Shown one piece after another: positions 1 to 64,000 of a stretch of 64,000 nt of DNA; within the stretch, counting starts at the first letter, position 1, and every line of letters begins with the position of its first letter. The stretch comes from Bispira polyomma (lineage: Eukaryota), in contig OZ287758.1 in NCBI GenBank assembly GCA_965649765.1, forward strand, positions 20,832,001-20,896,000, written 5' to 3'. The translations under genes and the position numbers were made by a program. The notes below the pieces were generated by a model, which had not been told where the DNA came from, ran no database searches, and was given only the letters and a program-made list of their open reading frames with translations.

Positions 1-161
1 GGATTAATGATTCTGCTGTTGAGCTTTAGAAGATGCCTAGCATCAATAAAGCGCATTAAAAAATTCATAATAATAATAATAATTTTCGACAATTCATATG
101 CAGAAATGAGCTTCGATCACTGGGGGTACAAGTAATCTTCCAATGCCTTGTTAATACTTAC

Positions 162-223
162 TTTTGTGTGGTGGGTCACTCTTGATATAACCTTGCAGCA
201 AGTGTTCTACCAGCTCTGATGTA
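162..223 (-). CDS. Internal coding exon (62 nt, phase 2 to phase 1) of a probable Cys-loop ligand-gated ion channel subunit: (S)TSELVEHLLQGYIKSDPPHK; gene continues beyond the left edge
   Basis: Minus-strand acceptor ttcttctctgttgacag and donor gtaagt. The peptide matches the N-terminal helix + LLxGY..P motif of pentameric LGICs. The phase 2/phase 1 pattern resembles, from memory, the first coding exons of glycine-receptor-type genes. Confidence 0.7.
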
Positions 224-721
224 CTGTCAACAGAGAAGAATTATTTTACTGTACATCACTTTTATTTTGAAATCTTGAATGAGTATCAGAATGATAATGT
301 ATCACCAATTAATATTATAAAAAGTAATATTGTGACAATATGAAATTATACATAAAAACAGTAACATAATCGGGTTGTACTTATATGTTGCTGATAATTT
401 AATGATTTAAATACATTAACAATTTTTAAACTGGTTTTAATTAGTGCAACGAGTTACTAACAAAATGTGATCACATGTTAAGAGTTTTTCTTACTTCATT
501 TGGACAAATTAAAAATGTAACTCTAGTCTTTTATCAAATAGTTTTATATGTATTTTTTATTTTCTTCCTAAACTATAACAATATTTTTACAATGTATTAA
601 TATAGTATGTGGTCTACCATAACACAAAAAAAAACATATACTTCACACCATGATAAACTTAGAGGATATGTTGAACTAGATGTGTGCAGTCACACATAGA
701 AAATGAAAAGAAAAAGAATAT

Positions 722-862
722 CAGGGCTGGTATTTAAAAAGATTCTTAGTCTTAAATGTTTGTCTCAAGTAATTTGATTAGCTGGTAATATTTATTCAAA
801 TTGGCTGGGACTAAAATATTCAGAGAATAGCATTCTTAGAATGTTGGTGAATACAACCCCAG
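722..862. mobile_element. Degenerate MITE of the CAGGGGCCGTATTCA-type TIR family
   Basis: Left end cagggctggtatttaaaaagattcttag and right end cttagaatgttggtgaatacaaccccag are imperfect inverted repeats, similar to the ends at 14029-14127 and 56477-56840. Confidence 0.4.
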
Positions 863-987
863 AATGTGTGCCTTTCCAAAGATTCTTAGATTTGCTTATA
901 TAAAATTGAAATAAAATAATAAAAAAAATTGATAAAAACTGATAAATAGTCATTTGACAAAGGATAGTTTACTAACAGTTTACTCAC

Positions 988-1005
988 CTGTTATATGGTG
1001 GTTTC
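988..1005 (-). CDS. 18-nt symmetric (phase 2-2) micro-exon of the LGIC-like gene: (P)KPPYN(S)
   Basis: Minus strand reads gttgttgttttttcatgcaag|GAAACCACCATATAACAG|gtgagta. Length is a multiple of 3 and it is open in the host frame. Confidence 0.55.
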
Positions 1006-4000
1006 CTTGCATGAAAAAACAACAACACATAATATGTTAATTTGTGTTATTGCTATAAAACTTACTTATTTCTTATGGCTATTTTGTGCAGTACATAAAC
1101 AAACATGACGGGGAATAAATCATTCTCATAAGAATAATGGGTACTAGTAACTATAATATGCATGCTAGCTATTGAGTATGAAATGTTTTAACAGGCAACG
1201 GACAGGATCACATAGAAAACCTTTGGGACAGAGACAAAACCAATCAAACTAAGTAGTGCATCAAGCTCCACCACAGGTACCATAGTGCCAAACAGGATCT
1301 AACATCCTACATGAGCCATTCTACTCAGATCCCTTCAAAATATTACTGAATGCCAGTTATCTGTAAACTGGTTCACGATTAATGTGTCAATTTAGTGACA
1401 AACAAACCAACAATTAATGGATGTATCCAAAAATAATGTTAACTAGCTGAGGTAATAGGTGTCCAACAACTAAACCAGTTTGGTTCATGGTTTTCACTTT
1501 GCTGTGTACTACAATATGCAATAGGCATGGTAGCTATAGCCAAGAGTAATGATATTTATCGAAATAATAGATACACGATAAACATGATTTCAGGATATCA
1601 GCACATATTACTGAAAAGGCTTAGTTTTCTCTATGTTAGAATGAAAGATTCTTGTTTATAGATTAACCGTTATTGCGGAGAATGGATATTAAAAAAGCTG
1701 ACAGAAAAAAAGTGGAAATAAATTAAAAATTAGAAAAGAAATGCACTCAAGAATTTCTAATTATGGCATATCTTACAAGTTGTCTGGGTCTGCAATTAAA
1801 GCATCAAATCTTTCGATGTACAAAATTTGAAAACGCATTCTCATTCTGTTGGTAAATGTATTGAATCCTAGTAAATAAGGTAGAAGTACCAAACACCTGC
1901 CACAAAAAAGCGTCTGCCCATCACTATCCATTATTGTTGCCACTTCTTTGCTATTATTATTTTTTTCAACTTGCTATGGAGCAATACTGTAATTAATTGA
2001 TGCATAATGGCCAACTTAACAATATGTATTACAGCCTTATGGATAGGTTTTTTTGGTTTGTTTTTGTCTTTCAAAATAGATCATTCCTAAAAAAACGAGC
2101 ACATAACAAGTGTAATGTAAACATCAAAATTCATTAAAAGTTTAAAACTAACAAAAGTTTACCCATTTTTTTACAAAATGACACACCTGTTATTTCATTA
2201 ATGACAGAATAACTAAATAGCTGGATATTTGGAAAAAAATAATGCTAATTTTGGCCATTATAAAAGAAATGCTTAGTTTGGCTTAAAGTTTAAAAACAAT
2301 AAATTGTACTTGGTAACTCCTTCACAATTGACTAACTTTGTCATTTGTCTTGGATTCCTGGGAATTATTAAATTCATAAATAAATGCAACATGCATATAT
2401 GGTATACTACTATAGCAATTACTATCCATCATAGCTATTATTTTATATCTTTGCAAGGCTGGCAATAAAAAGGTTTTGGGGAATAAAAGCTTTTGACTTT
2501 TCCGCAGACCCCTAAATTCTCTTTAAACATGCCTCAGAAATGCAATACAGCTGACTTGATTTACAGTTTTTTATGGTATAGCACTTTCTTCCGAGTAACC
2601 TACTGAAGTAGAATTCATAGCGGCAAGTTTAGGCTTAACTTGCCACATTAGATCTGGAAATGATTGACATGGGATGCTTTTAATACAGCCTTAATGGATA
2701 TTGAACCACTGCATGTTGCATTTATTTTTATATTGTCAATAATCCCCAGCAATACCAGACAAATGGTGATGAAATATTCATCGTGCATGGGGAAATATAC
2801 AATATGTCCTATTATGGGATTAAAGTCATATGTGAGTCTCACGTGATTTAACTTTTTAGGTACAATGTGCTGAAAGCATAAAGGTAAACTGCGGCCAGAA
2901 ATAGAGACACATACCTTGCCAAAGGAAATCATTGTGTAATATATAAATATGGTAATATTCAAATATCAACAGATTTAACGCAAAAGTAATTATTGTTTAA
3001 AGCTTTGTAGGAGAATATTCTGTTTATTCCAAAATTGTATTATTGTAATAGCTGCTTTATGACTATTTGAAATGCACGAGATATTATTCAAGAACTCTGA
3101 TGAATAGTGAACTCCCATGTCTCAGCGAGGACGGTGAAAGCGGAAGCCAAATATGCATAAAAGGCATTGCTTTAGTGTTTAGGCAAGTTTTGGCAAGGTG
3201 AGGGATCACCATTTTAACATATTAGATGCTCTACGGTTTTTTTTTGTTATATTTGTGTGATAAACAGATTAAATTGGTTTTATCTGTGTCATTAAATCCT
3301 AGAATCATTACTTTTGGTGTCACAGAGAAATATATTTCACCACATAATAGTGGCTTAGTTATCCTAAAAGTCCTACATTACAGTACTGACTACAAACAAA
3401 TGAATGAAAGTTTCTTTTTCCAAAATATCTACCTTGTATTTGAACATTGATTGTTTTATTGTAATTTTTTGCAGATCGTGCCAGATTGTACCGGTATTGT
3501 GAAGTTCAACCATGTAGTTATAATAAAATAAATGTTTATCTGCCATTATGCATAACTCCCACACAACAATTTGTCAGATCATATTCATAAAAATATTGAA
3601 TTTCATATGTTCATATGTATCTGCTGCATTAAAACATTGAATTTTATAGGTTATCTGTTCCAAAAAACAGAACAAAAATTATCTCTGAATTGTAGTTGAG
3701 CAATCTAAAAACAATAAAATCTTTGACAATGGAATCCCGGTAGTAATATTTAAGAGAGCGAACCATCTGCAGAGCTAGTAGGGCCGCTATACAGCCAGCC
3801 ACTAATGCACAGATAAACATAAAGTCAATGTGAAATGTCACAAAGGCAAACGTAATGAGATCCCAAGTGTGTGACATGTTCTGAAGTAACATTTGACTAC
3901 TTTAGGAGAACTGAATTTTAGATGAAATCTTCTAGTCTGGTAATATTGCGTATTATATCTCAATATCTTGATTCATTATCAAAGCTTACAATACTTTATG

Positions 4001-4243
4001 GCCTCATATTTTTCAGTGTATTGTTTGTACAGCTAACCTTTAACAGCTAATCTAACGACATAGGCTTGAAGATGACCATTCATTAAATCCCGAAATTTTT
4101 TAGCCTGCCACTTGAGACCGGACCTAAAAACAAAGGACTGACATTTTAAGTGTTCAAGGTACATGACTTGACTCTACATTTTTGCAAATAATTAACTTAA
4201 GTGAAATATACAATGACTGTAGTTGTAAAATAGCTTTACGTAC

Positions 4244-4285
4244 GGTTTATGTTTCTGAGCACCAGTTGTAATTCTTCTCCGTGTA
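4244..4285 (-). CDS. 42-nt symmetric (phase 2-2) small exon of the LGIC-like gene: (S)TRRRITTGAQKHK(P)
   Basis: Strong acceptor tttcttgttctttttctttcag and donor gtacgt. Length is a multiple of 3 and it is open in the host frame. Confidence 0.6.
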
Positions 4286-4327
4286 CTGAAAGAAAAAGAA
4301 CAAGAAATGTTAAATAGAAAGCAAGTC

Positions 4328-4591
4328 GGGGGTCGCGGTGGCCTAGTGGTTAGCAAGCATTATGCTTCACAATCACTGGTCTTTCACCTTTGGGCGGTGT
4401 GAGTTCGAATCCTATCGATGCCTATGTGGGAAAGGTGGTAGTTCCTTACTGTGGGCTGCTGGTTTCAGTGCAGAACCTTGATCAACTGTATGCAGTGATT
4501 CCTCCAGCGTTTCCAACTACCCATCCCAATATAACCTAAACAGGTACTAGAGTGGAAGATAAATATCCAAATTAAAAAAAAAAAGAAAAAA
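4328..4591 (+). mobile_element. Full-length tRNA-derived SINE, copy 1, with A-rich tail
   Basis: A box TGGCCTAGTGG, B box GTTCGAATCC, 12-bp TSD AGAAAGCAAGTC (4316-4327 and 4592-4603). Closely similar to the copy at 8623-8876. Confidence 0.92.
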
Positions 4592-6738
4592 AGAAAGCAA
4601 GTCATTAATTTTTAAGTTCGGAATTAAATTATTACATACAAAACAACAGTCGGAGAACAAGATTTTCTAGTATAACGGGGGTATAGTTCATAATTTTGGG
4701 TACAGTTCATCTCAGGTACCTACCTATACACAGACACAATATAATATAATCCAGCACTGGTCCATACATATGTGGGATATGTTATGAATGAGGCTAAAAA
4801 AGCTGTCATCAACGAACGATGCATGACACTTGGGGGTTAATACACAGGGAAAACGTTCCACAGTATGACGGCACACCCAACCCCCAAGTTTCACAGTCTG
4901 AAAGCACCCCCCCCCCCCCTTAGATTTGGCTCTGCATTAATAAAACTTAAAAATTTTAGGGATCACAAGGTTTCATTAACTTATAATTATATAGCTGACA
5001 TAAAATATATATAGGTTTGAAGTAAATTGCCACATATAAGAATATAAGAGAATGATGCACGAGTTTGGCCTTTAATAAATGATCAAATGTTTGTAGATCC
5101 AAGAAACCTATAATACCATTTCTGTTAAACTGTTACACCAGCATTGTGACAATTCTGGTGAAGAAAAGCTTTATCAATCGATGTCTAAGAAAAGCTGCAT
5201 ATTGACTCGAGTCGCCTGAAATAAATAAGGTCTAAGGACTCTTGCTCATTGAAACGAGGGATGATTTCTCCAGAGTTTCACTGACATAATCTCTAGAACT
5301 TTCCAGAACATCTAGTTTATTGAATTACTGCTTGCCTTTCTAGACTTCATTTAACATATGGCAGTATCCCTTTATGTATCTGGATATGTGTATCCCTATT
5401 TTGAACAACCTCTACATTTTTCTTACCTAAGGGAACTGTTGCTGTTTTCAATTAAAAATATTGGAATGGTAAAACATGGCCTTTTGTTGAAATCGATCGT
5501 TGGTTGAAAATGCAATGAATACAAAACAATTTTATACATGTCTAATTAATTTAAATATGTTATCAATGTGATACACCAGTTTCTAAATAGGGCATAAAGT
5601 AGTATAAAAACCAGTGGCCACCAAAATGAGTGGGCGTAATAATAAAGAATTAAACCGCTCAGCCCTCCCCTTTTCTCTCTCTTTTTTTCTGTTGTACCAG
5701 CTGGCGCCTGCTTTAGAAAGGACACTTATCAAATTATCGCCCAATCCCCACAGCCACTTCCTTTTTAATAGAGTTTATTTTTTGCTTGGTCGGGTGAAAC
5801 ACATTGTTGCTCTTAATAAACCGAGAGTGGTAGAACAGAAATCAAGTTTGACAAGTTCTGTCAAGTTCCCATAATCCTGAATAAACAGATTGCCAGATAG
5901 TTATTCTATAACATTGTTTCATTCAATAATAGTCATAGCAAGTAATTTAATCACAGGATATTTTTTTCTGAGATTCTGTCGCTTTAAATTACCTGCAGTT
6001 ATTTTTTTTGCTATGTTATAATAGCTGACTTAAGTGATTGCATTAAAGATTTAATTGCATTTAGAGTAATTTTTTTAACAACACCTAAATAACTTGGGTT
6101 ATATTGCACAGACTTGTTTCATATATGTTGTTGGTCACCGTATTTTTACACGACTGGGTAAAATTGGTAAACTTGTGATTATGCGGGGTAGCCCCACAGG
6201 AGATAGTTAGTTCAGTGCTACTAGCTATCAATATTTGGTTAGACTTACCTATTGGGTCATAACCCTTGAAGCTCTCGCTTATTGGGGGACTATGCACTAA
6301 TTAACCTTACTTTTCCTGCTTTTCTTTAGAAATCCCCACTTGTGATATTAAAGGCAAGTAGGCAACGACGCCATCTTAAATATTTTTTACTTTTTGACAT
6401 AGTAACTTTGTTATTTTTACAAGGATTGTATTATATACATTTCATGATATTAACTACTGTGCTGGATGGATCCTCTGGAAAGTAACGTGGGGGATGCTCA
6501 CAAATTAGACAGGGTTAGACAGGCTCACGTTTCAAAACGAAACTGCTAACCAATCCCAAATTGACCTCCAGGAAAGGTCATGAAAGATCCATCCCATGTA
6601 AATATTTCTAAAGGGTACTTGTCCCCAAAAAGGGGACCATAAAACCAAAGGTGTGTCATACACCCATGTCTGCAGCAAGTGCTTACCAAATGTTGGTTCC
6701 TATCCCGTCCTGCAAAAGATTGCAGAAAAACTGCTGTT

Positions 6739-6773
6739 AAAAAACGAGTAGGGAACTGTAATAATGCAGTGCC
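6739..6773 (+). promoter_or_regulatory. Putative -1 ribosomal frameshift signal at the gag/pol junction of copy 1
   Basis: AAAAAAC (6739-6745), 6-nt spacer GAGTAG, then stem GGaACTGTA-ataa-TGCAGTgCC. Same position and architecture as in copy 2. Confidence 0.6.
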
Positions 6774-7660
6774 AGATTGTACATCCTCTAAGGCAGAGAG
6801 AATTAGTCAGGTTGCTAAAAAGCAATAGTAAATGATGTTAAAAGGTTTCAATTTCGAATATTGTACAGTAATACATGTATGTATGAAAGTAGTACGCACT
6901 GGAGGGCTGACTGGTCCAAAATTTGATAATTTGTCATATGCAGATGTCTTAAAGAAACTTACTACTCCCAGTGGTGTGGCTACCAGTAATGGTGTGAAAA
7001 GTTGTAATGTGTTAAAATGTTCTAACACCAACATTTTAGGGAAATCTCGCCCAGAAAAAACTACAACAGATGGGGGAAAATAGGTGATAAATGTGACACA
7101 ATGGGTTCCTGTTACTCCACCAAAGACAATACAAATGTCAGTTTTTACAAATGGGATGGGGACAAAAGGTGAATAAAAACACTGGTTTACAAAAGGTTAC
7201 AAATTGTCACCCACAAGAAAAGGCACAATGGGTTTTACCCATTCAAAACAGGTTTACCCTATTAGGTGGCAATGGTGATGTCCATAATTCTCCCTCCAGT
7301 GACAACAATGACTAGTACTAAACAAAATCAAGGCAGAGGCCTTACAATCTCTCCAGGTAATGCCACCATCAATGCAGATCCATACGATTTGAAACTACAA
7401 TGCCAGCCCCAAAAAGGGAACTGATTAAAGAGGCTTATGATGAGCCCCAGTTCCAGCAATGGAACTCCCAAACTACTGACAAATATGGTTTTATTCCATT
7501 AAGGGTCTTGTACATACCCGAAACAGACAAGCGTGATCAAACTCAAGCTAAATTATTGCAGCTATATAGTAAAATTAAAGATAAAAAATCTCACAATTTT
7601 ATGGGCTCACAAATTGAAATCAAATCCGAGTAAAAAGCAGATGTATGACAGAAACACTTA

Positions 7661-8595
7661 TTATAAAGAGTGGATGTCAACTGGTAAACTCAAAGTTAAT
7701 CCCGACAAGACTGAGTTCATAATCTTTGGCTCAAAACAACAGAGGGATAAGTTGACAGCATTGTTTCCAGTTGACATCCTGGGTAGCCCTTTCAGCCCAG
7801 CTGATTCTGTCAAGAACCTGGGTGTATGGTTTGACTCTGACTTTTCTTTCTCTAAACACGTTCAGAGTGTCTGCAAAAGCTGTTTTGTGCAATTTCGGGA
7901 CTTTAGACGTTTCAGGCGGTTTCTCACTTGTGATACTTCTATACTTGTGGCCAATGCTTTTGTCAGTAGTAGATTGAATTACTGCAATTCGCTTTTCAGG
8001 AGTCTCTCAAAGTTTAATTTACGTAAATTACAATGCATTCAAAATAGTGCAGCTAGAATTGTGTCCAACACCAGTCGACACACCAGTATAACTCCTGTTC
8101 TTAAGAAATTGCATTGGCTCCCTGTTGAACAGCATTCAGTGTTTAAGACAGCTACACTTGTTTATAAGTTTCTTCACACTGGGTTTCCAAAGTATTTTGC
8201 CCCATATCTTTCCACTTACAGTAGTTCCTACAATACCAGACGTAGCCAGAGTGGTAGTAATTTCCTTGTTGTTCCGAAATTCCACCCATCTACTCAAAAG
8301 TCGGTTAAACAGTTTGGTCACAGCTTTGCATTTGATGCTCCTATTGTTTGGAATGCTCTTCCTGATGTGATTCATGCTTCCCCCTCACTAGCCTGTTTTA
8401 GAAAGCAGCTTAAAACCCACTTGTACACTAAAGCATACCCACCTTAGTCTCAAACAACCCCCGGTGCGCTCTGTGGTGCTGACCCTTTTGTGTCCCTTGA
8501 TTTTGGAAATTGGATTACTGTCTTCTGTTCTGGTGCACCTTAGAGTCCCCTTTCAAAGATTAAACGCGATAAAAGTCTAATTACAATTACAATTA
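7661..8595 (+). mobile_element. 5'-truncated L2-clade (CR1 group) LINE: C-terminal ORF2, 3' UTR and (ATTACA)n tail, inserted in pol of YR copy 1
   Basis: Motifs WMSTGKLKVNPDKTE, VKNLGVWFD, RLNYCNSL, LQCIQNSAARIV, ITPVLKKLHWLPV, APIVWNALP. Stop at 8447; short tandem tail at ~8579-8595. YR-element pol resumes right after it. Confidence 0.9.
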
Positions 8596-8622
8596 GGACA
8601 AACAGCTGCTTTCCTAATAAGA

Positions 8623-8876
8623 TGGGGCCGCGGTGGCCTAGTGGTTAGCAAGCATTACGCTTCACAATTACTAGTCTCTCACGTCTGGGCGGCGTGAGTT
8701 CGAATCCTGTCGATGCCTAGGTGAGAAAGGTGGTAGTTCCTTACTGTGGGCCGCTGGTTTCAGTGCAGAACCTTGATCAACTGTATGCAGTGTTTCCTCC
8801 AGCGTTTCCAACTACCTGTCCCAATATAACCTAAACAGGTACTAGAGTGGAGGTTAAATATCCAAATTCAAATTCA
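8623..8876 (+). mobile_element. Full-length tRNA-derived SINE, copy 2, nested in pol of YR copy 1
   Basis: Same A/B boxes and body as 4328-4591, (CAAATT)n tail, TSD AATAAGA (8616-8622 and 8877-8883). Confidence 0.92.
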
Positions 8877-8883
8877 AATAAGA

Positions 8884-10228
8884 CACAGGTTTCGACTAAA
8901 TTTTAATCAAAACAATAGACATTGCTATGTTGATAATGCAACCATACAGAATTTACATATTTCACCTTTTATGACCAGTGAAATCCTGGCGCAGTCAATA
9001 GATGTGTAATAATAGATCTTAGCTTTCCTCATGGAGAGTCTGTAAATCAGCTGTAGCCAAGGGCAAGTACATGGATAACCTTTTTTGCCTTAACATTACC
9101 AACAATTGACGCACTCACTAGTAAGACCTCAAGACTAGGCTGTGGTACTCATTTCTATAAAATTGACGTCAGCCGCGCATTTCATCACATAAAAATGGAT
9201 TCAGCTGACCCTTTTGGGTCATAAACTAAATAAGAACTATCTAGATTTGTGCCTGCGAATTGGTTTTCGGCATGGAAGAACAATCTTTCAGCATGTTAGT
9301 GACAGTATTAGGTACATCATGAAATGTCAGGGTTATGACATCACCAACCATATAGATGATGTAATTGGTTATGGTAACGTCACATAAAGTAAACATTCTT
9401 TTGATATTCTATATAAGCTATCAGTGAGAAAACGTCACATAAAGCAAATATTTCTTTGATATTCTATATAAGCTATCAGTGACAAAAAATTGGTGTATCC
9501 AAGTACTGCAGTCACCTGCCACAGTGGCCTTTACAGTATCTTTGCCGCAAGAAAAGTTAGCAGAAATTAAAGCTCTACTTCAAGTCGGGCAAGCCAGACG
9601 CAATTGTACAAAAAGAGAACTACTATATGTTTCCAAATGCGTCAGGGTATCACATGTCTTTCTCAACCGGATATTAGACGTTTTAAGGTCAGTGGGTGCT
9701 ACACAAATAATACAAATCACTTCTGAATTCCACCAAGATGTTAACTGGTTTCTTCCAAAATTTAATGGAAAGGCATTCTTAGAACACAAACGTACCACAG
9801 ATTGTATACAATTAGATGCCTGCCTCCAAGGTCTGGGAGGTCGGTGTAACAATCAAGTATATGAATTCTCAATTACCTAGATTTTACCACAGTGCACCTG
9901 GTGGCCATAAGGGTATGGAAATCACTCTGGGCAGAAAAAAGGCTTCTAATACAATGTGGTAATGCGGCTGTTGTCACAATTTTGAACTCTGGCAAGACTA
10001 AAGATTTGACCTTAGCAGCTATGGCCAGGAACACATTCGTGGAAGTAGGCTTCTGTAGATATTAGTCTAAAGACCATCCATATTCTAGGCAGACTTAACA
10101 CAGTCGCTGATCTGCTGTCCAGGTTGCAGCTCACCAATAATAACAATAGTCAACTTGTAGATCTCATTCCAAATCCTAAGTGGGTTCAAGTTAAGGATAC
10201 CATATTAAACATAGACTGTTCTATATAA
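8884..10228 (+). pseudogene. Frameshifted RT-RNase H remnant of YR copy 1
   Basis: Fragments IIDLSFPHGESVN, YKIDVSRAFHHI, HIDD, CTKREL, VFLNRILDVLR, LDACLQGLGG, HILGRLNTVADLLSR, ending IDCSI*. All are homologous to copy 2. Confidence 0.85.
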
Positions 10229-10234
10229 TTGCAG

Positions 10235-11215
10235 ATGTACCCTCCCAGTTAAGAAAGACTGATACACAGGCATCACCAGAGCCCACCAAGCTTTCAGACC
10301 AGCCACTGAAAAGGCCTACATAAATATGTTTGGGATCTTCTCAGCTTATTGTTGTTTTTCTCAGATCAGACCACAGCTTGTCTATCCTTTAGTATAACTG
10401 GCTTTCTTAGAAGTTTTAGTGGTAAACAATGTTTTCTCCTCTTCAATTTCAAATTACATCTCTGCAATTAAAGCTAAACTGGCCCTGTATGGCCTTGACG
10501 TGTCTGTATTTGCAAGTCCTAGAATCAAATACTATCAAAAAGCTTTAGTACTAAATAGCCCTTATAGGGCTAAAATTAAGGCAATTATTGACACACCACT
10601 CTTACATCAGATCGTCCAGACTTGTGACACCATGCATATGGGTCAGGTATTTAAAGCACTTATCTCATTGCCTTTTTCTCTTTTCTCAGAATTTCAAATT
10701 TAGTTCCTTATGCAGTTTCACAATATTTAGCTCTTGTTCACCTTGCCAGGGGGATATTCGATTTGCCCCCCGCTGGTCTCCATCTTATTAAAAATGGTCC
10801 AAGAATCTTTAATCTAAAACTCTGGCCAAAGTACTTAAAATTCCAAGATTAACTGGTTTCCCCCTTGTATCCAGTAGTCGCTACAAGGTCCTTGTTGGCC
10901 ATTACTCATGGCCCTAAAAATGCCTCTCTCTTCCAAATCAAAAAAGATGATAAATGGTGCCCAATGACTGACACCAAAGTTTGCATAATTCTAACTCTAA
11001 TTCTCAGCCGACTGGGCCTCCAGAATTTCAACATCACCTTTCAAACCTTCCGGCGTTCAGGGGTCACTTTGGCTTTTAACAATAATGTGCCGACTCAGAA
11101 CATCAAGAGCCATGGCACCTGGACATCTGGACTGTGTCTGGAAATATATAATTCAGGTCCATAATGCATCTAAGCAAGTGACCCTTGCCTTGTAGTCCCC
11201 CCTTTACAACTCTAT
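10235..11215 (+). pseudogene. Frameshifted tyrosine recombinase remnant of YR copy 1
   Basis: AFRPATEKAYINMF, LAFLEVL, ISNYISAIKAK, FQTFRRSGVTLAFNNNV (catalytic H changed to Q), HGTWTS. Confidence 0.85.
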
Positions 11216-11284
11216 TGGGCTTTGGGGCTTTATTAACATACAACATATACAATATATATTTAAATGTCCGAAATATAAATTTTT

Positions 11285-11528
11285 GGGCCACCTTAGCACC
11301 TCTTTTCACTTTAAACTATATATTAATACACCTTTACTAATTAAATTCGGCAACCTTCAGCAAAATTTAAGGTTACCTAAAACTCTTAACTTAAATTCAA
11401 TTTTAGGTAACCCTTCTATAAGTTAGGGCTACCCTTAACCTAAATAATTTTGGCCACCTAAACTAGATTAGGTTAAGGTGACCTCAATTTTTTTTTAAAA
11501 ACTTAAACTCACGGTGCCACGGTGGCCC
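11285..11528 (+). other. 3'-terminal multi-hairpin domain of YR copy 1
   Basis: Closing stem 11285-11300/11513-11528 (14 of 16 pairs). Internal perfect stems 11371-11382/11401-11412 and 11433-11443/11468-11478. CTTAAACTCAC at 11502-11512. Confidence 0.75.
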
Positions 11529-12726
11529 CAATCTCAGTATGTAAATAAACTATTAGTGATAACATAGAAATTTAACTAATATCCCAAACTTTCTCTTTTT
11601 TGACTTGTGTTTATAACCTCTTTAAGGTCAAAAGGGTAGGACACTAAATGAGTGTTCACCAACTTTTTTTTCAATTATTATCTCATTTTCAATTGGAAAC
11701 TGATTTAGAAGTACAGCATCAAGGAGTACTATTTGGCATCAGTTTAAAATAAAAACCCAAAACAATGTGACAGTATTAATGTTTACACCATATAATTTAC
11801 TGATATGCTATGTGAGTTTTGTTTATTGCATTTAAAATGTTGTTTTATTTAATTTTACTACCTTGGCGTGTTTGATGTATAAATGGGTGACAATAATATG
11901 GCAACATGATATAACATAACTTTTACTTAATGTTTTTATGAAATATAACAAGTACTAAAAATCCTCGATGCCTAGTTTATATAATTTTTCATTGCCATTT
12001 GTTTTTATCACAATGTATTAGTTCCTGGCTGTTGCAAATGCACAAGTAATTATATTTTACATACACAACCAAAGTAGAGCTTGGCCTGGCCTGAATAACA
12101 TTTGTGGTGAGGAGAGTTATGGTGTGGTCTCTTGGCATTTCACACACCCTACACATACTGCAGCTGATTACTTACTTCTACCCCTCCTCACCCCAGCCAA
12201 CCCTATTTAGATACTCTAGCCAAACTAACATGGGGATTTTTTTCCTATTTTAACTGTTCATATACTGTGTCTGATACTGACCATTTGTAGGATTACCAAG
12301 ACTGAATATACAGAAAATAATTATACATCATCAGCATAAAGGCAATTTTCTTTATGAATTTCGAAGCCTGATAGACAAGTGTATATATATTATACAGACC
12401 TCAATGTCACAGATGCCAATTGGGAAAAAGAAACTATCTGATGGATAAAATGTATATTGTTCCTTTAGCAAAATCCTAGATGTTATTTCAACAATCAATT
12501 CAAGTTTATTGAACAAGTGGCCAATGTACACCCACTGTAGTTATATTGGCCCGGTTATTGCTTCATTTACCTATTTAGTATTGATACACAGTAAGGGAAG
12601 CTTAACAAAAGCTGTTACAATGTACAAATTGAGTTAATTTGTGTGGGGAATTAGGCAGACACAGCAGTGGCTGAAGGGGTATTGATTAGACTACAGTATA
12701 CATCATGTCTGGAACACACTCTGGAA

Positions 12727-12778
12727 GGGGTGGGGGTGGGGGTGCGGGGGGGGGGGGGGTGCGGGGGGGGGGGGGGGC
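12727..12778 (+). repeat. G-rich/poly-G low-complexity tract (G-quadruplex potential)
   Basis: Multiple G runs of 4 to more than 12 nt. Confidence 0.85.
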
Positions 12779-14028
12779 AGCAACAGTTAAAATGCAACTC
12801 TTCACCTCACTCTCCTAATATGATTACTTCCTTATTTACTTTGACAATAGTGTTGATAATTATTTCCTGACAAAAAGGAATCAACGACAGAGTCAAATCA
12901 GTAGTAATTTAGTGCTGAATGGAAACAACTGTAACAGTTTGCTGAATGGATTTGGTGGAATTTATATACTTAACAAAGTGGTATATGCAGGTCTGAGTCT
13001 GATTTCATCTAATGTGTACTGGCCCATGCCAAAACAATTACAGAATTATTCATACATGTATTTTATGATTAGACAGAGTACTCTGCCACCAATGACGGCT
13101 TTTTTAAGGCTTTAGTAACGTAAACACGAAAACGATCGCTGTTTAAAAAAAAAAAACGATCACCAGAAACTGCACAGCTTTTTTTTTGTGGCCTTAAACT
13201 TAATTTATGCATATTTCACGACACAATCTTCTAAAAAAAGATGTTTGGATTCTTCATTTTATGAAATAAGATAACATATCAAAAATGTAAATCATTCAAA
13301 ATAATCAACATGTCCTCTAAAATTGTTTAGAGTATATGTCTGCATTGTGTTGGATGAATACTCGTATTGTGTCACAACAGAAAGGGCTCTCCGCGAATTG
13401 TTTACAAATATGACATATAAATTTCAAATTGTGTAAAGTCACAATTCAAGCATCAGGGAATATTGCTTAATAGGGACAGATTATTCGGTGCAATGTACAA
13501 TGTACTTCTATGGCAGTGCCACTTTATTTGCTCATTTCCATATGTACGGCTTGGGGTTGCGTCTTACGGTAATAAATTAAACCTTTGTGACATAGAAGCG
13601 GCGTTACCATGTGCATGGCTTGTGGCATAATTTGCTGACGGATTGAATTTTGCCACATTAACAGGCCAGAAGTACACAGAATAGAAAAAAACAACAACAC
13701 AATATTAAGTACACAAGAATACAACAGCAAGCCGCACCCCCAACTGTAATCCTCATGCATGGAAGCTCTAAAGCATTTTTGGAAAATGTGGTGTTTTGTT
13801 TCTAATTCAAACTGCTTTTGTTCTATACAACATTTTATGTAATCATATTCACACTGTCTTAAATTTGTATTCTATTCAGCTACACACTGACGCTAGCATA
13901 TCATAGGTCACCCTAATGTTCAGCACAATGGCAAGATCTTAAAACTAAAACCCACAAATATTAACACCAATCCATAACTCTGTTCTGTATCTTGACCACC
14001 GATGAGAACAACAGCTGAACAAATTTAC

Positions 14029-14127
14029 CTGGGGATTCACAAAGGCAGCCAAGTCTTAAATCTAGCACAAAAGTATAGTGATTTAAGCCTAAGATCTGGC
14101 TAAGTCCCTTCGTGAATACGGCCCCTG
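14029..14127. mobile_element. Short MITE of the CAGGGGCCGTATTCACGAA TIR family
   Basis: Left ctggggattcacaaagg, right ccttcgtgaatacggcccctg, with internal inverted symmetry. Confidence 0.5.
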
Positions 14128-14225
14128 GTCTTTACCCACATGTATTATATCTGTTGTTTACTTGTAAAATGACGCATGGTGGCCAGTGACGTCATAGCTA
14201 CTGTGACGTCAGAGATGGACAATAT

Positions 14226-15606
14226 CCCAGCGGGCATAACGATGTCTATATGATGTCTAAATGACGTACCACCCCGATGTCTAACTGACATCCTTTTTTG
14301 GTTGGATTTGAAAGTTGGAATGACATCATTTTTCTGGGGTCTAAATGACATCGGAAATATGATGTCATTTAGACGTCAGATATACGACATCATTTCAACT
14401 TTCAAATCCAACTAATAAATGGAGTACATAAGAAAAAGAGGGAGGGAGTAAAAGAAAAACGGGGGGGGGGGGGGGGGGGGGGGGGGGAAGGTGGGGCAGT
14501 AAATTTTAGCAACTGCCTTTACACTTCCACCTTTACCCTTACTTACCAAAGTGGTGCATACATTTAAGGCAGACAATAGGTTTAAGAAATATCTCTGATA
14601 TATAACTAATATAATATAGTATAACTTATGGTTGTCAATGTCTGAATAATTAAGATGTTTTGTGCTTCAGATAATTTTTTTAAAATTCATGTTGATGCAT
14701 TTCATATTTGTGGGACCGATATATATAATATATATATATATATATATTTATTATACCTCGGGGGCAAATCTAGAGATCCTATTGGTTAAAATTCGATCAG
14801 ATGACATAACATATTTACAGATATGGCCCCAGAGTCGCGGGCCATATTACTGCAGCAGGCCATATCACTTGCAAGGTTCAGCAAGCACCATTTGCGGTAA
14901 TATTTTGGTATTTCAATAATATTTACATATATTTAACATATATAACTTTAAATTACATCAAAACTAGTACTTAACGCTATTTTATTTAAATTATCATTAA
15001 TGCTCTGACAACCCCTACAATCGTCATACTCGTTATGGGTGTTAGGGGCGCTACTAAACCTCGGAGCTCGGCGAAAATAGACATTGTCTCTAAAAAAAAT
15101 TATTGAAAGACTATTTTTTTTCTTAAAAATGCTTCGGTATAATAAACAGAATATAAGCTGTTTGTGAGGGCCATACTAGGATATATGCACCCAAGGCCAA
15201 TATGGCCTGAGGGCCATCATTATGACCCTTACTTATCCTATATTCTGTAAATATGCTGCCATTTAAGACCCACATAATCATATTTGCTGGGCTGCGTACC
15301 TGCTGGGCAATTACAAAAAAGACCATTCCCATAATTCTCTTCCACAGGGATTTATATTAGGAATGTCATTATAAAATCATAACAACATCTAAATATATGT
15401 CATCTAAATATATGTCAGATAGTGTACATCATAATGACATCACAATGACATCTAAATATATGTCAGATATTGCAGATCATAATGATGTCTTAATGACGGC
15501 TAAATATATGCTTAATACATTAGGATGTCAAAATGACGTGGAAATGACATTATGTCCATTTTTAGACTAAAATGTGATATCAAAAAGACATCAAGTGCCT
15601 ACTGGG
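14226..15606. mobile_element. Non-autonomous DNA transposon, CMC/EnSpm-like
   Basis: TIRs CCCAGCGGGCA / TGCCTACTGGG flanked by a 2-bp AT duplication. Dense subterminal GA(C/T)(G/A)TC repeats at both ends (14240-14400, 15360-15595). Contains poly-G at 14461-14487 and (TA)n near 14720-14745. Confidence 0.7.
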
Positions 15607-16069
15607 ATAACGTAATACCCTCTCTATTTTGTCAGAGGAGATCGTTACATATACTGTTGTGTTAATGAGTACGGATTACATGTACATGACTGTGACGTAT
15701 TAGAAATGAAACTGCTAGTGAGAAATAAAACCTCACTCTGTGGACTATACTGATCCTATAAAATGTATTTTATCTAAAGAGGTCACATTATATGGCATAC
15801 TACAATTAAATAAAGCTAAATAAATAATAACGACACATGATAACCTAATCATTCAGCCATATGTTAACAATGCTGTCAATATGGTTATTTTTAAGACCGG
15901 AAGTGCGCATAGAAGACAAAAGCCGTCAGTGCGCAATTCGTAACCGTACTTAATCTGGGAGAATAGACCACTGATAGATAGTTCCGTCAGTAGCTACAAA
16001 AATAGTTCACAGTAAGTTAGAAAATATCCTATTATTTGCTTTAAAATATACTGTTGTCAGTCTTTATAA

Positions 16070-16221
16070 TAGAAATAAAGTACACAGGCTTGTTTTTTTT
16101 GGCGAATCAAGGACAGCCTTCCGGCATAATGGACTCGAACCTACCGGCCCTCGTCCATTATTGCGTCGTAAGTCAGTCCTTGATTCGGCAATAAAGTATT
16201 CGCCCTTGAACTTTATTTCTA
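16070..16221. mobile_element. Palindromic (foldback) non-autonomous element of ~150 bp
   Basis: Nested inverted repeats: TAGAAATAAAGT/ACTTTATTTCTA, CGAATCAAGGAC/GTCCTTGATTCG, ATAATGGAC/GTCCATTAT. Confidence 0.75.
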
Positions 16222-17145
16222 CATTAGAATACAAATCACTTGGTCATTCTGATCCACCAATGTAAACAGTTGAACAGTTTACAAGTACAATGAATTAATC
16301 TGTGTCTAAATTTTGTGGTAAAGATATATCGTTGTTGAGTCCAAGGCATTATATACAATTTAAGAAAGCCTCTAGTTTTAATTTCATCGACAAGCCATGG
16401 CTAATAGATTGTCTGTATGTATTTTAATTAAAATGTGCTTGTGTAACTTTCAGTACATATTTGTTTCTGGAGAATAGTGGGTACATTGATTCAAGCTACC
16501 TTTTGTGCTAAATGTTGGGATGGACAAAGTCGGATGGTATGCTGTACCAACCTGCCCAAGTCTAGATATAAAAAACAGAGTGACATTATTCTATCTTCTT
16601 TTAATAATTAGCCAGTCCCACAGACACAGCTAGGTGTTTGAAAAGGTTGACGTCATACCACATCAATAATGACATTGGCTGTGTTGAAGCAGTAAAGGAA
16701 GGTTAAGATTGCGATTTGTGTCGTGAAATATGCTTATTTTTCCACATATGTAGTATAACCTCAAATTAATAATGTCAAATTAATCATTTATGCAACCCGT
16801 GCTTTGCATCAATACCAGAAATAGCTTTTTACAACACCCACAGCCCATTATATATACTTTCATATTAATATTATGGATTACATATAATAAATAGTATGTA
16901 AGATAAACATTGCCAAGTATGTTACTTTGCTCTTAATTATTTGAGATATTCAGTTGAAGATAAAAAAAGAAGACCTAAAAGCTAATTTTAACTTTCTTGG
17001 GTGTTCTGCTAACCCTTAAAGTAATGGATGTCTACCAGATCACATAAATCATTCACCCCACAATCCACAATTTTATTGATGGGAGTGGCATTAGGTTATG
17101 TGACCTTGATATGACCTCTACACAGTTTGTAAGCATGTAGTAAAT

Positions 17146-17337
17146 TCAGTGCTTGTGATGCTTCAAGCCCAGACAGCCAGACGGAGAGGGAGGCAACCAA
17201 TCCAATTTGGCTGCAGCAATAGTGTGGACCTGTTCAGTGAGCCTCTGTACTGTGTCAGAATAGAGACAGGGAAGAGAACGGAACTTGTGGTCATATTCTC
17301 CACAAATCTCACACTCAAGCTCAACTTTAAGATCTCC
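17146..17337 (-). pseudogene. Possible TRIM-like RING-finger exon remnant: GDLKVELECEICGEYDHKFRSLPCLYS...
   Basis: Acceptor cttccctttacag, then a 63-aa open frame with C-x2-C-x11-C and an SLPCL motif. The second half of the RING is missing. Confidence 0.3.
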
Positions 17338-20300
17338 CTGTAAAGGGAAGATGCATAAAGTCTGACTGCATTTTTAAATTCAGTGCTGAAAACTCTTTTA
17401 AATGAATGGTGACATGTAAAGATGCGAGTCGGGGTGTGTGAAGTGCATTGATTATCGCCCATGCGGACTCAATGCATCATTCGATGCATCGAAAACTCCA
17501 TTTTAACCAAATAAAGTGCTGATACATACCTAGACTCTACTGTTTTTTATGTTTTCCCACAATACACCTTCAAATTTAGGTGAAAAACGAACATAAACTT
17601 ACATTTTGACATATCTATTATTTATATTTGTTATAGGCGACAATATGCTTTTAGGTGCTTACTATATAAATGATTGAGCAAAGCCTGGCTCAATCATTTT
17701 TCTTGTCTCACTCGATTAATGCATCTAGCTAATGGTCGCAGCATTAGTGACAAGTCCAGGTTATTTCTATATAAGAAGACTTCCACACATGCCTACAGAT
17801 GAGTTGAATCTGAGTTAGAGTATGTAATCGTTTGGAGCATACAGCCACGGGAAAACAGGAGGTATGGACCTGTGCTTTAAAACAACCCACTTTAGTTTCT
17901 TTAACAGTCATTCCACAGGCTCTTGATATTTCATCAATCAATTATGTATTTAAAAGAAATAAATGTTTAAATGCATGACTGATGGAACTTAGTCTAAACC
18001 ATAAGCTAAAATTGCTACTTATTTTTCAATTCAGAAATTTATGGGTTGAATGAAGTTAAATTAAAAAGAGTTGTTGCAATAAAAAATAACAAGAGGTAAT
18101 TAAACCAAAAATGAATGTCAGTATATTTTTACAAACAAAAAAAAACTATATTTGTTTTGGTACTTGGCAATTTGTATGGTGTAAAAATTACATAGTTCTT
18201 ACAGGATAATAAATAGACTGTTGGGCTGGCACACAGTCCCTTTTGCCAGAGTTAAATTGAATACAACCCCAGGCCCTTATTAAGATGAATCCACTGAGTT
18301 TCTGTTCACCCCCATCAATCATGCTGGCTAGGCAGAATATTGCTCCCTCTCACTCCCTCAGTATTACTCAAGCACAGAGCCAAATAACAAGACCAAGAAA
18401 GAGAAAATTGATACAGAATCAAAATCACCACAGTATTTAAAGCTCACAGCCAATTGAAAAGATGTCCAATGTTTTAAGTCTAGAGGTAGTGTAAACTTTA
18501 TGTATGTGTGGTGCATTAACTTATTGTCCCGGATGAAGTTTTACATTTGTATGTAGCATTAGAACAGTTAATTCAAGGTCATGTTAATTCACCATTAGAT
18601 ATAATTGTAAGGCTATTTATTATTCAATAAGGAATAATGAATTGTTAAAATCTTATCTGAACCCAAACACCTAAATACTAATACTTAAAACTTTAACATT
18701 TTAATGGAATGCAATTAAGTAAAAACAATTTGTTTATATAATGTAGATCGTTTTAGAGAAATATACATCTTTGTTTTGAACCAAAAAAGTGCCATACAAA
18801 TGCATCTGTTGTTATTTTTAAAACGTTCATAATGACCAAAAGGTCAGTTACATAAAATATATATGTTGGTATGGATGGTATAGGAAATATCAGGACTCGT
18901 TACATGATATATGTCCAAGAGAGTAGAGTAAATAAGGTTTCCGCACATTCTAGTGTAGCAAAAAATTACATACTTAATATAAATAATAGAATAAAATGCA
19001 AAGTAACAAGTCTTTCAAATGAAGCATAAATGAAAACAGTACAATATTCAAACATCTGTATCCATAAGCTTATATAATACATCTGTTCAAATAAATGGTC
19101 ACTGCCAATGTCTGGAATATAGCAATCTTCTTACATGTCACAACCATAAAATAAACAACAGTATACCCTTATATAAGCCTAAACTAGTGAGTAAATAATT
19201 ACAAAAACCATATGTTTTATCATTGTAACCAGCTTCTGTACTAAGGGAAAGATGTAAGAAAACAATGACTATAAACTGACAAAGGGAATCTGAGTCTCCA
19301 TCCCAGGCGACCTTTGGAGATTTGATTATTTAGATGAAGAATCATGATGTGCAGTTTGTGTCACATAAACAAGTGAAAATGACCATTTATATACCAGCCT
19401 TAAGTATTTCCTCCTGGGAAGAAATAAGGTCTTATATAATGGGTAGTATTTATGCCATTAAGACAACATGCTACTGCTATTGGAGTGGGCTATACCAGCT
19501 TGCCTGAAGGGTTTACATTGGACATTGAGGAGGTAGACAGCTATCTCTGCTTACAAGACCCTTCCTATTGTTGGCAAGAGATAACTCCCAGTATAAATCA
19601 ATAATACTCAGCACATCTTCACAGAAAGACATTGTTCAAAAAGTGGGGAGCTTCTGTCAGATCTTGAGGCCGGATGTTTGCTTAAGTTTCACTACAAAGT
19701 CAATAGTTGATGATAATTCAGAGATTACAATTGCATAGATATTCCAATTGGCACTGCTATTTGTATTTGTTGTGATTTTTTACAGTAAAGATATGTTCAT
19801 TTATGTGACCTTTTGTAGAGGAAGTTATATGTAAGAAATGAAGAAGCAACTGTTAGCAAGACAGATAAAAGTTGTCTGTTCAGAAGAGAAAGAGGATGTC
19901 AATAGCTTAAAAACCCCTAGAAATGGAAATATTTGTTTTAGTGAGCACTTTACTCGATGCAAATGAACGATCACCGCTATTTGTTATAAAAGCTATAAAG
20001 GAGAGTGCCACACAATTCAAAGGGGAGGGAAAATGGATGGATTCTAAGACTCCTCACTGGAAAAAAAGGTCGAGAGGAGAGGGAATGAAGTGCTAAATAG
20101 GTGGTTGTATGCGAGAACGTGAAGTGAATAGTTAGTACTCACAGTCTCAAAGACTTGCCTCCAGAAAAAAAAACAGCCTTGGTGAGATTTCTCAGCTTCA
20201 ACATGGTCGGACCAATGGTAAAGTGAGAGAGAAGGGGTGAAGGGAGGGGGTATAAATTGTACTGTCTTGACCTTGGCTGCTTATTATAGTTATATTGGTT

Positions 20301-23300
20301 TACTAAATATCCCAGGGGCAGATAGAGTGTCAGACTTGGTCTCGTTATTAGGCTTGTTTTCAGTAAAAAGCTTGTCTTTAAACAACACCAATATTCTCAG
20401 ATTCATTCACAGAAACATCATATTGTAAATACACCATGTCCACACTATAGCCTTTTAACTGAAGAGGTTTTTATAATTATAATACCTATCTCAATATGTG
20501 TTGTTTAATACTTTTCTTAATTCAGCAATTATAACCTTCAATCTTTTTAAAAGTATTAGTAAACTTGATGGCTACAATAATATCTGAAAATAATAAGATG
20601 TAAAGTAGTAAAAGCTAGTGGAACTGAATTGTTAATTTTCTGTTTTTGCAAACTTTCTACATTTCCGAACACCACTTCTTCTAAAGGTCAGATGTGATTC
20701 AACATTTGTACATTGAGATGGGAATAAAGCTCTTTGCACACATTACTGAAGGCAAATGTTAGAACATTTCATTTCATTTCAACATTTTGTCATTCAGAAA
20801 GCTTTAATGTTATTAAACTTATTTTAAATTTTTTAGTTATTAATTTAAGCCTTGACTTCTGTACTGATTGAAATAATGTCCCGATGTTTCAACATACAGG
20901 TCTGTTTGAAATATCACAAAAATTTTACATCCATATATTAATAATCAATTTAGCCTGGTTGAAAAGGCAAACTTAATTACACTCCTGTCCAGTGATAATG
21001 CAACTCTCATTCATTATAATAGTACATTGTATAATGCCACACTAAGACCAACAAAGACTAAATACATTGGCATTGGTTATGGACATAACAAAGGATTGGT
21101 GAATTTGAGACAAATTTGTACTTTGGAATTTACCTTGGGCTTCAATATTAGGGCAGATTATTATGTACTCCTATTAAGACGAGTAAATTTGATATAAAAT
21201 ACAAGAAAAGATAGCATAAATGTTACGACTGTATTAAAATATCGTTGATATAAGGGTCTTGTAAATCGATATTTGCCGTTTTTCTTCTTCAAACAATGTG
21301 TTTTGTATAATTTACATTACAAAATTATATTTGAACATCTCTAGATTAAATCAAAACTCCAATTTTCATTTTCGACAAGAACATTATTTTTCAATGTGAA
21401 ATAAACCCATAAAGAAATGGTTGAAACTCGCAAATTTACTCTTGTACCCGCTAGCTGACATTGCTTTACATTAGTAACTCGATCATACTGCTGTTTACAA
21501 CCCATATCATATTAACATGTGTTCAGTGTCTAATAATCCAGTGTAGATGGGTCCACCCCCTTTTTAGGCCATAACACAGTGATACAAGACAAAACAACTA
21601 TTAATATCAAATGGTTGGATTCAATTAGCAGGTCCTGGCAGGGTGTTTTTTGCCTATGGCTATCATCATCACTTTGATACACATATAGCTGGCAGCCTTT
21701 CTCTGTGTATCAATGTAGAGAGAGAGCATCTCATCCCACACTACCCCGTACTCCAGTATGTTCCTCTCAGCTCACTGATTGAGTTACAGCCCCCCGAAAT
21801 GGCAGCATTTGGTGTTACATTATAACACAGACTTGCCACAAACTGTGATCAATACTGGCACCGCTCCACCCTCTCTCTCTTACCCCCGCCCCCTCCTTAC
21901 TTTCTATGTTTTCTCTAGTCTCTTGTCCTGCCTCATAAGAAATTACTGTTGTAAATATTCTCATGAAGAAAGTGAAAAAAGTAGAAATTTATACATGTGG
22001 TGATGTAAATATGATTTGTTTGTACACATATGGGTGTAAGACATGTATAATGTAAGCTGCAGTAGCATCCTTTAGGTAAAATAAGAATAACAGCATAAAG
22101 GGTACTAACATTTACTGGAAAAACTACAAGCATACTGACGAAAGTTAGTTATCTAGTTGTAACATGTGAGGCCATACTGGTATATAACTGACGATGCAAT
22201 GAGCTATGTTTTTCCCCATACTACATATGGGTCCAATCATATCACATTAAGTGATGTGAAAGTCTTACATCATAAGTTTGTAACAGAAAATGCATGTATT
22301 ATATGCTGATGACATGATCTTGTGCCAGCTATTTAATAGAGATCAAAGTCAAAATCTTGCATATTACATGTTTTATATATCGTTTGTGAAAAATTGAACT
22401 AGGTCCTCTATGTGGGCATGGGCTGCTCTTGAGGTTGTCACTAATGAAGTGCACTCTTTATTAATCAAAAAGTAGTTGTCAATACTCTATCACTGAGTAC
22501 AGAAATTGACTTCGTTCCTGTTCATTTTGATCAGATTAGACGTCAATCCTGTAGTAAATGGGACAGTCATGACCGTGATGCCTAATTCAATAAAGCTTGA
22601 GTGAATCTCCCTGTCCATCAGAGCAAAGACTCCTTCAATCATCGGATTAATGTCGGATAATCAGAAAAACCTCTGTTCACTGGTCGTCTGCTGGTTTACT
22701 GCAGATTCATCTGACTTAACCAGCTGCTCAACAGCATCAAATTCTATGTTAGGTCATATGTGGTCCATATGAAGGTTTGCCAAGAAAAAAGGCCAGATTG
22801 TTTAAAGATGTATTTATGTTAAGTAAACTTTCCAGTTTCTTTATCTCCTGTTTGTAAATAAGCTTACAATTGTGGAATGCTAGTCACCTTAATGTCTTAC
22901 ATTACATTGTTCTTGTATTACAGTCTACATGTGCTAAAACTCACAAATTGACACAAATATACATAGGGTAGTCGGTTGTGAAATTTTGTTCCTTTTCTAT
23001 AAGCTTCTATAAGCATTACTAATATTATTAAACTTTTTTTGACTTGTCAAATTCTAAGCTACTACATTAAAATTATATCCAAAAATCACACTGACAACCG
23101 GAAGATGATCAACCGATACCTGGGAGATCATTATGGAGGCAATGCATCATAGGATGCACTTGTGCACTGTTAGTCAATTAATTAAGAAACATTTAACCCA
23201 ACAATTATTACTAAGAGGGTAAATATATTTTTCTCTTACCTTTTACACATGTGGGAATAGTGTATACATATAACTATTGTTATGATTAATAAACTTTTTT

Positions 23301-23670
23301 GGCACTCATTTTGGATTAAATAAAAATTTTAAGGCAGTGATGATAATGCTAATTAGAATCTAAAAAAGAGACAAAACATCAACACAAAAGGATCAAGCGA
23401 TACCAGTGAGATGACTTAGGACAAAATGCATCATCAAACAAATACATCGTAATCTGTGCCAGAAGGAATGTAAGGTAACATCATGGGATGTGAGCGCCAT
23501 TATAGCTTATTTAACAACATACAAAATAAGTGGAAACTTGTAAAATCCATTGAAGGCAGTTTTATTTATTCATGATTATTAGAATTTTTTCTCTGTTCAT
23601 ACCATACTTTATCATTACCTCCAGTATTCCTTTAGGTCTTATGTTATTGTATTTAGACCATTTTATTATC

Positions 23671-24005
23671 CCCCATGGACAAGTGGTTAGGGAGTTAGTC
23701 TAATGATCAGAAGATCCTGGGTTTTACTAGTTTAATTGGTGCGACACTATTATTGGACAAGATTTGTACACGAGTTTGCCTAGTGGCTTGGATGGCTACT
23801 TAAAATGGCAGTCCTCTGTCACTGGGTCCTATACCCCGTGGAAGGGTAAAGATTATTGGAAATGTTGATAACTGGTTATCCTCAAGCCTCTCTCGTCAGT
23901 TACGGAGAATTACAGTAGCTGATGCAATTGACTGTTACAGCCAGGAAAGGGTTAATTAGCACTCTAAATACCAGATGAAGATACACGCCGAAGTATAAAT
24001 ATTAA
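23671..24005 (+). mobile_element. Degenerate SINE with a tRNA-Thr-like head (second SINE family)
   Basis: tggacaagtggttagggagttagtctaatgatcagaagatcctgggtt resembles the D, anticodon and T arms of tRNA-Thr. Related heads occur at 46455 and 61482-61866. Confidence 0.55.
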
Positions 24006-24249
24006 TATGAATAGATTTATGTTCATCACATTATCTAACTTTATGTAGTATTTAAAGTGCAAATTAAATATTTTTTGACTGTCCCAAATTTCACCAGCAA
24101 CTGTCATTCATCAAACTAAGGATACAATTTATAAAGGTTCTTTAGCCTGCCACTGGGGGAGCCAGTAAAAGAGTCTGTTACTCACTAGCAGATTATGGTG
24201 TACAACTAATGATGACAATGCACTTTATCAAACCAAACAGGAGACTCAC

Positions 24250-24341
24250 CTAGTTTTCTTCTTTTGCCAATCCTTTGCTTGGTCTGAGCAGGTGATTTCC
24301 ACCAGAATTAGAAGGGGGACAATCATGGCAGTTAGGTCCAT
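24250..24341 (-). CDS. First coding exon of the LGIC-like gene with signal peptide: MDLTAMIVPLLILVEITCSDQAKDWQKKKT(S); whole exon 24250-24373
   Basis: ACCATGG start with in-frame upstream stops, hydrophobic core, donor AG|gtgagt in phase 2 (compatible with all three downstream exons), acceptor tgttttgttttgaccag immediately upstream of 24373. Confidence 0.65.
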
Positions 24342-27300
24342 GGTGTGTAGGGGTGTACTACGTCACAATCAGTCTGGTCAAAACAAAACAACAGGATAGA
24401 CTATGTGTACAAAGTCTATATGATACAGTAACATCATGGTGTGGGAGAATATAACTTGTCTGCAGCATAACAATTCCCAGTGACATGATTTTGAAAGTTG
24501 ATGTGGGTTTTCGGCAGCTGAATATTTACAATGTAACTTGCAACGTTCAAATGTTGAAGAATCTCAGTGTTTTTTCCAAGCCTAAATAGTTACACCATTT
24601 TCTAAGATGATATATGTTTCAAAATCCCACCAATGATATTGGTTTTTGACAGCCAAACACTTTTACGATTTGGTGGGATGATATGTATTTTGGCATCACA
24701 CGTTTATAGGATGAAACAATATGAGACATAATAGACCAATGTGCAAGCATACACATGTATAATCACATGTAACACTGAGAAACCACATCTACGTTTACAT
24801 TAGTATTTATTATTATATAACACTTTTTATTCCTACTCACAGTATGTGTACAAATAACACTATAGGAGTACACTATAAGATGTTGAAACAAGCAACATTA
24901 AGCATGGCTCTCACAATAGATCAAGAAATAAATCAACATTAAATTGTTTTGTCAATGGCAACCTTGTAGTAGTACAAATACTTACAAATACTAATCTCAA
25001 CTAGTTACTAAGTGAGCTTATGCTTTGGTATGGATGACAGTTCTACCCTTTAAGTCAAGTTCTCGGTCACATTTCCATACTCCCAGATTCCATTATTGAA
25101 CATTGTTTTTTTTTTTACAAACAATAAATGACTTGGACAAGAAACATCAATATCTAATACAACCATCATCTTGTCCAATAATAGAGCAACTCGCTTTTTA
25201 TTCCCCATTACCGATCAGTGGCTACACTAATCTCCACAACTAATCACACCCACCTCAAAACTAAACCTAAAGTAAACACAGTGTCTTGTCTGTGTTTACA
25301 CTTGACTTGCCTAAAACCCTTACAGTGAATCTGACTTAATCCAGTCATACATAACATACTCCACTGAATATTATGACAAAGTTAAACCTATGTCTGTAAA
25401 ACTCATATGTACTTCTACTTAGAATCCAGATTAGGTTTCAATCTTACAGGGAGAACATTTTCTTGCTGTGGAGGGGGTGGGGCGGGCAGGGCTGGGGGTG
25501 GAGGGGATGATGTTCCTCGGAGCGTTGCATTCTCTTCACACCCATCTGGGACAAAACACGGAAACCGAATTACAATGATTTGTGAGATGTTTGGAGGGGG
25601 GAGGGTTTGGTCCCTAAACCTAGCTTCTATTACTCTCCTTTTGTGCTATAAAACAGCTACTCCATGCTGTGATCTATGTATCGGCTTGTCTTCCTACGCA
25701 TATTACTGTCCAAAATTGTATTTGTATTTATAGAAATGGAATGAATGGGTTGTACTTTTTAGTCTTTAATAAATGGCAAATTACGGCATGTTTCACACGG
25801 ACGTGATATTTGGGCCCCGAATTGATGGGCCCTATGGCCTGTTGTGAGAATGGGTTTGGTTTTTTTGCTAAAAGGCAATTATTGTTTTGTACTCTTACAT
25901 TTCAGGATTAAGATTTGGAATGACATTAAAAAAAAAAATGCCATGAGACATAGACAAAGTAGATGATGACGATCATTGTAAATTAAGACAGAGGCATCAT
26001 TCTGCCTTAATCTGAAACTCAACTCACACTGAAGTTCCAATCAAAGTTCTCCCTATCTTTGGCTAGTAAGCAGTTAAGTACCATTTAATTACATATTACA
26101 ATACAGTGCTGAAAGCTCTATTAAAATGAATACTCACAAATTTAAGGTTATACACATGGTCGTCACCAAAGTCGAATCTTGGTTTGAACTTGAATTTCTT
26201 GGGCGAATATGTGCCCTGTGCTGCCTAGTTTGAGTATTAAGGACATGAATCATTCATGTAAGTAGTATTTGAACAAACATCATATTTGGATAGTTATCAT
26301 ATCACCCACTCCTTATATTCTATGCACCTTAACAGTGACGACTCCGAAGACTCTGAAGACATATTGACCACATACTACAAACCAGGATAATTTAGAAAAT
26401 CTGATCAGATACACTGAGGAATAAGTTCTTTATTTCTGTCTCAAAAATAAATTGTAAATGGTATGCCTGTTACTTCTTGTTGCCATCAGTATATCATCAA
26501 AATCAGCCATTACACGCAACATTAAACTTCACACCAAAATTTACCATAACTTCTTTTTACGTAATATATGGTAATAAAAAGTGTTAATTATTATACGTAA
26601 TGACTGACTTCGCAGTTTGACTATATCATATATATGTGCATATTTACATAGTGGAGATTTCAATGACATAAGATTCTACATGAACTAACCAACTACCTTT
26701 GAAAGGGTATATCATTAACAACCACTTCTGGTGGGAGGATAGAAACCGGCGTGATGCAATGAATGTTACATTTGACGTTTATTATTGTTATTTTGACATT
26801 AATTGCACTGTAGTTGCTTTCCACTAAAAGGCCATTGATACAAAGCTCTTTAGGCAAGCAATCATTCAGCCTTGTCTACGATCCTGAATAGCTCTGTATT
26901 TGGTATTTTGATAACCTCCTATCCAACTAGATTATAAGATATAATGCCAAGTAAAATTGTGAATCAAAACAGCTAAAGTTACATCATGTTTAATAAATTT
27001 ACAAGATGCTGGTGTCTTAGTATCTATACCTTATGAAGAACTCTAGAAGTTTCTAAATCAGAATAAACTATACTTCAATAGTTTACTATTTAGTTTAACA
27101 CAAACTATAATTTACTTTCACTGTGAAACATACTATTGTCATTACTTTGCTATAACTGTCAGTGTTCAAATAGACTTTTTCCTCTTACTGCTTTGGATAT
27201 GCTTGACCACCCAATGCATTTGCAAATTCATTGAGTTTCATTCCTATTAAAACTGACATGAGTGAAAGTTCAATTTCCTTTTTTCGAAAGCTGGTGGTTG

Positions 27301-28655
27301 ATTTATTTAATACTCAGATTTGGTAAGACTACAATGCCCAATATTGTACATAAAGCCAAAATAAAAGCCTGTTTTAAATAGACATAAATAAGCCTGATAC
27401 TTCTAATTCTTACCGCCTGGTGAGCTGCATTAGCCACTTCACAGTGGTCTCAGAGTGCCTTCCATACGATTTATTAATGGACACTGATCTTAGAAATGGT
27501 TGATTATTAGCAACATTAAGTTTTTCAGGAAACTCTATTATCCAAGCAATCATTCTTAGAACCAACTAACATACAGTTTAAAAGTATTATGTGTGTTGAC
27601 TTTATGGTCACAGATTTCAACATGGATATTATTGTTCTGATGAAATATTACACTTTGTACAGCCTGAAAAAATGGTTAAGGTTTTTCACACTGCATCTGA
27701 TCAATCAATAATTATCCTTGCAGTTCCTAGTGATTAGTGCCTCTCTGGTTATTGTGGTAAATGGGGTGAAGGTGTGAAATTACTCTCTTAATCCGAAATA
27801 ACAATCAATCGCGAAGCGTATTGAGCCAGTGGAGGCTTTTCTTGCTACATTTCATCCACAAAAGGAAGCCTGTTTAAACATGGAAAGTCTGTCGATTACA
27901 ATAATGATCATGTGTTAGACCGAGTAAAACATCAGTTCAATAGCTTACAGTGGAACCCAAAAAGGTGGATTAAATCAGCTCTATCATCCTGGTTCACTAC
28001 CTCTTACAGGTTATTGACATTTCACCGAGTGGTCTAGGCTAAATTGATTACAATTTGGTTTCTTCTGATGTGTTCAGTTTTTTAAGCAAAGGCAATACTC
28101 GTTAGTTGCAGCTGGGTATAATTAACTGACATTGTTGAGGGGATTATTAATTACAGTGAAGCATAAGAGAACTAGAGCAGATGGTTTAGGACGTGGATGG
28201 TGTTCAGTACAAATATGTCAAACTAATCTCTTGCATCTTTATTTCACCTGTTGTTGTATGTGTGTTTTTATATTTAAATATATATAAATTAATGTGATGT
28301 TGTAGACATCACATAACTATGTCAGATTTTTGAAATTTAAAAAAATGAATGTACATATAAGGGTTTTATCAAAATGTGAATTTTAATCCTTTATTTAGTT
28401 CTGTTATAACAGTTAGTTAATATTTCTACAGTAACAAGAAATAACAATAACCACACTTTTAATTAAATGAATTTGAATGAATATATTAAAATACAGTGTA
28501 ATTATATTGAGTAAATGAATATATACAAGTAAATGTATTTTAACTTAAGTGATACACCTTCAAGCTTCTATAACCAGAACAAAAAACTAACTTGAAAATA
28601 AACTTGAAAAAGTAAATGGAAACCTTTTCTACAAAGATCAAATAAATACACCTAC

Positions 28656-28699
28656 CTTATTTGGAGTACGGCAAAGATCCAGGAAGACATTTTGAATTA
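28656..28699 (-). other. Candidate 5'-UTR/alternative exon (44 nt) containing the short frame MSSWIFAVLQI
   Basis: tgttgtgttag|...AAG|gtaggt with an internal CAAAATG. Function unverified. Confidence 0.3.
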
Positions 28700-29470
28700 C
28701 TAACACAACATTACAGTATGAGCTGAAGCCACAATGCCCATCAAGCTGCTCTCCCTGAATTACACAACCCTCACTGATATGTCACAGACACATCACTAAA
28801 ATAGCACGAAGTTTACAGAAAACAGTAATTAGGGAGAAAACAACAGTATGCTGATGACATCTACTTGTTGTCAGTCTGATAATGATCCAAAGAATGACAA
28901 CTATATATGTGTTCAGTTGTATAAAATAGAGACTGTTAGATTACACAACTGCTGGGTGTTTTAAGCACTGGTATGTCACTGTGTAATACTATAGTTTGAA
29001 CACATGTTATATAAGAGGATTGCCTGAGCTTTTCTCTTTTTATTCATATCTATCCCAACCAGTAATTCCTTATAGATGCAGTATACACTCTTATCGGCGA
29101 TTTTATGTTACTTCCACAAGCCTCAACGGTAGCTACATATGTCTTTTTTGGTGTACAAATATCAGCATAAAAACATGCACGACCAAAATCCCATATGTGG
29201 CTTTCTTCACATTTGACTTCAATACATTTACATAACCCACCCTTACTGATCATTTCTTAGAGAAATATATTTTTTATCTATTTTGTTGTGGGTCCTGTTA
29301 TGTGATATCTGTACAGTAATGCAGCAATCTAAGTCCCATCTGTACACATTATCTGACAGTGTAAGTCCTTGGTGGTATCATAGGAGTCATTTAGACCCCA
29401 AACAGCCCCCTAAAAAACGTCCTGGCCCCTTGTCTGGTGTGTGTAGCTACTGTTGCTGGGAGCCAGCTAC

Positions 29471-29510
29471 CTCTCTCTCTCTCTGTGAGTATATGTGTGT
29501 GTGTGTGTGT
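29471..29510. repeat. (CT)n and (GT)n microsatellites in a pyrimidine-rich, possibly promoter-like region
   Basis: Direct reading; CT-rich tracts continue to ~29660. Confidence 0.8.
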
Positions 29511-30460
29511 TGGAGTAGGCCCTTTTCCACCACATGCAGTTGCTGCACTCTGCTCCAATGAAACCACAGTTTTTCCTTTTTCTATTTTTCCAGCTTCACT
29601 ACCTTAAATAGCCCTGCCTCCTCCCCCCTCTCTCTCTTTCATTACCCCCACCTCTTCAGGCCATATAAAGCAATATATTGGTTGTTTTTCTACTCTGTTC
29701 TAGTTTTGTCAATACTCCTTTTGGATATGTACCACCTTTGTGCTTTCAGTAATCTGTTTATTCTTCCTTGACACTATTTCCTACACAGAAGTGCTTCAAT
29801 CTCAAGCTGTAGAAGTATCTTTTATCAAGGGCACGACTTCGACGAATCAATCAGACCTCCATGCTTTAATACCTGTTGTTATCATGTTAAATATGTGGTA
29901 AGTTCTATTTTTTTTTAGGTCTTCCTGTCCCACATTATATGTCTACAAGTCTAGTTAACAAAAATTCACTGTTTTTTTCTATTTAGTGGCCAATTTTTAA
30001 GCTTAATACCACTATTACTTTGTAAAACATTCTTCAGAAATCAATTTTGCTCATGCACTTACAAAGAGAGGATTCATGTCTAGTGAAAATTTAAATTTGT
30101 AGTAATAGAAATGGTTGATTGTGAAAATCCCTAAACAATACATCGCCCAGCAGTGTCCTAAATCAATAATTGACCAGAAAGTAATACATAGTAGGATAAA
30201 GTCATCCTAAGCGTCAGTGCCCCACTTTGAAAGCTAACGCCCCCAGCGTTAGTGGCCTCAGTTCTGGGGTACCAGGCTGTTCACTACTATGGGATGGATG
30301 GGCGAGTATATGAGCCATCCCCCTTTCAAATTCTCCTGCCTTTTACCGTTCGTCAACAGAAGCACTAGGAAAATTTAAATACTGTTTGGGTGACAAAGAG
30401 TGTTTTATGTCTATACTATTTATTTGGTTTTAGTATTTTAGTTCAATATACACTCAAGTC

Positions 30461-31479
30461 ATGCCAGGTAAAAAGACTGTGTTTTGTCCGAAGTGTTTGC
30501 AAAAACATGAGAGACCTGTTGGAAGAAACTGTTTGGTTAATATGCCTGATATCTCGGGTGAGGGGGTGGAAGTTGATGCTGGCTCCCATAAGGACTCGCT
30601 GGTTCATTCGAACGAGGCTGTATCTAGCGCTATGCTACAGCAGTTACAATCTCTCAGCCAGGTAGTCGAGAGGATGGATCAGCGAGTCCAGCAGACGGAG
30701 GCAGCGTTGGCAGCTAACCTCACCAGTAGTAAGGCAAGTAGTACCGTTACTTCTAGTATCACTCTTAGTGTTTCTAAAGATTTAGTCTCTGCTGACGAAG
30801 GTAAAAGCCCACCTACTGGCCCGGATACTGTCGTTCCGAGTGTCAAATTTTTAATTCAGAACGCTCAGATTCAGTTGCAAGTAGAACAGAGGTTAAAAGA
30901 ACTCCGGTCTCTTAATGAAATTCCCTCAGGTAAAATTAAGTCTCAAAGAACTGGGGGGAACGAGGTTATTGTAAAAAAGGCGGTCGAATGGCCCCAGAAT
31001 TATGTGCTGACTGGCAGCTCAAAGACTCGCCCTAGTTATGACGACTTAACCCTCGTTCAATGGGTTTGTGGCTTCACCCGGATCGCTCATGAGGAGAAGT
31101 CGATTGAAATTAAGAACACTATGCTAGATTACATGAGTGGGAGGCGGCGAAGGCCTGCCATGCGGTAGTCCTGACAAATATGGAGATGGACAAGTTTGGG
31201 TGGTTGGATGTCGAGAAGGTCGACCGGATCTGCAGGGCACACGCCCAACGCCATGTAGGTGTGTCCAGATCTTTTCATGGGGCGAATGGCCGTGCTGGTA
31301 GCACTGGCAGTAGTAAAACTAGTCAGAAAAAGTCAACACCTTGCAGGTTCTTTCAAGAAGGAACTTGCAAGTTCTCTAGCTCACATAATACAGGCGGACA
31401 AATGTACAGGCATGGCTGTGAAACTTGTGGGGGTAGTCATAAGACCAGTATGTGTAGCAAAAAGGAGGCAAAAAACTGA
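30461..31479 (+). pseudogene. Gag-like ORF1 of YR copy 2 (broken near 31137)
   Basis: N-terminal CPKCLQKHERPVGRNC knuckle, coiled coil, WPQNYV and YDDLTLVQWVCGF. The frame switches to WEAAKACHAVVLTNME, followed by a C-terminal CRFFQEGTC..H..CETCGGSH..C zinc cluster. Confidence 0.85.
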
Positions 31480-31503
31480 GGGGCCACTGCTTGGATGCAG
31501 TGG
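31470..31503 (+). promoter_or_regulatory. Putative -1 ribosomal frameshift signal (gag to pol) in copy 2
   Basis: A_AAA_AAC (31470-31476) lies immediately before the gag TGA, followed after 7 nt by the stem CCACTGC-ttggat-GCAGTGG. The -1 frame is the open frame of ORF 31491-32213. Confidence 0.75.
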
Positions 31504-33988
31504 ACAGAAAGGTTAAAAAATTTAAGGTTGTAAATAGAACTGTTTATGGCACAGGCTTTAAAAATTTTCATTTGTTTGAGGAAAATGTGTATCAGAAAAT
31601 GTGTAAATATATGAAGGTCAAAAGGTCGAATGTTAGCTATAGTGAGGCTTTAAAAAGTACTGCTAGTACCAGAAAATCAATGTTTGTATATAATACAGGG
31701 CATACAGAAAATCTGAGGTATAAGGGTGAAGTTGACAGGTTTAGCTCTGGGGAGGTGACACAAAAGGGCAGGTTTTGCCAACCACAAAAGGTTGGCAGAG
31801 CTGAACTCAAGAATAATGTTGACACCTCTGCTGCCACATCTATTCAAAGGTTTGAAAAGTTAACACCGGTAATTGGCACCTCCATTCAAGTGGCTAAGAA
31901 GGTAACACCTATTGTGAAGCGACCCCCATGCACAAAGCACCAGGGCGTGGAGACAAAAGGTGTTAGAATATCAATTCAGAGGGGGGGCGAAAAGAGCCGT
32001 GTCAATGAAGCTCACTGTGGCCTTCAGCTTAACAATCGTTTTTCCGCGTTAGCACAAATACCTGTGGAGGACAATGCAGCTATTGTGAGGGTCGTTCGCT
32101 CTAGTAGCACGCCGGTAACAATGGGGGCTTTGCAAAGCACCAAGAGACAGGTACTTGCACAGAACGTGTTAATGAAAATGTTGAAATCTCTGATAAGTAT
32201 TCGTGTGCTTTAAAGCACAAGAAAAATAAAAGGGAGTTGCCTGCATAAGGCGGCCTCGAATCAAACACACAAAAAATGGCAGGACCAAAGTAGTCATGCA
32301 TATGGATTTATTCCTCTCTCAGCTTTGGGCAGTGAGATTGCTGACCAGGGTGGGGGAGGGCACGAATTATCCATATTACAAATGCATGAGAAACTACGTC
32401 TTGATGGCAGACATAATTATGCTGGCCTCCAGATTCCTGTTCCTTCCCAATTAAAAGCAAAAACGTGGGGGAAGTATTTACAAACCTACTGGAATTGGCA
32501 ACTGCCTCTCCTTATAAAATATGGATTCCCTCTTGATGTGTGTCGAAAAATTCATACCGAATCGAATGAAACTAACCATAAGTCGGCGGAGGAATTTCCT
32601 CAACATGTACACGCCTATATGAGGGAAGAATGTGACTTTGGGGCAATGCTTGGTCCTTTCGACACCCCACTGATTCGGAATTTGCATTGTTCCCCTTTAA
32701 TGACCAGACATAAACCCAACTCGCTTAACAGGCGTGTGATTGTGGATTTGAGTTGGCCTCAGGGGGCTTCAGTAAATGCAGGTGCTTCCCCGACTTCTTA
32801 TCTGGGTGTCGATTTTTTACTGTCTTACCCTTCTATTGATCATCTTACTGCTGAAGTGTCTAAATTGGGAAAGGGTTGTCAGATATTTAAAATAGACGTA
32901 AGTAGGGCGTTTCACCACATCCCCATCGACCCTGGCAACATTGACCTCTTTGGGTTGAAATCTTACTATGTTGATAAATCGCTGCCGTTCGGTTATTTGA
33001 ATGGCAGTACTATTTTCCAACGAATTTCGGATGCAGTGCGTTTCATAATGCACTCAGAAAATCATAACGTCCACAATTATATTGACGATTTTTTTATGTG
33101 TATCACTTCCCAGCAAAATTCAGAAAACGTTCATAAGATTGTAAGAATTGCTTGCTGAACCTGGTCTTACAGTTAGCCAGAAAAAATTGGTTTCCCCCAG
33201 CACTGAGGTAGTCTGTTTAGGCATAATAATAGACACAGTCAAATGCACAACTTCTATCCCGTCTGAAAAAATGGCAGAAATCCAGAGCAAGTGCAGGGAT
33301 TGGGCTTCAAAAATTATTGTACCAAGAGAGAACTACAGTCCTTACTGGGCCTTTTGCTATACATCTCTAAATGTATTAAATATGCTCAGGTTTTCTTGAA
33401 TAGAATGTTGGAACTGCTAAGAGATAATCATAGTAAAAATAAAATTGTAATAAGTGATGCATTTAGACGTGACTTAAATTGGTTTACAACTTTTGCAGAG
33501 CAGTTCAATGGTGTTTCCTTTTTCTTACATAAACCCATATCAGGTGAGATAGAATTGGATGCCTGCCTCACAGGTATGGGGGGGATTTATGGAAATCAAA
33601 TTAAAGTTCCTACAAGTATAACAGAGTATAACATAGCTTCTCTTGAAATGCTGAACATTTTGGTAGCATTGAAATTATGGATCCGAAAATGGAAGGGTCA
33701 GAGAATTTTAGTAAGATGTGACAATCAGGCAGTAGTCAGTGTCTTACAGACAGGACGTACTAGAGACCCATATTGGCCACCTATACTAGAAACATATACA
33801 TGTTAGCCAGTAAGTTTGACATTGAAATTGTTGTGGTCCATATTCTAGGTAGAGAAAATAAAGTGGCTGACTTACTTTCCAGATGGGCCGAGACAGAAAG
33901 TAACCACCTATTACTAAACCAATTGGCTGGACCTATTCAATGGCTTCCTGCCCCTGAAAATCTGCTTTATGTAAACACTCTTATATAG
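31476..33988 (+). pseudogene. Pol of YR copy 2: basic N-terminal extension, reverse transcriptase and RNase H (several frameshifts)
   Basis: RT motifs RRVIVDLSWP, FKIDVSRAFHHI, LPFG, YIDD, CLGIIID. RH motifs LDACLTGMGG, LEMLNILVALKLW, RCDNQAVV, HILGRENKVADLLSR. Confidence 0.92.
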
Positions 33989-33994
33989 CAGGTT

Positions 33995-34013
33995 GTAGTT
34001 TTCTTTTTTCAGG
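33995..34013 (+). promoter_or_regulatory. Putative 3' splice acceptor directly upstream of the YR frame
   Basis: gtagttttcttttttcag|G with AG at 34011-34012. Phase-1 entry is in frame with YR. Copy 1 has ttgcag| at the equivalent position (10233-10234). Confidence 0.65.
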
Positions 34014-34967
34014 CACTCACCCTGTGGGTCTGGCTCTGATGAGACGGGCTTGTGATAAGCTGAACTCAGCTCTCACTCCAGCCACTAATATAGCATATGA
34101 CAGGATGTTCCGACAGTTCCTAGCTTTTGGAGTCTTTATGTCTTGGCCTCCCCACAAGGTGACTGTGTTGCAAATTTTAGCATATCTAGAGTTCTTAAAT
34201 TTCAATGGTGTTTCGGCCTCTCAGGTAGTGAATCACATGTCGGCTGTGAAGGCAAAATGTGTGCAAGTATTTTCTGATCAGAGAATTTCTTATTTCACTA
34301 AGGCCATGGCTATGCATAGACCTTTACAGGTGAAGTTGAAGTGCACTTGCTTAGGGCTCTGATTAGTAAATGTGATAGTACTTACATGGGCCAGATTTTC
34401 AAGGCTGTTTATTTGACAAGTTTTTTCACATTTTTGCGTTTATCCAATCTGTGTCCTCATTCAATGGGGTCATACTCTCCCCTTAAGCAACTAGCTAGAG
34501 CTGATGTTTTCTTCAAGCCAGGGTATGCGGTCATCATAGTCAAATGGTCTAAGACACTGCAGAGAAATGATGCAGTTCGTTTGTTAACCATCCCAAGTAT
34601 ACAAAATTCAATTATCTGTCCTGTTCAGGCCTTGAAAGCCATGTTAGCCATCTCACCAAAAGTGAAAAATCTCCCATTATTTCAGTTTAAACTCCAAGGC
34701 TCGTGGGTTTCACTAACGGACACACGTGTGCGAAGACACCTCAAAAATATACTATCCTTACTTGGTACTCAGTACTCTGGCTTGACCTTTCACGCCTTCC
34801 GACGTTCAGGTGCCACCTTTGCGTTTAACAATAATGTCAAGATTCAAGATATTCAAAAGCAAGGCACCTGGACGTCGGATTGTGTTTGGCGTTACATCTC
34901 AGACTCTGTTGATGCTGGTACTCAGGTTGCTGATTCCTTTAAAAATGTCCTACAAAACACCTACTAG
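34013..34967 (+). pseudogene. Tyrosine recombinase of YR copy 2 (one frame break near 34345)
   Basis: Catalytic set is present: FLRLSNL (R), KWSKT (K), HAFRR (HxxR), QGTW, RYI (Y). Confidence 0.92.
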
Positions 34968-35030
34968 TTTGGGGCTTGGTGGTCTAACTTAAATATTCAG
35001 GCTTAAGATCTGTCATCTAAGACCTTTTTA

Positions 35031-35338
35031 GGCATAAGGTCCCCCCCCTTTATTATATTAGTACATATTGTACTCAAGTATCTAAAGTTCGACTTAAAAC
35101 CCTAAGTCAAACTTTAGACTAGCATAAATTTAAAGTTTAATCTCTTAAGTTTGCACTTAAATCAAAATTTTTACCACACCTAAACTCTTAACCTTAAACT
35201 CAAATCCTCTAAGTTTGGACTCAAAGTCAACTTTGGCAAACTTACACTCTTAAACTCATTCTACTTAAGGTCACCTAAACGTAAGCTTTGTATAAGCTCT
35301 AGGCCTTAAACTCACTTGAGTTAAGGGGACCTTATGCC
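35031..35338 (+). other. 3'-terminal multi-hairpin domain of YR copy 2
   Basis: Perfect 14-bp closing stem GGCATAAGGTCCCC/GGGGACCTTATGCC. Internal hairpins at 35060-35074, 35081-35118, 35145-35160, 35210-35244 and 35265-35309. CTTAAACTCAC at 35305-35315. Confidence 0.8.
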
Positions 35339-38300
35339 CACAACAGTATTACGTATTCTACAAAGAAACTGTATATAAAAAATGTGTTAGTAGTAGAAAT
35401 CATATACATATAATATGATTTCTTTAACCGCAATCTTTTCTTACTGTGAGTTGTTGGTTAAATAACTATCATCTGCCCACACACCGAGGAACTGTATACA
35501 CATTTCACCCCAATTAAAGTCTTTTTCCCTTTAAGCGTCAAAATATGTCATAGTTACTATGAAAAAATACACTATATATATATCGTGGTTTGTTGTATAA
35601 GCATAATGACTACTTTTTGTAAGTTCTGTTGTTGTAAGCTGTTTTGTAAAATAAGGCAACCATGTTAAACCAAAGAACGTCCAAGTGTGACAATATGTGA
35701 CAAATGTTATATAGGAAGTGCTTTCTTGTTCTGAACCAGTGGACTGGAAGAACTGCCGGAAATGGGAAGCTCTATCGGCAGACAGTATGTACAAAAGCTG
35801 AATCATGGCATGAAGAAACAAAGGCCGAGTGCTGAGAACATTCACTGAACTCATTGTGATAAATAAAAATCTTAGAAGAAGAAGTGATAATTATCTTAAA
35901 GGCTATCTATATTGTGCACAATTTCCTTGCTGGATCATGTGGTACTCGTGAGGGCATTCATAGGCATTCGTTGTTATCCATGCCTTACCGTAGGGACTTG
36001 TTCTATAAATCTATGCTATTCTTGAAGTAATCCATACACTTCTGTATTGCCGTGCTGTAAAGACTAAAATCTCCCACTCCACATACATTCAGCCGAGAAC
36101 ATTTCCTTCAAAGAGAATCCAAAGTCTAATTTTTTAACTGCGCCATTCCAATATAGCCTTACTTTGTTCCTTGGTTAACTGCTAATCCTTTTGTTGACAT
36201 TCTTGCCTGTACTTCCCATATCTATGATTAGGATGATATGTTTGTGCTTTAAGTTTTTACAGGACGAAAGGCTATATTAGATTAGACTGTATAATATTTT
36301 ATCAGTTTTTTGTCGGTCACTGACTTTCAAAATTTGAAATAATATGCAAACTCGTAAACAAGTTTTTTTTCTGTTTTTCAAAATATAAAAAATATATTTT
36401 ACTCCAAACAACAGGCCATAATATAAAAATATAAAAAAAATATTGTTACAGTTGGCAAAAAAAAATTGCCCTTTCTTTGCCAAAAAAATGCTGAACAATA
36501 TGTATATATTCTTTGTAAAACGGGTACTTTAGCCATGCCACAAGATCAATAGATTATTTTGTACAGACATTAGAATATGTGTAGTTATTCCCCTGCCATG
36601 GTTTGTAAAATCCCACTGTTTCACAATATTCCTTTGGGTAAAACAGATCAACAGTTTTGCTTGGCCTTGTGCAGGGTTAGCCGTTCAATAATGTCCAAGG
36701 AAAAGGTCAAAACAGAAATCAATCCCGCCCTGACAGACCTCAACAAGAAGGGACTTTCTAATGCCATTTGATCCTACCAAAAAAGATCCAGCCTCAATCA
36801 CATAGAGTGATATAGGCTATGTTTGTTTTATTTACTAACAATAATCTATGGCATGTTGACATTTGTGCATCGTAAACCTTAATGCCAGGGAAAGCACCAT
36901 GTGTGTCCACGAATAGTTTGTGCTGTACATATAATGGACTGACAAGGCCTAGTTTTAAATGGAATATGTCAAAAATAACCTTGCACATGGCAGTTGGTAA
37001 AACATCCTTGATAGTGTGAAGCCTCTATTTAACATGGACCTCATTAATAGAAGAATTGTAACTGTTATGCGTTGGTGGCCAAAACTGCTTATATGTCTAT
37101 ATTGCACACTTTCTCTCCCTTTCTTAAATTTAGTAGCTTCCCTTTTCCTTAGTTCGTCACTCCATACCACTCTGTTATACTTACTAATTACCTTTTACTT
37201 TGATTCACCTTCATTACCCTTATCCATCTGGCTTTATCTGTGGTTAATATTACTTTATTCCCTTAAATACTCACCTTTACCTTTACTTTGGTTCAATGCC
37301 ATATTCCCCTCCTTTAAATCATCCTAACTTACTTCACCTTAAATTGAAAATCTTAACTGTATGTGGAGAAAGCTACTATTGTTAAAACTTATACAACATA
37401 TCCATGAAGAGATTTTAGTGGATTAATTACAGAAAATAACCACAATAGCACAGAAATAGGACTCCTAGATGTAAGTATTGACATCTGGTATAAATTATTA
37501 TATAGATAGGGGGATATGTAGCATGCAATGTTTCTCAACAAGGAATGAATGGTACCAGAGACAATATTATCATCATTGTATTTGTATTTGCTGATAATGT
37601 AACAGGTTGTACGGTTACATCCTTAAAAAGTGCAGCAGTTATTTTTTTTACTGATCATGTGACTTTGTCTGAGCCAATGATACTCGTGCATCTTACGCAT
37701 GTATGTACACCCACTGAAAACTGTATAAAGTATACGAGGGACTAATTAGGCATGACATCACTGATATAGCAACCATTTCTTAAAGGCAAATGTGGGTTAG
37801 TGAGTATGATTACTATTCTTAAGGCACTTCCATTTTATAGCCCCCAGTTCCATTATTATAGTTATATCTATATGGGTGTAATAAGCATTGTATAGAACCC
37901 ATCATAAAATCTTTAAGCAGCTGCCCGGCACCATCGGAGACCAATTCGGCGTTAGAAAATGTTTTTGTTTAAAGCTTCTGCTTTAAGTTTAATCATTTAG
38001 AATGTAAAATATTTTGTATGTATAGGTTAGGGTCCTATGTTCTCTCTTTGTAAATAGAGTACAGCTGTCGAGGTGGTTTAGATTTAAATTACAACCTAAC
38101 AGTTATACACATATATATACATCTTCTCTTCCAATCATTCGATGATATGGATAAGTGAGTATCCTTTGGAAAAAGGTCACTGTTTTCAATGCTAAAGTCA
38201 CCTAGCTGGGATTAAATTACAATTTAACTATGTTATGCCATATGTATGGATAATATTTGCTCTGCTCGTCACACACCAGTGAAATCAGGAATTCAGAAAT

Positions 38301-39959
38301 TGATTAAGGTAGAGAAACCAGCTTCAACGTATTTTTTTTAAATTTCCACTCATTAAATTCTATTAACCCTGTCCCAGGAAGGTTGTATCTAGTCTAAATC
38401 TAATCTAAAAGAAACTAAGTTTTGGGCAATTTGTGGCATCCTACATAATCTCATTTTCTTCAATAAAATCTAATAATACATGTGTACTGAGGGAGAATAA
38501 AGCATCACTATGAGTATGGAGACACAGTTTGACAACATTAACACAATTTATTTCAACATAATTAACTATCTGTGAATTACTCTCATCTTAACATAAACCA
38601 TTTATTTATTTTGTCCATGTGAATGTGCTGGCTGTCATATAGCGCAAACCTGAAAGAAGCAAACACCTTTAATAGAACAACATTAAGTTCAGTTTTGCAC
38701 TTTTCTTACCCAAACGGACAGGTGATCTTTTTTTAGGCAAGTTTCCAATGTAATGACGACTGTTTAAATGGTGAGCTGTTTCTATCTGGGTGAGTTTCTA
38801 TCACCTCCTCCCACACACACATCACAAGTCAAATCATTACACCCCATTACTTCTCAATTTGCTTCTATTTGAGTAAATATGAAGGTTGTCTGAAAACTAT
38901 CTTCTGTATGAGAGACATACCCAACACTCACTATTTGCATATTGACAAGTTTTCCTTGATTTCCACATTGACTCCTTCAAAATACAACCTTCATGTCAAA
39001 CCCATCTAATGAACCAGAAAATTGCTTCAATGAGTTGTTTTTCCTTCTGCACAAATAATTTAGAATGAATTTTTTTTTGTTGTAGTTTTGCTGTCAAGGA
39101 TGACTTTTCGTTCTCGATACAATCTCACGAAATAAAGCTTGGGACGAATTATGAACAAGATTCTGAGATACATGTAAACTAAGGGTAGAAGATTTGTGTT
39201 TATGAGAATTTATGTTGTTGTGGTTTGACTTTCTTTCATCTTTGAACATGCACACCACTCAGCTGGTGTACCTGGTGCACTAACTGCTACATTTTAACAA
39301 GTACATCCTATGTTTACACTTTCACACCCCACTAGCTGTATTTAATCCTGCGTCAAAGGGCCATCTTAACCTATAAAGTCTATCAGTGAGTATCAATCTT
39401 GCCCAGGGTTTTGAAGCTGACTGTTAATTAAATCTCCGAGCCAAGGCCACAGCTGTGTAGTGGTGACTTACGGGAGTCGCATTGTGTGCGGCCTCAGTAT
39501 GGGAGTATTTCACAGGGCCTCAATTTCAACAGAGAAAACCCCCAACAAACTGTGTACAAAAACATCTATTTTAAATGAGATGCCACTAAAGTAGATGGAT
39601 GAGCTTGTTATCTAAAAAACACTTAAAATTTAAACACGTGATCATTTTCAAGGCAAGAATCAATCACATTGCTAGTAGTGTCTTTGGAAGATTTTAAACG
39701 GACATGGTTGTATGGAAATCTTGTTAAACTTGGCAGGAAAAGGTGATAAAAATATTCCTTTCAAGGCAACAACATGCCAAATTGCATTTTTGTTTTATTT
39801 CATACTTTCCCTTCTTTCTTGTCAAAACAAGAGCCATGATTTCATTACCAAAAAGTCTGGCTTGTTAATAAAGAGAATTAGGAAATGAGTGATCAAATTG
39901 TTTTGTACTTTAGCATACACCAAACACAATTACATATGAAATACACTGAGAAGATTGCA

Positions 39960-40270
39960 TATACAAACAACAAGTATATTAACAACTAATTTCCCACATG
40001 ATGCTCCTAAGCTGTGGAATAATCTGCATCATGATATTCGCACTGCCTTGTTCCCTTCCCTCTTTCGAAAGAAGCTCGAAACCTCCTGTTTAGCAAGGCT
40101 TTTCCTTCGTAGCCTCAATCTCCTTGCCGTTTTCGACATCTCTACTATCATTATCCCTGTATGTCCAACAGCTATATTAAAAATTATGAAAATGATTTTT
40201 CTGTCTCATGGGCCTTGTAATCTGCTAGGACAGAGATAAACGCTATCAAAATTTAGATTAGATCAGAATT
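39960..40270 (+). mobile_element. Old L2-type LINE 3' fragment
   Basis: DAPKLWNNLHHDIRTA..FRKKLET aligns with DAPIVWNALPDVIHAS..FRKQLKT of the 7661-8595 LINE. The 3' end gataaacgctatcaaaatttagattaga is also similar. Confidence 0.7.
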
Positions 40271-40770
40271 ATAGCACAAAGAAAATAGATACAATTCTTG
40301 ATATTTGATGATGAATTGAACCTACTGCATATGACATTAGCTAAACTGTTCATTTATACATCCTTATTTAATGTGCATTAACACAGTTTTATCAGTTAAG
40401 TTAGCCGGGCATGGCAGATGTGTTCTATATATGTCATTTTAGGCAATTGCATTAATTCCAAAATCAGACTTAACAAATACTGCAACTGTAAAAATCACAC
40501 TGTAAATCTAACCCTCACTACAGGTGTTAACCTAATGTATTTCTTGTTTGCCCCATTCAGTGAGCTAAGTGATTTACACTGCAGACCCACTGATATTCCC
40601 ACTTCACATTCGTTTCCTTTATTTCAGTGACTGCTATGCTGCTGAGCATTTAACATGTACAACATATCTACCTCCTGCGTCTCACCACCATCACGGTTCA
40701 AAATCATGGTTTGGTACAGTGTTGAAACTCTGACAAGCCAGCATTATGTAGAGGTTCTGTTGCCGTTCTA

Positions 40771-40955
40771 GGGACTTTGGTGGCTTAGTGTTAAAAGTGT
40801 CTGCATTAAAATCGATGGCCTCTCACCTCTGGAAATCGAATCCCACATATTCATTGTTCATGTGACTAAGGTACTAGCCGTAGGTCAGTGGTTTACAGTG
40901 GCTTTAGTACTGGTTTTGGACTTATATTGACCAGTGACAAACTTGACCATATAAA
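40771..40955 (+). mobile_element. Degenerate tRNA-derived SINE
   Basis: ggtggcttagtgtta (A box-like), tggcctctcacctctgg, tcgaatccc (B box-like). Resembles the head of the 4328 family. Confidence 0.55.
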
Positions 40956-42483
40956 CTGTAGCACAAGTATAGGGAGAGGGAGGGCGAAAAAGGTGTACTC
41001 CACAACAGTTACACTTGTATATATAAACTTGTTTTGTATACCATATATTTTATGACCCTTTTTACATCAGATTTGGCCTAGCCTAGATTTCATCTCTCAT
41101 GAGAATATCCAGCCTCGAGAGCTCTATCTAAAAGACTGGGTTACATGTCTTTACATGTATGGTATTTACACGTGATTTGTACATATAGACTTCACTGGAG
41201 GTAGAGCTTTGGGTTTCTCTGGAAAATGCAGTTTTTAGACTAGTTACCATCTATTAAAGGTCAATTACTATTCAAACCCAACATTTCTGGCTGGAGTAAA
41301 GTTATGCCACATCTGAATGTTTATTTAAATTCAGCATTGAAAGCTCTATCTAAATGAATGGTCACAAGTATAGTTTATATCCATCTACAGGGAGTGGTAT
41401 ACATAGACTTCACTTGAGTTAAGTCTGAGTTTAAACTTAAGTGTTTTCGTTGGTAAATACAGTCCACCTACCAGTCTCACAGTACCACTAACATATCCAT
41501 TGTCTTTTCCCACACACAAAAAAATCCTGATACAGAAAACCACATCCCAGCTTTGTGAACCTCTGTACTTTGGGTGAAGTATTAGACCTGAGCCCTTGGC
41601 CATCAAATATACTAATTTAAACTCATACTTAAACTGAAATACCACATCCTTGTTAATGGGAAGGAAGGAGACATGCTTACCATTGATGTTAATAGAGCTT
41701 TCAGTGTGAGGAACTCAAATATATACACAGTGCGGATTTAGATGCGTGTATTGTGCAGAAAGAGATGTCAGGGCATATTTAAAGATTCAGGTCAGGTTTA
41801 AAACCTGTGTGATAAATACAGGCGCTAGTAGGCTTCCCTTTCAGACCAGAGAGTAGTCCAAAGAGCTCTGATCTTCTACAGTACAATACTAAGGGAGCTG
41901 TGTGATTACTGTTAATAGCTGCTCAAGGAGTAATTCAAATATGACGTCAGAGGCAGACTGGTTTTTGGATACAGGAGACACAATTGTAAAGAAATATCTC
42001 ACGAATTGAGTTGCTTTTTGTTCTGTTACAACAGGCAATACAAAAAAAGGTGCACTATTGTGTTCATAACTGAAATATAAGTGAGATCCCCCAAATGAAT
42101 AAACACACAGACCGTTGACATCCCCAGACAACTGCTGTGTGTGTGTATATATATATATATATACAGTGGTAAATAATCTTCAACATAAACAAGCATTGCA
42201 GCCTGCTCTTTTAGTTCTCTGATAGTTATGTGTATAATACATCGAAAGGATAAGAAGAAAAACTGCAAAAACACAGAGTGTATAATAGTATAGAGAGATA
42301 TACCTTAAGGCCTACTTGCTAGTATGTGGTGTACTGACTGTATATAAACAATACGCATGTGTTTTCTCACAATAGGCAACCCACACATCTTGTACATCTG
42401 ATTACCAGCATTTAGCTCAACTTCAGCATGTTAATACCTCATTGAGGATCACATCACTTCAGTGACTGTTGCTTCCATATGTG

Positions 42484-42722
42484 TACCTCCGCCAGGAAGG
42501 TTATGTTTACTACCTAAGTAGTGTCTATTCCTTAGTTTGTCACTAACATGACAGCAAGACACCCCAAACCTCTGAACCCAGGAACATGAAAGTTAGGGGT
42601 GCATAAGACACGGGACGAGGAAGAATCTATTACATTTTTATAGTCCAGGAATCTTTGAAAACATTCTTGGTAATGTGGCGCCCTTGTGGAGGTATCAACT
42701 CAAAGGACAACCCCTTTTTAGT
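42484..42722 (+). mobile_element. HINE/DINE-1-like (Helentron-associated) non-autonomous element
   Basis: 5' tacctccgccaggaaggttatgttt and 3' subterminal inverted repeat tgtggaggta. A second copy with the same head is at 60452. Confidence 0.5.
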
Positions 42723-42947
42723 ATTATATGAGTTACTCTTAATAAATTAAGGTGATAAAGTCTTTTGAATGCAGTTATTTCCAAGATACACATCTTTTAT
42801 TTGTTTTCATGATGTAGTACCTATAACTTCATCTGTAGTTGAAAATATCAGTGTGAATGAAAATGCACAAATAATGTTTTGAGTAGTCTTTTATGAAACA
42901 AATTTTTGGATAATAATAACTTGGTATATGGTTATTAAACCATTTGT

Positions 42948-43127
42948 ATACATGATCTAATAAGTGCCTACACATGTCTAATAAGTGCCTATACATGTCT
43001 AATAAGTGCCTATACGTGTCTAATAAGTGCCTATACATGATCTAATAAGTGCCTATATGTGTCTAATAAGTGCCTATACATGTCTAATAAGTGCCTATAC
43101 GTGTCTAATAAGTACCTATGCGTGTGA
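42948..43127. repeat. 21-bp minisatellite (TCTAATAAGTGCCTATACATG), about 8 copies
   Basis: Direct reading. It explains the repetitive ORF 42829-43038; an isolated partial unit lies near 43271. Confidence 0.95.
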
Positions 43128-43574
43128 CACGTATTAGCTAAATTTATCTACAGTTAGTTAAAATCGAAAGTATCAGTGGGAAATAAAATTCGTAATTATG
43201 GTCATTATTTTTTTTCTTTTGACAAAAAACCTTCTTGCTAATCTAGTGGAAAGCACTTGTTATAAGGCTGTAAGTGCCTATACATGTAACATGAGTGAGT
43301 GTCTGTTACACCAAGCATTAAGTGACTTATGCACTACATACCTGTGAGATTGATGGTTGTTGGAGATCATTAAAAAGACAATGGGTTATAGCCAGCTTTT
43401 AGTGATCTCCCATAAACCACACTCAATGCTGCCACACATTGCATTGGTACAGTACTGACAATAACTGTGGTCTGTCATTGTGAGAAGGTAAAAAGCCCTT
43501 TGTCATTTGCAAAAACGCATTACTATAAATGAATCAGAGTGTAACAACAAAAAAGTGGTGAGCATTGTTATTTC

Positions 43575-43790
43575 TAATCAAATTGTACGTTATAAGACAC
43601 AGTATTTTGTGTCATATCATGAGGGGCAGCTTATTGATTGAGGAGATCAGAACAGAGGAGTTGGTCAAGGTTTTCTGCTCCACAAACCCACTGTCCTTTA
43701 TCAAGGCTACTGTCAACTTTCCCACATGAGCTCCAGGGCCGAGATTGAACTCGTGAATGCGGAGGTGGGAGACGAGTGTGTTAAATGCAG
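43575..43790 (-). mobile_element. Degenerate SINE related to the 4328 family
   Basis: Minus strand has gagttcaatctc (B box-like), atgtgggaaag and gcagaaaaccttgaccaact, matching the body of the full-length copies. Confidence 0.6.
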
Positions 43791-46454
43791 TATTTGTGAT
43801 GAAAGCCACAAATCCTAAAGAAGCTTTCAAAACTACAGAGTATACACTTAACATGTACATCTACAGTATATTCTGGATAAACAAACCTCTGTTTATCTGA
43901 AAATCTGAATTATCTCATCCGAACTGACATTTTTTATATTTAATTCAACTATCGAACGCAAATGTACTCGATCTATTGAATATTTCACCATCCATTTCAC
44001 CACAACAATAAATTATTTGTTCGTCATAACAGAATATGCAAATATAATTGAGTTGTAGTTAAAAGAAATATCCCCGATTTTTGTCTGGTTATACACTCAA
44101 ATAAGAGAGTGAAGCCTAAACTTCTTGCTTATCCGAACTAAACCCATGTGACATGTGATGTATATGTCATCTGAACAAAACATGCCATTCTATACTTAGT
44201 ATCTTTTATAAGTAATTAGTATTAATTATTCATATACCTGTATAGAAAATGTTCCATCTTGCCTGGCATTACCATAATACAGTGAATCCATTTAGTATAG
44301 AAGTTTACATGACAGTTTTGATGATATTTATTAGAAGATGCAATGTCTTTCTTTTCTAAAGCCTCTATACCAGCATGATGCCTACATACTGTTTTCACAA
44401 TACTCTACATGACAGAGCTTGCATGACATTAAGTTAAAACAAATGAGCAACAATGGAAAACATGCCACTCAAAATGCAACTGTCTATTGATAGAGTAAAC
44501 GGCTATTTCTATTGAAACCCATTAGAAGAGACATTTATAACAATGATGGTCCATTGGAGAATAATTGGGTACATTTTTGTTGGGAGAAAAAGGCACTGCA
44601 AGACATGAAATTGGCTGTCATTGTTTAATTTAGTAAGAGGGAGTCTGACGGCAATATATGGTAGGGGGAGGGGACCATTTGATATCTGGATGGGGTACAT
44701 TTCCACTATAAAATATTGAAGGTTAAAATGCAACAGTCAGATTAAAACTGACGAGAATATATCTTTAATGTATGAGTGTTTTGTTCGGTGTTTGGCTGGT
44801 TGAGAGGTTGTTCGAATGGCTGTCTGATTGCTCTATAGAGAGAATTGTCTGCTGATATTTCAATCTCTCTGAAGTGAGTGAGATATGTTGCTGATTTAAC
44901 TGTAACTTGTCCTTTCATTTTCTCATATGGCAGAATGATAACAATTACATATATGGATAGCAACAGTGAATATTGGACACTAAACAAATGTTTTTTCCCC
45001 ACAATATGCAATAACAATACCAATTTTTGTTGAACAGCTCACTTTCTACCTAAACATTTGGCACCTAACTTGTATATTTTAAGGTAGACTTAGTTGAGGG
45101 GCCAGCCACATTTATTTACATATAACAAGTCAGCCTTTTTTGGTCTGATGAAGAGAGTACAGACCCCACTAATCTTCGCCCTGCTCCCCAATCAGGTCTG
45201 ATTCAAACCAGACATGCTATAGCTCACTCAAGTAGCCATAAGGAATATTAACACACACTCTGGCACACAAATAAAGCTGATTTACAGCTGTCCACCCTGC
45301 ATGTTGATATGTGGCATTAAATGTCGTCTGCATATTTAACATTTTGGAATCTGCTATGTAGCAACAGCCAGCCAAAACTATGCATAGATGAACATTTTTG
45401 TATCCAGTATGACCCCGCTTGAAATAATTTTAAGTGATCATTCATGTTTGCCCAATTGCCTATATGTGTAGTTAAATATTGATCAGAGATCAATGGACTG
45501 ACTGTATGTTGTAGCACTGTTCTTTTTCATATTTTACCAATACTGTAAAAGGTAGCAAACTGTTTATTATATAAAAATAATTCTAATTTCCAATGCTGCA
45601 TTTCTCTCAATATTATTAAGGAAAGTAATAGATTGGTGTCTTAAGTATGGCTGGTGGTACTGATCTTATTATGACTTGGTATTTCCATCACAGATAAATA
45701 GATGTCTTGTCTATATTTACTCACAAGAAATAGCCAACCACGAATGAATCTAGCAAACACAAGTAAAATAACGAAGTATATGCTGCAGTATTCTAGTTTT
45801 TGCCGAAGCCATTTCCAACATGCCATGTTTGCTTATTGTCAATTATTTGCAACATAAAAAGAGTTATAAACAAACAATGTTTTCAGTGAACCTGACTCTG
45901 TGCACATGTTTCTATATGACAACCTGGGTCCATATATTATCACAGGCTTCCAGCTTAAACTCACCATCTTCTCCAATTATGTCCTGCTGTATCGTTGTGT
46001 ACAAAATAGATCTAAATCTGGGATGCACATTTAAATTACTTGCTGGAAGCTCTATTAAAATGAATAGTCAGTAGCGTAATATTCATCAATTAGATAATGT
46101 ACATATGTAGCATTTGAGTTTAAGATGTTTGTTAAATACGGGCCAAGGTTTACATTTTGTCTCATTTGCAAGCAATGACCTCACCCACACCACCCCTTGT
46201 CATCCAGGGAGCCGCTCTCCCCTCAACAGACCCTGGGGACAGAATTAGTGGGGTGGGGCGATGTCAGATGACAAGTTTGGTACAAGACAAGGTCAGGGTA
46301 AACAAGGGGGAGAGGTGATACAAACCTGTCAGTACCAGTGTGCCAAAGTTCACAGCCAAGTCCTGGATGTAGGCTCCCTCACTACCAGAGCTGTACATGA
46401 TGTACAAATATGTTGATAGACTGTAAATAAGATGTAAAGTGATGTCGACGTTTT

Positions 46455-46575
46455 CTCCTGTGGCCTAGTGGTTAGGGATTTGGTCCCTGGCTCAACTCCC
46501 GGCTTCTGACTTGGTTTGGTGATCAGACATTCTCCGGTTCGACTCCTGGTCTGTTAGACTCTTAGTAACACCACA
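46455..46575 (+). mobile_element. tRNA-like SINE head fragment with an internal partial duplication
   Basis: tggcctagtggttaggg (A box), ggtgatcaga, ggttcgactcc (B box). Confidence 0.55.
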
Positions 46576-49500
46576 ATGGTCACAGGAGGATAACATCCCA
46601 CGATAATATAACAACATGCAATCGCCTACTAATAAAGATATGTTGGCTATGTACTAGCATTATGATTAATGGTGTATTCATTCTGATGTTGTGCTTTAGA
46701 AAATCTCTGGCATCAATAAGGCATGTTAAAATACAATACAAAAAAAAAAAAAAAAAAATACAATTGTATATGCTACAACAAGGAAAGCTTCTAGTTGATA
46801 TTGTTACCCAATAATAGCATTCAAACACACATAAGGCAAACTCTTATGCAAAATAAATGTACAGGTTTAAAAATAGCAACACCAGTTAAGCCCTCTTTTC
46901 CCAGACAGTCCATTTCTCAGAAGACTACTTCAAATGGTAAACAAGTTGTTTCAATTTTCTTTTCACAAATAAGTAAGATAAGCACAATACCTCAGACCTT
47001 GGCCACTCAATACACTAAAGTGAAAATAGCCACTTTGGGAAAAAGACAAACATATAACGTTTTGTATTTCCATGACTACTTTACCTCAGCTATGTCTATG
47101 TTTATAAAGTGATCTTAGCTTGTTTTTTTGGCAAAATATGCTTCTTCAATAACAAAACTGCAATCCACCATTCTACTGCTGGGTGTATATTAAAATACTC
47201 ATACCATACCAGGCACCTAAGTAGTAGTTTAAGTATTAGCCTTTAAAACATAAAGGGGAGAATCTCCCTCCTGAAAATGTCATCTGAAGGTGGGATCTGG
47301 CCGTCACACAGTGGGTCCAGTCCATATTTCACTAGTTTTCCAAAGGATGTTTTTGCACATTTTAGTTTGTTCGGGCTCCTCCATACTGAGAATTGTCTTT
47401 CTAGTTTTGCTTAAGCATAACATCATTTAATACGTGTAATCATATTGAACTCTCTAATATAAAGCTACTATATGGTCATATCTCAAAAAGTACTTTAATG
47501 AAATGGCTCATTGAGTGAACCATGTTTAAGGTAGCTGAGGGTGGCCACTAAACTCACACATTTCAAAGAGATATTGTGCAAATTGAGGTGATCATAGGAG
47601 AGAGGCATTATGGGAAATTATGAGTGGATTTTTTGCTGAAATGAATCAGTATTGAAGGCTGTGGGTGAAAAAAATGATAAGGCTATAATGAGATTGACAG
47701 AATGATCAGCAAGAAAGGCTCTCTTTGTAACCCTCTGGCATTTAGACAAGGCCGTAACTCTCTGTTGCCCATACCAGCCAAATCTGGGCTAAATAATGTG
47801 ATGTCATCAGCATCGAGTGTTCATTTTCCTCTGTGACGTCATGTGGTATTTTTATTGTTTTTCACTGAGAGATGGATAAATAAAGAACAGCTTACATTTG
47901 TGGGTATTGATTTGATTAGAGGTTTGGTTCTGGTTGTAGCTATTTATCGATGCCATAGATATAGTGTTTAATGCAAAGATTGTATTTGCTGACGTCATAC
48001 ATGTTTGCATGTTTACAAACAGGGGCTGAGTGAGGTTCATGTGCATTTTAAAATGACAACATTTACAGGTACATTGTACAAAAAAATTGGTACTTGTTAG
48101 GAGATCTAATTAAAGAACTGATAAAAACCTGCATTTTGCACAAACACTTAATTTGCATCAACTCCTTATTGCTTGTGAGTTTTTGTAAATCAAGGGTTTT
48201 CAGACACCTGGCCTCAGTTGGGTATTTTTCTGCCCTGATTCTACAGTACACCTTATTGTCTGGCCATGGTAGCTAATCCTATTTCCTATTTATCTTCCTA
48301 CTAGTGTTGACAGGTACCACGTGATCAGAATAGCCCCCTGCTTTACCAAGATGAAAAACCGTGTATCAAAGACAAGGGTAGCTTTCTTTTTTGTGAAGTA
48401 TTTCCTTAGACTAACACTTAGAATTGGGGATCTTTGACAAATATTAGATTATCACAGCACAACAAAAACCAAGGGGAAAGCTGCAAAGTTGTCCTTAGTC
48501 ACTTAAAATTTGATAAACAAGAAGAATGGGCTTAGTTTATGTTTGGAGTAGGTTTTTTATGACACTAAAATCAACAGCTTCTTCATGTTAAGATGCTGCC
48601 TGTTGGTTTGGACTTATTGCTTGTCTTCTCCAGATCATACTTTAGTGGTTACCCTGTGAACTTTGGCCCTCTTGCTTGAACTGAGTTCTTTAATCAGACA
48701 AACCCTGGATAAACTGGCTTCAGTGTCTGTTTTTTTTTGTTTGTAGGTCCATCTTAAAACTAAAACCCAAAGGACTGACACAGGTTTGGTGGGGCAGACT
48801 ATGTTTAAGAAATGTATGGTGATTGTGAACCCTTTGCTCCAAAGATGGTTTGTTTTCTTATTTCACCATCCATCCCAAGAGAATTCAAACTAAATGTAGT
48901 CAGTTATCTCATTTGCATTTTGTCTGCCTCCCTTGCTACTGACAAAAGAATGAAAATAATAAGCAAGAGACTTTTGCATCAACAGTGTATAAATATAAGT
49001 CATTAAAGAGAAAGTCAAAAAGAAAACCGGCATTACTCAAGGTTGCATAGAACAAAAATCATGACAACTAACCCACATTAATTTCCTGTGATGTTACTTT
49101 ATCTACAGATTCTTATTTCAAATGGATCACAGATGGAAGAAAACATATTTTTGTGGCCATGTTTTGCTGATAAAGACTGTAGCAAAGGGTTTATCAAAGA
49201 ATATCACCCTTCTGTACAACTACAGTCACTTGATCTGTTTGTGACAAATATTTTGTTAGTTAACTTTATTTCTTTACCAAAAAGCTTAGACCCTAAACCA
49301 ATGGTGTAGTTGAATGTAATGGGTACAGGAGGTTCATATTTATCACATCGGGAAGATTCTAAAATCTACTGGACTAGGAGCGGTCATCTTAGATTTTAGT
49401 ATTTGAATACATTTACAAGATCAAACTATTAACACTAAAGCTTAAGAATACAACTGAACTCTAGTGCTGTGATAGGAAATAGGCCTGTGTTAATGTGCCA

Positions 49501-51021
49501 GAATATTTATGGGTTTTGTTTTGAGAACTAATTTTCATATGGACAGTGCTGCCTCTCCCATGACATTACTTTTTTTGACCTTGGACACAGTAAAATGACA
49601 CAGTTAGAGTATATTTGTTTGATAACTATGTCATTAATAGCAACCTATTTACAAACTGAGTTTAAGGTCACCTTACTGAGTTGGGTTGGACACCACCAGG
49701 TAAGTATACATCTAGTATTAAAGTGGTCAAAAACAAATCAGAGAAGAAAATCACCTGACATTAGACAGTTACCAAAACTGAATAACATTTGACCATGTCC
49801 AGCGAGGGCAGCTATTGCACTTTTCCAAAAGTACCTCTGCCAGTACAGGCTACACTACTGGCTGATAGGTACCTTGATACATTTTCAAGTCTTTTAAAGA
49901 TCAGTCTGACAATTTTAGACATAGGTGGTAACTGTAACAGTGAACTACAGCTAGTTGATAGTCTAATTGTATCACTAATACAGTACTGTATTTCTTAGAA
50001 CATAAACTTGTAGAGTGCCTCAATTTTAGTACATAAAATAGTCACTGCCAGAGGAAAAGTAGGCATCACAAAAAAGGGAATGTAATTATTTTGTTTTCAT
50101 CCCAGAGCTCTTTTCTTCAGACTTCTCCTGACTTTAAACATCTCATAAATACTTCACGAGACCAAAAATCAAACAATAATCCTGTGAAGCTATTATTACT
50201 TTCTTGCCAATAGGGAAATGAAACTTTGAGGGCTTGTTTTCTTTTTCTTCTCAAGATTTACTTCCATTTAGCATCCCTTCATGAATTTTTATCACTTTGC
50301 TAAATGTCAATGTTTCTTAAGGAATTCCGCTGAGAGTTTTAAAACTCCACAAGATGGCAAATAAATTGCAATGAAATACTGCACTATTTCAGCATAAAGA
50401 GGAGGGAAATGCACGAAACAAAAACTCTTAATTTAAGAGAAAACTTTGAACACTTCAAGGAACTGACTTTCTCTAGGGACACTTCATCACACAGACAAAT
50501 CGATAAAGTAGGGGCATACAAAAAATAATTTTATCAAACCAAAATAGTAGTAAATATTGCAGTAGAACAATACGTTTCGCACATCTTCTGATGAAGCTGT
50601 ATGCTTTTTACTTAATGTCAATGCGAAGTAATATGACAGTCACTAAATGATCGTAACACCTAAAGTCTCAAAGTGATTACTTAGATTAGGCATTATTTGA
50701 GGATAACTTCTATCTTATTTTATGTTAAACAAATGAATACGGTCAGATAAGTAAATTTTTATGGTGATGTTTAAAACTTACAACATTAAAATTATCAATT
50801 GAAATCAAATTTGGATTTTTAAAAGATAATATTTTTGTGTTAAATAATCAACGGAGAAAAATAGACACAATTATGACCCGGACCCGATTCTGACCATCCG
50901 TATAATTCTACAAAATTTTACAACACAAAGCAGTAATTGACCATACTATATACATCATATCATGTTCATATTTATGTACTACATTTACCATTGATCAAAG
51001 CCCATTAACATATGTTATATA

Positions 51022-51256
51022 GAGGGGTGGACAACTTAGTGGACGGTGGAAAGCTTAGCGGACAGTAAGTAAAAATGTACACAGTTTATCGATTTAATAA
51101 ATAATCTTGACACGTTTTGGATGCAAAGTTTGCATATACAATAAAATTAGTGGGTTAAGTACTTTATATTTTACAGATGCCTTTTTAAATGCAACAAATT
51201 TTGTTTTAAGTTACTGTCCGCTATCGCTGTCCTGTCCGCTAAGCTGTCCACCCCTG
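51022..51256. mobile_element. Tc1/mariner-type MITE
   Basis: TIRs (C/G)AGGGGTGGACA(A/G)CTTAG(T/C)GGAC with internally repeated TAGCGGACAG, flanked by TA on both sides. Confidence 0.85.
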
Positions 51257-51712
51257 TAACTCCACAACAGCTATATAATTCCACCCCAGAATTACCTCTC
51301 AGTCCCACAAATCTTGGTCTATGTTAAAGGACACCCAGATATATCTTGTGCTCCCTGTATGTCAGACATTTAGCCAGAAGTGGCCAGAACCTTTCCACCG
51401 TGTGCCACATCTAAATAATTCAAAAAGCTCATATATCTCCAAGCTCACCCTTTCTCACTCTCAGTGACATGAATAATTGGTGGATGGCAAACCCTTTTGA
51501 TTTTTACCTACACTCAATTGGCTGGACAACAACATTCTGACCTTGGAGGTTGACATTTAGCTCTAGGACATCTGAGGATGGTAGGTCAGTGACGTCAGGT
51601 ATCAGATAAAATTGTAGCATACCACTTATGTTAAGCCCCTCCAGGAGAAGGAACTAGGCACGACATTTTATAAGAAGTTAGCGTGTACCTTAATATATCT
51701 CACAGGGACAAA

Positions 51713-51821
51713 GTCTATTATACTAAAGATGAGTACTAAAGGCCAGTTATGTTGTAGCCTGAGGTGTTTTATTCATATTGACCTAAATATGAATATGCCA
51801 GAGGCTTAGTTAAGAATAGAC
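51713..51821. repeat. Degenerate palindromic element
   Basis: Ends gtctatt/aatagac, inner gcctgagg/ccagaggc, central attcatatt/aatatgaat. Confidence 0.45.
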
Positions 51822-52363
51822 AATAACGTTTGCTTATGGAAGCCGTTCTGTCCCTTTTCGTGACTTTGTTGGCAAAATAACAGCAAGAAATCTCGCTAAA
51901 AAAGGGACAGATTATTCGGTGTACAAAGTATCAGAGTATGCCACAATGAAGACATCATCTCTAAGCAATCCTTAAATACCAAAAACTTATAACTAGTACT
52001 TGGTGACAGCAATGGTAATTATATGCTGCTAGGTAGACAGTTTAATACAATTTATAATAACTTTTATATAGATGACATAGTCATGTCTGTAGTCATGTAC
52101 ATTGGTATACCAAACCCTCATTGCTAAAATGGTAAGACTTGATCAAATCGTAGAGATTTCTACATCAAACCAAGTCTGTGTGCAGTGACACTGATATGTA
52201 GTTTATTTACCTAAACTAGCTCTTTATTAGGTGATTTATGTTGAACATTTGGGAAATTTGAGATATTATAAATGTCAACACTAGTATATATAACATACCT
52301 GACACACATTGCCCTTTATTTAGATCATACAACTATACTTGCACATTCAATACAACATCTTAC

Positions 52364-52429
52364 CTTTGCAATTCTTTGGTCACGGTGATCAAGAATTCTG
52401 TATTTTAGTCCGCACCAACTGTTTTCTAT
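52364..52429 (-). other. Isolated 66-nt exon with strong splice sites; open only in phase 0 (IENSWCGLKYRILDHRDQRIAK); either a 5'-UTR exon of the LGIC-like gene or a coding exon of another gene
   Basis: tcttttgtcttacag|...GCAAAG|gtaaga; contains no ATG. Confidence 0.5.
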
Positions 52430-55400
52430 CTGTAAGACAAAAGATATGTTTTTATAAGATTTATATAAGTGGTATATTTTGATATTCACAGAAAGTGCAC
52501 ATCAGATAAACGTCCCAGTGTCACACACAAGTGAAAAAAACTAGATAAATCACTCCCTGTCTATTTGTCTCATTTGATTACACACTATTATTGTGACCTA
52601 AGATAGAAATGCACATAAGAGTTTGAAAAAAGAACTAAACTATTTGCAAAACAAATCTATAAAGAATGCAATTTACATAAATTTAAGCAGTGTGCTATTT
52701 TATAATTAATGTGTGTTTATTGACAAACTGTCTCTACATGTTTTCATCCCATTATCTTAAAAGTCCTTTTTACTAGCACCCCATGGAATTTGCTAATGCA
52801 CTGCTGACAAATGTGATGGTTTGCAGAAGACAATAGTGAAGAAGTCTATGTAAAAGAAATGGTCCCTTGTGACGAAAACACTGCCTACTACTAATATCCA
52901 TCCAGAGGATGCTTATTATGATGAGGCTTAAGAGATAACATTTTATTTGAAAGCTAGTAATAAACAAGTGTATATATAGTTTAATCTATAATAGGAACAA
53001 ATCTGACTGTTGTAAAATGTTAGTTCTGTTTATGTTTCTTCACCACTCCAATGTCTTTGACCAACCACGTTTCATAAACCAAATTTGTGCACCAGTTTTT
53101 GGTGCAGTACACAAGCCATTGCAGTATAGTCACACAATGGTGTGAAATGTTGCTTTTGCATATAAAAAAAAAAAAAAAATACTTAAGTAAACTACAGGAC
53201 ACAAGAGTGTGTCAGACTCGTCAAAATGTGCGGTCATCAGAGGTGTACTTGTAAACAAAGAGGAATTGTTTCTGTTTCATAAATTGGATGTTGTTTTAAC
53301 ACTTAGCATTCCCAGACACAGATGGGATTGACTGGAGAGTCTGTCTGCTGTTGTCTCTACATCATGGCTGGCCAAAAAAACAACAATTCATTACAGGCCA
53401 AAAGAGTTGTGGTGTCATCAATCATTTTGCCTGTATCTCTTGAGATATACATTTATATATTAGCTGTATGTCTGTAATCTATTTGCATCTATCAATTTTC
53501 AAAAATATGTTTTAATACATTTTTCACTTGGTTTTTAATATGAGCTGAGATATTCAGTTTTAAGCTTTCATCAATCCAGGCCCTTGGGGACTTGCAGCCT
53601 AAAACCATAGCACGGCCTCTTACCTCCTTCAAAAAAAGAGGCCAGCTCTTCTGTTTTAACCCCTGCTTTTTGGCCTCTGCATGCTGTTAAAATATTCATA
53701 GGGCTGAGTACAAAGGGCCAATGTGACAAGCCTCCCTTTTCAGCTTGATTACACCGAGTCGTATATCTTAGTCAAAAGCCAGATGTAAATCTTCAAAGGC
53801 TTACTTCGCCAATTGTGCCTCAGGCTCTTTGCACTTCAGATTTGGGTTTTCATATAAATGATGGTCTCTACACTTTCTAACTTCATACTTTACTTGATGC
53901 ATATGCTATCTCTATCTTAAGCTACTTTAAAACCACAAATATATTTACTATGTATATCATGTATCTATTCTAAGCTTCTTTGAAACCACAAATCTATATT
54001 ATACCTGACTTTCAAGAGGCCCATATTTGATCATTGTCTATTTTTCTTGAGTTAATTTGTACAGGCATAAATTATGCAAAACTGCCAACGTCAGTTACAT
54101 GCAAGGCTAATTTGGGTTCCTAGTCTCATAAACCCAGTCCATTTATAGATATTATATGTCTATACAATGCATACATACCATTTTAAAAAATTGTTAAAAC
54201 GGCTGATGTACCTGCATCATTTGTCACACTTGATCCAATATAGACCTGCCCATATGTATCTGAGACCCCTCACCCTGCTGGCGAACAGTGTTGTCTATTT
54301 GTTCCTCGTCAGTAAATTGACTTAATTCCTTCCTAATACCACTGAGAGAACATAGAGTGACGTGAGATGTTATCATGTTATCTAGGACACCCACTCTAGC
54401 ATCTGGCTGTATGTGGTGGTGTGTCTGCAGAAGGCCTGGGCTAATTAATTGGAAAGTAATCCAATTACAACCAATCTACTAATGCTATTTGTGCTTGTCA
54501 AATTGGGTACACGTTGTTAAGCATGTCAAAGGCACAACAAACTGGCAAGTTTTACAACTACTAGTGAAAACTTCTAACAAACAAGATTGACATCTTTGGT
54601 CTGTTTGGTTCACGGCCCCCTTCTAATGACGCTCTAGTATAGATTGACAGATCACTATGGACAAAGATGGCCACTTTAAATGGACGCCTCTGTCATTGGG
54701 TCCACTAGGAATAGGAGTATTTGTAAAATGTGATTGAACAATCAAGATTTATCATGTTTTGAGTTTAAATGGCAAACAACAGTGAAGTATCTTAGGAAAA
54801 AAAATGAACCATAGATGCTGCAATTACACAGCCAGAATATGAAATCATTATACTGTAAATGAGTGAATTGAAAATATAAAAGAATGAACATGCGACAAAA
54901 TTGGAAAGTAGTTTCTGGGATAAAGTTTGGTGTTGCCAATATTCTGGACATGAAGTTCATAACAGTCTCCTAGGTCAAAATAAAAAATGTGTCAGATGTT
55001 GACGTTGCAAACATGCACTGCTAAATAAGTACGTCTGTCATATATGAACTTCCAATACCCGAATGTTGTATTATACTACTTGAAATATTATTTTCCTGTA
55101 TTTTTAGTTTATCATGTCCATTAGTCAAAAATTAAAATCCCTATCATGAATGCATGTTAACCATAGCCTATGCTGGCAGCTTTCTACATGAAAGGTATAA
55201 AGTACCATATTTTAAAAATTCAAACATGGAGACACGTTATTTATTACAACATTCTACAAAACATTCAAACTTTCTTAGTTGGAAAAGAAATCCATTTCGT
55301 GTAATATGCAGAGATTTTGCTGCTGTAGCCCAGATTGAGGATATAACTTTTATAAACAGGGTACTCTCCTTTATGATTAACTGCGTGCTAATTTTGAAGT

Positions 55401-55599
55401 CATGCAGTCAACAGCTCATTTATTGGTACAGGGACAAAGAAGAAAAGCCACTGATCTCAGAGTCTCTTTAATAGCAAACATCAAATAATCAGGACAGGTA
55501 AACAACTAATATGACCCCACTGGATTGTTTGCATAATTAATTCAATAATCTGGTACAGTAATATAAATTGGTCCAATAATATAAACTTCATCATTTTTT

Positions 55600-55680
55600 C
55601 ACTGGCCTCTCACCAATGTGGGTCCGGATGTTATTTGTTCCTTAATGTGAGAAAGTTTGTCGAAATATATGGTCAGTTTT
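55600..55680 (+). mobile_element. Highly degenerate SINE remnant
   Basis: tcactggcctctcacca...atgtgagaaagt matches the head/body junction of the 4328 family. Confidence 0.35.
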
Positions 55681-56476
55681 TTTTGTTTTTTTGCCCTTTA
55701 TGTTTACTAAGTATATATGTTTTCATAACTGGGAAAATATGCCATAAAATGTGGTGCTCAACCAAAACAGGTTGATCCTGTTTTTTTTCAGGGCTTCTAA
55801 ATATGAAAATATATCAGATATTGATATTAGAACCCATTATTTTATTAAGAAGCACCAAGCGTAACAAAATCATATTTATCTTACCAGTTATGCTTGATTT
55901 GGAGTGTAGGAGTGACATTAAAGTCAAGGATTGAAGTACACTTTCTATTTAGAGCTGACCATATACATATTTATAGAGGTTCATCAGAAATCTGATAATA
56001 ATTACAAATATACTAACAAAATATATTAACAAAAACCCCAACTAGATGGAATCTAAACTTGACTGGCGGATAGGCAATATAACCAGAGCAGAAGTCTTTA
56101 CAAAAGAGGGTGACAGAAAGCTGTAGGTCTGCCAGATCTAGCGACCCGTCTGCCATACCTAATGTACCAATCGGTGACGAGAAGAACTAATTTGTTTTCC
56201 TAGCTTTGATAATTTTGAAGAAAAAAAACAACACATGAGGATTATTTTTTTTCTCTACTTTATATGGAGCTGGGAGGAGTTCAGGTTGATTAACAAACTT
56301 GCCAGGGTAGACACTGAGTAAGTTAAAAAAGAGCAGTGAGCAATGATTGCATCATATTAGCTAACTGATTAGTTATAAATTTTGTGGTGTATACATTTAC
56401 TGCACTATTTTTGCAATAAAAACGACATTGTGAAGTGTGTCATGTATTTCTCTGCAGGTGAACACTAACAATCCAA

Positions 56477-56722
56477 TCCAGGGGCCATATTCATATAAGT
56501 TAACCGTATCCAGGGGCCATATTCATATAAGCTAACTGTATCCAGGGGCCATATTCATATAAGCTAACTGTATCCAAGGGCCATATTCATATAAGCTAAC
56601 TGTATCCAAGGGCCATAATTATATAAGCTAACCGTATCCAAGGGCCATATTTATATAAGCTAACCATATCCAGGGGCCATAATTATATAAGCTAACCGTA
56701 TCTAGGGGCCATATTCATATAA
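56477..56722. repeat. 32-bp minisatellite (TCCAGGGGCCATATTCATATAAGCTAACYGTA), about 8 copies
   Basis: Units start at 56477, 56509, 56541, 56573, 56605, 56637, 56669 and 56701. Confidence 0.95.
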
Positions 56723-59700
56723 ACTATGAATGCATGTGAAAGCAGTCGATTAGATGTATAGCTAATGTAATGCTTCCTAGATTTAAGTAGACTTAAAGAA
56801 AATGTAGACTTATGTCCTTTTTGGTTAAATCTGACCCCTGTGTATCAAATGTGTGAGTACAGTAATACCTAATATATTGTTAGTTCAAACTCTATAAATA
56901 TCTATGTGATGTAGACATTTTGTTAAAACACATATCCTATCTATGGAATTACGTATATTTGGTTAAGCCACAGATTTTGTCCACAGACTTATGTAACTTG
57001 TAGATTCAAGTTTGCTGTTTTGTTTAATAGACTTGTTTGCATCCAACATGTGAATACAACTATTTCTAATGTAATGCAGTTCAAAGGCATTAACAATTTA
57101 TATCAAATGGATAGATTTTTAAAAATAGATGACATCTAAGCACATTACCAGCAATACTTTGTTATTTGGGGAATAACCCATGACAAAGCAGGATTTTACC
57201 CCAATTGTAGGCATAGTCACAGTAAGGTAAAGCGAAGTAATACTGTCTCCTCCATTTCTACGTGGTAGTCCATAATTTTACCATGGTTTTAAACCAACCA
57301 GAATCAACGACACAAGATTGTCATGTAAGAATTCAACTTTTATAATACTTACACATTATATATCGTCCAAGAATCAGTACTCAGTAAAAATATTTGCACA
57401 TTCTATACTTTTACAGAAATCTAAGTTGTATGGTATAGGTTGTGGCAGTCACTTTTGTTTTATACAATTCTTGTTTGATTTTCACAAAGCCCTTATCAAA
57501 TTTTTAGGTGTTATCTAAAGAAAAGCCTGTCATTTGTAGAGCCATATAGAGGCTAGCATAAGGACCTGCCAAGGAGGAATAACCTACTAAATTCCATAGA
57601 TAGAGTAACTGGATTATAGTGGCTATTTCCTGGTAATACCAAGTATGGTAGGATACTAGTAGTTAATATTCTTTAACCCATGTGATAGTTCAATGACTTT
57701 ATAAAGCAGAAACCTGGCTTTAAAAACAAAAAAAGCAAAAACTGTTACAATAAAGGTGACTGAGTGCTATTCACCTAAAAGTGTCTCGAAGTCAGATATG
57801 TTAATATAATTTATTCAATTTAAACAGTACATTTTGCTTTCAGCAATAACACATGTTTTTTTGTTTACTGTTAGAATGCCCTGTTCCACTACACAGTAAT
57901 TTTCTTTACAAACTGAACCTCATAACCTTTCATCAGTGAGAAATGACCAGTGTCTATTACCATAGACAATACGTGACATGCTTGAATGCCACCTGATTAA
58001 ACAAGCATGCGTTGCAGTTATGAACTATAAACACCCATATTCTGGGAGAAAAATCCTGCTCAAATTCACTTTCAACTCAAATAAAGGCTATAGATGGGAA
58101 TTGTTATATATGGAAATAACCTAGACTTGTGACTTTTTGTTTTAATAGGGCTTTTGTTACTGCATTCAAATATGCAATAATATCTTGCTTTAAGGTGACC
58201 CTGGCCGACTTTAGATTTTATGTTTTAACCTTAGATTTATGCTTATCTGATTTGAGCACGAGATTTGTTGGAGAATACTGCTAAAGGTTGCAAGGTTTCA
58301 CTAATTTAGCCGGAGGTCACCCTACTATTTGCAAAGATCCTTCTACATCTATTACTACCAGTCTACCTTTATGTTGTGTGTAATCAGATGGAAAGCTTTC
58401 CACTCACTGCCCACTCACTAGTGTGTGTATCTGTAACTGATCACAATGTCAGGCAGCAATGCACATGACTAGATTTCTGATCCATACTTCTGGTTTTTGG
58501 TTTTGTGTGTTGAGATGACAGTGTCAAAAAATACATGGCTACATCAGCTGTATATTGGTATATTTAGAGAGATATATTTTCCAATTCATATTTTACTTCT
58601 CACATGCCATTACATAGATGTGAGTTCAACACAAAAAGAAGGCTTAATCCGAAATTTTATCTCAACCAAGGAGGGTATAATTGTTGATTTGTTTTTTTTT
58701 GTATCATAAAGTTGAAGAAAGGCAGGACATTCACAAATATACTATTGTCATAAGGCACTATTGGTAATTAGAATTTAACAAACATTGACAACAACATACC
58801 AACAAAAACTAGCATACTCCACGTTTTCAGTTAGAAAATAAAAACCCTTTTACACAGATACATATTTACACTGTAAGAACAGATGTTTCTATATTTAGAC
58901 ATTTGCTCACATATATTTGTGACACCTTCTATTTCTGAATGTTTAACACTCACCACATATTTTCCTTCTAAAAATACTGTCCTTTTATCTATACACTTGA
59001 TTGTGTCTTAAGACAGTCAATTCTTTGATACAATTATTTGATCAGATATGTCTTTTCCACCCAAAAACAGCTGTCTACACTAACCAGCAAAAATACGGGT
59101 AATACCTTTTGCTATTTCTCACGGTTTCACATTACACATTTTTTCTTCACATGGTCAAGTTTAAGATAACTTAATCTTGTGGCTGTATTTAACGTCTTCC
59201 CCAAGCCACTAACCAGACATTTTCCCTTTAAATTATTAACTTGATTTCTTAATCTGCACCAACACTTTTTAAACAGAGGGTATGTCTAAAGCTGGCTTAA
59301 TAAATGAGGTATTCTATTGAATAATTAACAAACAGTAAGCGAGTGAAAAGCATTAGCCTCGTATTCGTAAATAAATCCAGATGTGAATGATGTGACCTGA
59401 ATAGGACTGGTATCCATTTAATAGCCGGATCAGCTGAATGTATAGAAATCTAAATGGACATAATTTATGTATAAAAAGGGGAGATTTGTAAGCCCATTGT
59501 GTGCCTGTGCCAGATGTAATCAATCTTGGCCGATTTCTGTGGAATGAACTGGGATCTTTCTCAGCAGGTCTGTGGACATTCTGTTCCTTATACTCTTAAC
59601 AACCACTGTTTTGTGTTAGTATTTATATATCATGTGACTTTAGGTGAAATCTACTCTCTATATTTTGTTTATTCATTCGATTTACAAGTGGCAAAAGCTA

Positions 59701-60451
59701 CTTTATGTAACAAGAAAGATTTTTCATGTGACAAGAACAGCATTAATTGAATAAACCTAAAGTATGTTGAGGCTTATAACCAATCCAGGTCCTAAGTACA
59801 TTTACACAAAAGGTCCAGGTAAAACTAAAGGTTACACAGCGCCAGCTGGTCTTAAATATAAATTAGAGTTTATGATTGGTATTCTGTTACTTTAAAGACT
59901 CTGTACAAACCAAATTCACAATTAGTTTAAAAAAGGCCGAATTTTGTTCAAAACATCCCAGAATAAAGGCTTAAAAGATCAAGCTGGAACAGTGTCTTTT
60001 TTTTCTGGTTGCCTTTGACAGTCCCATCATTATCTGTAGGACTCAATTTCTCCCCCAGTTGGCTGAGAGACAACCCCCATTATTGTTCATAATGTGCATT
60101 TATTTGAACTGAATAGACAGACCTTTGTGGTAGAGCCCCATTTTCTAGTCCACTTTGGCTTCAAAGTTAATGCTATCTCTTTATAGCATTTTTTCTTTCT
60201 TGCTATGATTCTGATGGGTTCATCATGGTGAATGGGACTTAACTGGATTGTTCCCTCATAATCTTGTAATACACAGGAAAATATAGCAAAAAATAGGCGT
60301 CTTTTACATTATCAGAAAAAGAAGGTTTTTACGTTCCAATGTTTATTGTTAAACTAAATACACTTTTTCTGAAATTTTAAATATTGACTCCATGGTTAAA
60401 AGTAATGTATCAAGATATATAGTTGCAAATTTCATTTCTAAAACCTTAGTA

Positions 60452-60610
60452 TCCCTACCAAGGAGGTTATGTTTGCATCCGGGTCCATTGGTTTGTCTGT
60501 CACGGCCCGCAGACTAAATACAAATGACTAAATACAAATGACTCAATTGATTTCCATCATATTTGGTGAAGCAATAGGACATGGACAAAGAAACATGCAT
60601 TAAATTGATG
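60452..60610 (+). mobile_element. Second HINE/DINE-1-like element (5' part)
   Basis: ccctaccaaggaggttatgtttg...gtttgtctgt...ggacatggacaaagaaacatgcattaaatt parallels 42484-42722. Confidence 0.45.
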
Positions 60611-61481
60611 TATTTTGCCACATTTGAAAAATGTTAACATAACACCATTACCACAATCCCAGTAAGATGATGCAGCAACATTGAAAGCTTATGAATGTAC
60701 ACGTTTTGGATGAAAGCAGATATAGGAAGGTAAAATTATCATAGATGCAAGATATATTGCTATCTTGACATTGACATTTTTATAAAGGTGAGATTATTCA
60801 ATTTAAATTTGATACTGCTATCAATATGCAGCCAGGATAGGTTTACATGGGACACTGTGAAATGTTGACAAAGGTACTAGCAAGTCTACCATTCTGCACT
60901 AATTTGTTGTTGGACAAATTGAAGGGGTGTTCATTTGGTCCAGTTTACTCGCACTAAATAGTGAGTCCCAGTAATCCAACCTTCTTACAAGGGAATGTAT
61001 TTACCACAGAGCAACGCCAACATAAAAAAATGATACCAAGTTTTACAGAAATCAAAGGGTTATAGATTATAAGGTATCCAATATCTCATTTAAAATTTAA
61101 ATTGTATCAATAAATCAATGGGAGTATTTAAAGAATACATTAGGCAACAATTGTACTTGTTAATGACTCAAATTCTATTTAGGTACTTCAGCAAATTTTT
61201 TAACTGTTGCTTCAGTCATTTGACAAAGTATTTCAGGGTAATACCCATTTGAAATAAAAGTATATATATAAAGTAACCTGATCTTTAGGTAATCACCCAT
61301 AAATAGTATTATTGCATTATATATTTTAACGATCTTTATAGGTGCAAGGCACAACAACCAAATTAACCCACTAATCATGACTCCTACAACATAACCTGGG
61401 CCGTCATCAGTTGGCAATAGCATCTGGACATCTTGCACAAGGATGTTATCCCACCAATAAATTTAGCGATATCGGTAAGAG

Positions 61482-61866
61482 TAGAACTGGAGACCTTCTG
61501 ATCACCAGACCAACTCCCTCCACTAGGAGTTAAACTAGGGACCTTCTGATCACCAGACCAACTCCCTCCACTAGGAGTTAAACTTGGGACCTTCTGATCA
61601 CCAGACCAACTCCCTCAGCTAGGAGTTAAACTAGGGACCTTCTGATCACCAGACCAACTCCCTCCACTAGGAGTTAAACTAGGGACCTTCTGATCACCAG
61701 ACCAACTCCCTCCACTAGGAGTTAAACTTGGGACCTTCTGATGACCAGACCAACTCCCTCCACTAGGAGTTAAACTTGGGACCTTCTGATGACCAGACCA
61801 ACTCCCTCCACTAGGAGTTAAACTAGGGACCTTCTGATCACCAGACCAACTTCCTAACCATTTGAA
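61482..61866 (-). repeat. 48-bp minisatellite, about 8 copies, derived from a tRNA-Thr-like SINE head
   Basis: Minus-strand unit GGGAGTTGGTCTGGTGATCAGAAGGTCCCTAGTTTAACTCCTAGTGGA, preceded once by aaatggttaggaag. It explains ORF 61615-61881. Confidence 0.93.
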
Positions 61867-62512
61867 CACAGGAAACCACAAATATATGTATTTATTATTT
61901 CATGTACTAAATATGTGTCTATGAGTAAACTTAAAACCTATCTCCTCCAACTCAGGTACCCCCTTAACTCCCTCCTAGTTCACTAACACATCCTTGCTTA
62001 CAACGTGGCTACACCATTGGTTAATGGATTGGGTTGTTGTGCTTTTGAATGTGCCTAGCATCATTAAAACATGTTGAAAATGCCTAATAAAACACGATAC
62101 AATACAAATAAAGTCTATCTTATCTATAAAATTATCACTGTGATTCGTTTCTCGGTTTGAGTTTTCTGCATACAGCATAGAAGGCTGACAATGACCTTCT
62201 TTCCATTAAGATGTCTCTTTTTTCAAGACTAAATAAATGAGGTGCCTATATCTATATGCATGCAAATCCAGTGGCTTAAGTGCATTAATTCGCCCTGTTT
62301 TACAAGATTTGCAGGGTCTGGTTGTTCCAGGGTTTAGGCCACTCCATATATAACAGTCCAAATTTCCTTGTGTCTACTCCTCCGGGGAATTCATGAGACT
62401 GCCACAGTCATAAACACTAGGCCCTTTAACCTCGAAGAGAAATTGAAGAAGATTCAAAATTGTAGTTGCATAAAGGCTGAAGCAGATTGCTGCAAAGTGA
62501 GATTTCTTTGAG

Positions 62513-62530
62513 GTGTGTGTGTGTGTGTGT
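62513..62530. repeat. (GT)n microsatellite
   Basis: Direct reading. Confidence 0.9.
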
Positions 62531-64000
62531 ATAGCCTTGGTTATTTAATATGCAAAAGAATGGTACATATTCAATGCTCTAAAACGAAAATAATTCTACG
62601 ACTGTGACTAGGCTTGCTATCTGATGTAGACATTAAGCAATGTGGTCATGTAAAAATTGACAACATCTCCTTATTTCTATTCATACCTTGTGCTAAATAC
62701 TGGCATGCTTATCTCATACCACATATATATATATTCGGACTTACAACAGTAGCTATTACAACTATCATGAATAAGCATGATATGAATGTATAATGATGCC
62801 ACAGTAAAAGATATGTATGTGGACATCTCTACTCTCGTGACAGTTAATATCGACACACAATTTGTGTTTGCTGAGAAATACCTATGGGCAGACACCTTCT
62901 GACATGTATTTCTAGGTGAATAGAATTTAGGGAACAATCACATATAGATTATTTTACACACAAGCTTATATCGTATTATAAACGACAGGACTAATGTGAA
63001 ATGGCCTTAAAGTCAGAAACCCCACAGACAGAAGAGTAGGGAGGCGATGGTGTAGCTGTTTGCTATGCATTAGTTTAGAGTTCTCCATTGCTCAGGAGCT
63101 TTCCAGGAACTTGATTTACAACTCGACAAAGTAGAGCTCTCATAGCTTACAGAACCAACCAATCGTGAAGCCTCTATTTATCAACAGATTAATGACAAGG
63201 CTCACTATCGATTAATCGATTAATTATCCTCGGGGATTTTCTTCAGAAAGGGTGTTAAAAATACTTCAGGTATCTATGGCGATATAAAACAGGAGACGGA
63301 CATACACATTAATGTCTCTGTATACTGTAAGGATGGGGTCTGTATCAAGGCGTACTTTTTCTGGAAGAGGACAATATATTGGAACTGTATATTGGGTCTC
63401 CTGCAACTTTAAAGCCCTTATAAACATGCTAAACCTATGCAATCTGACCTTCAGTAATAGATTAATTTTGATAATTATATCTGTTGTCGTTATTTTAGTC
63501 ATTCTTAGTGATCTACTTTTTATAATTGACAAGATCATTGTTAGTTCTGCTGGCTTCAATGCCCGGTATTGAGATCTTTCCTTAGATACGTGCTAAGCTT
63601 ATTCCTTTGTGTTACCGTAAGAAAATCACATATCTGCAGGTTTTCATACTAAGGCAAGTATTTTGACAATACACATTTTGTTTTACTATAGCACTGTTAT
63701 GCGAATAAATACCATAATAAATTCAGTAAAATGATGCTATGTATGTCCATGTTAGTATAGTATATTGTATTATTATAAAATATGACTTAATTATTTACCA
63801 AAATACCAGCACTACTCATCCTAAAATTGGTTTGTAATTCACTCTCAGATCCATCTTATTTAGACACACAGCAGTATAATTTAATATGCAATTTAAAACT
63901 TTATCAGTAAATTACTGTTCAATGTTTTCGAACATCTACACCAGGACAATATATATTGGCATATTTGATGTATTCTGAGGCTGCAATCACCCTCAAGCTC

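What the first reader, a model, noticed from the sequence alone, without database searches (positions are those of the whole stretch)
30200..35340. YR retrotransposon family with a retrovirus-like expression plan and non-canonical termini
Seen: two diverged copies (this one and 6085-11530) share gene order and three non-coding signals at identical positions: a slippery site + hairpin at gag/pol, a splice acceptor before YR, and a structured 3' domain. I found no long ITR/ICR (DIRS1-type) or A-BAB split direct repeats (Ngaro/PAT-type) around either copy. Established: DIRS-order elements depend on such repeats to make a circular intermediate for YR integration. Inference: this lineage may make Gag-Pol by frameshifting, make YR from a spliced subgenomic mRNA (as retroviruses make Env), and use a folded 3' end instead of classical repeats. 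I cannot tell whether this has been described.
Basis: partly seen in the sequence, partly recalled or inferred. Interest (0 to 1): 0.85.

Follow-up and report, generated by a model that had tools for sequence, protein, structure and literature searches.

The report
Retrotransposon splicing gag onto its recombinase
These are two dead copies of Ngaro-like jumping genes that appear to make reverse transcriptase by ribosome slippage and their integrating enzyme by splicing it onto the front half of Gag, a different route from the one proposed in the review I could see quoted; whether their folded, unrepeated ends are normal or just damage is unresolved.

Summary
The anatomy is real: two decayed gag–RT/RNase H–tyrosine recombinase (YR) elements (A 30200–35450; B ~6085–11610). 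They are separate families (36% RT identity) of a large Ngaro-like radiation without a methylase. -1 frameshifting at gag/pol is well supported: the two sites rank first and second of 42 A-AAA-AAC heptamers for hairpin strength, and 15 of 28 complete Gag relatives end in KN(x). The splice claim holds but needs correcting. The donor most likely lies inside gag (30930), giving a Gag(N-half)–YR fusion rather than an Env-like message. A relative (L001) sits beside a shorter copy joined in frame at exactly that GT–AG pair, though a microhomology deletion could mimic this. The acceptor lies 65/64/65 nt before a conserved proline in A, B and L001, and 84 of 105 Gag relatives keep a donor-compatible glycine (5% of control windows). 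The review I could see quoted proposes frameshifting for YR instead. The folded 3' domain is real and homologous between A and B, and no ITR or split direct repeat exists. But both copies are dead, repeat loss is common in Ngaro copies, and L001 has a 460-bp direct repeat, so 'non-canonical termini' is unproven (~0.3). No RNA evidence.

The parts
30207..30330 (+). Element A 5' region with hairpins, upstream of gag; the true left end is not defined
   Evidence: z -1.4 as a whole, z -5.0 for the 120-nt window from 30160; similarity to B's head not significant, p 0.13
30461..31479 (+). gag-like ORF: N-terminal Cys/His motif, coiled coil, conserved helical core, C-terminal CCCH/CCHC box; frame break near 31140
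   Evidence: translation; 476 relatives at E<=0.001; zf-CCCH E 0.0018, below cut-off; model of relative P0007
30927..30935 (+). Candidate phase-1 splice donor inside gag (first intron base 30930, after 156 codons); preferred donor
   Evidence: rank 3 of 76 GTs in gag; homologous to the donor of the joined copy in L001; donor-compatible Gly in 84 of 105 relatives vs 90 of 1784 control windows
30555..30563 (+). Alternative phase-1 donor (first intron base 30558); not conserved in relatives
   Evidence: rank 1 of 76 in A, but a compatible Gly in only 5 of 41 relatives with the N-terminal motif
31470..31503 (+). -1 frameshift signal: heptamer 31470-31476, gag stop, 7-bp hairpin 31484-31503
   Evidence: KN(x) ends in 15 of 28 Gag relatives; KKxxxxC and HCxxAV at pol N-termini and the fused protein P0200
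31470..33988 (+). pol in the -1 frame: ~260-aa variable linker, RT, RNase H; no protease, no methylase; broken at several places (about 32211, 33130, 33305, 33770)
   Evidence: RVT_1 E 6.6e-9, RT_RNaseH E 0.008; 156 relatives; ends 34 aa after ADxLSR like 86 of 88 complete relatives
33989..34013 (+). Phase-1 splice acceptor (first exon base 34013), 65 nt before the conserved YR proline
34013..34967 (+). Tyrosine recombinase (SAM-like N-terminal part, HAFRR and catalytic Tyr region); frame break near 34340
   Evidence: Phage_integrase E 0.0018, below cut-off; 52% identity to P0001; Atlas YR clusters at score 0.98
35030..35339 (+). Folded 3' domain: 14-bp closing stem (35031-35044 with 35325-35338) enclosing several hairpins
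   Evidence: z -7.3; helices listed; homologous to B's domain, p 0.003
35369..35452 (+). 3' extension past the closing stem, shared with element B; the true right end is not defined
   Evidence: alignment; p 0.003
6085..11611 (+). Element B, a second family: gag remnant ~6434-6751, heptamer 6739 with hairpin 6752-6773, decayed pol to 10228, acceptor 10235, YR to 11195, folded domain 11285-11528
7665..8872 (+). LINE 3' fragment plus SINE nested in B's pol; not part of the YR element
   Evidence: translation; second SINE copy at 4329-4577, 93% identity; class names recalled from sequence features, not from a database hit

Best explanation
A and B are dead copies of two families of Ngaro-like YR retrotransposons in an animal-like genome (host type inferred). 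One transcription unit gives three products. (1) Gag, from the unspliced RNA. (2) Gag-Pol, by -1 slippage on A-AAA-AAC stimulated by the downstream hairpin. (3) A Gag(N-half)-YR fusion, from a subgenomic mRNA that splices a phase-1 donor just before the gag 'K-x-KS' motif to a phase-1 acceptor just after the RNase H stop (about 3.1 kb intron in A). The fusion keeps the Cys/His motif and coiled coil of Gag and drops the conserved core and zinc box, so the coiled coil may tether YR to the Gag particle (inferred, untested). The folded 3' domain is a cis-element of the element's terminal repeat region. Most likely the full-length families carry split direct repeats and these two copies kept only one unit of each (e.g. 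loss of A2-B2). SHOWN in sequence: signals, conservation, one joined genomic copy in a relative. INFERRED: that ribosomes shift, that the RNA is spliced, the role of the Gag tag, the history of the ends.
For: Frameshift: top 2 of 42 heptamers; 15 of 28 complete Gag relatives end in KN or KNx, against 0.5% KN frequency inside the proteins; of 119 pol relatives, 7 carry KK[RL]xxxC and 4 carry [HN]CxxAV in the first 80 aa (controls beyond aa 80: 12 and 0 in 77,800 residues; most ORF calls start at a later Met); P0200 is a single ORF joining Gag to 'RVRHCNAV' exactly at this site. Splice: L001 holds a full element and a shorter copy lacking 2466 nt (a multiple of 3), gag joined in frame to YR; the GT-AG placement uses the top-ranked donor of 124 in gag. 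L001's Gag aligns with this family from the donor onward (HH probability 94.9%). The best AG before the YR proline is 65 nt (A), 64 (B, frame break inside), 65 (L001) and 53 (L002) upstream, phase 1 in the three unbroken cases, while the RH-to-YR frame differs (-1 in A, B, L002; 0 in L001). Donor-compatible Gly in 84 of 105 anchored Gag relatives vs 5% of control windows. The donor falls between modelled domains. Ends: L001 has a 455-460 bp direct repeat at both ends that also folds, z -3.5; Xenopus Ngaro copies often lose their repeats (PMC9210276).
Against: No RNA or ribosome data. The L001 junction has a 4-nt microhomology, so 5 placements are equivalent and only one is GT-AG; the same short copy has a second, non-GT-AG deletion with a 4-nt microhomology. 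L001 is one contig in a bacterial MAG, with 1040 bp identical between its two copies, so assembly effects are possible. The acceptors of B and L001 score weakly (ranks 29 of 319 and 46 of 380). No Gag-YR fusion protein came from the two 'longer' protein searches (weak, as the proteins look like genomic ORF calls). P0001 is an RT-RH-YR fusion, 1 member, unexplained. 21 of 105 Gag relatives lack the donor signature, and relatives are not independent; a protein-level G-K motif could add to the signal. 13 of 28 complete Gags do not end in KN(x), and L001 uses an in-frame UGA-CUAG instead. B's donors are deleted. That two independent families both lack repeats is some evidence against simple loss.
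Confidence: 0.65

Rival explanations
1. Genuinely repeat-less termini: the lineage of A and B has no split direct repeats, and the folded 3' domain (on the RNA or on the single-stranded minus-strand cDNA) primes or circularises the cDNA, or serves directly as a folded YR substrate. Expression as in the best explanation.
For: Two independent families both lack repeats yet share a homologous, strongly folded 3' domain. A's inverted-repeat arms are still 14-bp perfect, so a repeat of 100 bp or more should not have decayed past detection (inference). The minus strand folds with a stronger z in 3 of 4 model/element pairs. DIRS-1 cDNA is mostly linear and single-stranded (PMC7192593 passages). The closing stem resembles the rICR/right-terminus pairing of DIRS1 elements (PMC3266345 passages).
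Against: Both copies are dead. The relative L001 has a long direct repeat that also folds; B's tail resembles it weakly (p 0.023 uncorrected; A's does not, p 0.30). Repeat loss is common. The A-C vs G-T mismatch bias beside helices (18 vs 5) is near the ~2:1 expected from composition, and the helices overlap. No complement to a 5' end was found.
Confidence: 0.3
2. Textbook Ngaro expression: YR is made by a second -1 frameshift at the RH/YR overlap, giving a Gag-Pol-YR polyprotein; the acceptors are incidental and the L001 short copy is a microhomology deletion.
For: YR overlaps the RH end by about 10 codons in the -1 frame in A and B, the layout for which Poulter and Butler proposed frameshifting (quoted in PMC13003380). 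Microhomology at the L001 junction. P0001 is an RT-RH-YR fusion.
Against: I saw no XXXYYYZ heptamer shared by A and B in the RH/YR overlap (read; not scanned separately). The RH-to-YR frame is 0 in L001 and varies in fungal Ngaros (PMC3783388 section 15), whereas acceptor phase and distance to YR are kept. It does not explain the donor signature in Gag.
Confidence: 0.15
3. YR is made from a leader-spliced (Env-like) mRNA or by re-initiation at an internal AUG, without Gag sequence.
For: A has an in-frame AUG in the YR N-terminus, and acceptor-like and donor-like sites lie upstream of gag.
Against: That AUG was not seen at the same place in B or L002; conserved phase 1 would be unnecessary; the L001 joined copy uses an intra-gag donor.
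Confidence: 0.1

Closest known systems
Ngaro-like YR retrotransposons (Goodwin and Poulter 2004; e.g. DIRS-53_XT and DIRS-54_XT in PMC9210276; Cafeteria Ngaros in PMC8547959)
   Same: gag, RT/RH, YR order; no methylase; short -1 overlap of YR with the RH end (as quoted in PMC13003380); a relative with a long direct repeat (L001).
   Different: No split direct repeats in either window copy; no hydrolase ORF seen after YR; evidence for a spliced Gag(N)-YR product where the review proposes frameshifting; a defined A-AAA-AAC plus hairpin signal at gag/pol.
DIRS1-like elements (PMC3266345, PMC7192593)
   Same: YR integrase; an internal 3' sequence complementary to a more distal 3' sequence, like rICR with the right terminus.
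   Different: No methylase, no ITR, no lICR match to the 5' end, no long ORF overlap.
PAT-like and VIPER elements (PMC4157794, PMC6681497)
   Same: YR plus RT/RH; Gag zinc finger as in Pat1.
   Different: PAT carries a methylase, absent here; VIPER lists YR before RT/RH and is known from kinetoplastids; both have split direct repeats.
Retroviral and Copia subgenomic splicing (MMTV/HTLV A-AAA-AAC frameshift, env mRNA, foamy virus pol mRNA: recalled; Copia short-Gag mRNA PMC5580714: search listing only)
   Same: -1 frameshift for Pol on the same heptamer type; a spliced subgenomic mRNA for a 3' gene.
   Different: Here the donor lies inside gag and the product is a Gag-integrase fusion; env uses a leader donor, and Copia splicing makes Gag alone (recalled).

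Membership tests
Ngaro-like | gag, RT/RH and YR ORFs in that order | tested here: met
Ngaro-like | No methyltransferase after RNase H | tested here: met
   86 of 88 complete pol relatives, and A and B, end 34 aa after ADxLSR; no Dam domain among the Pfam labels of 120 listed hits
Ngaro-like | YR start overlaps RH end slightly in the -1 frame | tested here: met
   feature as quoted in PMC13003380
Ngaro-like | Split direct repeats A1...B1-A2-B2 | tested here: not met
   none in A or B. Hence 'works like Ngaro', not filed as a member. L001 has A1/A2 but at most an 11-nt B2.
Ngaro-like | RT/RH groups with named Ngaro references in a tree | not testable with these tools
   no named DIRS, PAT or Ngaro sequence among the hits; the tree has no references; Repbase and Dfam not available
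DIRS1-like | ITRs plus ICR | tested here: not met
   only a 3'-internal 14-bp (A) or 8+5-bp (B) closing stem
DIRS1-like | Methyltransferase domain | tested here: not met
PAT-like | Methyltransferase plus split direct repeats | tested here: not met
VIPER-like | YR upstream of RT/RH | tested here: not met
   order as listed in PMC6681497

The most novel reading that the evidence does not exclude
A large invertebrate lineage of YR retrotransposons (host range inferred) combines a -1 Gag-Pol frameshift and a spliced Gag(N)-YR fusion with no terminal repeats at all, using a folded single-stranded cDNA end as the primer, circularisation or recombinase substrate: a third end architecture in the DIRS order.
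Probability: 0.25. Interest if true: 0.85.

Novelty: new variant of a known kind. Interest (0 to 1): 0.62.

Why it matters
How DIRS-order elements express their recombinase is untested; the one statement I could see (a review quoted in PMC13003380) guesses ribosomal frameshifting. A conserved intra-gag donor and YR acceptor give an exact junction that existing RNA-seq can confirm or kill. It would explain why the YR frame varies among Ngaro elements, and would suggest how an integrase that is not part of Pol reaches the particle. If the repeat-less folded ends prove normal, the circle-by-repeats model would not cover the whole order.

Tried and rejected
Rfam scan of the window: no ribozyme or other family over the elements; 2 weak miRNA-type hits elsewhere. 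ARAGORN: no tRNA. Searches for an ITR, ICR or SDR, including the possibility that A starts near 29300: nothing above chance. MITE insertion as the source of the 3' fold: rejected, because it lies at the same place in both families, is homologous between them and shows no target duplication. Upstream donor 30558: not conserved. Gag-YR fusion proteins: none among 150 Gag hits or in the 'longer' searches. First version of the donor test (85 of 114) mis-anchored some rows and was redone. Atlas search with Gag: no usable hit. Fold searches with the Gag model: only coiled-coil matches, best Z 4.9, and no Foldseek match at E<=0.001; this says nothing about the core's fold. The origin of P0001 stayed unchecked. 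RNA-versus-cDNA strand test: inconclusive. Metagenome and viral contig collections were not searched, no host genome was available, and no further family members with flanks were obtained. [quoted passage not shown]
Full report
WHAT IS THERE. The window is AT-rich, nearly ORF-free DNA; 7 of its 10 ORFs of 120 aa or more lie in 30434-34967. Translation shows gag (30461-31479), a linker-RT-RNase H pol (31470-33988) and a tyrosine recombinase (to 34967), each with frame breaks. A second, more decayed element (B) lies at about 6085-11610 in the same order; it lacks most of gag and holds a nested LINE fragment and SINE. A and B share only one 107-bp DNA match at standard BLAST settings and 36% RT/RH identity over 423 aa. 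In a FastTree of 93 sequences (A, B, L001, L002, P0001 and the 88 of 119 other listed pol hits with a complete RH end; 31 dropped) they are not sisters. They are two families of one radiation: 476 Gag relatives at E<=0.001, 150 listed, and 156 pol relatives, 120 listed, many with 10-44 members. None carries a name.

GAG/POL FRAMESHIFT. Both elements have A-AAA-AAC in the gag frame just before the gag stop, and a hairpin at the same spacing. Of 42 such heptamers on both strands these two have the strongest hairpins. The -1 frame reads KKLRGHCLDAV in A and KKRVGNCNNAV in B. Relatives agree: 15 of 28 Gags with the C-terminal box end in KN or KNx, two more carry it 7-9 residues before the end, and 11 do not; KN is 0.5% of internal dipeptides. 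Seven of 119 pol ORFs carry KK[RL]xxxC and four carry the hairpin's peptide signature [HN]CxxAV within their first 80 aa; P0200 is a single ORF that crosses from Gag to Pol at this very site. The signal is not universal: L001 has an in-frame UGA-CUAG instead (read-through context recalled). Frameshifting itself is inferred.

YR EXPRESSION. A's acceptor (first exon base 34013) is the top-scoring of 354 AGs in the element; B's (10235) is weak. A scan of GTDB genomes with an alignment of 18 of the pol hits returned two eukaryote-looking contigs in bacterial MAGs, 2 of 16 candidate stretches. L001 (about 35% RT identity to A) holds a full element and, beside it, a shorter copy in which 2466 nt are missing and gag runs in frame into YR. 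One of five equivalent placements of the junction is GT...AG; that donor is the best of 124 in L001's gag, and it lies just before KLKSG, homologous to A's SG|KIKSQR donor at 30930. I had picked 30930 as a phase-1 candidate before L001 was fetched. In all four loci the best AG in the 110 nt before the conserved YR proline lies 65, 64, 65 and 53 nt upstream, phase 1 wherever the frame is intact, although the RH-stop spacing (24, 6, 13 nt in A, B, L001; the script printed 14 for L001 with a one-base offset) and the RH-to-YR frame vary. A phase-1 donor predicts a Gly preceded by an NCA/NAA codon and followed by an ANN codon: 84 of 105 anchored Gag relatives (45 of 150 could not be anchored) have one in the six residues before the motif, against 90 of 1784 control windows. 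In a model of a Gag relative (mean pLDDT 84, pTM 0.49) the donor lies after the Cys/His motif, coiled coil and helices 109-133, and before the conserved helical core and zinc box. Against this: the junction has 4-nt microhomology and the same short copy has a second, non-GT-AG microhomology deletion; L001 is one contig; relatives are not independent; no Gag-YR protein was found; P0001 is an unexplained RT-RH-YR fusion; my splice scores come from a generic matrix of recalled frequencies.

THE ENDS. The 3' domains fold far better than shuffles (z -7.3, -6.1), are colinear and homologous (p 0.003), and homology continues about 110 nt past the closing stem. No direct or inverted copy of them exists upstream or elsewhere at length, and Rfam has no match. 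It is weak evidence about the families. Both copies are dead. In Xenopus the DIRS-54_XT consensus lacks split direct repeats that two of its copies have, and partial loss is common (PMC9210276). Recombination between B1 and B2 would leave A1-ORFs-B with no repeat (inference). L001 has a 455-460-bp direct repeat before gag and after YR that begins near a similar G-rich motif and folds at z -3.5. For the rival: two independent families show the same state, and the minus strand folds at least as well as the plus, which would suit a single-stranded cDNA such as DIRS-1 makes (PMC7192593). I put repeat-less termini at about 0.3.

COMPARISON WITH THE KNOWN. By order, lack of methylase and the short -1 RH/YR overlap it works like Ngaro; it fails the split-direct-repeat test in these copies and could not be placed against named references, so it is not filed as a member. 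Papers seen: PMC9210276 parts 1-3 of 5; PMC3783388 passages and section 15; passages only of PMC6681497, PMC3266345, PMC7192593 ('spliced' there concerns the reporter intron in the 12 passages shown), PMC2632668 (31, plus the text of two supplements, 82 and 85, figures not seen; it reports an amphioxus Ngaro-like element with an unusual repeat arrangement), PMC9341512, PMC8547959, PMC4157794, PMC13003380, PMC8556966 and bioRxiv 10.1101/2022.06.16.496473 (74). PMC13003380 quotes Poulter and Butler 2015 that YR is probably made by frameshifting, so frameshifting in Ngaro elements is not a new idea. Ten full-text searches showed no listing or passage describing a spliced Gag-YR product or this 3' domain, but the three primary sources and Repbase/Dfam notes were not available, bioRxiv supplements are closed, and most hits were seen only as listings. 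Prior description cannot be excluded.

VERDICT. A new variant of a known kind. The most valuable result is the specific, testable splice (about 0.75 for a spliced intra-gag-to-YR mRNA; about 0.9 for the gag/pol frameshift); the termini claim remains open. Interest 0.62.

Noticed in passing
window 49540-49700 (-): Isolated stretch resembling element B's 3' end past the closing stem (BLAST E 5e-4; picked after a whole-window search); no RT or YR nearby; could be a solo terminal remnant or another repeat.
   Followed up: partly
window 7665-8872 and 4329-4577: LINE 3' fragment and a tRNA-like SINE nested in element B; the SINE has a second copy at 93% identity. ARAGORN calls no tRNA.
   Followed up: partly
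L001 3878-3884: gag and pol are in the same frame across UGA-CUAG, a read-through-type context (recalled), so related elements switch between read-through and -1 frameshift.
   Followed up: partly
L001 and L002: Eukaryote-type retrotransposon contigs are binned in two bacterial MAGs, probably host contamination.
   Followed up: no
L001 7223-7824: The contig ends in an inverted duplication of part of gag (7703-7824 vs 2315-2436), cutting off the expected B2 repeat; rearrangement or assembly artefact.
   Followed up: partly
P0001 (protein): Single-member 861-aa RT-RH-YR fusion joined exactly where relatives stop, with a YR N-terminus about 7 residues shorter than the acceptor predicts.
   Followed up: partly
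pol linker, window 31500-32300 and relatives: A 200-400-aa variable linker precedes RT, with an NRFxxL motif in 40 of 119 relatives; function unknown, no protease seen.
   Followed up: no
window 14294-14419, 16070-16221, 51020-51258; 42947-43125, 56476-56726, 61476-61855: MITE-like palindromes and three tandem arrays; 14294-14419 gave a weak miRNA-model hit far below the family cut-off.
   Followed up: no
window 29340-29760: GC-richer, pyrimidine-rich stretch with microsatellites and several acceptor-like sites about 700 nt upstream of element A's gag; relation to the element unknown.
   Followed up: partly

Follow-up and report, generated by a model that had tools for sequence, protein, structure and literature searches.

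The window analysed here is a 64,000-nt stretch of contig OZ287758.1 from Bispira polyomma, and it contains two plus-strand copies of retrotransposons of the type that encodes a tyrosine recombinase (YR), referred to below as copy 1 and copy 2. Copy 2 is a dead relic that spans 5.3 kb of the 1.04-Gb genome and carries its genes in the order gag, pol, YR. The elements and their main parts are located as follows.

30224–35496, plus strand: Ngaro-type YR retrotransposon, copy 2, decayed and ending after repeat B1 (BLAST against a longer sister; Pfam RVT_1 and Phage_integrase)
30224–30382, plus strand: split direct repeat A1 (93.7% over 159 nt to the A repeat that follows B1 in locus L106, a sister copy)
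30461–31479, plus strand: gag (ORF1), with a frame change near 31140 in copy 2 (sequence, unbroken relatives, structure model)
31470–33988, plus strand: pol in the −1 frame, consisting of a variable linker of about 280 codons, RT and RNase H (Pfam, unbroken relatives)
34013–34967, plus strand: YR exon or ORF with HAFRR and WRY motifs and a frame change near 34340 (Pfam, motifs)
34979–35496, plus strand: split direct repeat B1 (matches each of the two B repeats in L106)
6180–11588, plus strand: copy 1, which belongs to another family, is older and more decayed, and is split by an unrelated insertion (identities given below)

Gag is 356 residues long in unbroken relatives and is built from an N-terminal Cys/His motif, a long helix, a helical domain, a CCCH finger and a CCHC knuckle. 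The whole-protein model of Gag (pLDDT 76, pTM 0.42) gave no Foldseek match at E 0.001 and no clear fold match, the best VIA Z score of 5.0 being confined to one long helix. Pfam RVT_1 was detected above the cut-off in four of four pol proteins, with weak RNase H-like matches, and no methyltransferase (MT) domain was found by Pfam in the pol proteins, where the pol stop follows directly after RNase H. In copy 2 the pol gene is broken by a stop at 32211–32213 and by further frame changes. The recombinase matches Phage_integrase below the cut-off (E 0.0018) and contains the HxxR and terminal Tyr motifs; a search for its homologues returned 311 matches, some of which carry PF00589.

Split direct repeats in the arrangement A1-ORFs-B1-A2-spacer-B2 were present in five of the 15 loci that were compared with themselves (L098, L113, L118, L199 and L208). 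By this anatomy the element is a Ngaro-type YR retrotransposon of the DIRS order and not an LTR element. A DIRS1-like assignment was rejected because the terminal repeats are direct rather than inverted and there is no MT, and a PAT-like one because MT is absent, although split direct repeats are present. Ngaro elements are described as containing gag, RT/RNase H and YR but no MT, flanked by split direct repeats in the order A-ORFs-B-A-B (PMC3783388, PMC3266345). The element studied here shares all of these traits and adds a spacer of 724–908 nt between A2 and B2, and no SGNH hydrolase ORF was seen in it. The spacer is non-coding and kept within each family (L098, 7440–8170; L113, 7071–7979; L199, 6989–7713; L208, 7029–7830). 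Several copies, copy 2 included, end after B1.

Copy 1 has approximately 72% DNA identity, in patches, to locus L113, and 34–47% protein identity to L095, the reference of the copy 2 lineage. It is split by an insertion at about 7640–8900, part of which (8624–8872) is repeated at 4329–4577 with 93% identity. The ORF at 7503–8447 in this insertion, which from a motif we take to resemble the C-terminal part of a LINE ORF2, gave no Pfam RT match. In the copy 1 lineage (L111–L130) a CAG/CAA-GTATC motif recurs about 35–45 nt 5' of the gag ATG. At L095, high-depth joints over the element ends (2141/7342) show that the empty site itself is a high-copy repeat. A single frame of 1219 codons joins gag to pol in locus L205 (1805–5461) by way of an upstream indel; this is likely a mutation private to that copy. 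The window further contains tandem arrays, whose repeat units measure 48, 32 and 21 nt, as well as an inverted repeat of 59 bp that encloses an 8-nt loop (61428–61903, 56444–56790, 42926–43137 and 14294–14419).

Slippery heptamer and candidate hairpin at the gag/pol overlap

The features at the junction of the first two genes are given below.

31455–31457, plus strand: TAG closing the −1 (pol) frame, 4 codons 5' of the heptamer (sequence)
31470–31476, plus strand: slippery heptamer A_AAA_AAC in the gag frame (sequence; kept in sister copies)
31477–31483, plus strand: gag stop TGA (31477–31479) and 7-nt spacer (sequence)
31484–31503, plus strand: candidate stimulatory hairpin, CCACTGC (31484–31490), 6-nt loop TTGGAT, GCAGTGG (31497–31503) (fold, covariation)
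6739–6773, plus strand: copy 1 heptamer AAAAAAC (6739–6745) and mismatched hairpin (sequence, fold)

The gag gene of copy 2 ends GAG GCA AAA AAC TGA, with AAAAAAC in the gag register. The gag end, heptamer, 7-nt spacer and 7-bp stem were all found as a preliminary description of this DNA had reported them. The same description had the −1 frame continuing free of stops past the heptamer into a 240-aa ORF, and this frame indeed reads KKLRGHCLDAV and is open as far as 32213. The TTG that had been taken as the start of this ORF does not hold, since TTG 31491 falls inside the hairpin loop and the first ATG lies 43 codons in, at 31599. The ORF is real as a reading frame but is not a separate gene: it corresponds to the N-terminal linker of pol cut short by the TAA at 32211–32213, a stop that is private to copy 2 because the frame is open over 549 of 549 codons in two of the 30 sister copies.

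In a 44-nt window the copy 2 hairpin has a folding energy of −13.2 kcal/mol (z −2.78) that none of 200 shuffles equals; its z drops to about −1.3 when the window is lengthened to 84 or 101 nt and is not significant there. Within the 64-kb window AAAAAAC occurs at 42 sites (19 on the plus and 23 on the minus strand), and that of copy 2 is the only one with a perfect 7-bp stem 5–9 nt 3' of it. The signal had been proposed to be conserved in both copies, which are in fact members of different families. The heptamer is present in both, but the copy 1 stem, GGaACTGT/GCAGTGCC from 6752, contains one mismatch and folds no better than shuffles (z −0.56). The −1 frame of copy 1 closes after 29 codons.

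The survey of family members that had been suggested as a check gave a positive result at every level. AAAAAAC is intact in 28 of the 30 sister loci of copy 2 (copy 2 counted) and in 27 of the 30 copy 1 relatives, 12 of these 27 being open to the end of the locus. The survey comprised 190 loci, of which 166 had a recognisable knuckle (24 were dropped, copy 1 among them), leaving 139 distinct copies. Grouping these at 80% protein identity gave 19 clusters, with a few clusters being strays of larger families. An in-frame AAAAAAC lies between the zinc knuckle and the gag stop in 128 of the 139 distinct copies and in all 19 clusters, and the other 11 copies deviate by single substitutions or by an indel shifting the site out of register. 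The chance that x-K-N would be spelled as AAAAAAC, calculated from gag codon use, is 0.064. Among 99 foreign Gag homologues, which are protein sequences and may represent few hosts, the terminal knuckle is kept in 64, and 52 of these 64 end with KN or KNx, the background of KN being 0.9%. In 51 of the 52 the KN follows S, A, T, P or V, residues whose codon can end in A. When 60 more distant Gag homologues with a knuckle were considered, the KN-type end was present in 33 and absent in 27, so that the shift signal characterises a clade rather than every relative. No related elements were confirmed in a scan of viral contigs and metagenome contigs.

Stems start 5–9 nt 3' of the heptamer across the clusters, and at least four unrelated stem sequences are found at this same position. 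The mean fold energy of 40-nt windows in the 19 cluster representatives reaches its minimum of −15.2 kcal/mol at +5 nt and lies between −2.6 and −7.4 at offsets of −20 and below and of +15 and above; in 12 of the 19 representatives the hairpin window was unbeaten by any of 83 control windows. Weak stems relative to shuffles were observed in the representatives of F7 (z −0.12), F19 (z −1.32) and F1 (z −1.58). The commonest stem type gave 899 pattern matches genome-wide, not each assigned to the element, with 0 for the reversed control, and at one pair of this stem G-C occurs 412 times and C-G 487 times, with neither G.G nor C.C. This switch between G-C and C-G may go back to one or few ancestral events. 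In 24 aligned rows, where kinship inflates the counts, 94.4% of the cells are paired compared with 15–44% when the partners are slid; only two of nine pairs are changed on both sides, and shuffles do as well (256 of 500). Translated in the −1 frame, the stem also yields a recurring H-C-x-x-A-V, so that constraint on the protein could contribute to its conservation.

The site is a homopolymer run, and slippage of RNA polymerase on its six A residues would offer a different route by which pol might be put in frame; an A has been gained or lost nearby in L006, L027, L080 and L102. However, six A residues followed by C are found in 128 of 139 copies, the run being fixed at this length rather than extended, and the heptamer and hairpin are held at a fixed spacing of 5–9 nt, which in −1 frameshifting generally fits the footprint of a ribosome. 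We regard polymerase slippage as highly improbable.

The pol frame and how it may be reached

In every unbroken cluster representative pol lies in frame −1 with respect to gag (rows L196, L202 and L208 were left out of the linker and pol-frame figures, as an earlier KN had been picked in them), and in younger relatives the open stretch between the heptamer and the RNase H end spans 809–876 codons. The change of frame is confined to the heptamer by flanking stops, since in two clusters a stop closes the −1 frame 1 codon 5' of the heptamer and in two others the gag stop lies 0 nt 3' of it. The linker that follows is 240–390 codons long and variable across families, and its pN/pS in six pairs is 0.59–0.91, compared with 0.13–0.31 in RT-RNase H. 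It is thus near-neutral yet open, as expected for a translated spacer. The possibility that the linker is a separate gene or a protease was rejected, as it has no Pfam match and its pN/pS is near neutral. A short SY(A/S)(D/E)-like motif in the linker (31477–32300 in the window) is kept in several families.

Pol has no conserved start codon. The first Met of the −1 frame occurs 16–301 codons past the heptamer depending on the cluster, with the frame open from the heptamer onwards, and its position differs between close subfamilies (40, 159, 221 and 255; 41, 93 and 144). Translation of pol from a start codon of its own, by reinitiation, by leaky or internal initiation or from a subgenomic RNA, would assign the heptamer and hairpin to packaging or termination. 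This would accommodate the ATG 43 codons 3' of the heptamer that most members of the copy 2 family retain, as well as the Met found 16–19 codons in in three clusters, and the expression of overlapping ORFs in the DIRS order is not settled in the literature surveyed. Such initiation is nevertheless unlikely, because in the other clusters, where the first Met comes late (115, 144, 154, 165, 221 and 301 codons), the frame is open throughout, and the stop density of the other frames puts the chance of this at 4e-5 to 1e-14. The heptamer moreover sits in the gag register in 128 of 139 copies, and an Rfam scan yielded no credible IRES, its one match scoring 16 bits against a cut-off of 180.

Splicing of upstream sequence to an acceptor within the linker was also considered as a means of expressing pol. 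A conserved donor is apparently present in gag, and copy 2 has a pyrimidine tract and CAG at an F-I-P-L motif. Most representatives, however, lack a strong linker acceptor, and those that have one do not agree in its place and phase; the surroundings of the heptamer are purine-rich, and splicing of pol would leave the heptamer and hairpin unexplained, so that we give this arrangement very little weight.

As far as can be judged from the sequences, the heptamer and hairpin at the gag/pol overlap very likely constitute a −1 programmed ribosomal frameshift (PRF) signal. The −1 frameshift from gag into pol put forward in the preliminary description appears to be the best explanation of the conservation, the covariation and the frame relation taken together. 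The ribosome would pause at the hairpin with AAA in the P site and AAC in the A site and would slip one base back into the pol frame, most ribosomes stopping at the adjacent gag stop, and a Gag-linker-RT-RNase H fusion would be made as a minor product beside Gag. The sequence A_AAA_AAC ranks with the heptamers most prone to shifting (PMC5009743), and in combination with a plain 12-bp hairpin it gave 23% frameshifting (PMC3203594), although the stem of the copy 2 family is short in comparison (7 bp, −13.2). Because frameshifting falls steadily with stem length and is gone near 5 bp (PMC3203594), the efficiency is likely to be modest for a hairpin of 7–9 bp, in the range of a few to about 10 percent. 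Given that no protease domain was found, the long linker would likely tether the enzymes to Gag.

Predicted splicing of the recombinase

Two further features of copy 2 bear on the expression of YR.

30927–30935, plus strand: predicted phase-1 splice donor CAG/GTAAAA in mid-gag, from which the intron would begin at 30930 (conservation in representatives)
33995–34012, plus strand: predicted phase-1 splice acceptor, T tract and CAG, between the pol stop and YR (conservation in representatives)

In copy 1 the corresponding predicted acceptor is located near 10225–10234.

The YR frame relative to pol is 0, +1 or −1 across 22 representatives, and in all 22 the YR frame is interrupted by a stop no more than 40 codons upstream. 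Because the pol/YR frame relation varies, a fixed frameshift into YR was rejected. Poulter and Butler 2015, quoted in PMC13003380, held that in Ngaro elements the overlap of YR with RT/RH is in −1 and that YR is probably produced by frameshifting. Whereas the shift in that account takes place at the RT/RH-YR overlap, the elements examined here show a variable YR frame and the anatomy of a splice acceptor, and the varying frame together with the upstream stops makes the quoted idea unfit for this clade.

The donor sequence AG/GTA is found at one homologous mid-gag Gly in 19 of 20 representative gags, compared with 16 of 379 other Gly codons. On the acceptor side, 21 of 22 representatives have a YAG whose end lies 53 or 56 nt 5' of the conserved AF motif of YR, whereas 437 other offset pairs, likewise anchored on the AF motif, averaged 1.7 and reached 15 at most. 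The unanchored version of the acceptor test is weak, with phase 1 in 17 of 22 cases versus 149 of 307 control windows. Locus L196 is the single exception at the donor and is also the exception at the acceptor, where it is one base off. At the protein level the donor pattern is seen in 124 of 133 foreign Gags, versus 479 of 3179 windows, and this was not counted as splice evidence because the Gly may be kept for protein reasons.

These conserved sites predict that YR is reached by splicing from the mid-gag donor to the acceptor past the pol stop, a conclusion that we hold with less confidence than the gag-pol frameshift. The predicted spliced product would consist of approximately 160 N-terminal Gag residues (GagN) fused to YR, with the shift site removed. 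In some clusters a Met lies a few codons 5' of the acceptor, and independent initiation of YR is therefore possible in them. Three sequencing runs of unstated type, aligned as contigs to a family copy, gave even coverage without a GT..AG junction; they look like DNA and thus carry no information on splicing. No natural GagN-YR fusion was found among stored proteins, where the 120 YR matches listed of the 311 are all at most 356 aa long; the listed matches look like unspliced ORF calls.

Relation to known systems and implications

MMTV gag-pro uses A_AAA_AAC with a pseudoknot as the stimulator, the HIV-1 stimulator is of the hairpin type, and retroviral env is made from a spliced subgenomic RNA. 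With the gag-pol −1 PRF of retroviruses and Ty3/gypsy elements the present signal shares an X_XXY_YYZ heptamer at the gag end, a spacer of 5–9 nt, a stem, and pol in the −1 frame. Unlike those elements, the one described here is without LTRs, protease or DDE integrase, and the variable linker of 240–390 codons stands where the retroviral or Ty3/gypsy protease would be. In the predicted folds the stimulator is apparently a plain hairpin, in contrast to the MMTV pseudoknot. YR resembles retroviral env in being a third gene after pol with a predicted upstream donor and a predicted acceptor at the pol end. It differs from env in that the donor lies mid-gag and is phase-matched, so that a GagN-recombinase fusion is predicted and no separate envelope protein. 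Among 51 animal LTR elements, 28 have pol in the −1 frame, many with X_XXY_YYZ heptamers (PMC5009743); DIRS or Ngaro elements are not mentioned in the portion of that paper searched. No description of a gag-pol heptamer with hairpin, or of a spliced YR, in YR retrotransposons was found in the literature searched, a body that does not include the founding Ngaro papers or Repbase.

While the mechanism of −1 PRF is textbook knowledge, its presence and depth of conservation in the DIRS order are new, as is the predicted splice. Translation of the downstream ORFs in this order is left open in the literature surveyed, in which the quoted suggestion of a frameshifted YR is the sole statement. The overall picture that we consider fairly probable is that of a large animal Ngaro clade with retrovirus-like expression, in which Gag would be made from the full-length RNA, Gag-Pol by hairpin-stimulated −1 frameshifting, and YR by splicing as a GagN fusion, by which the recombinase would be directed to the particle or to chromatin. 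The gag-pol signal is short and precise, and a single genome provides about 900 natural variants of it and several independent stem designs. It would extend gag-pol −1 frameshifting to an order of retroelements that has neither protease nor DDE integrase. The splice reading, if true, changes the annotation of the YR protein in Ngaro-type elements. In the Ngaro elements of Cafeteria the loss of ORF1 accompanies a changed integration-site preference (PMC8547959), and it may be speculated that splicing of GagN to YR could explain this effect.
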